From Candidatus Omnitrophota bacterium (GTDB lineage: Bacteria; Omnitrophota; Gorgyraeia; Aquiviventales; Aquiviventaceae), in NCBI GenBank assembly GCA_020057015.1, contig JAGVGS010000107.1, forward strand, positions 1-43,471: DNA of 43,471 nt, given 5' to 3'. Below are positions 1 through 43,471 of the stretch, one piece after another; within the stretch, counting starts at the first letter, position 1; the number at the start of each line of letters is the position of its first letter. The translations under genes were made by a program, and so were the position numbers. Under the pieces are notes generated by a model. That model did no database searches. It was not told the origin of the DNA and saw only the letters and a list, made by a program, of their open reading frames with translations.

Positions 1-1
1 C

Positions 2-1963
2 CGCTTCGATGCTGTCGATGCGCTGGAGTTCTACGGAGAGCCTGACGTGACGCGCTTCTACAACATGCAGGTGTATTGGCTCAACTTCGAGGCAGACAGC
101 CCAGCGCGCATGACAACCCGGCAGAATGGCGATGCGCGCGGCTTCGAGGTGCTCAGCTACCCGCACACGCTGCACCTAGAGGGCAACGAGGCGTATTACT
201 CCGAATCGCCCACCGACGCGCATTGGTTCTTTGACCATGAAATCTATGCCGGGGACAGCTACGACATCACGCTGGACGTCGATCAGCTCGCCCACACCGG
301 CGAGGACGCCAAGCTCATCGTGGGACTGCAAGGGCTCTCTACGTGGGGCTACGGCGACAGCGCGCACAAGCGCCAGCACGCCCTCCTGCGCCTCAATGGG
401 GAGCAGGTCGGCGAGCACGAGTGGGACAATGATACGTATGCGCGCCTGGTGCTCTCCGTGCCGGTGAACCAGTTGCAAGAGGGGGCCAATGTCCTCACCG
501 TCGAAGCCACCGATGAGGAGGGGACCCTGGAGCAATTCTTCATGGTCGATGCGGTGCACCTGACCTATCCGCGAAAACTCGTGGCCGGCGAGGAGGGCCT
601 CGCCTTTCGCACCGCGGCGCGTCCGAAGGCGCGCTACACCATCGAAGCCCTCCCCAGCGCCGAGGTCCTCGCCTATGAGCTGCACAGCGATGGCGCCGTG
701 ACCCACATCGTCGATCCGCTCGTGGAGGTGGAGGGCGAGCACTACCGCGTCTCGCTGGCCGATGGCACGCTGCGCGGGGTCTCGTTGCTGGAGCTCAGCA
801 CGGCCGAGGCAGCAGAGCCCGGCTCCGACGCGCTGCTGGAGCCGGCGCGCACGAAGACCCGCCGCCATTATGTGGTGGTGCCGGCCTCAGCGGTAAAGAC
901 CGTGGCGGCCTTAAGCTACCATGCGCCTTCTGAGCTGGAGATCAAGAACCTGCCTGCGTATCTCGTGGTGGCACCTGCGGTCTTCCATGAGACCTTGAAG
1001 CCGTTCGTGGAGCATCGTCAGGGCCTGCTGGTTGATCTCGAAGAGGTCTACAATCTGTTCAGCTATGGCCTGCCAGAGCCCCAGGCGCTGCGCCGCTTCC
1101 TCCTATTGGCCGCCGAGCATGGGGCGAAGATGGCACTGCTGGTGGGCGATGGGCACTTCGACTACCGCAATTTCCAGGGCAGTGATGTGCCGCAATACGT
1201 GCCGGTCGCGCTGGTGCCCAACCGCTTTGGAGAAACAGTCTCAGACGCGTACTACGCCACCCCAGAGGGGGCGCTGGTGCCGAAGCTGGCCCTTGGCCGC
1301 TGGCCGGTGAATTCCGTTGAAGAGTTGCAGGCAGTCATTGAGAAGACCTTGGCGTATGAAGGGCAGGCCAGCCACGGCGCGGTGATGCTGGCCGATGATG
1401 AGCCGGTATTCCGCGCCACCCTCGATCAACTCGCTCAGCAATTACCCTATCCGGATGAAGTCGTGCGCATCAACTATGGCGAGTACGACGCGCTGGGCGC
1501 CAAAGCCAAGCTGCTGGAAGCCGTGAACAGCGGCACCGGTCTGCTGGCGTACGATGGCCATGGCGGGGTGCAATTGTGGTCCTCGGCCCAGCTGCTGACG
1601 GCTGGCGATGTTGACACGATGACCAATGAGGGTCAGTATCCGGTGTTGCTGGCCCTAGGCTGTCTCTCTGGTTATTTTGGGTATCCCGTCGACATGGACA
1701 GCTTGGCTGAGACGCTGCTGCGCGCAGAGGCTAAAGGCGTGGTCGCGGCCTTCTCACCCAGTGGCCTCACCTCCTCGGTGGAGCAGCAGACCTTTGCCAC
1801 CGCCCTCTTGCAAGCGCTCGTGACTGACCACCAATCGCTGGGTACGGCCCTGTTGCACGCGTACCAGGTCGTAGAAGCGCAACTGCCGGCCAGCAAAGCT
1901 CAAGCCCTAATCCAGACGTTCAACCTGCACGGCGATCCTGCCCTGACTCTGCGGCTTCAGTAA
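2..1963 (+). CDS. Peptidase C25 (gingipain)-like cysteine peptidase, 5' end cut by the window edge
   Basis: The frame is open from nt 2, with no stop before the GTG at 47 used by the ORF track. Stop is TAA at 1961-1963. The C-terminal half has His/Cys dyad contexts typical of the caspase-fold C25 family: LLAYDGHGGVQLW and PVLLALGCLSGYF. A LLVGDGHFDYRNF block lies upstream of these. Confidence 0.6.
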   Translation, partial: RFDAVDALEFYGEPDVTRFYNMQVYWLNFEADSPARMTTRQNGDARGFEVLSYPHTLHLEGNEAYYSESPTDAHWFFDHEIYAGDSYDITLDVDQLAHTGEDAKLIVGLQGLSTWGYGDSAHKRQHALLRLNGEQVGEHEWDNDTYARLVLSVPVNQLQEGANVLTVEATDEEGTLEQFFMVDAVHLTYPRKLVAGEEGLAFRTAARPKARYTIEALPSAEVLAYELHSDGAVTHIVDPLVEVEGEHYRVSLADGTLRGVSLLELSTAEAAEPGSDALLEPARTKTRRHYVVVPASAVKTVAALSYHAPSELEIKNLPAYLVVAPAVFHETLKPFVEHRQGLLVDLEEVYNLFSYGLPEPQALRRFLLLAAEHGAKMALLVGDGHFDYRNFQGSDVPQYVPVALVPNRFGETVSDAYYATPEGALVPKLALGRWPVNSVEELQAVIEKTLAYEGQASHGAVMLADDEPVFRATLDQLAQQLPYPDEVVRINYGEYDALGAKAKLLEAVNSGTGLLAYDGHGGVQLWSSAQLLTAGDVDTMTNEGQYPVLLALGCLSGYFGYPVDMDSLAETLLRAEAKGVVAAFSPSGLTSSVEQQTFATALLQALVTDHQSLGTALLHAYQVVEAQLPASKAQALIQTFNLHGDPALTLRLQ

Positions 1964-2029
1964 TCCCCCGTCGGAGGCCACCCGTTTTGGGCGCGTCCGT
2001 CCATCTCCGGCATGCTATGATGTCGGGCC

Positions 2030-3049
2030 ATGAGGCGCGTGCGCACGGTGTTGCTTGGCCTGGGGGCGAGCCTCTTGCTGCTTGAAGGCGCACTCCGGTG
2101 GTGGTGGCCGCAACCGATGTATGCCACACGGGCGAGTCCGCTTGGTTGGGCGCACATCCCCGGAGCGCAGTTGACGTATGCCCGCCAGGAATTCCGCACC
2201 CGTATTACCTATAACCGCCTTGGGTTGCGTGACCGCGACTACCCACTCCAGAAGCCCGCGCACACGAGGCGCCTGCTGTGTCTGGGCGACTCGTTCACCG
2301 TGGGGATGGAAGTGCCTCACGACCTTGTCTGGACCGAGCAGATAGAGCAGCGGCTCAATACGCCCGGGGCAGGGGCCCCGGCGGTGGAGGTCATCAACGC
2401 CGGGGTGCCGGGCTATGGCTTGGATCAAATGAACCTCTTCCTGCGCCGGGAGGGACGAGCGCTGCAGCCGGATCTGGTCATCGTGCTGCATATGGGGTTC
2501 TTCGGCCGTGAACTGGGCCATCAGCTCGCCCGTTTGGTCGATGGGCAGCTGGAGCTGCGCGAGGCGCAATTTACGCGCACTCAACAGGCGCTGCGTCGCG
2601 TCTTGTCGTGGTGGCGGTTCCATTCCCACGTGGTCGCTGCCCTGTGCGAGTCCACCAAGGGGCTGCCGGGAGTGGCCCGCGTGTACGAGGCGGCACATTT
2701 TTGGGGCCGCACACGCCTGGTAGCACAGCAAGCTCTCGGCGCCTTTGAGGCCGCACCGGCCGCACTCACCCCCGAGCTGGCGCTGACCTATGCGTTGTTG
2801 GATGACCTGCGGCGGCTGGTGGTCGCTGAGGGAGGGCAGTTGCTGTTGGTGCTAGGTGATGAGCAGGCTGCGCCGTTAAAGGCCTATTGCCGCGCGATGG
2901 GAGCGGCCTGCTTGGCGCTGCCCTTTGCGCCGGCACGGTACCCGCTCGATGGCCACTGGAATGCGGAAGGCCACGCGGCCGTGGCCCAGGCGCTCGCACC
3001 CTGGATCCAGGACTGGCTTTCGGTTGACTTCCTGCAACCTGCATCATAG
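2030..3049 (+). CDS. SGNH/GDSL-family hydrolase with N-terminal membrane anchor or signal
   Basis: Hydrophobic N-terminus VLLGLGASLLLL. SGNH blocks are visible: LLCLGDSFTVG (GDS block I), INAGVPGYG (block II Gly), DGHWNAEGH (DxxH block V). Confidence 0.7.
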   Translation: MRRVRTVLLGLGASLLLLEGALRWWWPQPMYATRASPLGWAHIPGAQLTYARQEFRTRITYNRLGLRDRDYPLQKPAHTRRLLCLGDSFTVGMEVPHDLVWTEQIEQRLNTPGAGAPAVEVINAGVPGYGLDQMNLFLRREGRALQPDLVIVLHMGFFGRELGHQLARLVDGQLELREAQFTRTQQALRRVLSWWRFHSHVVAALCESTKGLPGVARVYEAAHFWGRTRLVAQQALGAFEAAPAALTPELALTYALLDDLRRLVVAEGGQLLLVLGDEQAAPLKAYCRAMGAACLALPFAPARYPLDGHWNAEGHAAVAQALAPWIQDWLSVDFLQPAS

Positions 3050-3058
3050 ACTGCCTGC

Positions 3059-3889
3059 ATGTCTGAGCACGACGTCAGCCTCGGTATCGCCGGTCTGACC
3101 TTGCGTTTGCTGGATGACGTTCTCGTGCCTCCCGAATGGCTCACCACCACGTGCGCACCCTTCCAGGTCTCGGCGGCCCCGGCAGCGAACGCGCTGACCG
3201 TGGCCATTCATCGCGACCCGTCTTTTGAGCGCGGCGAGGACCAGTTGCACCTGCACCCTGGGCAGGAGCCTGGGGGCTTTCACATGCGCGGGTATGATTT
3301 TTTGATCGCGCGCCGCCGCTGCGGGTTGCCCTTTGAGGTGGAGGCGCATCCAGACGCCGGTATGGCCGGGGTGCTGCGCTGGGTGACGAGCTTAGCACTG
3401 CTCGAGCAAGGCGGCCTGCTGCTGCACGCAGCTTCCGGTGCCCTGGAAGGTCGTGGGATTATTTGTGCCGGCCCTTCGGGCAGCGGGAAAACCACCCTCT
3501 CTCGCTTGCTGCAATCCCATCTGCAGCTGTTTACCGATGAAACCACCGCAGTGCAGTTCACCGGGGCCATGCCGCTGGCCTATGCCACCCCGTTTGCCGG
3601 AGAGCTGGGTCCGGTCTCGGGTCCGGCTGCTGCTCCGTTAGAGGTGGTGTGCTTTTTAAAGCACGCAAAGGCTCATGCAGTGCGTGCGCTGCACCCTGCC
3701 GAAGCGGTCGAGCGTCTCATGGGCTGCACGTTCTTGCCGCGCGATGGCACCCTGTGGATCACCACAGCGTTGGCGACGGCCGAGCGGCTCGCGCGGGCCG
3801 TACCGTGTCTGGAATTGGCGTTTGCTCCTGAAGCCTCAGTCGTGGAGGTGGTGCGCGATGTCCTCGCTCAACCCGTGTCGCCGGCCTGA
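3059..3889 (+). CDS. HPr kinase/phosphorylase-like P-loop protein (candidate peptide kinase)
   Basis: ATG at 3059. The motif GGLLLHAASGALEGRGIICAGPSGSGKTTLSRLL resembles the HprK C-terminal domain with Walker A. The 3' end overlaps the next gene by 32 nt. Confidence 0.65.
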   Translation: MSEHDVSLGIAGLTLRLLDDVLVPPEWLTTTCAPFQVSAAPAANALTVAIHRDPSFERGEDQLHLHPGQEPGGFHMRGYDFLIARRRCGLPFEVEAHPDAGMAGVLRWVTSLALLEQGGLLLHAASGALEGRGIICAGPSGSGKTTLSRLLQSHLQLFTDETTAVQFTGAMPLAYATPFAGELGPVSGPAAAPLEVVCFLKHAKAHAVRALHPAEAVERLMGCTFLPRDGTLWITTALATAERLARAVPCLELAFAPEASVVEVVRDVLAQPVSPA

Positions 3890-4148
3890 AATTGCGTGGC
3901 GCGTCATCGACGGGGAAGCTGTCGTGGTAAACCCACGGGCCGGCCTCATCTATCCGTTTAATCCGGTCGCCACGCGCTGCTGGGAGCTCGCCGATGGCAC
4001 GCGCACTGCCGAGCAGATCATCATGGCCCTCTATGAAGAGTTCGATGTGCCGCGCGAGCAGCTCGAGCGCGACATGCAGGCATTCCTCGCCACGCTGCAC
4101 GAGAAGGGGCTGCTCATGACCGCTACGGTGATGGCAGCAGCGGCGTGA
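3858..4148 (+). CDS. PqqD-family peptide chaperone (RiPP recognition element)
   Basis: Internal ATG at 3858 within track ORF 3675..4148, preceded by GGAGG at 3844-3848. The 96-aa product MSSLNPCRRPEIAWRVIDGEAVVVNPRAGLIYPFNPVATRCWELADGTRTAEQII..FLATLHEKGLL has PqqD-like size and pattern. The longer track ORF would overlap the kinase gene out of frame. Confidence 0.75.
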   Translation: MSSLNPCRRPEIAWRVIDGEAVVVNPRAGLIYPFNPVATRCWELADGTRTAEQIIMALYEEFDVPREQLERDMQAFLATLHEKGLLMTATVMAAAA

Positions 4149-5437
4149 TGGGCGGCTGTAGCCAGGGAGGATGCGGCAGCGGGTGCGGTGCTGGGGCCTT
4201 GCCCTCAGCGCCCCAAGTGCTTGACCTCACAGATCGCATCGCGCAGTCAGTGCCGTCCAACCCGCTGCGCGTGGAGAGCGCCGAGGCGCGCGAGCATCTG
4301 AACCGGATTTTTTTGAAGGTCGACCAGCGCAAAATCCCCTTTTGGACCCACCTCGATCTCACCTACAAGTGCAACACCGACTGTATCCACTGTTACTGCC
4401 AGCACCTGGACCCAGCCTTCGGCGGCAAGTACGATAAGCAGGATTTAACGACTGCTGAGATTAAGGGGTTGCTCGACCAGTTGGCCGACTACGGCGTGCT
4501 GAATCTCACGCTCTCCGGCGGCGAGCTGCTCGTGCGCAAAGACTTCTTCGAGATCGCGTTTTACGCCAGCCGCGAGAAACACTTTGCCCTCTCGTTTTAC
4601 ACGAACGGCACGCTGGTCAACGAGCGCATTGCCGCGCGCGTTGCGGAGCTTTGCCCGGTGGCGGTGGAGATCAGCCTGCAAGGGGCCACGGCCGAAGTGC
4701 ACGACTACGTGGTGCAGCGGCCCGGGTCGTTTCAGCGGGTCATCGCTGCGGCCCGCATGCTCCGCGCCCGCGGTGTCAATGTCGTGCTCAAAACCACGCT
4801 GATGCAGCCGAACTTTCATCAAGCCGATGAGCTCGTGCGCCTGGCCGGCAGCCTGGGGGCCAGTGCCTACCGCACCAGCCTCGATCTGACCCCTAAGAAC
4901 GATGGGGATACCAGCGTGCAGCGATTCAACCTCACCGACGAGCAATTTGCAGACTACATCGCGCGCGACTACCCTGAACCCTTTCAGTATCGCGAGCCCA
5001 TCTCGCTTGAGGAGGCCCGCCAGCGATCGACCTGTGGCACTGGCACCGTGGCCTGCTATATCTCGCCCTATGGCGATGTCTACCCGTGCATCCAACTACT
5101 GATTTCGATGGGCAATATCCGCGAGCGCTCGTTCAAGGAGATTTGGGAAGCCCCCTCTGAGCTGCGCCGTAAGCTCGAGGCGATTCAAACCTACGGTGAT
5201 CTGCCGGATTGCCAAACCTGCGAATACGTGCAGCTGTGTCAGCGCTGCCACGGGCTGGCCTATCTGGAAACCGGGGATCTGACCAAGTGCTATAAGATGG
5301 TGCTGCGTTCAGCCAAGCTGAACACCGAGGTGAATGCCCGCATGGCGCCCAAGGTCGAATCCAGCGTGGTGCCGGTCGCGGCCGGGCCGATGCTCATCGA
5401 GCGGCAGTCGCCGGCGTTCACGAGTTTCAGTCGTTAA
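4145..5437 (+). CDS. Radical SAM/SPASM-domain peptide maturase
   Basis: Start is GTG 4145 or ATG 4148, overlapping the PqqD stop (GTGATG). CX3CX2C cluster is CNTDCIHC. SPASM-type C-terminal cysteines are CGTGTVACYISPYGDVYPC (CX12GX4C) and CQTCEYVQLCQRC (CX2CX5CX2C). Confidence 0.9.
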   Translation: MMGGCSQGGCGSGCGAGALPSAPQVLDLTDRIAQSVPSNPLRVESAEAREHLNRIFLKVDQRKIPFWTHLDLTYKCNTDCIHCYCQHLDPAFGGKYDKQDLTTAEIKGLLDQLADYGVLNLTLSGGELLVRKDFFEIAFYASREKHFALSFYTNGTLVNERIAARVAELCPVAVEISLQGATAEVHDYVVQRPGSFQRVIAAARMLRARGVNVVLKTTLMQPNFHQADELVRLAGSLGASAYRTSLDLTPKNDGDTSVQRFNLTDEQFADYIARDYPEPFQYREPISLEEARQRSTCGTGTVACYISPYGDVYPCIQLLISMGNIRERSFKEIWEAPSELRRKLEAIQTYGDLPDCQTCEYVQLCQRCHGLAYLETGDLTKCYKMVLRSAKLNTEVNARMAPKVESSVVPVAAGPMLIERQSPAFTSFSR

Positions 5438-5460
5438 CCACCACAGAGGAGGGATGCATC

Positions 5461-5625
5461 ATGGCACCACCAGCACGCAAGCGGGCCTATGAGCCGCCAA
5501 AGTTGCACAGCGTGCAGGCCATTGAGGCCGGCTCGGCGGTATGTTGCAAGACCAATAGCGGAGCGTGCTCAGCCGCTGCCAAGTCCGGCGGCGGTAAGGG
5601 CCAGCGCTCCAAGGACACCTCCTGA
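5461..5625 (+). CDS. Candidate RiPP precursor peptide, 54 aa (absent from the ORF track)
   Basis: Hand translation gives MAPPARKRAYEPPKLHSVQAIEAGSAVCCKTNSGACSAAAKSGGGKGQRSKDTS. ATG is at 5461 and TGA at 5623-5625. A strong RBS GAGGAGGG at 5446-5453 lies 7 nt upstream. The ORF sits 24 nt after the rSAM stop and 5 nt before the next gene. Confidence 0.6.
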   Translation: MAPPARKRAYEPPKLHSVQAIEAGSAVCCKTNSGACSAAAKSGGGKGQRSKDTS

Positions 5626-5630
5626 CGCTT

Positions 5631-7037
5631 GTGCGCGCCTCGGGGAAGACATTTCAGGCGACAGCGCCTCTGGATCGGACAGCAGAGGCGCTGTTTGTTT
5701 GCTCCCTATCGCAAGAGGGTCTGGTGTGGATCACTGCGCGGGGCAACAGCATGGCGCCCACGTGGACCGATGGGGCGCTGCTGGGTGTCGTCGCGGCGCG
5801 CGCCGAGACCTTGCGGCCGGGCGATGGCATCGTGTTTCACAATGGGGAGCAGGTCGTGGCCCACCGCTTGCTGCGCCGGCGCTATGAGGAGGGCTGGTGG
5901 TGGCTGCAGCCCAAAGCCGATGCAGGGTGCACGCCCGAGCCGTGGCAACCGGAGACCGCGCTCATCGGCCGTATTGTGGCTATCGAGGCCCGCGGTCGGC
6001 AGCAGCGCTGGGACCAGGGATGGGGCCTGCTGCGGCAGCGCGCGGCCGGGTGGTGGCAGCAGGCGCATGTGGCAGGGCATGGGGCATGGCAGCAGCTGAC
6101 CAGGCAGGGCAGCCGGATCATCTCTCCCTGGCCCTGGCCGGTGCCCGAGACTGACCCGCGCCTGACGTGGGGCCGCAATATGTTCTTGCGCGAGCGATTG
6201 GCCGCGTGTGTGCGGGTGCTTGCTCCTGCCGGCATCGAATCGATGCTGCTCAAGGGCCAGGCATTGATCTTAACCGGCGTGATGGACCCTGCCGAGCGCC
6301 CGATGGCTGACGTTGACCTGTTGGTCAAACAGGAGCAGGCCGCGAGTGTGCTGCATCTGCTGCAAGCCGCCGGCTACCGCCTGCGCGGGCCGACTGATGC
6401 GCTGCGCGCCTCGCTGGATGACCAGCTGCCCTTTGAGGATCCCTCGGGCGTGGTGTTTGACGTGCATTGGGGCGTGGTGACCGGCGGCTGGCGGTTTCGC
6501 GACGTGATCCGCCTGGATTATGAGGGACTGTGGGCGCGCAGCCAGCGCTGGGATCTTGACGGCGTACCCGTGCGCGTCATGGCTCCGGTGGACCAGCTGT
6601 TGCACTTATGCTCGCATCTCATCCTGAGCGGGGCGACCGGGCACGTGTGGTGGCAAGACCTGCGCCGGTTTCTAGAGCACCAGGGCAAGGCGATCGATTG
6701 GAGCGACTTGCTGATCCAGGCGCGCCAGGCTCGCTTGCGCACGATCGTCTGGCTGTCGTTGGACACGCTCTGGCAGCGCTGGCAAGTGCCGGTGCCGCCT
6801 CAGATCGTGCGTGCGCTGCGTCCGGCTCCGTGGCGCCGGTGGCTGCTGCGCAGCCTGCTGCCAGCGGATCTCTCCACCGCGGCGGATGAGTCCCGCTGGC
6901 AGCGCCATACGCGTGAGCTGCTGCTGATGGACCGCCCGATCGACCGCCTGCGCTTGCTGTGGCGCTGGAGCCATCCGCCGGCGGCCTGGCATGCGTATAA
7001 AGCAGGGACAGTCACTAATTTCTGTTGTGCCGACTAG
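5631..7037 (+). CDS. Fusion protein: N-terminal S24/S26-like peptidase domain plus C-terminal uncharacterised nucleotidyltransferase (NTP_transf_5/PF14907-like)
   Basis: GTG start at 5631. The N-terminus ITARGNSMAPTWTDGALLGV..PGDGIVFHNGEQVVAHRLLRR matches the LexA/signal-peptidase-type GxSM..GD..v pattern. The C-terminal half has LLKGQALIL..ERPMADVDLLV..AAGYRL..VFDVHWGVV, typical of PF14907. The last 12 codons run into the palindromic repeat. Confidence 0.65.
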   Translation: MRASGKTFQATAPLDRTAEALFVCSLSQEGLVWITARGNSMAPTWTDGALLGVVAARAETLRPGDGIVFHNGEQVVAHRLLRRRYEEGWWWLQPKADAGCTPEPWQPETALIGRIVAIEARGRQQRWDQGWGLLRQRAAGWWQQAHVAGHGAWQQLTRQGSRIISPWPWPVPETDPRLTWGRNMFLRERLAACVRVLAPAGIESMLLKGQALILTGVMDPAERPMADVDLLVKQEQAASVLHLLQAAGYRLRGPTDALRASLDDQLPFEDPSGVVFDVHWGVVTGGWRFRDVIRLDYEGLWARSQRWDLDGVPVRVMAPVDQLLHLCSHLILSGATGHVWWQDLRRFLEHQGKAIDWSDLLIQARQARLRTIVWLSLDTLWQRWQVPVPPQIVRALRPAPWRRWLLRSLLPADLSTAADESRWQRHTRELLLMDRPIDRLRLLWRWSHPPAAWHAYKAGTVTNFCCAD

Positions 7038-7063
7038 GGTCCAGGGCACAAATTAGTGACTGT
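6999..7063 (+). repeat. Palindromic ~75-bp element, copy 1, proximal part (interrupted by the IS)
   Basis: AAAGCAGGGACAGTCACTAATTT (6999-7021), then CTGTTGTGCCGACTAGGGTCCAGGGCAC, then AAATTAGTGACTGT. The rest of the right arm, CCCTGCTTT, resumes at 8143. It is near-identical to copy 2 at 11476-11550. Confidence 0.85.
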
Positions 7064-8137
7064 TTGGGTTCAAGGTCCTAGTGCAACACTTGGTATCCTG
7101 GTCCATCCAGGAACAAGGAGTTGCACATGTCAAGGTCCCGGCACTTGGACTTGCGTGAACGCGAGGAGTTCAGCCGCATGTTAGCCGCGAATCAGAGTGT
7201 GCGCATGATTGCCCGCTGCCTGCGTCGCGCTCCCAGCAGCCTGACCCGGGAGCTGCAGCGGCATCGAGCCTCGCGGGTGACGTATCGGGCGGTCTTCGCA
7301 CAACACCGGGCGCAGCGCTGGGCCACGCAACCTCGGAAGCCCCGCACGCTCGCGGTGGAGCCCCACCTGCGGGCCGTCGTCTTCACGCTCCTCGCGCAGC
7401 ACTGGTCCCCCGAACAGATTGCGCGCGGGCTGCCGCAGCGGTATCCTGACGACCCGACCATGCGCATCTCTCACGAAGCCATCTACACGTACCTGTACGT
7501 CTTGCCCCGGGGCGCCTTGAAGAAGGAGCTCATTCGAGTCCTGCGCCACCGGCATCACGTCCGCCGTCCCCGTGGCAAGGCGCGTCTCACGTCCCGACCG
7601 ATCCAGGACGCCATCAGCATTGAGGAGCGCCCGGCCGCGGTGGCGGATCGCACCCTGCCCGGCCACTGGGAAGGCGATCTGCTCATGGGCCACGGCAACG
7701 CCTCGGCCCTGGGCACCCTGGTGGAGCGCACGACCCGGTTCACGCTCTTGGTCCCCTTGCGCGGCAAGGATGCTCCCAGCGTCCGGCAGGCGTTCGCCCG
7801 CGAGCTGCGCACGCTGCCACAGCAGTTGCGCCAGTCGCTGACCTACGACCAGGGCCAGGAGATGGCCCAACATCGGCTCTTCACCGCCCAGACGCAGATG
7901 CGCGTCTACTTCGCGCATCCGCACTGCCCGTGGGAGCGGGGCACGAACGAGAACACCAACGGGCTCTTGCGGCAGTTCTTCCCCAAAGGCACTCGCTTTA
8001 CCACCATCAGCCGCCGACAGATCAAACACATTCAGGCGCTCCTCAACGACCGGCCACGCAAGGTCCTGACCTGGCACAGTCCAGCGAAGGTCTTCAAGGA
8101 CGTCTTGGAACGTGTTGCACTAGAACCTTGAATCCAC
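7064..8137 (+). mobile_element. IS30-family insertion sequence (~1.07 kb)
   Basis: Terminal inverted repeats are TTGGGTTCAAGGTCCTAGTGCAACAC (7064-7089) and the reverse complement of 8112-8137, GTGGATTCAAGGTTCTAGTGCAACAC, matching at 23/26 positions. A single transposase ORF has its stop inside the right IR. Apparent flanking duplication is ACTGT (7059-7063 and 8138-8142) or a shorter subset of it. Confidence 0.9.
7127..8131 (+). CDS. IS30-family DDE transposase
   Basis: ATG at 7127 is preceded by AAGGAG at 7115-7120; the track start TTG at 7121 is less likely. It has an N-terminal HTH region and the IS30 hallmarks LPGHWEGDLL and YFAHPHCPWERGTNENTNGLLRQFFPKGT. Confidence 0.95.
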   Translation: MSRSRHLDLREREEFSRMLAANQSVRMIARCLRRAPSSLTRELQRHRASRVTYRAVFAQHRAQRWATQPRKPRTLAVEPHLRAVVFTLLAQHWSPEQIARGLPQRYPDDPTMRISHEAIYTYLYVLPRGALKKELIRVLRHRHHVRRPRGKARLTSRPIQDAISIEERPAAVADRTLPGHWEGDLLMGHGNASALGTLVERTTRFTLLVPLRGKDAPSVRQAFARELRTLPQQLRQSLTYDQGQEMAQHRLFTAQTQMRVYFAHPHCPWERGTNENTNGLLRQFFPKGTRFTTISRRQIKHIQALLNDRPRKVLTWHSPAKVFKDVLERVALEP

Positions 8138-8151
8138 ACTGTCCCTGCTTT
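8138..8151 (+). repeat. Distal remnant of palindromic element copy 1, including the putative target duplication
   Basis: ACTGT followed by CCCTGCTTT completes the right arm AAATTAGTGACTGTCCCTGCTTT. That arm is the exact reverse complement of 6999-7021. Confidence 0.7.
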
Positions 8152-8154
8152 TGT

Positions 8155-8184
8155 TTGACGAGACGTGCAGCCGTTAGGTATACT
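8155..8184 (+). promoter_or_regulatory. Sigma70-like promoter
   Basis: TTGACG (8155-8160), an 18-nt spacer, then TATACT (8179-8184). The same -35/N18/-10 TAnnCT layout recurs upstream of the other two GEMM-I-like leaders. Confidence 0.45.
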
Positions 8185-8204
8185 TTATCTGTAATCTGTA
8201 GCTC

Positions 8205-8311
8205 TCGAGAAAGCCACACCCGTCGTAAGGCGGGGCCGGAAAGCCACGGGTCCTTGACGGATCGCCGGGTTGCCGAAGGGCGGAACCTCAGGATCGCCGG
8301 GTTGCCGAAGG
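8205..8311 (+). promoter_or_regulatory. GEMM-I-like (cyclic-dinucleotide riboswitch-like) leader, divergent 5' half
   Basis: The leader reads GAGAAAGCC, ACA, CCCGUC-GUAA-GGCGGG (a GNRA-capped hairpin), GCCGGAAAGCC, ACGGGUCCUUGACGGAUCGCCGGGUUGCC. The 3' half closely parallels the clear riboswitch at 19651-19692. The GGCAAAC and GACGCAAAGCC junctions are altered. The 21-nt 3' strand GGATCGCCGGGTTGCCGAAGG is present twice, at 8259-8279 and 8291-8311. Confidence 0.5.
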
Positions 8312-8375
8312 AGATAGCGGAGCCTTTCGGAATCCGGCGTTTGTGTTTATACTAGCAGCACATCACAGTGTGTAT

Positions 8376-9182
8376 ATGAGGGTTCATCATCAGATGCTCC
8401 GACAGCAGAAAGTATTCGCCTATCGCATCCGCGGGCGATCGGGATTGAGCCTTGTGGAAATAATGGTCTCGCTCTTCGTAATCCTGGTTACGGCGGAGGC
8501 AGGATATTTGAGCGTCATCCAGTCACTCAGGTATATGGACGTCAATCGCGACGTCCGGCACGCCTACATTGATCTTCAAGCCGTCCTCGAACGCATTCAG
8601 GCCACTCCCCCAACCCAGATTTTTGAAGTCTTCCAGCATAACCAATTGGTGAATGGGACGCTGATTGGAGGCATCACCTTGACCGGGGAGCAGCTTACAG
8701 TGACCTACCTGCCCGGGCAGGTCATGAATGTCGTGAACGCCGGCAACAATACGATCCGATTTACCTATGGTGCGGGAAATGGAACGTACAACGTGAGTGC
8801 TGTGTCGCTGGAGCTCAGAGACGGTAATATGCTCGACAGCAATATTGTCGCCACCTCCACTCCCGTAGCAGGGGCGGGTGGTGCGGTCAATAATGCAGGG
8901 CCAGGTCAGACCTTTACCGTGGGCTTTGCGGCGATACCGGCCGCTGCGCGGAGCGTGTGGTTGAGCGTCACGCTTCAGAATGTCGATGGGGCGGGTGAAG
9001 TGGACGTGTTTGTCAACAATCGCGGACCGTATGCTCCAGGCCCAGCATTCTACGTGGCGGGGGCGTGGACCGGAATGATCTATCTACCCGATGTAACGCC
9101 GCTACATGTCGAGGTCATGAATGCGTGGCAGACCCGAGGGCATGCCATGGGGCGAACGCTCAACGGAATCAAGCTCTGGTAG
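8376..9182 (+). CDS. Prepilin-type (type IV pilin/pseudopilin-like) protein
   Basis: Class III signal RGRSG/LSLVEIMVSLFVILV, with Gly at -1 and Glu at +5. The start is uncertain: GTG 8343, ATG 8376 or ATG 8394. The remainder is a beta-rich domain without recognisable motifs. Confidence 0.7.
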   Translation: MRVHHQMLRQQKVFAYRIRGRSGLSLVEIMVSLFVILVTAEAGYLSVIQSLRYMDVNRDVRHAYIDLQAVLERIQATPPTQIFEVFQHNQLVNGTLIGGITLTGEQLTVTYLPGQVMNVVNAGNNTIRFTYGAGNGTYNVSAVSLELRDGNMLDSNIVATSTPVAGAGGAVNNAGPGQTFTVGFAAIPAAARSVWLSVTLQNVDGAGEVDVFVNNRGPYAPGPAFYVAGAWTGMIYLPDVTPLHVEVMNAWQTRGHAMGRTLNGIKLW

Positions 9183-9193
9183 CGGGGTAAAAC

Positions 9194-10222
9194 ATGCTAA
9201 CAAGACGATCGGACAAGGGTTTCACGCTCATTGAAGTGTTGGCGGCGGGCGGCCTTTTTGCCGTCGTGGCGGGTGCCGCAGGCCTGATGGTGATGGGGGC
9301 CACCGCGACGTGGACCAGGACAGCCGCCGTCCTCGAGCAGGATGGCAAGGCAACCCTGGCGATGGAAGGCATTCGCACCGCCCTGCGAGGCAGTCAACCG
9401 GCGGGTATCGATACCCCCAACCCAGGATTTGACCGTATTCGGTTCATCAGGGGTACTCAGTTTGACCCGATTTCAGGGCAGGTGGCGCGGAATGACGTGC
9501 GGCAGATCAGGGTGGTGGATATTAATGCTGCTGGGGTGGGGCGACTGGTGCTCCAAAATCAGGATGAGACAACAACGTTCCGGACGCTGACACGGGATGT
9601 CACTCTCTTTACGGTGGTGGACTCGGCAATCAATAACACGCTCGCCCCGAATGAGGTGGATGTCACAATCGGCCTGGCAGTCCGAGGGTCTGGAAGGCCC
9701 TCCCTGCAGACCTCGGTGATTTCGACGCGAGGGCTTGGGAACGCCCAGTTAATAGAAGCCGAGAGCGGCGCGCCAGCCGGCGGTGCCTGGACCCCAAACA
9801 ACATCGACTTTACAGCACCAGCATCTTCAATCCCGACGGATGCAAGCGGAAACTTGTTCATTGAAGTAACCCCTTCAGGAAACACCCAGCGGACTCTAAC
9901 ATATTCCTTCAACATTGCTGTAGCTGGCGAGTATCGCATGTCGTGGAGGATCCGGTGGAACTGGAAGGTCGCATGGAATATATGGGTACATCCATATATA
10001 CGGGATTCTTACACGTGGAGAATCGATGGAGGTGTCGACAGGGCTATGAGTCATGCGTTCTTTCCTGATTGGCGCTGGGTCGAAGTCGATACAATACCTT
10101 TGACCGCCGGCTTGCATACATTGGTGATCACGTGGCCAAAGGATCCTTTAAAACCGCGGAATTATGAGGCTTTGGATGCGATCTTTTTCACTACCGAGTC
10201 AGGGGACCCGCCAGCATTGTAA
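9194..10222 (+). CDS. Prepilin-type N-terminal cleavage/methylation domain protein with large C-terminal domain
   Basis: Canonical motif SDKGFTLIEVLAAGGLFAVV. The Trp-rich C-terminal ~130 aa begins AQLIEAESGAP, loosely reminiscent of CBM6/35-type modules (low confidence). Confidence 0.85.
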   Translation: MLTRRSDKGFTLIEVLAAGGLFAVVAGAAGLMVMGATATWTRTAAVLEQDGKATLAMEGIRTALRGSQPAGIDTPNPGFDRIRFIRGTQFDPISGQVARNDVRQIRVVDINAAGVGRLVLQNQDETTTFRTLTRDVTLFTVVDSAINNTLAPNEVDVTIGLAVRGSGRPSLQTSVISTRGLGNAQLIEAESGAPAGGAWTPNNIDFTAPASSIPTDASGNLFIEVTPSGNTQRTLTYSFNIAVAGEYRMSWRIRWNWKVAWNIWVHPYIRDSYTWRIDGGVDRAMSHAFFPDWRWVEVDTIPLTAGLHTLVITWPKDPLKPRNYEALDAIFFTTESGDPPAL

Positions 10223-10239
10223 GGAAGGAGGCGAACGCG

Positions 10240-11433
10240 ATGTTCATGCTCTTATGCCGAAGGCGAAGCGAATCGGCCAGGCGCGGATCAGCGCTGCTGG
10301 GGACCTTGCTGTTGATGTCCACTTTTGTGCTGATTACCGGCTCCACGATTACCATGGCGCTCAATCACGCTGTGCTCACGCAACACTTTGTGGGCATGGC
10401 ACAGGCGTTTTGGAACGCGGAAGCCGGCGCTGCCGAAGGCGTGAGCTGGCTGCTGCGCGCCAACCCGCTGCCAGGGGGAACCGTGATCCTGGGGCAAGGT
10501 TCGAATCCTCCATTTCTTGCCCCAGGTCCTGCTAACGCTGCTAACGAGGTGCAGGTAACTTCCCAGGCTGGCACCGTACAAGGCACCTTCCGCGTAACGG
10601 TAACGCGTGGGGTGGGGTTCGTCTACACCATTGCGAGTAGGGGGACCAGTGCTGCTGAAGGCATCCAACGTACCGTAAGTCGGACTGTTCGGATCACCGC
10701 GCCAATCGTGTGGGAGAGGGAGTTTGATCTCACTATTGGAACTCCAAATACTATTCCGGCACAGGGAACCACGCCGGACTACACGTATTGGGGATGGAAG
10801 TTTGGTCAAGGCGTTTCTCCCACGTTGTACTGGTGGAACGGCGAGTTTGTTGGAGCGTTTGCGGCGATTTCGAGGGCGCTGTTTATCCGTTTGAATGACC
10901 CCATCGCGGGCGGAGACTTTAGCGTTGACCTTTGGGCCGCGTATACGCCTTGTAGACCCGGAGAAGGTAATGGTGATCAGTCACAGTGCGGTACTCCTGC
11001 GGGGAACCCCGGGCACCATACGGAGCGCATGAGCGTATACATCAGCGGCATCCAATATGACATCATGGATCCAGAGCGCGGCCAACAGGAAGGTATGATG
11101 TGGTACAAAAATATGGGCAGTTGCGCCGGAACCATTGATTGCGGTGAGGGAAATCTTGCTGTTCCCGGTGCTCAAGCGGTCCCAATCTACCTGGATCAAC
11201 GGAACAACACGACCACTTTGAATGCAGCCCTTGGCGATAATCTCGACGGAGTCGCGGGCGCGGATGATATCCGAGGCAACATCGTCATTGTGCCGTGGGA
11301 TGCCTGGAATCCACTGGCTTGGAACAACCCATTCAACTTCACAGCAGGCAGCGAGAGCATCAACAATGTGCGTGTGCGGAAAGTCGATAAAACAGGGCGC
11401 ACCGTAGAGCTCCTCGGCTGGAATGCTGAGTAA
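10240..11433 (+). CDS. PilX-like minor pilin/pseudopilin-like protein
   Basis: RBS AAGGAAGGAGG lies upstream of ATG 10240. The N-terminus RRGSALLGTLLLMSTFVLITGSTITMAL resembles the PilX N-terminal domain. The C-terminal region is large, with 6 Cys. Confidence 0.65.
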   Translation: MFMLLCRRRSESARRGSALLGTLLLMSTFVLITGSTITMALNHAVLTQHFVGMAQAFWNAEAGAAEGVSWLLRANPLPGGTVILGQGSNPPFLAPGPANAANEVQVTSQAGTVQGTFRVTVTRGVGFVYTIASRGTSAAEGIQRTVSRTVRITAPIVWEREFDLTIGTPNTIPAQGTTPDYTYWGWKFGQGVSPTLYWWNGEFVGAFAAISRALFIRLNDPIAGGDFSVDLWAAYTPCRPGEGNGDQSQCGTPAGNPGHHTERMSVYISGIQYDIMDPERGQQEGMMWYKNMGSCAGTIDCGEGNLAVPGAQAVPIYLDQRNNTTTLNAALGDNLDGVAGADDIRGNIVIVPWDAWNPLAWNNPFNFTAGSESINNVRVRKVDKTGRTVELLGWNAE

Positions 11434-11475
11434 CTGAAACCCGCGGTTGGCAGTGCAGGACAAAGATATTTTTAT

Positions 11476-11550
11476 AAAGCGGGGACAGTCACTAATTTCT
11501 GTTGTGCCGACTAGGGTCCAGGGCACAAATTAGTGACTGTCCCCGTTTTT
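11476..11550 (+). repeat. Palindromic ~75-bp element, copy 2 (intact; bidirectional terminator-like)
   Basis: The 23-nt arms AAAGCGGGGACAGTCACTAATTT (11476-11498) and AAATTAGTGACTGTCCCCGTTTT (11527-11549) are complementary apart from one G:T position. An inner stem TTGTGCC/GGCACAA extends the hairpin. A T-run follows and an A-run precedes. Confidence 0.85.
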
Positions 11551-11571
11551 GTTGCTATTCTTAAGGGTAAC

Positions 11572-13098
11572 ATGTGCTGCCTGAAACGCTTGCCGACTCT
11601 ATTCTTGGTAGCAAGCCCTCTATCGTTCCTCTTAGCGCCTTCGCTGGCATGGGCCGCTGCGGCCGAAGGCAGTGAGACCCTCAAGTGGCTGGTGATCGGC
11701 CTCGTGGTCGTGGCCACCCTCGTCATCGGCCAATTGATTTACGGGTTCTCCCAAAAGGATAAGGCGATCAAGGCTAAGGCCGAGACGCCTGAGGCCCCCG
11801 CCGCGCCGACCCCGGCCATCTACCACCCGAAAGCCGTGGTGCCCTCCATTCTTGATCAGCTGGCGCAAGCCGGTGTCAACCCCAAGCAGCGCGAGCAGCT
11901 GGCCCAGTCGCTTTCGACCATTGTGACCAAGACCGTCGACGCGCAGGTGGATGCCGTCAAGCAAGAGGTCAAGAAGCACTACGACCAAGTCTTGGAGGAG
12001 AAGCAGTGGGCCGAGCGCGCGCTGCAGCGCAAGTATCAAGAGGCGCTGATTGACCGCAACCAGACCGCGCAGGTGCTCGAGAGTATTGCCGAAGGCCTAG
12101 TGGTGGTGAACAACAAGGGCGAAGTGGTGATGATGAATCCGGCCGCCGAGAAACTGCTGGCGGTGCGGCAGGCCGAGCGCGTGGGCAAGCCGCTGGTCGA
12201 ATCGCTCGATGACGATCAGATCATCTCGCTGGTGCAGGGCTCGACCGAGGGCCGCGAGATCGTGGTCAATACGAAGCAAGAGAGCACCAAGCGCGTGCTG
12301 CGCGCGAGCAACGCCGTGGTCACCGATCAGGATGGCCGGGCCGTGGGCATGGTGGCGGTGCTGCATGACGTGACGAAGCAGAAGGAAGTGGAGGATCTCA
12401 AATCCGAGTTCGTCTCCAAGGTCAGCCACGAGCTGCGCACCCCGCTCATGGCGATCCAGTACGCGCTCTCGCTGCTGGATGATCAGATGGCCGGCAGCAT
12501 GTCTGAGGACGCGCAGGCCTTCGTGTCCCTGACCCGTCGTAATCTGGAGCGGCTCAACTTGCTGGTGAGCGACCTGCTCGATCTTTCCAAGCTCGAGGCC
12601 AAGAAGATGGAGCTGCGGCTGGAGCTGATCGCGCTCGGCCCGATTCTGCAGACCGTGTGCGATACGATGGACGCGTGGGCCAAGAGCAAGCAGATCACGC
12701 TGGTGCGGCGCGTGGTGGAAGAGGTGCCCATGATGCGCCTGGATGCGTCGCGCCTGATTCAGGTGCTCACCAACCTGGTGGGCAACGCCATCAAATTCAC
12801 GCCGGAAAAGGGCAAGATCACCGTCGAGGGCAAGCTGGCGGCGGATCAGCAGCACGTGGAAGTGAGCGTCATCGACACCGGGGTGGGGATTGCCCCCGAG
12901 GATCTGCCCAAACTGTTCAACAAGTTTCAGCAAGTGGGCGAGCGCACCGCCAGCGACATGAGCGGCACGGGGTTAGGGCTCGTGATCGCCAAGGAGATCG
13001 TCGAGCTGCACCAGGGCCGGATCTGGGTGGAGAGCGATGGCAAGCGGGGCGCGCGGTTTGTGTTTACCCTGCCGCTGCACGCGGCGGCCGCGGCGTGA
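11572..13098 (+). CDS. Membrane-bound PAS-domain sensor histidine kinase
   Basis: ATG 11572 is chosen because the track start GTG 11533 lies inside the repeat. It has a signal/TM segment, a coiled-coil and a PAS-like region (ESIAEGLVVVNNKGEVVMMNPAAEKLL). H-box is FVSKVSHELRTPL, N-box LVGNAIKFT, G-boxes DTGVGI and GTGLGLVIAKEIVELHQGRIWVES. Confidence 0.9.
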   Translation: MCCLKRLPTLFLVASPLSFLLAPSLAWAAAAEGSETLKWLVIGLVVVATLVIGQLIYGFSQKDKAIKAKAETPEAPAAPTPAIYHPKAVVPSILDQLAQAGVNPKQREQLAQSLSTIVTKTVDAQVDAVKQEVKKHYDQVLEEKQWAERALQRKYQEALIDRNQTAQVLESIAEGLVVVNNKGEVVMMNPAAEKLLAVRQAERVGKPLVESLDDDQIISLVQGSTEGREIVVNTKQESTKRVLRASNAVVTDQDGRAVGMVAVLHDVTKQKEVEDLKSEFVSKVSHELRTPLMAIQYALSLLDDQMAGSMSEDAQAFVSLTRRNLERLNLLVSDLLDLSKLEAKKMELRLELIALGPILQTVCDTMDAWAKSKQITLVRRVVEEVPMMRLDASRLIQVLTNLVGNAIKFTPEKGKITVEGKLAADQQHVEVSVIDTGVGIAPEDLPKLFNKFQQVGERTASDMSGTGLGLVIAKEIVELHQGRIWVESDGKRGARFVFTLPLHAAAAA

Positions 13099-14135
13099 TG
13101 GTGCGCATCAGCCAACTGGTCAAGCCCACGGCCGAGCCGATCGAGCCACCCCCCGCTCTTGTGCAGACCCCTGAGCCCAGGAGCCCCAGCGGAGCGCCTG
13201 TGGCGGTCCCCCTGCGAGTGGCCGGACTCCCGCGCGCGCAGCCAGGCGTGCACAGCGAGGAGGCCCAGCAGCTCTATGAGGCGCTGATGAAGGAATGCGC
13301 CCGCGTGTTTGACGAGGCGCGCAGCGAGCAGCCGATTACGCTGCAAGCGCTGCCCGCGCTGGCCAACGCGCTGGTGGCCCAGGTGCGGGGTGGGAATGAG
13401 CGCCTCAGTCGCTTGAGCAGCGCGGTGGCCGGTGGCTTTGCGCTGCCGCGGCATGCGGTCAACGTGGCGGTGCTGGCCTGCCGGGTCGGGTCGGTGCTGG
13501 GGCTCTCTGAGCTGCAATTGCAGGAAGTGGCCCTCGCCGCGCTGCTGCATGATATCGGCATCATCGGCATGGAGCATCTGGTGCACCTGCCCGCGCATTT
13601 GACGCCGGAGCAGCGCACCCGCGTGCGCGAGCATCCGCTCTTAGCCCACCGGCTGTTGCAGCGCACCCAGGCGATTTCTCCCCTAGTCTGCGAGCTGATC
13701 TTGCAGCAGCACGAGCGGGAAGATGGCAGCGGCTACCCGCGGCAGCTGGCCGGGGCAGAGATTCAAGAGCCGGCGCAATTGCTCGGCTTGGCCCAGGTCT
13801 TTGAAGCGCTCACGCACGATCGGCCGTATCGCGGACACTTGCCGCCGGCTGAGGCGCTGCGCACGCTGGTGCAGGATCAGCGCGCGGGGTTTCGCGACCG
13901 GCTGCTCAAAGGGCTGCTGCAGACGATTCCGGTATATCCGGTGGAAAGCTGGGTACGCCTGAGCACCGGGGAATTGGCCCAGGTGGTGGCGGAGATGCCC
14001 CACCACCCGCTGTCGCCGACCGTGGCCGTGCGCTTTGACCCGCAAGGCCAGCCGCTCGGCCCTGTGCGCACGGTGGCTCTGGCGCGCGATCGCAGTCTCT
14101 CGATCCTGCGCGCGGTGCCTGCTCCGGCGGCCTGA
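13098..14135 (+). CDS. HD-GYP domain protein (cyclic-dinucleotide phosphodiesterase family)
   Basis: ATG 13098 overlaps the kinase stop (TGATG). Motifs are ALLHDIGII, HPLLAHRLL and QQHEREDGSGYPRQL. The track's longer ORF from 12657 overlaps the kinase gene out of frame. Confidence 0.9.
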   Translation: MVRISQLVKPTAEPIEPPPALVQTPEPRSPSGAPVAVPLRVAGLPRAQPGVHSEEAQQLYEALMKECARVFDEARSEQPITLQALPALANALVAQVRGGNERLSRLSSAVAGGFALPRHAVNVAVLACRVGSVLGLSELQLQEVALAALLHDIGIIGMEHLVHLPAHLTPEQRTRVREHPLLAHRLLQRTQAISPLVCELILQQHEREDGSGYPRQLAGAEIQEPAQLLGLAQVFEALTHDRPYRGHLPPAEALRTLVQDQRAGFRDRLLKGLLQTIPVYPVESWVRLSTGELAQVVAEMPHHPLSPTVAVRFDPQGQPLGPVRTVALARDRSLSILRAVPAPAA

Positions 14136-14137
14136 GG

Positions 14138-14947
14138 ATGTACGCCTCGTATTGGGGCCTGCGTGAAAAGCCCTTCGAGAACACGCCAGACCCGCGCTTT
14201 TTTTACGCCTCCCAGCAGCATCGCGAAGCCGAAGCGCGCATGCTGTACTGCATCCGCGAGCGCAAAGGGGCCGGCCTGCTCACCGGGGTGTTTGGCTGCG
14301 GCAAGACCGTGGTAGGGCAGGTGGTGCTCAAGGAGCTCAACCAGGAGCGCTATCGCACCGCGGTGCTCACCAACCCCCGCCTGAATGACCTCGATTTGCT
14401 GCGGCTGATCGCGCACTACCTGGGGGCCTCGCCGCTGGCCGCCACCAAGGCCGACGTGCTGATCCAGCTCGAGATGATCCTGACGGAGAACGCCAAGGAA
14501 GGGCGCGATAGCGTGGTGCTGATTGACGAGGCGCACACGATTCAAAGCCCCGAGGTGTTCGAAGAGCTGCGCCTGCTGCTCAATTGCCAGTGGCAGCAGC
14601 GCTTTCTGCTCACCCTCCTGCTGTTCGGCCAGCCAGAGCTGGCGCGCAACATCGACCAGAACAAGCCCTTGGAGCAGCGCATCGGCGTGAAGGCCTCGCT
14701 CGGGCCCATGAGTTTTGAGGAAACCAGCGCCTATGTGGTGCATCGGCTGCGCGTGGCCGGGCACGAGGAGCCAGGCGGCGTGTTTTCCTACGAGGCGCTG
14801 CGCGTGGTGCACGACTCCACCGGCGGCATCCCCCGGCGGGTCAACCGGCTGTGCGACATGCTGCTGCTGGCCGGCATGGGGGCCCGTACCGCCCGCATCG
14901 AGCCGCCGCTGGTGCAGGAAGAAGTGGCTGGGCTGCAGACGGCATGA
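14138..14947 (+). CDS. ExeA/GspA/MshM-like AAA ATPase (AAA_22)
   Basis: N-terminal YWGLREKPFENTPDPRFFYASQQHREAEARMLY. Walker A is GVFGCGKT and Walker B VVLIDEAH. No peptidoglycan-binding extension is present. Confidence 0.8.
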   Translation: MYASYWGLREKPFENTPDPRFFYASQQHREAEARMLYCIRERKGAGLLTGVFGCGKTVVGQVVLKELNQERYRTAVLTNPRLNDLDLLRLIAHYLGASPLAATKADVLIQLEMILTENAKEGRDSVVLIDEAHTIQSPEVFEELRLLLNCQWQQRFLLTLLLFGQPELARNIDQNKPLEQRIGVKASLGPMSFEETSAYVVHRLRVAGHEEPGGVFSYEALRVVHDSTGGIPRRVNRLCDMLLLAGMGARTARIEPPLVQEEVAGLQTA

Positions 14948-15762
14948 ACTATACCGCGCACTGGGGCTTAAGCGCCCTGCCGTTTGAGAACACGCCGGAC
15001 CCGCGCTTTCTCTACCAATCAGCTCAGCACGAGGAAGGCCTTGCGCGCTTGCGCTATGTCGTGGAGGGGGCGAAAGGGGCAGCGGTGCTCACGGGTGTCT
15101 TTGGCTGCGGTAAGACGCTGCTCGCGCGCTCGCTGCTGAGCAGCCTCTCGTCCAGCCGCTATCGCATGGCGTATCTCGCCAACCCCATGATGTCCGAGGT
15201 AGAGCTGCTGCATGGCATTGCGCACAAGCTCAACGTGCCGGATCTGCCCCCGCGCCGCTCGGATGTGCTGGTGGATGCGCTGCTGGATGGCATCGAGCAC
15301 GCGCTGCGGGAGAATCAGCGCGACGGCAAGCAGACCCTGGTCATCGTCGATGAGGCGCATGTGATTCGGGAAGAGCGGGTCTTCGATGAGCTGCGGCTGC
15401 TGTTGAATTTTCAGGATGACGACCGCTTTTTACTGACGCTGATCCTCATGGGCCAACCGGAGCTGAAGGAGATTATCGACCGGCACAAACCGCTGGCGCA
15501 GCGTATCTGCATGGGGTATCATCTGATTGCCTTCACCGAAACCGAGACCGGTGGCTACCTGCAGCATCGGCTGCAAGTGGCCGGGGCCAGCCGGACGCTG
15601 TTTGATCCCGGTGCGGTGCAGGCGGTGCAGGAACTGAGCGGCGGCATCCCGCGGCGCATCAACCAGATCGCCGACTTGGCGCTGCTCACCGGCATGGGCC
15701 GGCAAGCAAGCCACATCGATGCCGCGATCGTGCAAGAGGCCGCGGCCAGCGTCGGAGTGTAA
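14944..15762 (+). CDS. ExeA/GspA/MshM-like AAA ATPase, tandem paralogue
   Basis: ATG 14944 overlaps the upstream stop (ATGA). Motifs are HWGLSALPFENTPDPRFLYQSAQHEEGLARLRY, GVFGCGKT and LVIVDEAH. Confidence 0.8.
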   Translation: MNYTAHWGLSALPFENTPDPRFLYQSAQHEEGLARLRYVVEGAKGAAVLTGVFGCGKTLLARSLLSSLSSSRYRMAYLANPMMSEVELLHGIAHKLNVPDLPPRRSDVLVDALLDGIEHALRENQRDGKQTLVIVDEAHVIREERVFDELRLLLNFQDDDRFLLTLILMGQPELKEIIDRHKPLAQRICMGYHLIAFTETETGGYLQHRLQVAGASRTLFDPGAVQAVQELSGGIPRRINQIADLALLTGMGRQASHIDAAIVQEAAASVGV

Positions 15763-16580
15763 TGAGAACCGGAGTGTCCCAGCGGTGGTCACTGACGCAG
15801 CGCGTCTCATGGGGCGCGGCTGTGTTGTTGACCGCGCTTCTCGTCTCGCTTTTCGCCCTCAGCCGCTTGACCGCGCAAGCCATGCTCCAGGTGCGCCAGG
15901 CCGGGCAAGCCGTGGACACTTTGGCCCAGGCGCGCGAGCTGCACGCGCCGCTGACGCGCCTCTTGGCCTATGCGCAACTCGTCTACCAGGGCGACCGCAC
16001 ATTTCACGAGGCCCTCACGCAGCAGATCCAGCTCGTGGAGCAGGGCTTCACCCAGCTTGAGCAACAAGTGGCCGTGATGGCGCCGGCGCAGTGGTCGCTG
16101 TTGAAACAAGCCCAGGCCGACTGGGTGGATACCCGCGCTGCCCTGCAAGAACTCTTACCTGCCAATGACCTTGCGATGGAGCGCCGCTTGAACTTGCGTG
16201 AAGCGTTGCGCAGCCGCTCGAGCAGCCTGCAGCGCGCCCTGGAAGGCTTAGAGCGGGAATCCCAGGCGCAGCGCGTGACATTGACGGCGAGGGCCTCGCG
16301 CTGGTCCGGCTGGGTGGACCGCGCCGCCGCGCTCTTGATGGTCTGCTGGTTGATGGCTGGCCTGGCGCTGTGGTGGGTCTTCAGCCGGCGCCTATTGGGC
16401 CCGTTGGAGCAAGTAGCGGCTGCGGCCCAGGCCCTGGCACAGGGCGATTTGAGCTTCCGGATGCAGCGGCGCGCCGGCGAGGGCGCAGAGCCCCTGGTGG
16501 CGTCGTTTAATGCCATGGCCGAAAGCTTGCAGCGTTCACAGGAGCGATTGACCCCGCCGCGAGAAGTCGTGCGATCGTAG
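15762..16580 (+). CDS. Two-TM sensor-like protein with HAMP domain and no output domain
   Basis: The start overlaps the upstream stop (TAATG). TM1 is AAVLLTALLVSLFAL, followed by a ~150-aa helical loop and TM2 LLMVCWLMAGLALWWVF. The HAMP-like segment is RRLLGPLEQVAAAAQALAQGDLSFR..LVASFNAMAESLQRS. Confidence 0.65.
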   Translation: MRTGVSQRWSLTQRVSWGAAVLLTALLVSLFALSRLTAQAMLQVRQAGQAVDTLAQARELHAPLTRLLAYAQLVYQGDRTFHEALTQQIQLVEQGFTQLEQQVAVMAPAQWSLLKQAQADWVDTRAALQELLPANDLAMERRLNLREALRSRSSSLQRALEGLERESQAQRVTLTARASRWSGWVDRAAALLMVCWLMAGLALWWVFSRRLLGPLEQVAAAAQALAQGDLSFRMQRRAGEGAEPLVASFNAMAESLQRSQERLTPPREVVRS

Positions 16581-16602
16581 CCACCGCGGCCTTTTATTTT
16601 GC

Positions 16603-17637
16603 ATGCGCCTCTCTGACCTGATAGGCAAGACCCCGCCCGACCCTTTACCTCCTAAGCGGACCGCACCCCTTCCTGAGGCTGCGGCACCGATGGCGCCACC
16701 ACCAGCGCTCAAGACTTCAGCAGCCACCCCAGCGGACGTCGCCGGCACGCCCTTGGAGAGGATCTATGACGAGCTGCTGGTGTTTGTGCGACAACTGTTT
16801 GAGCAAGCGCGCGCTGGCCAGCCGTTGGACCTGAGCGCCGCTGTGCCGCTGTTGCAGCGCCTGCCTGCGCTGGATCAGGGCATGGTGGAGCTCGTCTCTG
16901 GGTTGATCAACCGCCATACGGAAGAAAACTATTTGTATAGCCACTCGGTCAATGTGGCGCTGTTGGCCTCGTATTTAGCGCAGCGGCTGAATCATGCGCC
17001 GCAGGTCGCCCAGCAGCTGGCCCTCGCCGGCTTGTTGCATGACATCGGCATGGCCGGTGCCGCAGAGCAGTTGGCGGCATCCCCCCGCAAGCTGACGAAG
17101 GAAGAATGGAAAGTCATGGCGAAGCATCCGGAGGCGTCGCTCGAGCGCCTGCAACACGCCGCCGTGCTCACGCCGGAAGCGCGCCAGGCGATCGTCTCGC
17201 ACCATGAGCGCGAGCAAGGCCGCGGGTATCCCACCGGTGAGCCGCAAGCCGCCACCCTCAATGAGTTCGGCAAGATCTTGGCGGTGTGTGATGTGTATGA
17301 CGCCGTGACCCACCCGCGCAGCTACCGCCGGCGGCAGAACCCGGCGCAGGGCATCAAGCTGCTCATCGAAGGCGCGGGGACGCAATATGACCATCGCGTC
17401 GTGCGCGCGCTCATCGGCGAGCTCTCGCTCTATCCGCCCGGCAGCATGATCAAGCTCAACACGAATGAAATCGGGCTGGTGGAGCGCATCAATTTCGACG
17501 CCCCGCTGCGTCCGGTGGTCGTCATCCACTATGATGCCGAGGGCCATGCGTTGAGCAGTCCGCGCCGGGTGGATTTGATCCATCAGCCCTTTTCATACGT
17601 GAAAGAAGTGGTCACGGACAAGGAGCCGGTGGCATGA
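16603..17637 (+). CDS. HD-GYP domain protein, second copy
   Basis: Motifs are GLLHDIGMAG, KHPEASLERL and VSHHEREQGRGYPTGE, followed by CDVYDAVTHPRSYR. Confidence 0.9.
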   Translation: MRLSDLIGKTPPDPLPPKRTAPLPEAAAPMAPPPALKTSAATPADVAGTPLERIYDELLVFVRQLFEQARAGQPLDLSAAVPLLQRLPALDQGMVELVSGLINRHTEENYLYSHSVNVALLASYLAQRLNHAPQVAQQLALAGLLHDIGMAGAAEQLAASPRKLTKEEWKVMAKHPEASLERLQHAAVLTPEARQAIVSHHEREQGRGYPTGEPQAATLNEFGKILAVCDVYDAVTHPRSYRRRQNPAQGIKLLIEGAGTQYDHRVVRALIGELSLYPPGSMIKLNTNEIGLVERINFDAPLRPVVVIHYDAEGHALSSPRRVDLIHQPFSYVKEVVTDKEPVA

Positions 17638-18725
17638 ACTGGCGCTGGTTCTTGCCCGGCGTCTTGGTGGTGGGGGTCGGCACGATGCTGGTGGATTGGC
17701 CCGGGCTGTTCAAGCGCCCGCGTGCTACGCCTGCGCCGGTGGTCGCGAGCGCCCCAGGACCACCAGGACCCGCGGCGGCCATGAGCGAGCCCGCACCAGG
17801 CGCTCAGGCGGCCGATGAGCCCACCCCAGAGGCCTGGACGCCGCGCGGCGAAGTGAGTGCTGCCCCGTTGCCTGCCGTAGTAGCGAGCCCCACCCCCCCA
17901 GCTTCCGTAGCACTCGCAGCCCCACCGCAGCTCGACCAAGCCATTCGCAAGGTGGAGCGCGTGAAGCAGCAGGTGGAGGAGCAATTCAGCGCCGTGCGCC
18001 GTGAGCGCGAGGCGCTGCGCAATGAGTTGCAAGCGCGGCGCCAGCAGGTGTTGGTGCTGGAGCGGCGCATCGCCCAGCTGAGCCAGCAGGTGCAGCAGCA
18101 AGCACAGTCGCTGCAAGCACTCGCCGCGGCCCGCGCGCAGGCTGAGCAAGGGCTGGAGGCTTCGCGCAAGCGCTTGGCGGTCTTCGAGCAAGACCCGCTC
18201 GCCAAGCAGATCAGCCGCTTGCAACAACGGGCCGATGAAGTGCCGGATCTGCAGCAAGCCCTCAAGGCACAAGAGCACACCTCGCGCCAGCTCAACCAAC
18301 AGCTGGCTCAGAGCCTGAAGCAGGTGGCCACCCTGAATGAGCGGGTCACATCTCGCGGAGCGGACCTCAGCCGCCTGGAGCGCGAGCTAAGCGCTGTGAA
18401 GTCCGAGCAATCACGGCTGAAGAAGGAAAACCGGCAGCTCACGCGGGCGGCGGAGCGCGCCGGCCGCAAGCCCTGGGAGGGTTTTGAGCGGCTCTTTGGC
18501 CAATCGCGGCACTCCGTGCATGCGGGCAAGGGGCTCTTTGCCATGGATCAGGCCTCGGTCCAGCAGGTGCTCGCCCGCGCGCGCGATCAGGTGGAGCAGC
18601 TAGCCGATGCCGTGGAAGATCGCGATCAGATCATTGCCGAGCTGCAGACCGCCTTGGCCGAGCAAGAGCGCCGTCTGGAGCAGGCCGAAGCCGTCATCGC
18701 CCTCCTCGAAGGTCGTCCTGAGTAA
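17634..18725 (+). CDS. Membrane-anchored Pro/Ala-rich, Gln-rich coiled-coil protein of unknown function
   Basis: The start overlaps the upstream stop (ATGA). N-terminal TM is WFLPGVLVVGVGTMLV, followed by a PA-rich linker. Long heptad-like stretches follow, e.g. LQARRQQVLVLERRIAQLSQQVQQQAQSLQAL. Confidence 0.55.
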   Translation: MNWRWFLPGVLVVGVGTMLVDWPGLFKRPRATPAPVVASAPGPPGPAAAMSEPAPGAQAADEPTPEAWTPRGEVSAAPLPAVVASPTPPASVALAAPPQLDQAIRKVERVKQQVEEQFSAVRREREALRNELQARRQQVLVLERRIAQLSQQVQQQAQSLQALAAARAQAEQGLEASRKRLAVFEQDPLAKQISRLQQRADEVPDLQQALKAQEHTSRQLNQQLAQSLKQVATLNERVTSRGADLSRLERELSAVKSEQSRLKKENRQLTRAAERAGRKPWEGFERLFGQSRHSVHAGKGLFAMDQASVQQVLARARDQVEQLADAVEDRDQIIAELQTALAEQERRLEQAEAVIALLEGRPE

Positions 18726-18756
18726 AGTGTCAGACACTTGAAGTGTCTGACACTTT
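18724..18756 (+). repeat. REP-like perfect palindrome, left flank of the RAYT gene
   Basis: AAAGTGTCAGACACTT G AAGTGTCTGACACTTT has 16-nt arms that are exact reverse complements. It begins inside the stop codon of the upstream gene. Confidence 0.9.
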
Positions 18757-18866
18757 CTGATAAGGTAAACGCACGTTCTGGAATTCCTCGTACGACCCAT
18801 TCCGTTTTACCCTCGCGCGAAATCCTGTGCACATGTGTAGATTTTTTCCACCGCAGCGAGGCTGCC

Positions 18867-19538
18867 ATGCCGAGGCCGTATCGTTCATGGGTGCCAGAGG
18901 GCATCTACCATTTGACGCTTCGCGGAAACAATCGTCAGACACTCTTCCTTGATGCGCAGGACTATCAGCGCTACCTTCAATTATTAGAGATCTACCGCCA
19001 GCGGCATCCTTTTCACCTGCTGGCTTACGCCTTGATGCCCAATCATGTGCATCTCCTGGTACAGGCGCTGCCGGCGGGCGCCCTTTCAGATGCCATGCGT
19101 GAGTTGGGTCCGGCCTATACACGGTACTTCAATGCGCGCTATGGGTGTGTTGGACACTTATATCAGGGACGCTTTCACAGTAGTTGGGTGAATGAGGAGG
19201 CTTACGTGCGCGAGGTTTCCCGGTACATTCATCTCAACCCTGTCCGTGCCCATCTAGCGGATGACCCCCGCGAGTATCGATGGAGCAGCTATCAGATGTA
19301 CCTAGGGCAGAGTGGACAGAGTAGCTGTGCGGTAGAAACCAGGGTTATTCTTTGCCTGTTCGGCACCGCCCTGGTCGAGCAACGCCAACACTATCGCTTG
19401 TTTGTGGAAGTATGGGCTCGCGATGCCATCCAACGGCAGAATGGGGCCTTGCGGCTGCAGCGGCTGGGTCTGGTCCCCTCGCGCCGCTGGTGGGGTGCTG
19501 CTGCTACGGTTGAAGTGTCAGACACTTCAAGTGTCTGA
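18867..19538 (+). CDS. REP-associated tyrosine transposase (RAYT; IS200/Y1 HUH family)
   Basis: ATG 18867 is an internal start of track ORF 18738. Motifs are YHLTLRGNNRQTLF, HUH motif LMPNHVHLLV, YQGRFHS and catalytic Tyr context SRYIHLNPVRAHL. The 3' end runs into the right palindrome. Confidence 0.85.
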   Translation: MPRPYRSWVPEGIYHLTLRGNNRQTLFLDAQDYQRYLQLLEIYRQRHPFHLLAYALMPNHVHLLVQALPAGALSDAMRELGPAYTRYFNARYGCVGHLYQGRFHSSWVNEEAYVREVSRYIHLNPVRAHLADDPREYRWSSYQMYLGQSGQSSCAVETRVILCLFGTALVEQRQHYRLFVEVWARDAIQRQNGALRLQRLGLVPSRRWWGAAATVEVSDTSSV

Positions 19539-19541
19539 CAC
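19512..19541 (+). repeat. REP-like palindrome, right flank of the RAYT gene
   Basis: GAAGTGTCAGACACTT C AAGTGTCTGACAC has the same arms as 18724-18756, with a different central base and a shorter outer stem. Confidence 0.85.
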
Positions 19542-19555
19542 CTTCCTTGGAGGGC

Positions 19556-19585
19556 TTGACGGGGGCCGGGGAGGTCAGGTAGGCT
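19556..19585 (+). promoter_or_regulatory. Putative sigma70-like promoter for the riboswitch leader
   Basis: TTGACG (19556-19561), an 18-nt spacer, then TAGGCT (19580-19585). The -10 is weak. The call rests mainly on the parallel with the layout at 8155 and 40135. Confidence 0.35.
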
Positions 19586-19621
19586 TTAGAAGGTACACGT
19601 TCCCTGACAATTTAGTTCGCT

Positions 19622-19694
19622 GTTCAAGGCAAACTATCCGAAAGGGTAGGACGCAAAGCCACGGGCCCTGATCGACGGGCAGCCGGGTTGCCAG
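19622..19694 (+). promoter_or_regulatory. c-di-GMP-I (GEMM-I) riboswitch aptamer
   Basis: CAAGGCAAAC, UAUCC-GAAA-GGGUA, GGACGCAAAGCC, ACGGGCCCUGAUCGACGGGCAGCCGGGUUGCC. All signature blocks are present: the GGCAAAC junction, the GNRA-capped P1b, the GACGCAAAGCC junction and the CAGCCGGGUUGCC 3' strand. Confidence 0.85.
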
Positions 19695-19703
19695 TATCCG
19701 TTG

Positions 19704-19736
19704 CGTCCTCCGAAGTTCGGAGGACGTTTTTGTTTG
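19704..19736 (+). terminator. Intrinsic terminator (riboswitch expression platform)
   Basis: A 9-bp GC-rich stem CGTCCTCCG/CGGAGGACG with loop AAGTT, followed by TTTTTGTTTG. Its 5' strand overlaps TTGCGTCC (19701-19708), the exact complement of the aptamer segment GGACGCAA (19649-19656). Confidence 0.8.
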
Positions 19737-19793
19737 TCCGCGTTGAGGAGTCTGGATGCCAACGGCAAGTCAATGGAAGGACGCAACGATCCC

Positions 19794-19836
19794 CCACGGG
19801 GGCTGCCGCACGCCGGCTGGCTGCCGTGGTTTTTTT
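19794..19836 (+). terminator. Second terminator-like hairpin with U7 tract inside the long leader
   Basis: CCACGG (19794-19799) pairs with CCGTGG (19824-19829), closing a GC-rich imperfect hairpin, followed by TTTTTTT (19830-19836). A second GGACGCAA copy sits just upstream at 19779-19786. Confidence 0.4.
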
Positions 19837-19846
19837 GTGCCCAGTT

Positions 19847-19941
19847 GCCGGTGCCAGGCACCGGCCTCCTCTTGCTTATGGGAAGCGCCCTCGCGTGCAG
19901 CCCTTGTGAACAGGGGTGCCAGGCACCGGATGCCTGGCACC
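19847..19941 (+). repeat. Cluster of GGTGCCAGGCACCGG repeats and hairpins upstream of the operon start
   Basis: The 15-nt direct repeat GGTGCCAGGCACCGG occurs at 19850-19864 and 19915-19929. The second copy forms a perfect 11-bp hairpin: GGTGCCAGGCA (19915-19925), loop CCGGA, TGCCTGGCACC (19931-19941). The first copy lies in hairpin GCCGGTG-CCAGG-CACCGGC (19847-19865). Confidence 0.6.
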
Positions 19942-19966
19942 AGCCCTGCAGGAGCTTAACGCCACG

Positions 19967-21217
19967 ATGCCTAGGCCGTTGCGCGTAGACATGCCAGGGG
20001 CCCTTTACTATGTCACCTCGAAAGCGATGGAGGGCGTGACTCTCTTTCAGACCCCGGAAGATTATCAAGCCTATCTCGCACTCCTGCACGAGGGCCAGGC
20101 CCGGCATGGCGTCAAGCTCTTCGCTTATGTGTTACTGCCGGATCAACTGCACCTTTGCTTTGAGCTGCCCCAGGGGACGGCCATCTCTACCGTGATGCAT
20201 GCGCTGAACACCCGCTACACCAAATACGTGGCGCGGCGCGATGGGCGCTCCGGGCATGTGTTTCAGCAGCGCTTTCGGCTGACCCTCATTGAGAAAGCCC
20301 CGCATCTGCTTGATACGGTGGCGGGCTTGCACCGGCTGCCGCAACGACTGGGCTTAAGCGACCACGCGCTGAGTTATGCGTGGAGCAACATTGGCGAGTA
20401 CTGCGGCGAGGCGCAGACGCGCCGGCCGGAAGTGCAGGAAGTGCTTGCCCTGTTGCAGGCCGCGGCCCAGGGTATGGACTATTGCGCGTATGTTCAAGCG
20501 CTGCCGGCCAATGTGCTGGAAGCGTTTGATGCGCATCGCCAGCAGCATGTGGTGGGCTCTGAGGCGTTCGTCGCCCGTGTGCGCGCTGAACAGCGTAAGG
20601 CCGCAGTGGCACCTGAGATGGCGGCGATGGCGGCACCCGCGACCCCGATCGCGGCACCAGCTGCCGTGACGACCACTCCTGGGCGGGTGCGGCGCTGGCA
20701 ACCGGCCCTCGTGGGCGCGCTGGCGGTGAGCTTGATGACCGTGAGCACGGCGGGTGTCATCGCCAAGAAGAAGGGCAGTGACAAGCGCAAGCGGCCTGCC
20801 CCCACGGCCTACGCCGAAGCGCCAGGCACAGGCACCGCGAGCTTGGCGACTTATGCGCCGGCGGTGACGCTGGCAGGCAGCGAGTGGGCGCTGCAGATCA
20901 AGCCGATGTATGTCAACGGGGCTGCCCCCATCCAGCAGGACGAGCTGCACTTTGACCTCAAGCAAGTCAGCTCCGCGCTCTTACAAGCGCAGGGCTTTAC
21001 CCCCTCGAACTATTCGCTGACCAGCGATGCCAATGGCGTGGTGTTGTGGGAGACGATGCAGACCGGGCCTCGCGATGAGGTGATCTGCTGGCGCGGCGAG
21101 TGGGACGGTGAGGTGATGCGGGGCGTGATGACCCGCCAAGCGCCAGGCCAGGTCGCCAGCAACTACGCCTTCGTCGGCACGAAGCAGGTAGGCCAGGGCA
21201 CAAGGAGCGAGACGTGA
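19967..21217 (+). CDS. Membrane protein with degenerate Y1/RAYT-like N-terminal domain and unknown extracytoplasmic C-terminal domain
   Basis: ATG 19967 is preceded by GGAG 12 nt upstream. The N-terminus aligns by eye with the neighbouring RAYT (ALYYVTSKAMEGVTLF, FAYVLLPDQLHLCF, GHVFQQRF). The HUH motif is degraded from NHVHLL to DQLHLC. The Tyr motif is changed from YIHLNP to GLHRLP. One TM segment is PALVGALAVSLMTVSTAGVIA. Confidence 0.65.
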   Translation: MPRPLRVDMPGALYYVTSKAMEGVTLFQTPEDYQAYLALLHEGQARHGVKLFAYVLLPDQLHLCFELPQGTAISTVMHALNTRYTKYVARRDGRSGHVFQQRFRLTLIEKAPHLLDTVAGLHRLPQRLGLSDHALSYAWSNIGEYCGEAQTRRPEVQEVLALLQAAAQGMDYCAYVQALPANVLEAFDAHRQQHVVGSEAFVARVRAEQRKAAVAPEMAAMAAPATPIAAPAAVTTTPGRVRRWQPALVGALAVSLMTVSTAGVIAKKKGSDKRKRPAPTAYAEAPGTGTASLATYAPAVTLAGSEWALQIKPMYVNGAAPIQQDELHFDLKQVSSALLQAQGFTPSNYSLTSDANGVVLWETMQTGPRDEVICWRGEWDGEVMRGVMTRQAPGQVASNYAFVGTKQVGQGTRSET

Positions 21218-21738
21218 TGAAACGAATCCTAGCGGTGGCGGCCATCCTCTGTTGCGGCGCTCTGGCGCAGGCGGCCGAGACGCCGGTAACGTCCAAGAAG
21301 GCTGCGCCCAAACGGGCCACGGCCGATGATCTGGCAGCGACGCTCTCGAACAAGCCCGGCACATCGGCCAGCGGTCAGGCCAAGGCCACGGCGGTCGATG
21401 CAGGCACCGCTGCGCTGGCGGATGCCAAGATCGAGCGGCGCATCGTGGAAGGACACATCAGCACCGTGACCAAGCGCGCGATCAACGTGGAGTACGAGAC
21501 GAAAGGCAGTGAATCCTTCGAAATGATGCTGCCGCTCGCTGCCCAAGTGAAAGTGGAAGGCGCGGCGGCGCTGGCTGATCTCAAACGGGGCGACCGGGTC
21601 AAAGTCGGCATTGAACAAACGTACCGGCAGAGCGACAAGGGCGAACGGGTGATTCTAAAGACCGAGGCGTTGGTCGTTGCCCTGGTGCAGCGCGCACCCG
21701 AAACTTTGACGACGAGCGAGGAAGTCACCACACCGTAA
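21217..21738 (+). CDS. Small secreted protein of unknown function
   Basis: Start is ATG 21217 or GTG 21214, overlapping the upstream stop, with AAGGAG at 21202-21207. Signal peptide is MKRILAVAAILCCGALAQA/AE. No recognisable motif is present. Confidence 0.6.
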   Translation: MKRILAVAAILCCGALAQAAETPVTSKKAAPKRATADDLAATLSNKPGTSASGQAKATAVDAGTAALADAKIERRIVEGHISTVTKRAINVEYETKGSESFEMMLPLAAQVKVEGAAALADLKRGDRVKVGIEQTYRQSDKGERVILKTEALVVALVQRAPETLTTSEEVTTP

Positions 21739-21739
21739 C

Positions 21740-24700
21740 ATGACACCAGCGAACCGGAGAGGGGGTGAGCAGTCTATGGGAGCCACTTCGTGGCGCAGTT
21801 GGCGGGTAATCGCCGCCGGGGTCCTCGGCATTTTGACGGCCGGACTGCTCGCTTTCCCGCAGCCGGCCGAGGCGTTTCAGGTCAAGCGCGTGCTGCGCAA
21901 TACCACGGCCTTTCAGTTGCTGAATGGGGAAGAGGTCAAGACCTATGATCTGACGTCTCAGCTCGGCGGCGTGCCGCTGGACATGACTAAATGCTTTATC
22001 GTGGCCAGCACTTTCCCAAGTTCGGGCTTCAACACGCAAACAGACGCCTTTATCGCTATCGATGATCCATCCACCATCATGGCGGCCCGCCGCACGGGTA
22101 CGGCCCAGGTGGATATTCAGTTCATGGTCATTGAGTTTGTAGACGGCGTGTCGGTTCAATCGGGGCTGACGGTCATCTCTGAAACTGCGCTTACCAAGAA
22201 TATCGTACTTCCGGCCAGTGTTGATTTGGCAAAGTCCTTCGCGCTGATTACTTGGCGCTCCTTCAACCATAACACTCAGGCTACGCATGATGACAAGAAT
22301 CTTTATAGCGCCGACCTGACCGCGGTCAACAACTTGCGATTGCAGCGCAGCGACCAGGCCGGCACTTTCCTCAACGATGTGTATTACCAGGTGGTGTCTT
22401 TTGATGAGGACGTGACCGTCACGAAAGGTACGGTGGATATCGACGCGGTACAGGATGCCGGCGAGACATCTGACAACGGCACGGCTATGGTCGCCACCAT
22501 CAACCCGGCGCTCACCTCGGTAAATGACGCCATGATGTTCTTTACCATTCGGCCCTCCGCGGCGGTCAATGGGGTGGATCAACAATACAAAGTTGATGGT
22601 TATATCAACGCAACCAACGCCATCACATTTACGCGCAATAACAATACTAACAGCGTCTCCATTGTGTATTACTTGCTCAATTTCAGCAATGAGATGTACG
22701 TCCAGCATGCACGTAACACCGCAACCTTGCCCAACGGCACTGCCAGCGGCACGTTCAATTTGCCTACTGTTACAACGCTGGCCCGCACGTTCGGCACCTT
22801 CAGCTCCTCCGGGCCGGGCACTGCGGGCAACGCAGATAACCCCAGCCTCTATGTGACCGGGGCACTGGCATCGGTGGCTGGGCCTCAGACGCAGGTGACC
22901 TTGGCCCGCTCCGGTACGTCCGGAGCTACAGCGGTTAGCTACATGGCGCCTGAATTGCCGCCTGTCAATGTGACCGCACCCGATACCGCCAGTATTATCT
23001 GGAAAGTCGGCGAGGCGCGTACGATTACCTGGAAGCATGCCGATGATGTGGCGGCCAACACCGCGGCCATTGATCTGTCGGTTAACGGCGGCAGCGCCTG
23101 GTTAGGCACATCGATTACGTGTGATGAGGGCGCGCGCACCATGGCCAGCGATGTCTGCACGTGGACGATTCCGGATTCGCTCGGCGGCACCAGTGTGATC
23201 GGCAATAACTTGCGGATCCGAGTGCGGGATACGGTCCTCGCGGCCCGCAACTTTGACCCGACCGATGTGTCATTTGAAATCATCGGCTCGATTACCGTGA
23301 CGGCCCCCAATGGGAGTGAAGTGTGGTACGTCGGGGACACGAATCGGAACATCACATGGACGAACACCGGCAACCACACCACTGACAAGGTCAACATCTA
23401 TCTCTCGGAAAACGGCGGCAGCACCTACCCCACCGCGATTGTGACGGGAGGCAGTGCTCCTACGGTTGAATCGGGCACCTATGCGTGGAACCCGATGCCG
23501 GACAAAATCGGTACCGATCGTCGCGTGCGGGTTGAATCTCAGAATGATCCGGCCCCCATCGATGTCTTTGACACCTCGAATGCGAACTTTGAAATCCGAG
23601 GTAGCGTGACCGTGACCTACCCGAATGGGGCGGAAACGCTGGAGACACAGAAGGCTTATAACATCACGTGGAATAAGACCGGCACGTTTGCGCCGAATAA
23701 TGAAGTGAATATTTACTACTCCAAGAACAGCGGTGGGCAGTATCCCACCACGCTTGTCACGAACCAGGCAGCCGGCGCCTCGAGCGGCTCCTACTCCTGG
23801 ACCCCGGTGGCGGGGGATGTCAGCGATTTTGCGCGCGTGAAGGTGACGCAACGCGATAACTCCAATGTGACGGATGAATCGAACGCGGACTTCTTGGTCA
23901 AGCCCTCCATTGTGGTGAGCTATCCGAACGGGGGCGAGAACCTGGTGGTCGGCACGCCGACTAATGTGACCTGGACCACGAATGGGGCAGGCTTAGCCAA
24001 CGTCAAAATTGAGTATTCCATCAATGGCGGGGGTGCGTATAGCCCGATTATCGAGAATGACAACATTGCTGATGATGGGATTGTGACCAACAACGGCACG
24101 CGCTCGTGGGATGTGCCGGATGTCATTGGCGGCAATGTGCTGATCAAGATCAGCAATCCCTCGATATCGGCCATTAACGACGTATCGGATGCGATCTTCC
24201 GGGTGAAGGGGCAAACCAAGGTGTTGATTCCGAATGGGACCGAGCTGTGGCCGGTGGGCGGCTCACGCAACATTCAATGGAGCAATGTGGGTACGTTCAC
24301 CAGCAACGTGGACATTCGCTTTTCCACCAATGGCGGGGCAGATGGCTATCCGGGCGGGAACACGATTGTGGCGGGTCACACCAACACCGGGGCCAGCGGC
24401 AGCTACACCTGGAATCCGGTGGTGGACATTGCCGGGGGCTACAACAACGCGATGCGGATTAAAGTGCTGCCCGTGGATTCGGTGAACGTGGCCGAGGATA
24501 CGTCTGATGCCAGTTTTACCATCCATGGCACCTTGACCCTGGCAGCCCCCAATGGCGGCCAGACGTGGGTGTACGGCGGGGCGGCGCAGAACATCACCTG
24601 GACCAAGACCGGTGCGATCGGCAACGTGGAACTGCGCTACTCGACCAATAGCGGCGGGGGTTTCGGCTCGCCGTTTGCGACCGGCTTAAACCCGACGGCC

Positions 24701-27700
24701 GGCACACCGTATGCCTGGACGCTGCCGGACAGTCTGAGCAATGCCGCCCGTATTCAGGTGCGTACGGTGGATCAGCCCTTGGTCATTTATGATGATTCGG
24801 ATGCTGACTTCTTCCTGAAGGGGTCGCTCACCGTCACTGCGCCGAATACAGCGGTGACCTGGTACCGGGGGGATATCCAAAACGTGACCTGGACGCGCGC
24901 CGGGACAACCGGTGCGATGACCGGCAATGTTGACATTCATTACACCCCGGACAATGGGTCCAATTACTACGCGATCAGCGTGAACAACGTGCTGGCCAGC
25001 GCCGGCACCTACCCTTGGACCATTCCGACCGATGCGCCGAACGATACCGTGCAAAGCGATACGGTCAAGGTGCGCGTGCGTCTCTCGAGCGACACCGTCG
25101 TGTCCGATGAATCCAACGTCACCTTTAAGATCAAGCCTCGGCTGACCCTCACCGCGCCCAACACCAACGTTGCGTGGATCGTGGGCACCTCGCAGAACAT
25201 CACGTGGACCACGGCCGGCAGCGTGCCTAAGGTGAAGCTGAGCTATTCCACCACCGGGGGCAGTCCCTACGCGAACAGCATCGTGGCGGATCTGAGCAAC
25301 GTGAACAGCTATGCCTGGACGATTCCCGATGCCATTGGCACCCAACTGCGCGTGCTGGTGGCGAAAGACACGCCGGTGGATCCGGATAGTGCCGTGGAAG
25401 ACTTTTCCGATGCGGACTTTGAGATCAAGGGGTCGCTCACGCTGACGTCACCGAACCTGGGGACCGAGGTCTGGATCGTGGGCAGCTCGCAGAACATTAC
25501 CTGGACCAAGACCGGCAGCCTCACCGGCAATGTGAAGCTGTATTACTCCACGGACGGCGGGAGCACGTATGTGGGCGACCCGGCTAGCCCCTTTGCCACG
25601 GTGGCCGTGACCGCCGGCAGCTACGCCTGGACGATTCCGGACGCCATCGACAACGACCTGAAAGTCAAGGTCGTGTATGTTAACGACACGGCGGTGGCCG
25701 ATGCCTCAAACGCCGTCTTTACGGTGAAGGGGTCACTCACCATTACCGCACCCAACACCGGCACCGAGATCTGGGATGTGAACACCTTGCACAACATCAC
25801 CTGGACCAAGACCGGTACCATCGGCAATGTGGATTTGAGCCTCTCGCTGGATGGCGGGACCGATGGCTATGCGACGTCGATCGTCACCGGGGTGACCTCC
25901 ACCTCGCCGTATGCCTGGACGATCCCGAGCAACACCACCTTGACGGTCCAAGCCCGCGTGAAGATCGCACCCGTGACCGCCGCCCAGGCCGCGGCCGACA
26001 CCTCGGATGCCAACTTTCGCCTGCGCGGCAGCTTTACCCTAACCGCACCGAGCGGGCCGGAGAACTGGATCGTGGGGGCCTCCCAGAACATCACGTGGAC
26101 ATCGCTTGGCGGCATAGCCAACGCGAAGCTGGAATATTCCCGTGATAGCGGCAGCGACGGCTATCCGTATCTCATCACCGCCTCCACCCCGGCCGGGGCA
26201 GGCAGCTACGCTTGGACCGTGGGCTGGGCAGCGGCGGATGCGGATAAGACCAACAGCAGCACCATCCGCGTGCGGGTCTCGGATGCCGCGACCGCGGACG
26301 TCAACGACACCTCGGATGCGGACTTTACCATCCGCGGCTCGCTGGCGCTGACCGCCCCGAACGGCGGCGAAAACTGGCTGGTCGGCAGCAGCCAGAACAT
26401 CGCTTGGACCCGCACTGGGAAAATCCCGAACGTGAAGCTGGTGTATTCGGTGGATAGCGGGGTCGATGGGTATCCTGAATCAACACCCAATCAAACGATT
26501 GTTGGCTCCACCTCTGGCGAAGCGCTCAGCTACGCCTGGACGATTCCGGATAAAATCGGCACCGCGCTGCGGGTGAAGATCTATGACCTGAGCAGTGTCT
26601 CGGCGACGCCGGATACCTCGAATGCGGACTTTACCATCCGCGGCTCGCTAGCCGTGACCGCGCCCAACGGTAGCGAGAGCTGGACCTATGGCGGGGCAGC
26701 CCAGAACGTGACCTGGACGCTCAACGGCACGGTCACTGGGAATGTGAAGCTCTATTACTCCAACAACGGCGGCAGCAGCTATATGGGGGATCCAGGTACG
26801 CCCTTTGCCACCGTAGCCGCCTCGGCCGGGACCTATGCCTGGACGATTCCGGATGACCTCACCACGCAGGCTCGCGTGAAAATCACTCACGCCGGCAGCC
26901 CTACGGCGGATCCGGACGAGTCGAACGCCAACTTTACCATCAAAGGGGTATTGGTTTTGGTTGCCCCCAACGGCGGGGAGGACTGGCGCGCGGATGAGAG
27001 CCAGAACATCACCTGGACCCGCACCGGCACCATCGCCCTGGTGAACCTGTACTACTCCACCAACAGCGGCGGCACGTATCCGGTGACGATTGCCAGCGCT
27101 GTGAACGGCGGCAACCTGAGCCGCGCGTGGACGATCCCCAACACCCTGAGTGTCACCACCGCGCGCGTCAAGATCGAAGACAATGGCAATACCGCGGTGC
27201 TGGATACCTCGGATGCTGACTTCATCATCAAGCCGAAGCTTACTTTGCTGACCCCGAACGGCAGCGAAGTCTGGTACGTAAACAACAACACCGATGACAT
27301 TACCTGGACCACGAACGGCACGGTGGCGGAAGTGAACCTGAAGTACGCCACCGATGGGAGCACGTTCAGCAACCCGATCGCGACGCAGTTGGCCAACATC
27401 AACGCGTATGACAACTGGGTGATTCCCGATGCGCTCAGCACGACGGTGAAGGTGCGGGTGGAGAGCTTCACCGATGCGGCGAACGTGTCCGACGTCTCCA
27501 ACGCCGACTTCACGATCCGCGGCGCCATCACCGTGACCGCGCCCAACACGAACGTCACGTGGATTGTCGGCGACTCACAAAACGTGACCTGGACCAAGGT
27601 CGGCAGCCTCACCGGCAACGTCAATCTCTACTACTCGACGAATGGCGGCAGCAGCTACCTGGGCGACCCCGGCACGCCATTTGCTACTCCCACGGTGGCT

Positions 27701-30700
27701 TCGGGTAGCTATGCCTTGACGATTCCCGATGCGATCGGCAGCAACCTGAAGGTGAAAGCGGTTCTGGCGAATAACACCAGTGTGACCGATGAATCCAACA
27801 CGGCCTTTACCGTGAAGGGCTCGCTCATCATCAGCGCGCCTAACGGCGGAGAAGTCTGGGATGTGAACACCCTGAACAACATCACCTGGACCAAAACCGG
27901 CACCATCGGCAACGTGGATTTAAGCCTCTCGCTCGATGGCGGCACAGACGCCTACGCAACCTCGATTGTCACGGGGATCTCAGCCACCTCGCCCTATGCC
28001 TGGACCATTCCGAGCAACACCACCTTGACAGCCCAAGCCCGCGTGAAGATCGCACCCGTGACCGCAGCCCAGGCCGCAGCCGACACGTCCGATGCCAACT
28101 TCCGCCTCCGCGGCAGCTTTACCCTGACCGCGCCCAACGGCGGCGAGCCCTGGATCGTGGGGGCGGCCAATAACGTCACCTGGACGCTGCTCGGCGGCAT
28201 GGTCAACGCCAAGCTCGAATACACGCGTGATGGCGGCTCTACGTATCACACCATTGTGGCCTCGACTGCCGCCGGCTCAGGCAGCTATGCCTGGACCGTG
28301 GACTGGGCCAACAGCGATAACAGCAAACAGGTGTTGAACAGCAATACCATGCGCGTGCGGATATCCGACGCAGCGGATGTCACGGTGCAGGATAGCTCCA
28401 ACGCGAACTTTACGGTGAAGGGGAGCCTCACCCTGGCGGCCCCCAACGGTGGCGAGAACTGGCTGGTAGGCGGGGCACAGAACATCACTTGGACCCGCAC
28501 CGGGTATCTGCCGAACGTGAAGCTGGAGTATTCAACGGACGGCGGTTCCACCTATCCCAACGAAATCGTAGCCTCGACGTCAGGAGAGGCCCTGAGCTAT
28601 GCATGGACCATCCCGAACGCCATTGATAATGATCTGCGCGTGCAAGTCACCGATTTGAGTGCGGTGGCGGCTGCTGCGGATGTGTCGAATGCCAATTTCA
28701 CGATCCGCGGCGCGCTGACGCTTACCTCGCCCAACGGCGGCGAGCAGCTCGGGATTGCCGGCAGCCACAATATTACCTGGACCCGCACCGGGACGGTCAC
28801 CGAAAACGTGAAACTGGTGTACTCGACCGACGGGGGCTCGACCTATCCGGAACCAAGCAAGGTGATCGTCTCGGATGTCGTCGCCGCAACGCAGACCTAT
28901 GCCTGGACGGTTCCCGATGCCCCGACGATCCAGGCCCGCGTGAAAATCATCCACACGCCGGTGGCGACTCCGCTGGCCGACCCTGATGAGTCCAACGCCA
29001 ACTTCAGCATCAAAGGGACTCTGACCATCGTCGCCCCGAATGGCGCCGAGACGTGGAAGAGCGGCGAGTCGCGCAACATCACCTGGACCCGCGGCGGCAG
29101 CATCGCTAGCGTCAGGTTGAGCTACTCGAAGGACAGCGGAGCGACGTTCCCGACCCAGATCATCGCCTCTACGGCCGGCGCCGACCTGGCTTATGGCTGG
29201 ACCGTGCCGGATGTCGTGACGGCGGCGGATCGCACGAAGATTCGGGTGAAGATCGAGGATGTAGGTGATCCCACGGTGAGCGACACGTCCAACGCCGATT
29301 TCACGATTCGGCCCCAACTGACGTTGACGGCCCCCAACGGCGGCCAGACCTGGCTCGTGGGCGCTTCGCAGAATATTACGTGGACAAAGAACGGCAGCAT
29401 TCCGAACGTGAAACTCGTCTACTCGACCGATAGCGGCAGCACCTACCCTGAAGCCGCCCCTGATAACACGATTACGGGCTCCACGCCCGGGGCTGACCTG
29501 TCGTTTGCTTGGACCGTGCCGGATAAGGTGGGCACGCTGCTGCGCGTGAAGATCGTGCAGACCGATGATGCCGCGGTGGTGGACACGTCGGATGGCGATT
29601 TCGCCATCAAGGGCTCGCTCGCACTGACCTCACCCAACGGCGGGGAAACTTGGCTCGTCAACGAGTCGCGGGCCGTGACCTGGACCCGCGTGGGCACCAC
29701 GGGCACGATGGCCGGCAACGTTGAGCTGGCCTACTCGATCAACGGGGGCACCGGCTACGGGGCCGCGTTTGCCACCCCGCTGGCCAGCGCCTTAACCTAC
29801 GCCTGGACCGTGCCCGATGCCATTGGTACCCAGCTGCGGGTGCGCGTGCGGGCCGAAGGGGACACCTCGGTCAGCGATGAGTCAAATGCCAACTTCACCA
29901 TCAAGGGTATCCTGGCGCTCACCGCCCCGAATGGTGGTCAGACCTGGGGGGTGGGGACCACGCCCAACATCACCTGGACCCGCACCGGCTCGATTACCAA
30001 TGTGAAGCTCGACTACTCGGTCGATAGCGGCGGCAGCTTCCCCAACGCCATTATTGCCTCGACCGATGCGTCCACCGGGACCTATGCCTGGACCGTGCCG
30101 GCGGGGGCTGTGCTGTCCACGCAAGCGCGCGTGCGGGTGACGGACGCCGCTGATGCCGCGGTGGCGGATGATTCGAATGCCGATTTCAATCTGGTGGGCG
30201 TGCTCGTACTGACGGCCCCCAACGGCGGGGAGATTTGGGCCTATAACACGTCGCAGAACGTCACCTGGACCCGCAGCGGCAATATCAGCAACGTGAAGTT
30301 GGAGTATTCCACCAACGGCGGCTCCAGCTACCCGAACGTGATCATCGGCTCGACCGCGGCCGCCACGCAGTCCTACACCTGGACCGTGCCCAATGAGCAC
30401 AGCGCCACGGTGCGCGTGAAGGTCTCGGATGCGGCGGCGGCGTTTACCGGCATTGTCAGTGACACCTCAAACGCGAATTTCAAGATTCGCTCGGGCTTGA
30501 CCCTGAGTGCGCCGGATGGCGGCGAGGTGTGGACCGTGGGCTCGGCGCAAAGCGTCGGCTGGGGTAGCTCCGGCACGGTGAACAATGTGATGCTGGAGTA
30601 CTCCACGAACGGCGGCTCGAGCTACGATTTCTTGGTGACCAACTCCGCTCCCAATACCGGGTCCTACAGCTGGACCGTGCCGGACGCGATCGGCACTTCG

Positions 30701-33700
30701 GTGCGGGTGAAGATCACTGATGCGGAGGATGCGGCTGCCTCGGATGCCTCGAATGGCAACTTCAAGATCCGCGGTTCGTTGACCTTAGGCGCGCCCAACG
30801 GGGGCGAGCAATGGGGCATTGCGACCTCCAAGAACGTCACCTGGACACGCAACGGCTCCATTGCGAATGTGAAGCTCGACTACTCGCTGAATGGCGGCAC
30901 AGACTATGACGGTTCGATTGTCGCCTCGACCGCGGCCGCGGCCGGCACCTATGCGTGGACCATTCCAGACTTTCCGACTGCGACCGCGCGCGTGAAAGTC
31001 GCCGACGCTGCTGATGCGCTGCTGGTCTTCGACACCTCGAATGCCAACTTCAGCATCAAGGGCTCCGTCAACGTGACCGCGCCCAACGGCGGCGAGACCT
31101 GGATTGTCGGGGCAGACAACAATGTCACCTGGACCAAGTTTGGCTCTATTAGCAGCGTGGAGATCCGCTACTCCGAGAACAACGGGTCGACTTGGCCCGC
31201 TGGCAATATCATTGTCGGCTCCACCAGCGCGGCCGCCGGGACCTATACGTGGACGATTCCAGACAAGATCGGCAATAGTGTCCTCGTGCGGATTACGGAT
31301 ACGGCCGACACGAGCACCCTGGATGACTCCAATGCGGTGTTCAGTATCAAGGGGTCATACGCGTTGACCTCACCGAATGGCAGCGAAACGTGGGTCGTGG
31401 GCGAGAGCCGCAACATTACTTGGACGAAGACCGGGACCTTGGGGAATGCCAAGTTGGAAATGTCGGTGAACGGGGGCAGCGTCTACCCGACAGAAATAGT
31501 CAATCCGGTTGCCTCAGTCGACGGCACCTATGGCTGGACCGTGCCGGACGCCATTGGGACGCAGGTGCGGGTGAAAATCACCCTCTTGTCCGACACCGCG
31601 GTCAATGATGCTTCGAGTGGAAACTTCACCATTAAGGGGTCGTTGACGCTCAACGCGCCCAATGGTGGTGAAGTGTGGACCGTAGGCAGCAACCAGCCCA
31701 TCACGTGGTCCCGCGTGGGGTCGATCGCCAACGTGAAGCTGGTGTACTCCACGGATGGTGGCGTGAGCTATCCAGAGGTGGGTCCGGACAACACGATTGT
31801 GGCTTCGACTGCGGCCGCGGCGGGCAGTTATTCCTGGACGATTCCCGATGCCATTACCACGACCGCGCGCGTGAAAGCGATCGATTTCTCGGATGCCTCG
31901 GTCAGCGACACCTCGAATGCCAATTTCAAGATCGCCGGCTCCCTCGCGCTGACCGCGCCCAACGGCGGCGAAGCCTGGCTCATCGGGGGCAGCCAGAACA
32001 TTACGTGGACCAAGCAAGGCGCCATCGCCAATGTGAAGTTGGAGTATTCGACCAATAGCGGAGGGGCCTATCCGAACGAAATCATTGCCTCGACCTCGGC
32101 CGCGGCCGGCACCTATGCCTGGACCATCCCGGATGCGCCGAGCACTGCCGTGCGGGTGAAGATCACCAACACCTCAGACTCCACGGTCAATGATGCCTCC
32201 AACGCGGACTTCAATATCCGCGGGACGCTGACCGTGGTCGCTCCGAATGGCAGCGAAGTGTGGACCGTGGGCGAGAGCCGTAACATCACCTGGAGCAAGA
32301 CCGGCTCGATCAGCAACGTGGAGCTGCGCTACTCCACGAACAGCGGCAGCAGCTACCCGACCGTCATCGTGGCATCCACCGCGGCCAGTGCCCTCAGCTA
32401 TGCCTGGACCGTGCCCGATGCCATTAGCACGACGGCGCGGGTCAAAATCACTGATACCACGGACTCCGCGGTGACAGACACCTCGAATGCCGACTTCAAA
32501 ATCCGAGGCGCGTTGTTGGTGACGGCGCCCAACGGCGGCGAGACCTGGATTGTGGGCGCTGCCCAGAACATCACCTGGACTCGTACCGGGTCGATTGCCA
32601 ATGTGAAGCTGGACTACGCTACCGATGGCGGGATCGGGTATACCAATCCGATTACCGCCTCTACCGCAGGGGCCGCAGGCACGTATGCCTGGACGATTCC
32701 TGATGCGATCGGCAACCAGGTGCGGGTGCGCATCGGCGATGCGGCCGATGACAACAATGTGTACGACATGTCGGACAACAACCTCACGATCAAGGGCGCG
32801 GTGACCTTGAACGCGCCCAACGGCGCCGAGAGCTGGATCGTGGGCGCTTCGCAGAACATCACGTGGAGCAAAAGCGGCACCTTGGGCAACTGCAAGCTGG
32901 AATACTCCACCACTAGTGGTGCCGCCTACCCCAACGAAATTGTAAACCCGATCGCGTGTGCGACCCTCACCTATGCCTGGACCATCCCGGATGCGATCTC
33001 GGCAGGGGTGCGGGTCAAGCTGACGAACCTGGTCGATACCGGCGTGAGCGATGCCTCGAATGCGGACTTCAACATCAAAGGCTCGTTGACGCTCACCAGC
33101 CCCAACGGCAGCGAGACGTGGCTGGTGGGTGAGACCCGCAGCATCACGTGGACCAAGACCGGCTCGATTGCCACCGCGCGACTGGACTACTCCACCAATG
33201 GCGGGGTGGCGTATCCGAACGTGATCACCGCCTCGACCGGTGCCGGGGGACTCTCGTTCTTGTGGACCGTGCCGGATAACATGTCCACCAACGTCAAGGT
33301 GCGCATCCGCAATGTCGATGACACCACGGTAGAGGATGAATCCAACGCCAGCTTCAAGATCGCCGGATCCTTCACGCTGAATTCGCCCAACGGGGCGGAG
33401 AAGTGGCCGGCCGGCTCGCTGCAGTCGCTCACCTGGAGCAAGACCGGTTCTATTGCGAATGCGAAGTTGGAACTCTCGACCGATGGGGGCAGCACCTATC
33501 CCACGTTGATTGTGGCCACGACCCCAGCGAGCAATTTGAGCTATGCCTGGACGTTGGGCTCGGCCACGAGCACCCAATGCCGCGTGAAGATCACGGACGT
33601 GTCGGACTCGGGGGTGAACGACGCTACTAATGCGAACTTTAAGATCATGGGCGGGTTTAGCCTCACTGCGCCGAATGGCGGCGAAGTCTGGGTGGTGGGC

Positions 33701-36700
33701 AGCAGCCAGAACATCACCTGGACCACCAGCGGGACGGTCGCCAATGTGAAGCTGGACTACTCGACCGATGGGGGTGCTAGCTACCCGAACGTGATCACGG
33801 CCTCGGTGACCAACACCGGCTCCTACGGGTGGACGATTCCTGATGCGATTGGCACGACCCTGCGCGTGAAGGTCGAGGACGTGCTCGATATTGATGCGAA
33901 GGATGAGTCCGATGCCAACTTCAAGATCAAGGGCTCGGTGACCGTGACCGCGCCCAATGGTGGTGAGCTGTGGGATGTTGGCGCGAGTCAAAACATCACG
34001 TGGACCAAGACCGGCACCATTGCCAACGTCAAGATTGAGTTCTCCACCGATGGCGGCACCAACTACCCCGGCGGCGGGCAAGTGATCGCCAATTCATTCA
34101 ACGCCGGAGCGTTCAGCTACAGCTGGACGGTGCCGGACTATATTTACACCACCCTGCGCGTGCGGCTGACTGATGTCGGCGATGCGACGGTGGTGGATCA
34201 GTCCAACAACAACTTCACGGTGCGTGGGGCCTTCACGCTCACCGCGCCGAATGGCGGAGAAAAGTGGAAAGTCGGGGCAACGCAAGTCATCAGCTGGACC
34301 ACGTTTGGGACGATTCCCAATGTGAAGCTGGAGTACTCCAGCAACGGCGGCACGGACTACAGCAACATTGCGGCCTCCGCGGCCAACACCGGCACGTATA
34401 ACTGGACCCTACCTAACGCGATCTCGACCACCGCAAAGGTACGGGTCTCCAATGCAGCCGATGCCGGTACGCTGGATGTCTCGAACGCCAACTTTAAGAT
34501 TATGGGGAACTTCACGGTCACGGCGCCGGATGGCGGCGAAGTGCTGACTGCGGGCAGCAGCTATAACGTCACCTGGACGAACCAGGGCACGGTGTCCAAC
34601 GTCGAGCTGAAATACTCCACCAATAGCGGCGGGGCCTACGGCAATACCATCGTGGGCTCGGCTTCGAACACTGGAACCTATAGCTGGACGGTGCCGGATG
34701 CGATCTCCTCCACCCTGCGGGTGCGGGTGGCTGACGCAACCGATGCGACCGATGCGTTTGATACCTCCAATGCGGACTTCAAGATTCGCGCCGGGTTTAC
34801 CCTGACCGCACCCAATGGGAGTGAGGCCTGGACCGTCGGCACGGCGCGCAATGTGACATGGACCACCGCCGGCACGGTGGCCAACGTGAAGCTCGAGTAC
34901 TCCATCAACGGCGGCACCGATTATGTCAATATCATCGGCTCAACGGCCAACAGCAGTCCCTATAGCTGGACAATTCCCGATGCGATTACCACCGCCGGCC
35001 GGGTGCGGGTCTCGGATGTGAATGACAGCACGGCCAATGATGCCTCGAATGCGAACTTCAAGATCCAAGGGGTGCTCACCATGACCGCGCCCAACGGCGG
35101 GGAGAAGTGGACCGTCAACAGCGCCCGGTCGGTGAGCTGGGACCGCGTCGGATCCATTGCGAACGTGAAACTCGACTTCTCCACGAACGGCGGCTCGATC
35201 TACGCGCCCATTATCGCCTCCACCGCGAACACAGGGACGTATGCCTGGACGATTCCAGATAGCGTCTCGACCGACTGTTTGGTGAAGGTGACCGACACCA
35301 ATGATGCGACGGTGACCGATGCCTCCAACGCGGCCTTCAAGATTCAGGCCGGCTTTGTGGTGACCGCGCCCAACGGCGGCGAGGTGTGGGGCATCGGCTC
35401 AGCCCGCACGATTGCATGGACGACCAATGGAACCGTGGCTTTTGTCAAGATCGACTACTCTACGGATGGCGGGACTAATTACACCAACCAGATTACGACG
35501 TCTACCGCCAACACGGGGACCTACAACTGGACCATCCCGGATGCGATCTCTGGGACGGTGCGGGTGAAAGTCTCCCAAACCACGGATGCCGAGGCGTTTG
35601 ACACTTCGGATGGCAATTTCCGCATCCGTATCAGCGTGGCCTTGGTGGCCCCCAATGGGGCCGAGGTCTGGCGCGTGGGCCAGTCGCGCAACGTCACCTG
35701 GTCAATCAGCGGCACGATTCCCAACGTGAAGCTGCAGTACTCCCGCGATGGGTTCAATGCGGATCTGCAAACCATCAACATCAGTGCGCCCCAAACCGGC
35801 AGTTACGCCTGGACGATCCCGGATGCCATCTCCAACACGGTGCGCGTGCGCGTCAGCGACCCCAATGACATCGGGGCCTTGGATGACTCGAACGCCGACT
35901 TTAGGATCATTGCGAACTTTACCGTGACGGCGCCGAATGGCAGCGAGCAATGGACGGTCGGCAGCGCGCAAACCGTCACGTGGACGTCCGCAGGCTCGGT
36001 GTCCAATGTCAAGCTCGAGTACTCCACCAACTCGGGCGGGTCATGGAACCCCCTCCTGGGTTCCACCCCGAATGACGGTACCCAGGGCTGGACCGTGCCC
36101 GATGCGATCAGTGCCAATGCGCGTTTGCGCGTCAGCGACCCGGCCGACAGCACGTCAGATGATACCTCGGACAATGACTTCAAGATCCGGGCGTTCTTTG
36201 CCCTCAGCGCGCCCAATGGCAGCGAAATCTGGACGGTGAATGAGAGCCGCAACATCACGTGGACGAACACCGGCACGGTGCCCAATGTGAAGCTGGAGTA
36301 TTCCACGGATGGCGGCGCGAACTACAACCAAACCATTGCGGCCTCAACGGGTAATACGGGCACGTATGCCTGGACCGTGCCGGATGCCATTTCCACGACC
36401 GTGCGGGTCAAGGTGACGTCCACTACCGATGTGGATGGCAATGATGCCTCGGATGCGAACTTCAAGATCCGCGGCGCCTTTAATCTCACGGCGCCCAACG
36501 GGGCAGAGAACTGGAAGATTGCCAACAACCACACCATCACCTGGACAACCACCGGCACGATGGCCAACGTCAAGCTCTCCTACTCGACCAACGGAGGGGC
36601 CGCGTTCCCGAACACCATCATCGCCTCGGTGGCGAACACCAATAGCTACGTGTGGAATGTGGCCGATGCGCCCACCACGGCCGGCCGCGTGCGGGTGGAA

Positions 36701-38956
36701 AGCGTGCTGGACAACACGGTGTATGATGACTCGAATGCCAACTTCAACATCCAGGGTAACTTCACGCTGACGTTGCCGAACGGCGGCGAGTCCTGGAGTG
36801 TGGGGGAGAACCGAAACATCACCTGGAACTGGGGCGGCACGATTCCCAACGTGAAGCTCACTTACTCGACCGACAGCGGCAGCACGTTCCCGAGCGTGAT
36901 CACGGCCTCGGCGCCCAACGGGCCAGGCTCCAGCGGCAGCTTCAGCTACGCGTGGACCGTGCCGAATAGCATCACCACAACCGCGCGGGTCAAGGTGGAG
37001 GACGTCACGGATGGGGCGGTGTTCGATGCGTCCAACGCCGACTTCAAGATCCAGGGTAAGCTGACCCTCATCGCCCCCAACGGCAGCGACCGCTGGGTCG
37101 TGAATGAGACCAAGCCGATTCAGTGGAGCACCGCCGGCAGCATCAACAACGTGAAACTCGAGTACTCGACCGACAGCGGCAGCACGTATCCGAACACCAT
37201 CGTGGCCTCGGTGGCCAACGGGGGCAGCTACAACTGGGTCGTGCCCAACACGACGTCCACCACGGCGCGTGTACGGGTCCTCAACGTGGCGGACAACACC
37301 GTGGCCGATGCCTCGGATACCGACTTTACGATCGACCTGTATCAAATTACCGTGCATATCAAGGATCTCTTGACGAACAATGCGCTCGATCAGGTCGGGG
37401 TGGATGGCGCCAACAGCCTGAACGCCGCCTACCTGTGGCAGCAGTCGGGCATCACCTCGCCGATCACGAAAGGCCTGCAATACGGGACCTGGCCGATCAA
37501 GTTCAGCCGGGTCGAGTACGGCGACCAAGTGATCAATGTCGTGGCCGATAGGGACCAGACGATGAACGTGTACATGGAGACCCAGGTGGTGCACCTGTGG
37601 GAAGTGGTGACCGAGATGGCGTATAACTCCACCACCGATACCGTGGCGATTGCGGCCACGCTGCGTCGCGATGGGTCCACGGTCATCGGCGTCACCTCGA
37701 ATACGGTCAAATTCTATGATGGCGGTGCGCTGATCAAGACCTTTACCACGAATGGGGCCCCGGATGCCCAGGGCTTCTATAACTACACGTGGACCACTCC
37801 CACGGGCCTCGTGGCCGGCAAGGTGTACAATGTGGTCAGCAGCGGCACGATCGCGACGGGTGGCGTGTTCAACACGCCGAAGACCTTCAGCATCACGGAG
37901 GTTTCGAAGCTGCAGGATGTGCAAAATACGATCAATGATAAGTTGAATATGTCGATGAGCACGATGCAGACCAACATCCGCGGTGATTTGAGCGCGCAGA
38001 CCGGCACGATTACCGGGGCGTTGACGGCGCAGACATCGGCGATCAACACGTCGCTATCGAACTTTGAGACCAAGAGCGACGTGCAGATCAACGCCCTGAA
38101 GCTGCGCGCGGATGAGATCAAGGACGCCGGCGGCGAGCTGCAGAAGAGCAGCGAAGACTTGAACGCCACCAACGCCAAGTTCTCTGGCAACTTGATCACG
38201 CCGAAGAACGCGCTGATCAACGACAAGGATGTGAAGATCCAGTACCGGGCCATTCCGAACTTAGTACCGCTCATCACGATCACGGCTCAGGATACGAGCA
38301 ACCAAAGCGTGACCGTGGTCTCGGGAGAGCCGATGAGCCTGGTGGACGGCTACGCTGACATGTACGAATACACGATCGATAAGATCACCTCCCCGCCGTA
38401 CACGCCCGGCAAGGCCGTGAGCGTGGTGGTGGAGGCCGAGGTCTTCACCTACGTGCTCGATGCCGCGAAGGGCAAGGTGAAGAACGTCGAAGCGGGCTCT
38501 TTCATCGTGGAATCCACGACGCTGAGCACCCTCGAGGGCCTCGTGGCTTCGCAGGGCGGCCTGAAGGATCTGGTGCAGAGCATGGTGGCCACGATGAATG
38601 GGCTGAAAGGCAACGTGGCCAGCCGTGGGGATAGCATGGCCATGTTGGATGCCCTCAACCGGAAGATCGACCAATTGCCCAGGCTGATCGTGCAGGAGAT
38701 GAACCGCGGCAGCACAATGACCGACATGAAAGACGAGATCGCGCAGATCAGTGAGACCTTGCAGGATTTGGCGGGCAAGGATCTCGGGCTGGATCTGACC
38801 AATATCGTGGGCAAGGCGATCGATGAGTCCTCTGGGATCAAGGAGCTGCGCCAGTCGGCTGATCGGGTGCAGGGCAGCACCGAGCTCATGCAGAAAATCG
38901 TCGAACAAAAGTGGGGAGGCATCGATGCGCCGGTCATCCACGCGATCTACCAGTAA
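21740..38956 (+). CDS. Giant (5738 aa) secreted or surface repeat protein: unique N-terminal ~400 aa, 49 tandem Ig-like modules, ~540-aa C-terminal region
   Basis: A single uninterrupted ORF. Start is ATG 21740, 2 nt after the upstream stop, or ATG 21776 behind GGAGAGGGGG. Signal-like N-terminus is WRVIAAGVLGILTAGLLAFPQPAEA/F. Module consensus is sLTlTAPNGGE.W.VGs.QNITWT.tGsI.NVKLEYSTdGGstYpn.I.aSt.n.GsY.WTIPDaIst..RVkV.D..d..v.D.SnAnFkIrG. The C-terminus has beta-sandwich-like and low-complexity helical segments. Confidence 0.9.
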   Translation: MTPANRRGGEQSMGATSWRSWRVIAAGVLGILTAGLLAFPQPAEAFQVKRVLRNTTAFQLLNGEEVKTYDLTSQLGGVPLDMTKCFIVASTFPSSGFNTQTDAFIAIDDPSTIMAARRTGTAQVDIQFMVIEFVDGVSVQSGLTVISETALTKNIVLPASVDLAKSFALITWRSFNHNTQATHDDKNLYSADLTAVNNLRLQRSDQAGTFLNDVYYQVVSFDEDVTVTKGTVDIDAVQDAGETSDNGTAMVATINPALTSVNDAMMFFTIRPSAAVNGVDQQYKVDGYINATNAITFTRNNNTNSVSIVYYLLNFSNEMYVQHARNTATLPNGTASGTFNLPTVTTLARTFGTFSSSGPGTAGNADNPSLYVTGALASVAGPQTQVTLARSGTSGATAVSYMAPELPPVNVTAPDTASIIWKVGEARTITWKHADDVAANTAAIDLSVNGGSAWLGTSITCDEGARTMASDVCTWTIPDSLGGTSVIGNNLRIRVRDTVLAARNFDPTDVSFEIIGSITVTAPNGSEVWYVGDTNRNITWTNTGNHTTDKVNIYLSENGGSTYPTAIVTGGSAPTVESGTYAWNPMPDKIGTDRRVRVESQNDPAPIDVFDTSNANFEIRGSVTVTYPNGAETLETQKAYNITWNKTGTFAPNNEVNIYYSKNSGGQYPTTLVTNQAAGASSGSYSWTPVAGDVSDFARVKVTQRDNSNVTDESNADFLVKPSIVVSYPNGGENLVVGTPTNVTWTTNGAGLANVKIEYSINGGGAYSPIIENDNIADDGIVTNNGTRSWDVPDVIGGNVLIKISNPSISAINDVSDAIFRVKGQTKVLIPNGTELWPVGGSRNIQWSNVGTFTSNVDIRFSTNGGADGYPGGNTIVAGHTNTGASGSYTWNPVVDIAGGYNNAMRIKVLPVDSVNVAEDTSDASFTIHGTLTLAAPNGGQTWVYGGAAQNITWTKTGAIGNVELRYSTNSGGGFGSPFATGLNPTAGTPYAWTLPDSLSNAARIQVRTVDQPLVIYDDSDADFFLKGSLTVTAPNTAVTWYRGDIQNVTWTRAGTTGAMTGNVDIHYTPDNGSNYYAISVNNVLASAGTYPWTIPTDAPNDTVQSDTVKVRVRLSSDTVVSDESNVTFKIKPRLTLTAPNTNVAWIVGTSQNITWTTAGSVPKVKLSYSTTGGSPYANSIVADLSNVNSYAWTIPDAIGTQLRVLVAKDTPVDPDSAVEDFSDADFEIKGSLTLTSPNLGTEVWIVGSSQNITWTKTGSLTGNVKLYYSTDGGSTYVGDPASPFATVAVTAGSYAWTIPDAIDNDLKVKVVYVNDTAVADASNAVFTVKGSLTITAPNTGTEIWDVNTLHNITWTKTGTIGNVDLSLSLDGGTDGYATSIVTGVTSTSPYAWTIPSNTTLTVQARVKIAPVTAAQAAADTSDANFRLRGSFTLTAPSGPENWIVGASQNITWTSLGGIANAKLEYSRDSGSDGYPYLITASTPAGAGSYAWTVGWAAADADKTNSSTIRVRVSDAATADVNDTSDADFTIRGSLALTAPNGGENWLVGSSQNIAWTRTGKIPNVKLVYSVDSGVDGYPESTPNQTIVGSTSGEALSYAWTIPDKIGTALRVKIYDLSSVSATPDTSNADFTIRGSLAVTAPNGSESWTYGGAAQNVTWTLNGTVTGNVKLYYSNNGGSSYMGDPGTPFATVAASAGTYAWTIPDDLTTQARVKITHAGSPTADPDESNANFTIKGVLVLVAPNGGEDWRADESQNITWTRTGTIALVNLYYSTNSGGTYPVTIASAVNGGNLSRAWTIPNTLSVTTARVKIEDNGNTAVLDTSDADFIIKPKLTLLTPNGSEVWYVNNNTDDITWTTNGTVAEVNLKYATDGSTFSNPIATQLANINAYDNWVIPDALSTTVKVRVESFTDAANVSDVSNADFTIRGAITVTAPNTNVTWIVGDSQNVTWTKVGSLTGNVNLYYSTNGGSSYLGDPGTPFATPTVASGSYALTIPDAIGSNLKVKAVLANNTSVTDESNTAFTVKGSLIISAPNGGEVWDVNTLNNITWTKTGTIGNVDLSLSLDGGTDAYATSIVTGISATSPYAWTIPSNTTLTAQARVKIAPVTAAQAAADTSDANFRLRGSFTLTAPNGGEPWIVGAANNVTWTLLGGMVNAKLEYTRDGGSTYHTIVASTAAGSGSYAWTVDWANSDNSKQVLNSNTMRVRISDAADVTVQDSSNANFTVKGSLTLAAPNGGENWLVGGAQNITWTRTGYLPNVKLEYSTDGGSTYPNEIVASTSGEALSYAWTIPNAIDNDLRVQVTDLSAVAAAADVSNANFTIRGALTLTSPNGGEQLGIAGSHNITWTRTGTVTENVKLVYSTDGGSTYPEPSKVIVSDVVAATQTYAWTVPDAPTIQARVKIIHTPVATPLADPDESNANFSIKGTLTIVAPNGAETWKSGESRNITWTRGGSIASVRLSYSKDSGATFPTQIIASTAGADLAYGWTVPDVVTAADRTKIRVKIEDVGDPTVSDTSNADFTIRPQLTLTAPNGGQTWLVGASQNITWTKNGSIPNVKLVYSTDSGSTYPEAAPDNTITGSTPGADLSFAWTVPDKVGTLLRVKIVQTDDAAVVDTSDGDFAIKGSLALTSPNGGETWLVNESRAVTWTRVGTTGTMAGNVELAYSINGGTGYGAAFATPLASALTYAWTVPDAIGTQLRVRVRAEGDTSVSDESNANFTIKGILALTAPNGGQTWGVGTTPNITWTRTGSITNVKLDYSVDSGGSFPNAIIASTDASTGTYAWTVPAGAVLSTQARVRVTDAADAAVADDSNADFNLVGVLVLTAPNGGEIWAYNTSQNVTWTRSGNISNVKLEYSTNGGSSYPNVIIGSTAAATQSYTWTVPNEHSATVRVKVSDAAAAFTGIVSDTSNANFKIRSGLTLSAPDGGEVWTVGSAQSVGWGSSGTVNNVMLEYSTNGGSSYDFLVTNSAPNTGSYSWTVPDAIGTSVRVKITDAEDAAASDASNGNFKIRGSLTLGAPNGGEQWGIATSKNVTWTRNGSIANVKLDYSLNGGTDYDGSIVASTAAAAGTYAWTIPDFPTATARVKVADAADALLVFDTSNANFSIKGSVNVTAPNGGETWIVGADNNVTWTKFGSISSVEIRYSENNGSTWPAGNIIVGSTSAAAGTYTWTIPDKIGNSVLVRITDTADTSTLDDSNAVFSIKGSYALTSPNGSETWVVGESRNITWTKTGTLGNAKLEMSVNGGSVYPTEIVNPVASVDGTYGWTVPDAIGTQVRVKITLLSDTAVNDASSGNFTIKGSLTLNAPNGGEVWTVGSNQPITWSRVGSIANVKLVYSTDGGVSYPEVGPDNTIVASTAAAAGSYSWTIPDAITTTARVKAIDFSDASVSDTSNANFKIAGSLALTAPNGGEAWLIGGSQNITWTKQGAIANVKLEYSTNSGGAYPNEIIASTSAAAGTYAWTIPDAPSTAVRVKITNTSDSTVNDASNADFNIRGTLTVVAPNGSEVWTVGESRNITWSKTGSISNVELRYSTNSGSSYPTVIVASTAASALSYAWTVPDAISTTARVKITDTTDSAVTDTSNADFKIRGALLVTAPNGGETWIVGAAQNITWTRTGSIANVKLDYATDGGIGYTNPITASTAGAAGTYAWTIPDAIGNQVRVRIGDAADDNNVYDMSDNNLTIKGAVTLNAPNGAESWIVGASQNITWSKSGTLGNCKLEYSTTSGAAYPNEIVNPIACATLTYAWTIPDAISAGVRVKLTNLVDTGVSDASNADFNIKGSLTLTSPNGSETWLVGETRSITWTKTGSIATARLDYSTNGGVAYPNVITASTGAGGLSFLWTVPDNMSTNVKVRIRNVDDTTVEDESNASFKIAGSFTLNSPNGAEKWPAGSLQSLTWSKTGSIANAKLELSTDGGSTYPTLIVATTPASNLSYAWTLGSATSTQCRVKITDVSDSGVNDATNANFKIMGGFSLTAPNGGEVWVVGSSQNITWTTSGTVANVKLDYSTDGGASYPNVITASVTNTGSYGWTIPDAIGTTLRVKVEDVLDIDAKDESDANFKIKGSVTVTAPNGGELWDVGASQNITWTKTGTIANVKIEFSTDGGTNYPGGGQVIANSFNAGAFSYSWTVPDYIYTTLRVRLTDVGDATVVDQSNNNFTVRGAFTLTAPNGGEKWKVGATQVISWTTFGTIPNVKLEYSSNGGTDYSNIAASAANTGTYNWTLPNAISTTAKVRVSNAADAGTLDVSNANFKIMGNFTVTAPDGGEVLTAGSSYNVTWTNQGTVSNVELKYSTNSGGAYGNTIVGSASNTGTYSWTVPDAISSTLRVRVADATDATDAFDTSNADFKIRAGFTLTAPNGSEAWTVGTARNVTWTTAGTVANVKLEYSINGGTDYVNIIGSTANSSPYSWTIPDAITTAGRVRVSDVNDSTANDASNANFKIQGVLTMTAPNGGEKWTVNSARSVSWDRVGSIANVKLDFSTNGGSIYAPIIASTANTGTYAWTIPDSVSTDCLVKVTDTNDATVTDASNAAFKIQAGFVVTAPNGGEVWGIGSARTIAWTTNGTVAFVKIDYSTDGGTNYTNQITTSTANTGTYNWTIPDAISGTVRVKVSQTTDAEAFDTSDGNFRIRISVALVAPNGAEVWRVGQSRNVTWSISGTIPNVKLQYSRDGFNADLQTINISAPQTGSYAWTIPDAISNTVRVRVSDPNDIGALDDSNADFRIIANFTVTAPNGSEQWTVGSAQTVTWTSAGSVSNVKLEYSTNSGGSWNPLLGSTPNDGTQGWTVPDAISANARLRVSDPADSTSDDTSDNDFKIRAFFALSAPNGSEIWTVNESRNITWTNTGTVPNVKLEYSTDGGANYNQTIAASTGNTGTYAWTVPDAISTTVRVKVTSTTDVDGNDASDANFKIRGAFNLTAPNGAENWKIANNHTITWTTTGTMANVKLSYSTNGGAAFPNTIIASVANTNSYVWNVADAPTTAGRVRVESVLDNTVYDDSNANFNIQGNFTLTLPNGGESWSVGENRNITWNWGGTIPNVKLTYSTDSGSTFPSVITASAPNGPGSSGSFSYAWTVPNSITTTARVKVEDVTDGAVFDASNADFKIQGKLTLIAPNGSDRWVVNETKPIQWSTAGSINNVKLEYSTDSGSTYPNTIVASVANGGSYNWVVPNTTSTTARVRVLNVADNTVADASDTDFTIDLYQITVHIKDLLTNNALDQVGVDGANSLNAAYLWQQSGITSPITKGLQYGTWPIKFSRVEYGDQVINVVADRDQTMNVYMETQVVHLWEVVTEMAYNSTTDTVAIAATLRRDGSTVIGVTSNTVKFYDGGALIKTFTTNGAPDAQGFYNYTWTTPTGLVAGKVYNVVSSGTIATGGVFNTPKTFSITEVSKLQDVQNTINDKLNMSMSTMQTNIRGDLSAQTGTITGALTAQTSAINTSLSNFETKSDVQINALKLRADEIKDAGGELQKSSEDLNATNAKFSGNLITPKNALINDKDVKIQYRAIPNLVPLITITAQDTSNQSVTVVSGEPMSLVDGYADMYEYTIDKITSPPYTPGKAVSVVVEAEVFTYVLDAAKGKVKNVEAGSFIVESTTLSTLEGLVASQGGLKDLVQSMVATMNGLKGNVASRGDSMAMLDALNRKIDQLPRLIVQEMNRGSTMTDMKDEIAQISETLQDLAGKDLGLDLTNIVGKAIDESSGIKELRQSADRVQGSTELMQKIVEQKWGGIDAPVIHAIYQ
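22964..37339 (+). repeat. 49 tandem in-frame coding modules (93-108 aa each, 4792 aa in total)
   Basis: Counted module by module from the translation. The lengths sum exactly to aa 409-5200 of the ORF. Each module carries APNG, an (I/V)TW strand, an Asp-box-like S-x-D-G-G-x-x-Y/W motif, (A/S)WT(I/V)P and a terminal (A/G)(D/N)F.I.(G/P/A). Confidence 0.95.
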
Positions 38957-38957
38957 C

Positions 38958-39791
38958 ATGGCGCAGGCCCTGCTCGCCTTGGCCCTCACCCTGCTGGCCG
39001 GCCTTCGGGTGGAGGCGGCGGTCGAGCGCGAGCCGGTGATGCTCTCGGTCGTGGCGGTGAATCCCTCGGCAGAGAAGACCCAAACACTCCCCATCCGCAT
39101 CGACTTGCCCAGGGAAGTGAAGCCGGCCGATGTGCTGGACGTAGGCGAGCTGACGCTCGAGTACGATGATGACCAGCAGAACTACTACGTCTTCAAGGAC
39201 TTGGTGGCACTCGAACCCAAGCAAACGCTGGTCTTCGAAGTGCGGGTGAAGGACGTGTGGTTCGTGCCGCAGCCAGAGCTGGATAGCTTGCGCGATTATG
39301 CGAGCCTGCTCATGAGCCGGATCAAAAACACCGAGTACGCGAACACGGCTAAGGCGCTTACCGAGAGCATCCACAGCCGCCTTGGCGAGATCGCCGCTAC
39401 GCAGGATGATGAGACGCTAAGCCGCAAGGCCCGCATCGGCGCGTACCGGCACCACCTGGACGTGGTAGCCCAGGTGAAGGAAGACCTCAGTCGGATGGAG
39501 AAGCTGCTCACGTTCACCGGTGGGCCGCCGGTGCCGGAGCTGCTGGAGCAATCTTCGCTGAAATCCGATGCGCCGTCCAAGACGACCACCTGGATGGTCA
39601 TCTTTCTGATCCTGATCTTCATCGGACTCTTGGGTGGGCAGTTTTTCTTCACCTGGAGCCGGCGCGCCAACGTGACCCGCGACCTCTCGATCCTGAGGGA
39701 GGCCACCTTTGGCAAGCAGCCCGGCAAAGCCCCCACCGGGCAGGTCGGCAACGGGCACGGGGCGGCCCCAGGCACCGCACCCCGGCGCTAG
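38958..39791 (+). CDS. Signal-peptide protein with C-terminal TM anchor, unknown function
   Basis: ATG 38958 is 2 nt after the giant-gene stop. Signal peptide is MAQALLALALTLLAGLRVEA/A. C-terminal TM is TWMVIFLILIFIGLLGGQFFF, followed by a basic Gly/Pro-rich tail. Confidence 0.6.
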   Translation: MAQALLALALTLLAGLRVEAAVEREPVMLSVVAVNPSAEKTQTLPIRIDLPREVKPADVLDVGELTLEYDDDQQNYYVFKDLVALEPKQTLVFEVRVKDVWFVPQPELDSLRDYASLLMSRIKNTEYANTAKALTESIHSRLGEIAATQDDETLSRKARIGAYRHHLDVVAQVKEDLSRMEKLLTFTGGPPVPELLEQSSLKSDAPSKTTTWMVIFLILIFIGLLGGQFFFTWSRRANVTRDLSILREATFGKQPGKAPTGQVGNGHGAAPGTAPRR

Positions 39792-39803
39792 CAGCCTTGC
39801 TCT

Positions 39804-40067
39804 ATGGCCGCCGGCCTGCTGCACGTCGTCGTCCTTAGCCCCGAGCAGGTGCTCTTTGAGGGCGATGCCGACCATGTGATCGCCCCCGGAGAGTATGGGG
39901 TCTTCGAAATCCTGCCCTTCCACCGGCCCTTTGGCAGCTTGCTGCTGCCTGGACACCTCATCATTGATTCCCAGGCCCTGCCCATCGAGCGGGGGGTGCT
40001 GCGCGTTGAGCGAGACACTGTTACTGCCCTTGTCGAACTGCCGCCTGAAAACGGGGACAGTTACTAA
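39804..40067 (+). CDS. atpC: F-type ATPase epsilon subunit, beta-sandwich domain only (87 aa)
   Basis: LLHVVVLSPEQVLFEGDADHVIAPGEYGVFEILPFHRPFGSLLLPGHLII..ERGVLRVERDTVTALVE matches the epsilon N-terminal domain pattern. There is no C-terminal helical hairpin. The last ~6 codons and the stop lie inside palindromic element copy 3. Confidence 0.7.
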   Translation: MAAGLLHVVVLSPEQVLFEGDADHVIAPGEYGVFEILPFHRPFGSLLLPGHLIIDSQALPIERGVLRVERDTVTALVELPPENGDSY

Positions 40068-40123
40068 TTTGTGCCCGGACCCCTAGACGGCACACCGAAA
40101 ATTAGTGACTGTCCCTGTTTTTT
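40048..40123 (-). repeat. Palindromic ~75-bp element, copy 3 (inverted orientation)
   Basis: AAAACGGGGACAGTTACTAATTT GTGCCCGGACCCCTAGACGGCACACCGA AAATTAGTGACTGTCCCTGTTTTTT. The central asymmetric part matches the reverse complement of copies 1 and 2. Arms are conserved and a T-run follows. Confidence 0.8.
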
Positions 40124-40134
40124 GCTCGCCTGCC

Positions 40135-40164
40135 TTGCTTTTTTGCGCTACGAACAGGTATGCT
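40135..40164 (+). promoter_or_regulatory. Putative sigma70-like promoter
   Basis: TTGCTT (40135-40140), an 18-nt spacer, then TATGCT (40159-40164). Confidence 0.35.
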
Positions 40165-40207
40165 TTAACTACATAGAATTAAGCAGGTTTGGTCAACTTT
40201 AGTGCTG

Positions 40208-40284
40208 TAGAAGGGCAAACGATCCGCAAGGATCGGGCGCAAAGCCGCAAGTCCTGCGCAGGCAGGATGGTTGGGCTGCCGGCA
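40208..40284 (+). promoter_or_regulatory. GEMM-I-like riboswitch aptamer (variant 3' strand)
   Basis: GAAGGGCAAAC, GAUCC-GCAA-GGAUC, GGGCGCAAAGCC, GCAA, GUCCUGC-GCAG-GCAGGAU, GGUUGGGCUGCC. The GGGCAAAC junction, GNRA-capped hairpin and GCGCAAAGCC junction are conserved. The 3' strand GGUUGGGCUGCC deviates from CAGCCGGGUUGCC. Confidence 0.6.
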
Positions 40285-40300
40285 CAAGCCAGCGTGATTG

Positions 40301-40332
40301 CGCCCATCCACCGCGGATGGGCGTTTGCTGTT
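40301..40332 (+). terminator. Terminator-like hairpin (expression platform), weak U-tract
   Basis: A 9-bp stem CGCCCATCC/GGATGGGCG with loop ACCGC, followed by TTTGCTGTT. TTGCGCCC (40298-40305) is the exact complement of the aptamer segment GGGCGCAA (40235-40242). The RBS GAGGAG (40333-40338) follows immediately. Confidence 0.5.
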
Positions 40333-40341
40333 GAGGAGACC

Positions 40342-40563
40342 ATGGGCCGTAATGTGGCGTTGACGGTCGTGTTTTTCATCTGTCTCATCGGGCCGGCGGC
40401 CGTGATGGCCGTGATGGGCAAGGCCAGCATCGGGGCGCTGGGCCGCAATCCCTCGGCCGCGCCCAAGATTCTCACGGCTATGATCATTAACCTGATTTTT
40501 GTCGAAGCCATTGCCGTGGTGGCCCTGCTGGTCATCTGGCAGCTCTTCACGCAGAAAGGCTAA
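40342..40563 (+). CDS. atpE: F-type ATPase subunit c
   Basis: ATG 40342 lies behind GAGGAG. The track start at 40189 would read through the riboswitch-like leader. The 73-aa two-helix hairpin has the loop GALGRNPSAAP and the carboxylate in LIFVEAIAVVALLV. Confidence 0.85.
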   Translation: MGRNVALTVVFFICLIGPAAVMAVMGKASIGALGRNPSAAPKILTAMIINLIFVEAIAVVALLVIWQLFTQKG

Positions 40564-40569
40564 GCCTCC

Positions 40570-41295
40570 ATGCTCGCGATGATTTCAGTGATCGTGGTGC
40601 TGCTGCTGGTCTTTATCGCGATGGTGCTCATCTGGCGCCAGATCATGACCGGCCAGGTCACCCACGCGACGACCCACTTGCGGGAGCTGAGCCAAGACTA
40701 CCTCAAGCGGCATGAAGAGCTGAAGGATCGCCAGAGCGAGGGGGATAAGCGCTATCAGGACCAAATCGAGTCGGCCAAGGCCGAGGGCGAGCGATTGCGC
40801 GCGAAGCTGCTGGAAGAGGCGGAGGCTGCGCGCGTGCGCCTCGTGGCTGAGGGCAAGGCCGAGAGTGAGCGCCTCGTCAACCAGGCGCTGGCGGCCCGCG
40901 ACGTGATGCAGCAAGAGATGGATGCGACGATGAGCCATCGGGCCGTGGCGCAAGCGCGGCAACTCGTGCAGGAGATCCTCCCGGCGCCGATGCGCCAGAT
41001 CATGCAAGCGCAATGGGTCGAGGAGCTGATGGAAGGCCTGAAGGCCCTCCCGAAACTGGAGACAGCCGAGCCGGTGAAAGAAGTCCGTGTGGCCTCGGCC
41101 TTTGCGCTCACCGCCGCACAGCGCCAGCGGCTGCAGGCCGGGCTGGAGGCGCTGGTCGGCCACCCGGTGACGTTGCAGGAGACGGTGGAGGAAAGCCTGC
41201 TCGCCGGGCTCATGCTCACGGCCGGCCACTTAGTGCTGGATGGCACCCTGACATCCAAACTGGAGCAGGCCGCGCGCAGCCTGCACGCCTCATGA
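40570..41295 (+). CDS. atpF: F-type ATPase subunit b with delta/OSCP-like C-terminal extension
   Basis: N-terminal TM is ISVIVVLLLVFIAMVLIW, followed by a long charged helix. The C-terminus VRVASAFALTAAQRQRLQAGLEALVGHPVTLQETVEESLLAGLMLTAGHLVLDGTLTSKLEQ resembles the delta C-terminal domain. No separate delta gene is present. Confidence 0.65.
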   Translation: MLAMISVIVVLLLVFIAMVLIWRQIMTGQVTHATTHLRELSQDYLKRHEELKDRQSEGDKRYQDQIESAKAEGERLRAKLLEEAEAARVRLVAEGKAESERLVNQALAARDVMQQEMDATMSHRAVAQARQLVQEILPAPMRQIMQAQWVEELMEGLKALPKLETAEPVKEVRVASAFALTAAQRQRLQAGLEALVGHPVTLQETVEESLLAGLMLTAGHLVLDGTLTSKLEQAARSLHAS

Positions 41296-42788
41296 CCCCG
41301 ACGGCTCCGGGTGCGGCGGCGGCCCCTGCGGGCATGCGCTTTGACATCCGGGAAGTGGGCCGGGTGGCGTCGGTGCGTGAATTCATCGTGCGGGTGAAGG
41401 GCCTGCCCTCCTGCTTGAACGGCCAGATGGTGGAATTCGCGCGCGGCGGCAAAGGCATCGTGATGGGCTTTACAGAACAGGACGTGCTCGTGCTCATTCT
41501 CGGCAATGAGGCCAACATCCGCGCCGGCGACGAAGTCTACTCCCGCGGGCAAGCCTTCGCGACCCCGGTCGGCGAGGGGCTGCTGGGGCGGGTGGTCACG
41601 GCGCTGGGCGAGCCCTTTGATGACCAGGGCCCGGTGCTGGCCACCGACGTGAGGCCGACGTTCTATGAGGCCCCGGGGGTGATGGAGCGCGTGCCGGTGA
41701 AAGAGGGGCTGCAGACCGGGGTGCGGATTGTGGACGCTGCGTTTCCCATCGCCAAAGGCCAGCGGCAGCTCATTATCGGCGATCAGATGACCGGCAAGAC
41801 CACCATTACCACCGACACCATCCTCAACCAGCATGACAAGGGGGTCATTTGCATCTACTGCGCCATCGGCCAGAGCCAGTCGTCGTTTCTCAAGGTGCTC
41901 TCGCTGCTGCGCGAGCGCGGGGCGCTGGCCTACACGATCGTGGTGGCCGGCATCGCCTCGGCCCCGCTGGGCGAGCAGTACCTGGCCCCCTACGCCGCGG
42001 CGTCGATGGCCGAATACTTCGCCTCCAAGGGGCGCGACGTGTTCGTGGCCTTTGACGATCTCAGCAAGCACGCCTGGGCGTACCGGCAGCTCTCGCTGCT
42101 CATGGAGCGCGCCCCGGGCCGCGAGGCCTACCCGGGCGATATCTTCTATGTCCACTCGCAGCTCCTGGAGCGGGCCGGCAAGTTCATCAAGGAGCTGGGC
42201 GGGGGCACGATCACCTTCTTTCCGATTGTCGCCACCATTCAAGGTGACATCACGGGCTATGTGCAAACCAACATTATTTCGATTACCGATGGGCAGCTCT
42301 ACCTCAATACCGGCCTCTTTCAGAGGGGGTTCAAGCCGGCCATCGACTTCGGGCTCTCGGTCTCGCGTATCGGCAACAAGGCCCAGTGCGAGGCCATGCG
42401 CGAGCTCAGCGGCAAATTGCGCCTGGAATACCTGCGCTACCAGGAGCTGCTCTCGATGACCAGCATGAAGGCGGATCTCTCGGCCGAGGCCGAGGCGCGC
42501 TTGCGCCGCGGGGAAGTGATCAACCAGCTCATCACGCAGAACAAGGCGCGGCCCTCGCCGCTGAGCGAGCAGATCGTGTTCCACTACGCCATCCGCAAAG
42601 GGCTGCTCGACCCGCTCTCGCGCGAGGCCCGCCTGAAGTTCAAGGAGCGGGTCCATGCCTGGCTGCAGGAGCACTCCGCCGGGCTGCTGCAGCAGATTCA
42701 GGCGCAGCAATCGATGACGCCGCCGATCAAGGAAGGCCTGGATAAGGCCTTGGGGCTGTTCCTGCATGACGAAGGGCTGGTCGTGTGA
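41292..42788 (+). CDS. atpA: F-type ATPase alpha subunit
   Basis: ATG 41292 overlaps the b stop (ATGA). Motifs are P-loop GDQMTGKTT, CIYCAIGQ, FDDLSKHAWAYRQLSLLMERAPGREAYPGDIFYVHSQLLERA and ISITDGQLYL. Confidence 0.95.
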   Translation: MTPTAPGAAAAPAGMRFDIREVGRVASVREFIVRVKGLPSCLNGQMVEFARGGKGIVMGFTEQDVLVLILGNEANIRAGDEVYSRGQAFATPVGEGLLGRVVTALGEPFDDQGPVLATDVRPTFYEAPGVMERVPVKEGLQTGVRIVDAAFPIAKGQRQLIIGDQMTGKTTITTDTILNQHDKGVICIYCAIGQSQSSFLKVLSLLRERGALAYTIVVAGIASAPLGEQYLAPYAAASMAEYFASKGRDVFVAFDDLSKHAWAYRQLSLLMERAPGREAYPGDIFYVHSQLLERAGKFIKELGGGTITFFPIVATIQGDITGYVQTNIISITDGQLYLNTGLFQRGFKPAIDFGLSVSRIGNKAQCEAMRELSGKLRLEYLRYQELLSMTSMKADLSAEAEARLRRGEVINQLITQNKARPSPLSEQIVFHYAIRKGLLDPLSREARLKFKERVHAWLQEHSAGLLQQIQAQQSMTPPIKEGLDKALGLFLHDEGLVV

Positions 42789-43471
42789 TGATCCCGCTGA
42801 TCACGCTGAAGAAGGACGTGCAGTTCAACGGCCAGTTCACGAAGATCGTGGACGCCATGAAGGGCATCGCCGCGGCCCGCTACCACCAGCTGGAGCGGCA
42901 GCTGAGTCTCTTCGAGCCGTTTGCCGAGGTGGCGGCGAGCTTGCTGGCCGGCATCGATGTCGGCCGTCTTAATCACCCGCTCGTGCGCCCCACGGTCGCG
43001 CGCACGGCGGTGGTGCTCGTGACGAGCGATGAAGGGTTCCTCGGGGGGCTTAACGCGCAGATCGTGGTGGCGGGCCTCGAGGAGGGCGGGCCGGAGGTCT
43101 GGGTGACCGCCATCGGCTCTCAGGCCCGCAACTACCTGCGCCACGAAGGCCGGTCCGTGACGTATTTTCCTGGGATTATCGACGCCACCCGCGCGCAGGC
43201 CGCCCTGACGGTGCGCGATCATCTGATGCAGCAGGTGCGCGAAGGCGTCTGCGGGAAGATCATCGTGGTCTATGCCCGAGCGCTCTCGTTTGCCGTGCAG
43301 CAAGTGCAGGTGGAGACGCTGGTGCCGTGCACCGCCTGGGTGTCCAAGCTAGTGCAGTCGACATCGGTGAACACCGAATGGGAATCCGAGCCCTCCGACG
43401 TGGTGGCCTACGTGGTGGGCCATTGGATGGCGCACCGCTTGGAGGAGATTTTTGCGCTCAGCCGCCTGGCC
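42788..43471 (+). CDS. atpG: F-type ATPase gamma subunit, 3' end cut by the window edge
   Basis: This ORF is not in the track. ATG 42788 overlaps the alpha stop (TGATG). The frame is open for 228 codons to the window end. The N-terminus MIPLITLKKDVQFNGQFTKIVDAMKGIAAARY and VVLVTSDEGFLGGLNAQIV fit the gamma pattern. Confidence 0.85.
   Translation, partial: MIPLITLKKDVQFNGQFTKIVDAMKGIAAARYHQLERQLSLFEPFAEVAASLLAGIDVGRLNHPLVRPTVARTAVVLVTSDEGFLGGLNAQIVVAGLEEGGPEVWVTAIGSQARNYLRHEGRSVTYFPGIIDATRAQAALTVRDHLMQQVREGVCGKIIVVYARALSFAVQQVQVETLVPCTAWVSKLVQSTSVNTEWESEPSDVVAYVVGHWMAHRLEEIFALSRLA

Follow-up and report, generated by a model that had tools for sequence, protein, structure and literature searches.

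Why should a riboswitch that answers to a bacterial second messenger stand in front of the genes of an F-type ATPase? The question arises at positions 40135-40341, on the + strand, of a 43,471-nucleotide stretch of Candidatus Omnitrophota DNA, which we call the window. A sequence-only reading of this DNA had proposed a GEMM-I-like leader there, and our analysis points to a known riboswitch class on an unreported and biologically coherent target. We consider it probable that the leader is a complete, independent regulatory unit, made up of a sigma-70-type promoter, a canonical c-di-GMP-I (GEMM-I) aptamer and an intrinsic terminator. That confidence is a joint one: it covers the leader as an OFF-switch unit, a pilus-associated, non-respiratory ATPase as its target and a surface module responsive to c-di-GMP.

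That the aptamer is real was borne out by a covariance-model check. The Rfam model RF01051 matched 40204-40283 (+ strand) at E 5.7e-10, its 62.3 bits lying well above the threshold of 35, over model positions 1-87 of 87 and with no non-canonical pair flagged, which is far beyond chance. The motifs listed in the sequence-only reading were all in place: GGGCAAAC at 40213, the GCAA-capped hairpin CGAUCC-GCAA-GGAUCG at 40220-40235 and GCGCAAAGCC at 40237. P1a is formed by 40215-16 and 40239-40, P1b by 40220-25 and 40230-35 around the GCAA loop, and P2 by 40243-40277. In a core alignment of 11 orthologous leaders, made by hand and so leaning towards the model, 195 of 198 base-pair cells were canonical and 11 of the 18 pairs had changed on both sides; the GNRA loop was invariant across the 11 aligned cores.

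Which ligand would such an aptamer bind? In the Vc2 aptamer, c-di-GMP is bound by pairing of its two guanines, one with G20 and the other with C92, and by a contact of A47 with a ligand 2'-hydroxyl (PMC5888326). The corresponding residues (G20 at 40214, A47 at 40241 and C92 at 40279) were canonical in the window, as in each of the 11 aligned leaders. From these contact nucleotides we infer that the ligand is c-di-GMP. The sequence-only reading had leaned the other way, citing A-to-G deviations near ligand contacts. Those changes turned out to lie in the P1 bulge and in the single-base bulge after AGCC, not at G20, A47 or C92. The middle base of the GAC bulge is changed to give GGC in 7 of the 11 leaders, the window included; the bulge after AGCC is G in the window only among the 11 aligned leaders, and G also in L070.

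Perhaps the aptamer nevertheless senses another cyclic dinucleotide, such as 3'3'-cGAMP in the manner of GEMM-Ib, or a different ligand altogether? The window's P1 bulge (GGC instead of GAC) and P2 bulge (G instead of A) would fit this idea, as would the top score of the variant model RF03167 (c-di-GMP-I-GGC) for the other two aptamers of the window. However, GEMM-Ib selectivity, which Kellenberger and Nelson (both 2015) are said to have tied to A at position 20, would need an A where the window and all orthologues carry G20. The RF03167 variant fares no better at 40204-40283: we take the triplet in its name, following the model consensus, to denote contacts G-G-C with G at position 47, whereas position 47 here is A, and the best-scoring model is RF01051. 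The GGC/GAC bulge, for its part, varies freely among orthologues. With all three contact residues canonical in every aligned leader, we regard a ligand other than c-di-GMP as very unlikely.

The leader also appears to be set apart from the transcription unit before it, whose final gene is that of the epsilon subunit. A long hairpin followed by a U-run (40047-40122, + strand) folds at -40.8 kcal/mol (z = -9.2) and probably serves the giant-ORF/p322/epsilon transcript as its intrinsic terminator; L070, the closest relative, has the same hairpin after epsilon, with compensatory changes. A promoter-like site can be read from the sequence at 40135-40164 (+ strand), with TTGCTT at 40135-40140, an 18-nt spacer and TATGCT at 40159-40164. 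A generic promoter scan of 39700-40700 made no call there, because the -35 hexamer of the window matches at just 3 of 6 positions. Our promoter call is founded instead on conservation in relatives. A block around the -10 element, CAGGTATGCTTTAA, recurs in orthologous leaders, with TTGACA or TTGACG before it in most; CAGGTATnnTTTAA, again with TTGACA or TTGACG as the -35 hexamer, is likewise kept at the -10. The window's two other riboswitch leaders (1 and 2) have the related promoter blocks CAGGTAGGCTTTAG and TAGGTATACTTTAT. With a strong terminator behind epsilon and a promoter block kept in relatives, the leader would use its own promoter and form an independent transcription unit.

How widespread is this arrangement? 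Among 29 related Omnitrophota loci, retrieved by a genome scan with a 12-sequence alignment, a leader with promoter, aptamer and intrinsic terminator lay between the epsilon and c genes in 12. The placement upstream of the c gene therefore holds beyond the window. In a scan of L001-L035 (~276 kb), all seven GEMM-I matches that passed the threshold stood between epsilon and c on the coding strand. Three aptamers scored below threshold (L007, E 1.7e-7; L004, E 0.0036; L070, E 1.9e-9). Those of L002 and L013 contain large insertions; missed by Rfam even with lax filters, they were found by eye and segmented manually. The miRNA-family matches in L004, L007 and L070 were set aside as long palindromes, not miRNAs. 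An expression platform, with the promoter block 5' of the aptamer and a terminator hairpin and U-tract 3' of it, was present in the window and in all 11 orthologous leaders. The other 17 of the 29 loci had no riboswitch at the epsilon-c junction, and control is optional; for gain and loss, a neighbour-joining tree on 209 alpha residues is a rough guide only.

Could the element then be an inactive relic, or the c gene be transcribed only by read-through from upstream? The 17 relatives that lack the element would be in keeping with either, as would the weak -35 hexamer (TTGCTT) of the window and the empty promoter scan. Against it stand the compensatory changes that maintain the aptamer pairs across diverged orthologues, the conservation of both the promoter block and the terminator, and the -40.8 kcal/mol hairpin that closes the upstream unit. 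We find this explanation scarcely credible.

At its 3' end the leader carries a terminator-like hairpin at 40300-40324, with 10 pairs (7 of them G-C; a closing G-U is counted among the 10) and a 5-nt loop, followed by TTTGCTGTT. The predicted intrinsic terminator, a scan match, extends over 40300-40332 (+ strand) and includes the U-tract UUUGCUGUU, which is the weakest of the set; the tracts of orthologues are stronger, with 5-6 consecutive U. Since the terminator scan gave one such site in the region, where about one is expected by chance, the case for a terminator rests on conservation in relatives. A terminator hairpin and U-tract follow all 12 aptamers, and the homologous hairpin GCCCAUCC/GGAUGGGC is found in most leaders. 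Next come the Shine-Dalgarno sequence of the c gene, GAGGAG, read from the sequence at 40333-40338 (+ strand), and its ATG start codon at 40342. We rejected sequestration of the ribosome-binding site as the mode of control: GAGGAG was unpaired in every predicted fold, and in relatives the distance from terminator to start codon ranges from 12 to 271 nt, which favors termination.

The sequence-only reading had further paired GGGCGCAA (40235-40242) with TTGCGCCC (40298-40305). This 8-nt complementarity is exact and belongs to a longer pairing, of 40230-40242 with 40298-40309, that comprises 12 bp with one bulged C. The duplex has an energy of -24.8 kcal/mol (z = -3.0 against shuffles), and transcripts with ends at 40305-40320 adopt the pairing as their minimum-free-energy fold. 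Its 5' strand, the predicted antiterminator strand at 40230-40242 (+ strand), consists of the P1b 3' strand, the GGC bulge, the P1a 3' strand, A47 and A48. Its 3' strand is the switch sequence UUGCGCCCAUCC (40298-40309, + strand), which from 40300 onward is also the 5' strand of the terminator. The antiterminator/terminator pair, along with the promoter and the ribosome-binding site, finds support, in the case of the promoter through conservation of the -10 block.

These elements suggest how the switch would work. Without ligand, 40230-40242 would pair with 40298-40309 once the latter has been transcribed; the antiterminator would then occupy the 5' strand of the terminator, and RNA polymerase would go on to transcribe the c gene. 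Binding of c-di-GMP would make the aptamer retain 40230-40242; the hairpin 40300-40324 would then form and transcription would end. The leader would thus be a transcription-terminating OFF switch for the closely packed c, b/delta, alpha and gamma genes, and in relatives for beta as well. At equilibrium, little energy separates the terminator fold, at -71.9 kcal/mol, from its antiterminator rival at -70.2 kcal/mol, and the switch must therefore be kinetic.

An antiterminator is predicted in five leaders (the window, L070, L022, L026 and the window's leader 2), and in these the bulge base covaries with its partner: GGC is matched by GCC and GAC by GUC. The duplex did no better than shuffled controls in 8 of 11 leaders; its energy was significant against shuffles only in the window and L026 and marginal in L018. 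In three leaders the bulge is GAC and the terminator still reads GCCC, a mismatch. We take the OFF direction to be well supported in only about five leaders, and we claim no universal antiterminator. Pairing of the P2 3' strand (UGGGCU) with the terminator's AGCCCA was rejected as a general antiterminator, not being conserved in CGGCU leaders.

Might the polarity be the reverse, such that c-di-GMP binding blocks the terminator and raises ATPase expression? GEMM-I riboswitches of both polarities exist, and the poor showing of the antiterminator pairing against shuffled controls in most relatives would be understandable for an ON switch. In addition, the predicted folds join the 5' leader to 40281-40299 in a long-range helix that could play a part. 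However, both strands of the terminator lie outside the aptamer, and the sole strong competitor for its 5' strand is an aptamer-internal segment that is sequestered in the ligand-bound fold. OFF switches are typically laid out in this way, and five leaders show covariation in the pairing. An ON switch seems to us distinctly unlikely, and we retain the OFF direction as the one predicted from the architecture.

What, then, would be switched off? The genes around the leader, all on the + strand, were identified by Pfam and NCBIfam as encoding F-type subunits c, b, delta, alpha, gamma and epsilon, which confirms the position claimed for the leader, directly before c, b/delta, alpha and gamma; beta was seen in relatives. 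Epsilon (39804-40067; 87 aa; Pfam ATP-synt_DE_N, E 3.6e-12) has the beta-sandwich domain only and occupies the same place in relatives. The c subunit (40342-40563; 73 aa; Pfam ATP-synt_C, E 1.9e-7, and alignment with relatives) has the loop motif GRNP and a carboxylate, E54, in its second transmembrane helix. It is followed by a fused b/delta (OSCP) stalk subunit (40570-41295; 241 aa; Pfam OSCP, E 1.4e-14, plus ATP-synt_B), whose homologues are from Omnitrophota, by the F1 alpha subunit (41292-42788; 498 aa; Pfam and NCBIfam) and by the F1 gamma subunit (42788-43471; Pfam ATP-synt, E 1.2e-26), which is cut by the contig end. Alpha scored 545 bits with the ordinary F1 alpha model TIGR00962 (cutoff 484) against 406 bits with MMOB1660, and its best PDB matches are canonical bacterial F1 alpha chains. 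Beta scored 575 bits against an NCBIfam equivalog cutoff of 463 and keeps the Walker A motif and GERIRE.

Judged by their sequences, the regulated genes are truly F-type, yet the cluster is atypical, with a truncated epsilon, a fused b/delta and no subunit a. The 8-kb flanks searched on both sides in L011, L022, L026 and L027 contained no gene for subunit a. In these four loci with 8-kb flanks, the gene order is giant ORF, p322, epsilon, c, b/delta, alpha, gamma, beta. PilB, PilC and pilin genes directly follow beta by Pfam in L011 and L022, with an MshEN protein before PilB in L011; in L026 and L027, ORFs of matching sizes come after beta, as read from ORF order. Type-4a pilus genes are thus co-located within 10 kb in L011 and L022, while the window ends inside gamma, before any pilus genes. 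The carboxylate of the c ring is replaced by Q or M in six relatives. For p322, no sequence match was found in Pfam, NCBIfam or PDB.

A non-respiratory, pilus-linked 'symbiotic' F-type ATPase was described for Omnitrophota in 2023 (PMC10066038). That study separates a 'respiratory' clade from the pilus-linked clade and compares the latter with the type-2/3 F1-like ATPases of Mycoplasma. The regulated ATPase is most likely this type-IV-pilus-associated enzyme, and what the signal governs is probably a machine of the cell surface, not routine energy metabolism. Of the sequence-only phrase 'ATP synthase structural genes', the F-type assignment stands and the implied bioenergetics probably does not, given the missing subunit a and the location between a giant ORF and type IV pilus genes. 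Control of a pilus-linked apparatus by c-di-GMP is in line with the messenger's usual targets.

Suppose instead that the riboswitch is real and the genes encode an ordinary chemiosmotic ATP synthase, so that c-di-GMP throttles energy conversion. The alpha and beta scores above the F0F1 equivalog cutoffs (545 vs 484 and 575 vs 463), the Walker A motif and GERIRE of beta, the E54 carboxylate of the window's c subunit and the canonical F1 alpha chains among the top PDB matches would all agree with this. It would leave unaccounted for the want of a subunit a gene in the 8-kb flanks of four long loci, an epsilon without a C-terminal domain, the fusion of b to delta and the loss of the c carboxylate in six relatives. 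Moreover, the cluster always comes after the giant ORF and p322 and before pilus genes, and PMC10066038 sets the pilus-linked clade apart from the 'respiratory' one. We judge an ordinary synthase to be unlikely, though it keeps an appreciable chance, and we prefer the pilus-associated ATPase.

The window contains a second riboswitch of the same build at 19619-19696, which would control the upstream unit that ends with the giant ORF, p322 and epsilon. The likeness of the two leaders had been correctly noted. The 19.6-kb leader pairs GGACGCAA with UUGCGUCC where the leader at 40135-40341 pairs GGGCGCAA with UUGCGCCC, so that an A-U pair is replaced by G-C through compensatory change. The relatives L071 and L072, too, have kept leader 2, with a GEMM-I aptamer upstream of the giant ORF. 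As riboswitches stand on both units, the whole surface module would answer to c-di-GMP. A bolder proposal, which we offer tentatively and with somewhat less than even confidence, is that the F-type complex is a c-di-GMP-regulated rotary motor and not an ATP synthase. Together with the type IV pilus, p322 and the giant surface protein, it would help the cell to attach to host cells or to move on them, and two riboswitches of the same design would shut both halves of the module together as c-di-GMP rises.

A literature search found no link between a c-di-GMP riboswitch and a pilus-linked F-type ATPase, nor did PMC10066038 contain one; the papers searched likewise gave no description of cyclic-dinucleotide riboswitch control of ATP synthase genes, in agreement with the earlier remark. 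So far, the 'symbiotic' role of the Omnitrophota ATPase beside pilus genes has come from phylogeny and gene neighborhood only. If the ATPase and the giant-ORF unit are both under c-di-GMP riboswitches time and again, the module would fall within the regulon that covers motility, pili and adhesion in other bacteria; regulation would then speak, independently of phylogeny and neighborhood, for a non-bioenergetic role. The idea also becomes testable without cultivation, by in vitro assays on synthetic RNA or by metatranscriptome read profiles. If the rotary-motor proposal is correct, this would be the first case in which a second messenger controls an F-type rotary machine through RNA; the ligand and reporter fusions would then offer an experimental way into an apparatus so far known from uncultured bacteria alone. 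For riboswitch biology, the locus adds a new target class, and its relatives add GEMM-I aptamers with large insertions, scored under threshold or missed by the Rfam model.

How does the system compare with those already known? As with the ATPase of PMC10066038, the cluster has Omnitrophota relatives, in which the F-type subunits directly adjoin PilB/PilC/pilin genes and a giant ORF; that paper makes no mention of c-di-GMP, riboswitches, the p322 gene, a missing subunit a or loss of the c-ring carboxylate. By HMM score, alpha and beta are nearer to ordinary F1 than to the Mycoplasma families. The N-ATPase (alternate F1Fo; operon atpDCQRBEFAG) shares the gene order c, b, alpha, gamma and a b subunit of ~245 aa that spans b and delta-like regions (TIGR03321 match). 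However, all 'alt_F1F0' models scored far below their cutoffs, and the Omnitrophota cluster has no AtpQ, AtpR or subunit a, places beta last and not first, and has E-A in its c subunit, not the Na+-type E-S/T motif.

On the RNA side, the cGAMP-selective GEMM-Ib class (PMC5888326), the cyclic AMP-GMP riboswitches of Geobacter, shares the overall fold and clan, but the window leader and its orthologues carry G20. With RF01051 and Vc2 of Vibrio cholerae the leader has in common a two-helix aptamer, a GNRA-capped P1, the GCAAAGC junction, the GGGCUGCC 3' strand and G20/A47/C92. It differs in its GCAA loop, its GGC bulge in P1 and a P2 without the 11-nt tetraloop-receptor motif, and its type of downstream gene is one without a report for the class in the literature searched. 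The Cd1 c-di-GMP-I riboswitch of Clostridioides difficile lies upstream of the flgB flagellar operon and acts as an OFF switch via an intrinsic terminator. Both systems place a GEMM-I aptamer and then an intrinsic terminator before a long operon for a surface motility machine; in the window, the polarity is predicted, and the target is an F-type rotary ATPase cluster in place of flagellar genes.

The leader in front of the F-type c, b/delta, alpha and gamma genes (40135-40341, forward strand) contains a c-di-GMP-I aptamer. Under Rfam's curated thresholds, window positions 40204-40283 give a full-length c-di-GMP-I match (62.3 bits, threshold 35; E 5.7e-10) in which no non-canonical pairs are flagged. 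The sequence-only reading had called the leader GEMM-I-like; this RF01051-class match agrees, and every motif that it listed is where it was said to be. A promoter-like site read from the window sequence (TTGCTT, 18-nt spacer, TATGCT; 40135-40164) precedes the aptamer motif GGGCAAAC (40213), a 6-bp GCAA-capped hairpin (40220-40235) and GCGCAAAGCC (40237), each checked on the sequence. The segment GGGCGCAA (40235-40242) has its exact complement, TTGCGCCC, at 40298-40305. A sequence scan found the hairpin at 40300-40324, followed by TTTGCTGTT; GAGGAG (40333-40338) and the ATG of the c subunit (40342) were again confirmed by position. From motifs and aptamer to hairpin and complementarity, the structural reading of the leader was accurate. 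The riboswitch is a new representative of a well-known class, and its interest lies in its target.

Might the ligand differ from c-di-GMP, as had been suggested from deviations near the binding site? In the Vc2 aptamer, G20 and C92 each pair with one of the two c-di-GMP guanines, while a ligand 2'-hydroxyl is contacted by A47 (PMC5888326). All three contacts are present in the window (G at 40214, A at 40241, C at 40279) and in all orthologues, and the flagged deviations lie away from them. The GAC bulge is GGC in 7 of 11 aligned leaders; the one-base P2 bulge is G in the window alone among the 11, and is also G in the closest relative, L070. An A at position 20 goes with the cGAMP-specific GEMM-Ib class, whereas the window leader has G there. 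Because the contacts are canonical in the window and its orthologues and position 20 is not A, these sequences make another ligand unlikely.

Homologues of b/delta came from Candidatus Omnitrophota genomes and metagenomes, and 35 related loci share a fixed gene order: giant ORF, p322, epsilon, c, b/delta, alpha, gamma, beta. An Rfam scan covering about 276 kb of these loci gave seven above-threshold matches (L003, L018, L020, L021, L022, L026 and the window), all on the coding strand of the epsilon-c spacer. Relaxed searches added sub-threshold aptamers in L007 (E 1.7e-7), L004 (E 0.0036) and L070 (E 1.9e-9). By eye, the same aptamer was also recognized in the long L002 and L013 spacers, where insertions too large for the model to span interrupt it. 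Taken together, the survey of relatives proposed earlier finds the leader in 12 of the 29 loci with a visible epsilon-c junction, a set in which L001, L014 and L015 are near-identical, so that independent loci number slightly fewer. At 13 other junctions epsilon and c nearly abut, and 4 have a spacer of 69-181 nt without an aptamer. Since carriers are mixed with non-carriers in one clade of a rough alpha-subunit tree and missing from two deeper clades, the distribution suggests repeated loss or transfer.

Large insertions mark the aptamers of L004 (3835-4000), L013 (2299-2483), L018 (5350-5555) and L002 (2552-2740), as well as L007, L020, L021 and L070. Additional hairpins, 45-130 nt in length, separate the GAC/GGC bulge from the P1a 3' strand in L004, L013 and L018; the insertion falls inside P1b in L002 and in the P2 loop in L007, L020, L021 and L070. 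Most such aptamers are missed or under-scored by Rfam, which in L018 aligned an inner hairpin instead. The cluster spacers are also rich in repeats, namely GGACCAA heptamer palindromes in L007 (7911-7978, 10261-10384), CATTACG in L018 (~5620-5860) and three tandem ~60-nt copies in L002 (~2150-2400), which produce spurious miRNA-family matches in Rfam.

Eleven aptamer cores were aligned by hand with insertions excised; L070, found later, was left out. Canonical pairs occupy 195 of 198 base-pair cells and 11 of 18 pairs change on both sides, in an alignment that was fitted to the model and is biased in its favour. The GNRA loop, G20, A47 and C92 are invariant. So much compensatory change among leaders that otherwise differ widely is hard to explain except by selection on the RNA.

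All 12 leaders carry a strong hairpin and U-tract 3' of the aptamer, with the stem GCCCAUCC/GGAUGGGC in most. Hairpin and start codon are 12 to 271 nt apart, a range that rules out translational masking as the common mechanism; transcription termination is the likely mode of control. In the window, the terminator 5' strand with its two preceding bases (40298-40309) is complementary to 40230-40242, a segment running from the P1b 3' strand through the GGC bulge and P1a 3' strand to A47 and A48. This duplex (12 bp, one bulge, -24.8 kcal/mol, z = -3.0 against shuffled controls) is the minimum-energy fold for transcripts ending at 40305-40320. Ligand binding would require the very aptamer nucleotides that the antiterminator uses, so that bound c-di-GMP would release the terminator; the window riboswitch is thus probably an OFF switch. 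The window's terminator and antiterminator folds differ by less than 2 kcal/mol at equilibrium, and for that reason the decision must be kinetic.

Equivalent pairing is predicted in L070, L022, L026 and leader 2 of the window. The covariation-like support claimed for the switch pairing holds, in that the central bulge nucleotide and its pairing partner change together: three leaders combine GGC with GCC, and two combine GAC with GUC. The pairing is not universal: GCCC is kept in three GAC leaders, and the best antiterminator duplex does no better than shuffled controls in 8 of 11 leaders.

Every leader with visible upstream sequence shares a promoter block in which TTGACA or TTGACG is followed by a ~17-18-nt spacer and CAGGTATnnTTTAA, and related blocks, CAGGTAGGCTTTAG and TAGGTATACTTTAT, precede the window's two other riboswitches. 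A hairpin and U-run close the window's epsilon gene (-40.8 kcal/mol, z = -9.2), so c to gamma would form a separate transcription unit.

Both other riboswitches have GEMM-I-clan aptamers, picked up by the same Rfam scan of the window, leader 1 at 8204-8278 (71.3 bits) and leader 2 at 19619-19696 (68.9 bits), for which RF03167 is the best model although position 47 is A. Leader 2 is built like the 40135-40341 leader: it has a terminator of its own (19703-19726), and in its predicted antiterminator GGACGCAA pairs with UUGCGUCC. Downstream of it come a Y1-transposase-like gene, then a small gene, a 5,738-aa ORF, p322 and epsilon. The leader 2 aptamer is kept in both relatives in which the region is visible, in each case ahead of the same three genes (Y1-transposase-like, small, giant ORF): L071 (854-964) has it at 68.8 bits, and L072 (931-1056) at 45.4 bits, below the 59-bit threshold, with E 4.7e-8. 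Both halves of the module thus sit behind c-di-GMP aptamers, and in loci whose epsilon and c genes abut, control of the ATPase genes may come solely from the upstream aptamer.

The giant ORF (21740-38956) encodes many ~85-90-aa repeats with a Kre9_KNH-type Ig-like match; relatives have ORFs of >2,000 aa there, cut by the locus end. In leader 1 the aptamer 3' strand GGATCGCCGGGTTGCCGAAGG (8259-8279) recurs exactly 32 nt downstream (8291-8311), a repeat that may be an alternative pairing partner in the expression platform. Between leaders 1 and 2 lie genes for a PAS histidine kinase and two HD_5-domain proteins (11533-13098, 12657-14135, 16603-17637); HD_5 is the domain type of HD-GYP c-di-GMP phosphodiesterases. 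An rve-type integrase (7121-8131) lies just upstream of leader 1 and an IS200-like Y1 transposase gene (18738-19538) just upstream of leader 2.

What, then, is the regulated enzyme? On the forward strand, epsilon, with only its beta-sandwich domain (39804-40067), precedes the leader; after it, ORFs and family matches identify c (73 aa, 40342-40563), a b/delta fusion (241 aa, 40570-41295), alpha (498 aa, 41292-42788) and the start of gamma, which runs from 42788 to the end of the window, itself a whole 43,471-bp contig. By every test on their sequences the subunits are F-type: the best PDB matches of alpha are bacterial F1 alpha chains, and beta in relatives keeps Walker A and the GERIRE catalytic motif and scores above the NCBIfam cutoff for AtpD. 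The earlier description of these as ATP synthase structural genes is right about the F-type subunits, but "ATP synthase" needs qualifying, as the cluster is atypical. Epsilon lacks its C-terminal domain, b is fused to delta, and four long loci show no subunit a in the 8 kb to each side. The essential c-ring carboxylate, residue 54 (40501-40503), is E in the window and is replaced in six relatives, by M in L003 and L009 and by Q in L024, L025, L029 and L030, a loss hard to reconcile with ordinary proton translocation. The ~320-aa p322 (window ~38958-39791; homologues in L001-L031) is conserved and lies before epsilon in every case. With a signal peptide and a single C-terminal membrane helix, it is a secreted single-pass membrane protein; it matches nothing in Pfam, NCBIfam or PDB sequences, and may be a specific partner of the ATPase. 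We conclude that this F-type rotary ATPase is probably not a bioenergetic enzyme.

Directly 3' of beta in L011 (12450-16285) and L022 (13047-16478) are genes for PilB, whose N-terminal domain is MshEN, for PilC and for a T2SSG-type pilin; L011 has a further, stand-alone MshEN-domain protein ahead of PilB, and in L026 and L027 ORFs matching pilus genes in size come after beta. Because MshEN binds c-di-GMP, the messenger may act on the ATPase/pilus module at the protein level too.

The association of a c-di-GMP riboswitch with an F-type rotary ATPase is recurrent and previously unreported: as the sequence-only reading had supposed, searches of the available literature turned up no paper that connects such a riboswitch with Omnitrophota, ATP synthase or F1-like ATPases. 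Seymour et al. (2023) described an Omnitrophota non-respiratory F-type ATPase that adjoins type-4a pilus genes alongside giant ORFs, in a paper that mentions neither c-di-GMP, diguanylate cyclases, second messengers nor riboswitches (PMC10066038). Control of the F-type cluster by c-di-GMP fits the messenger's usual remit over surface and motility machinery, and the cluster in the relatives has the same arrangement as that non-respiratory ATPase.
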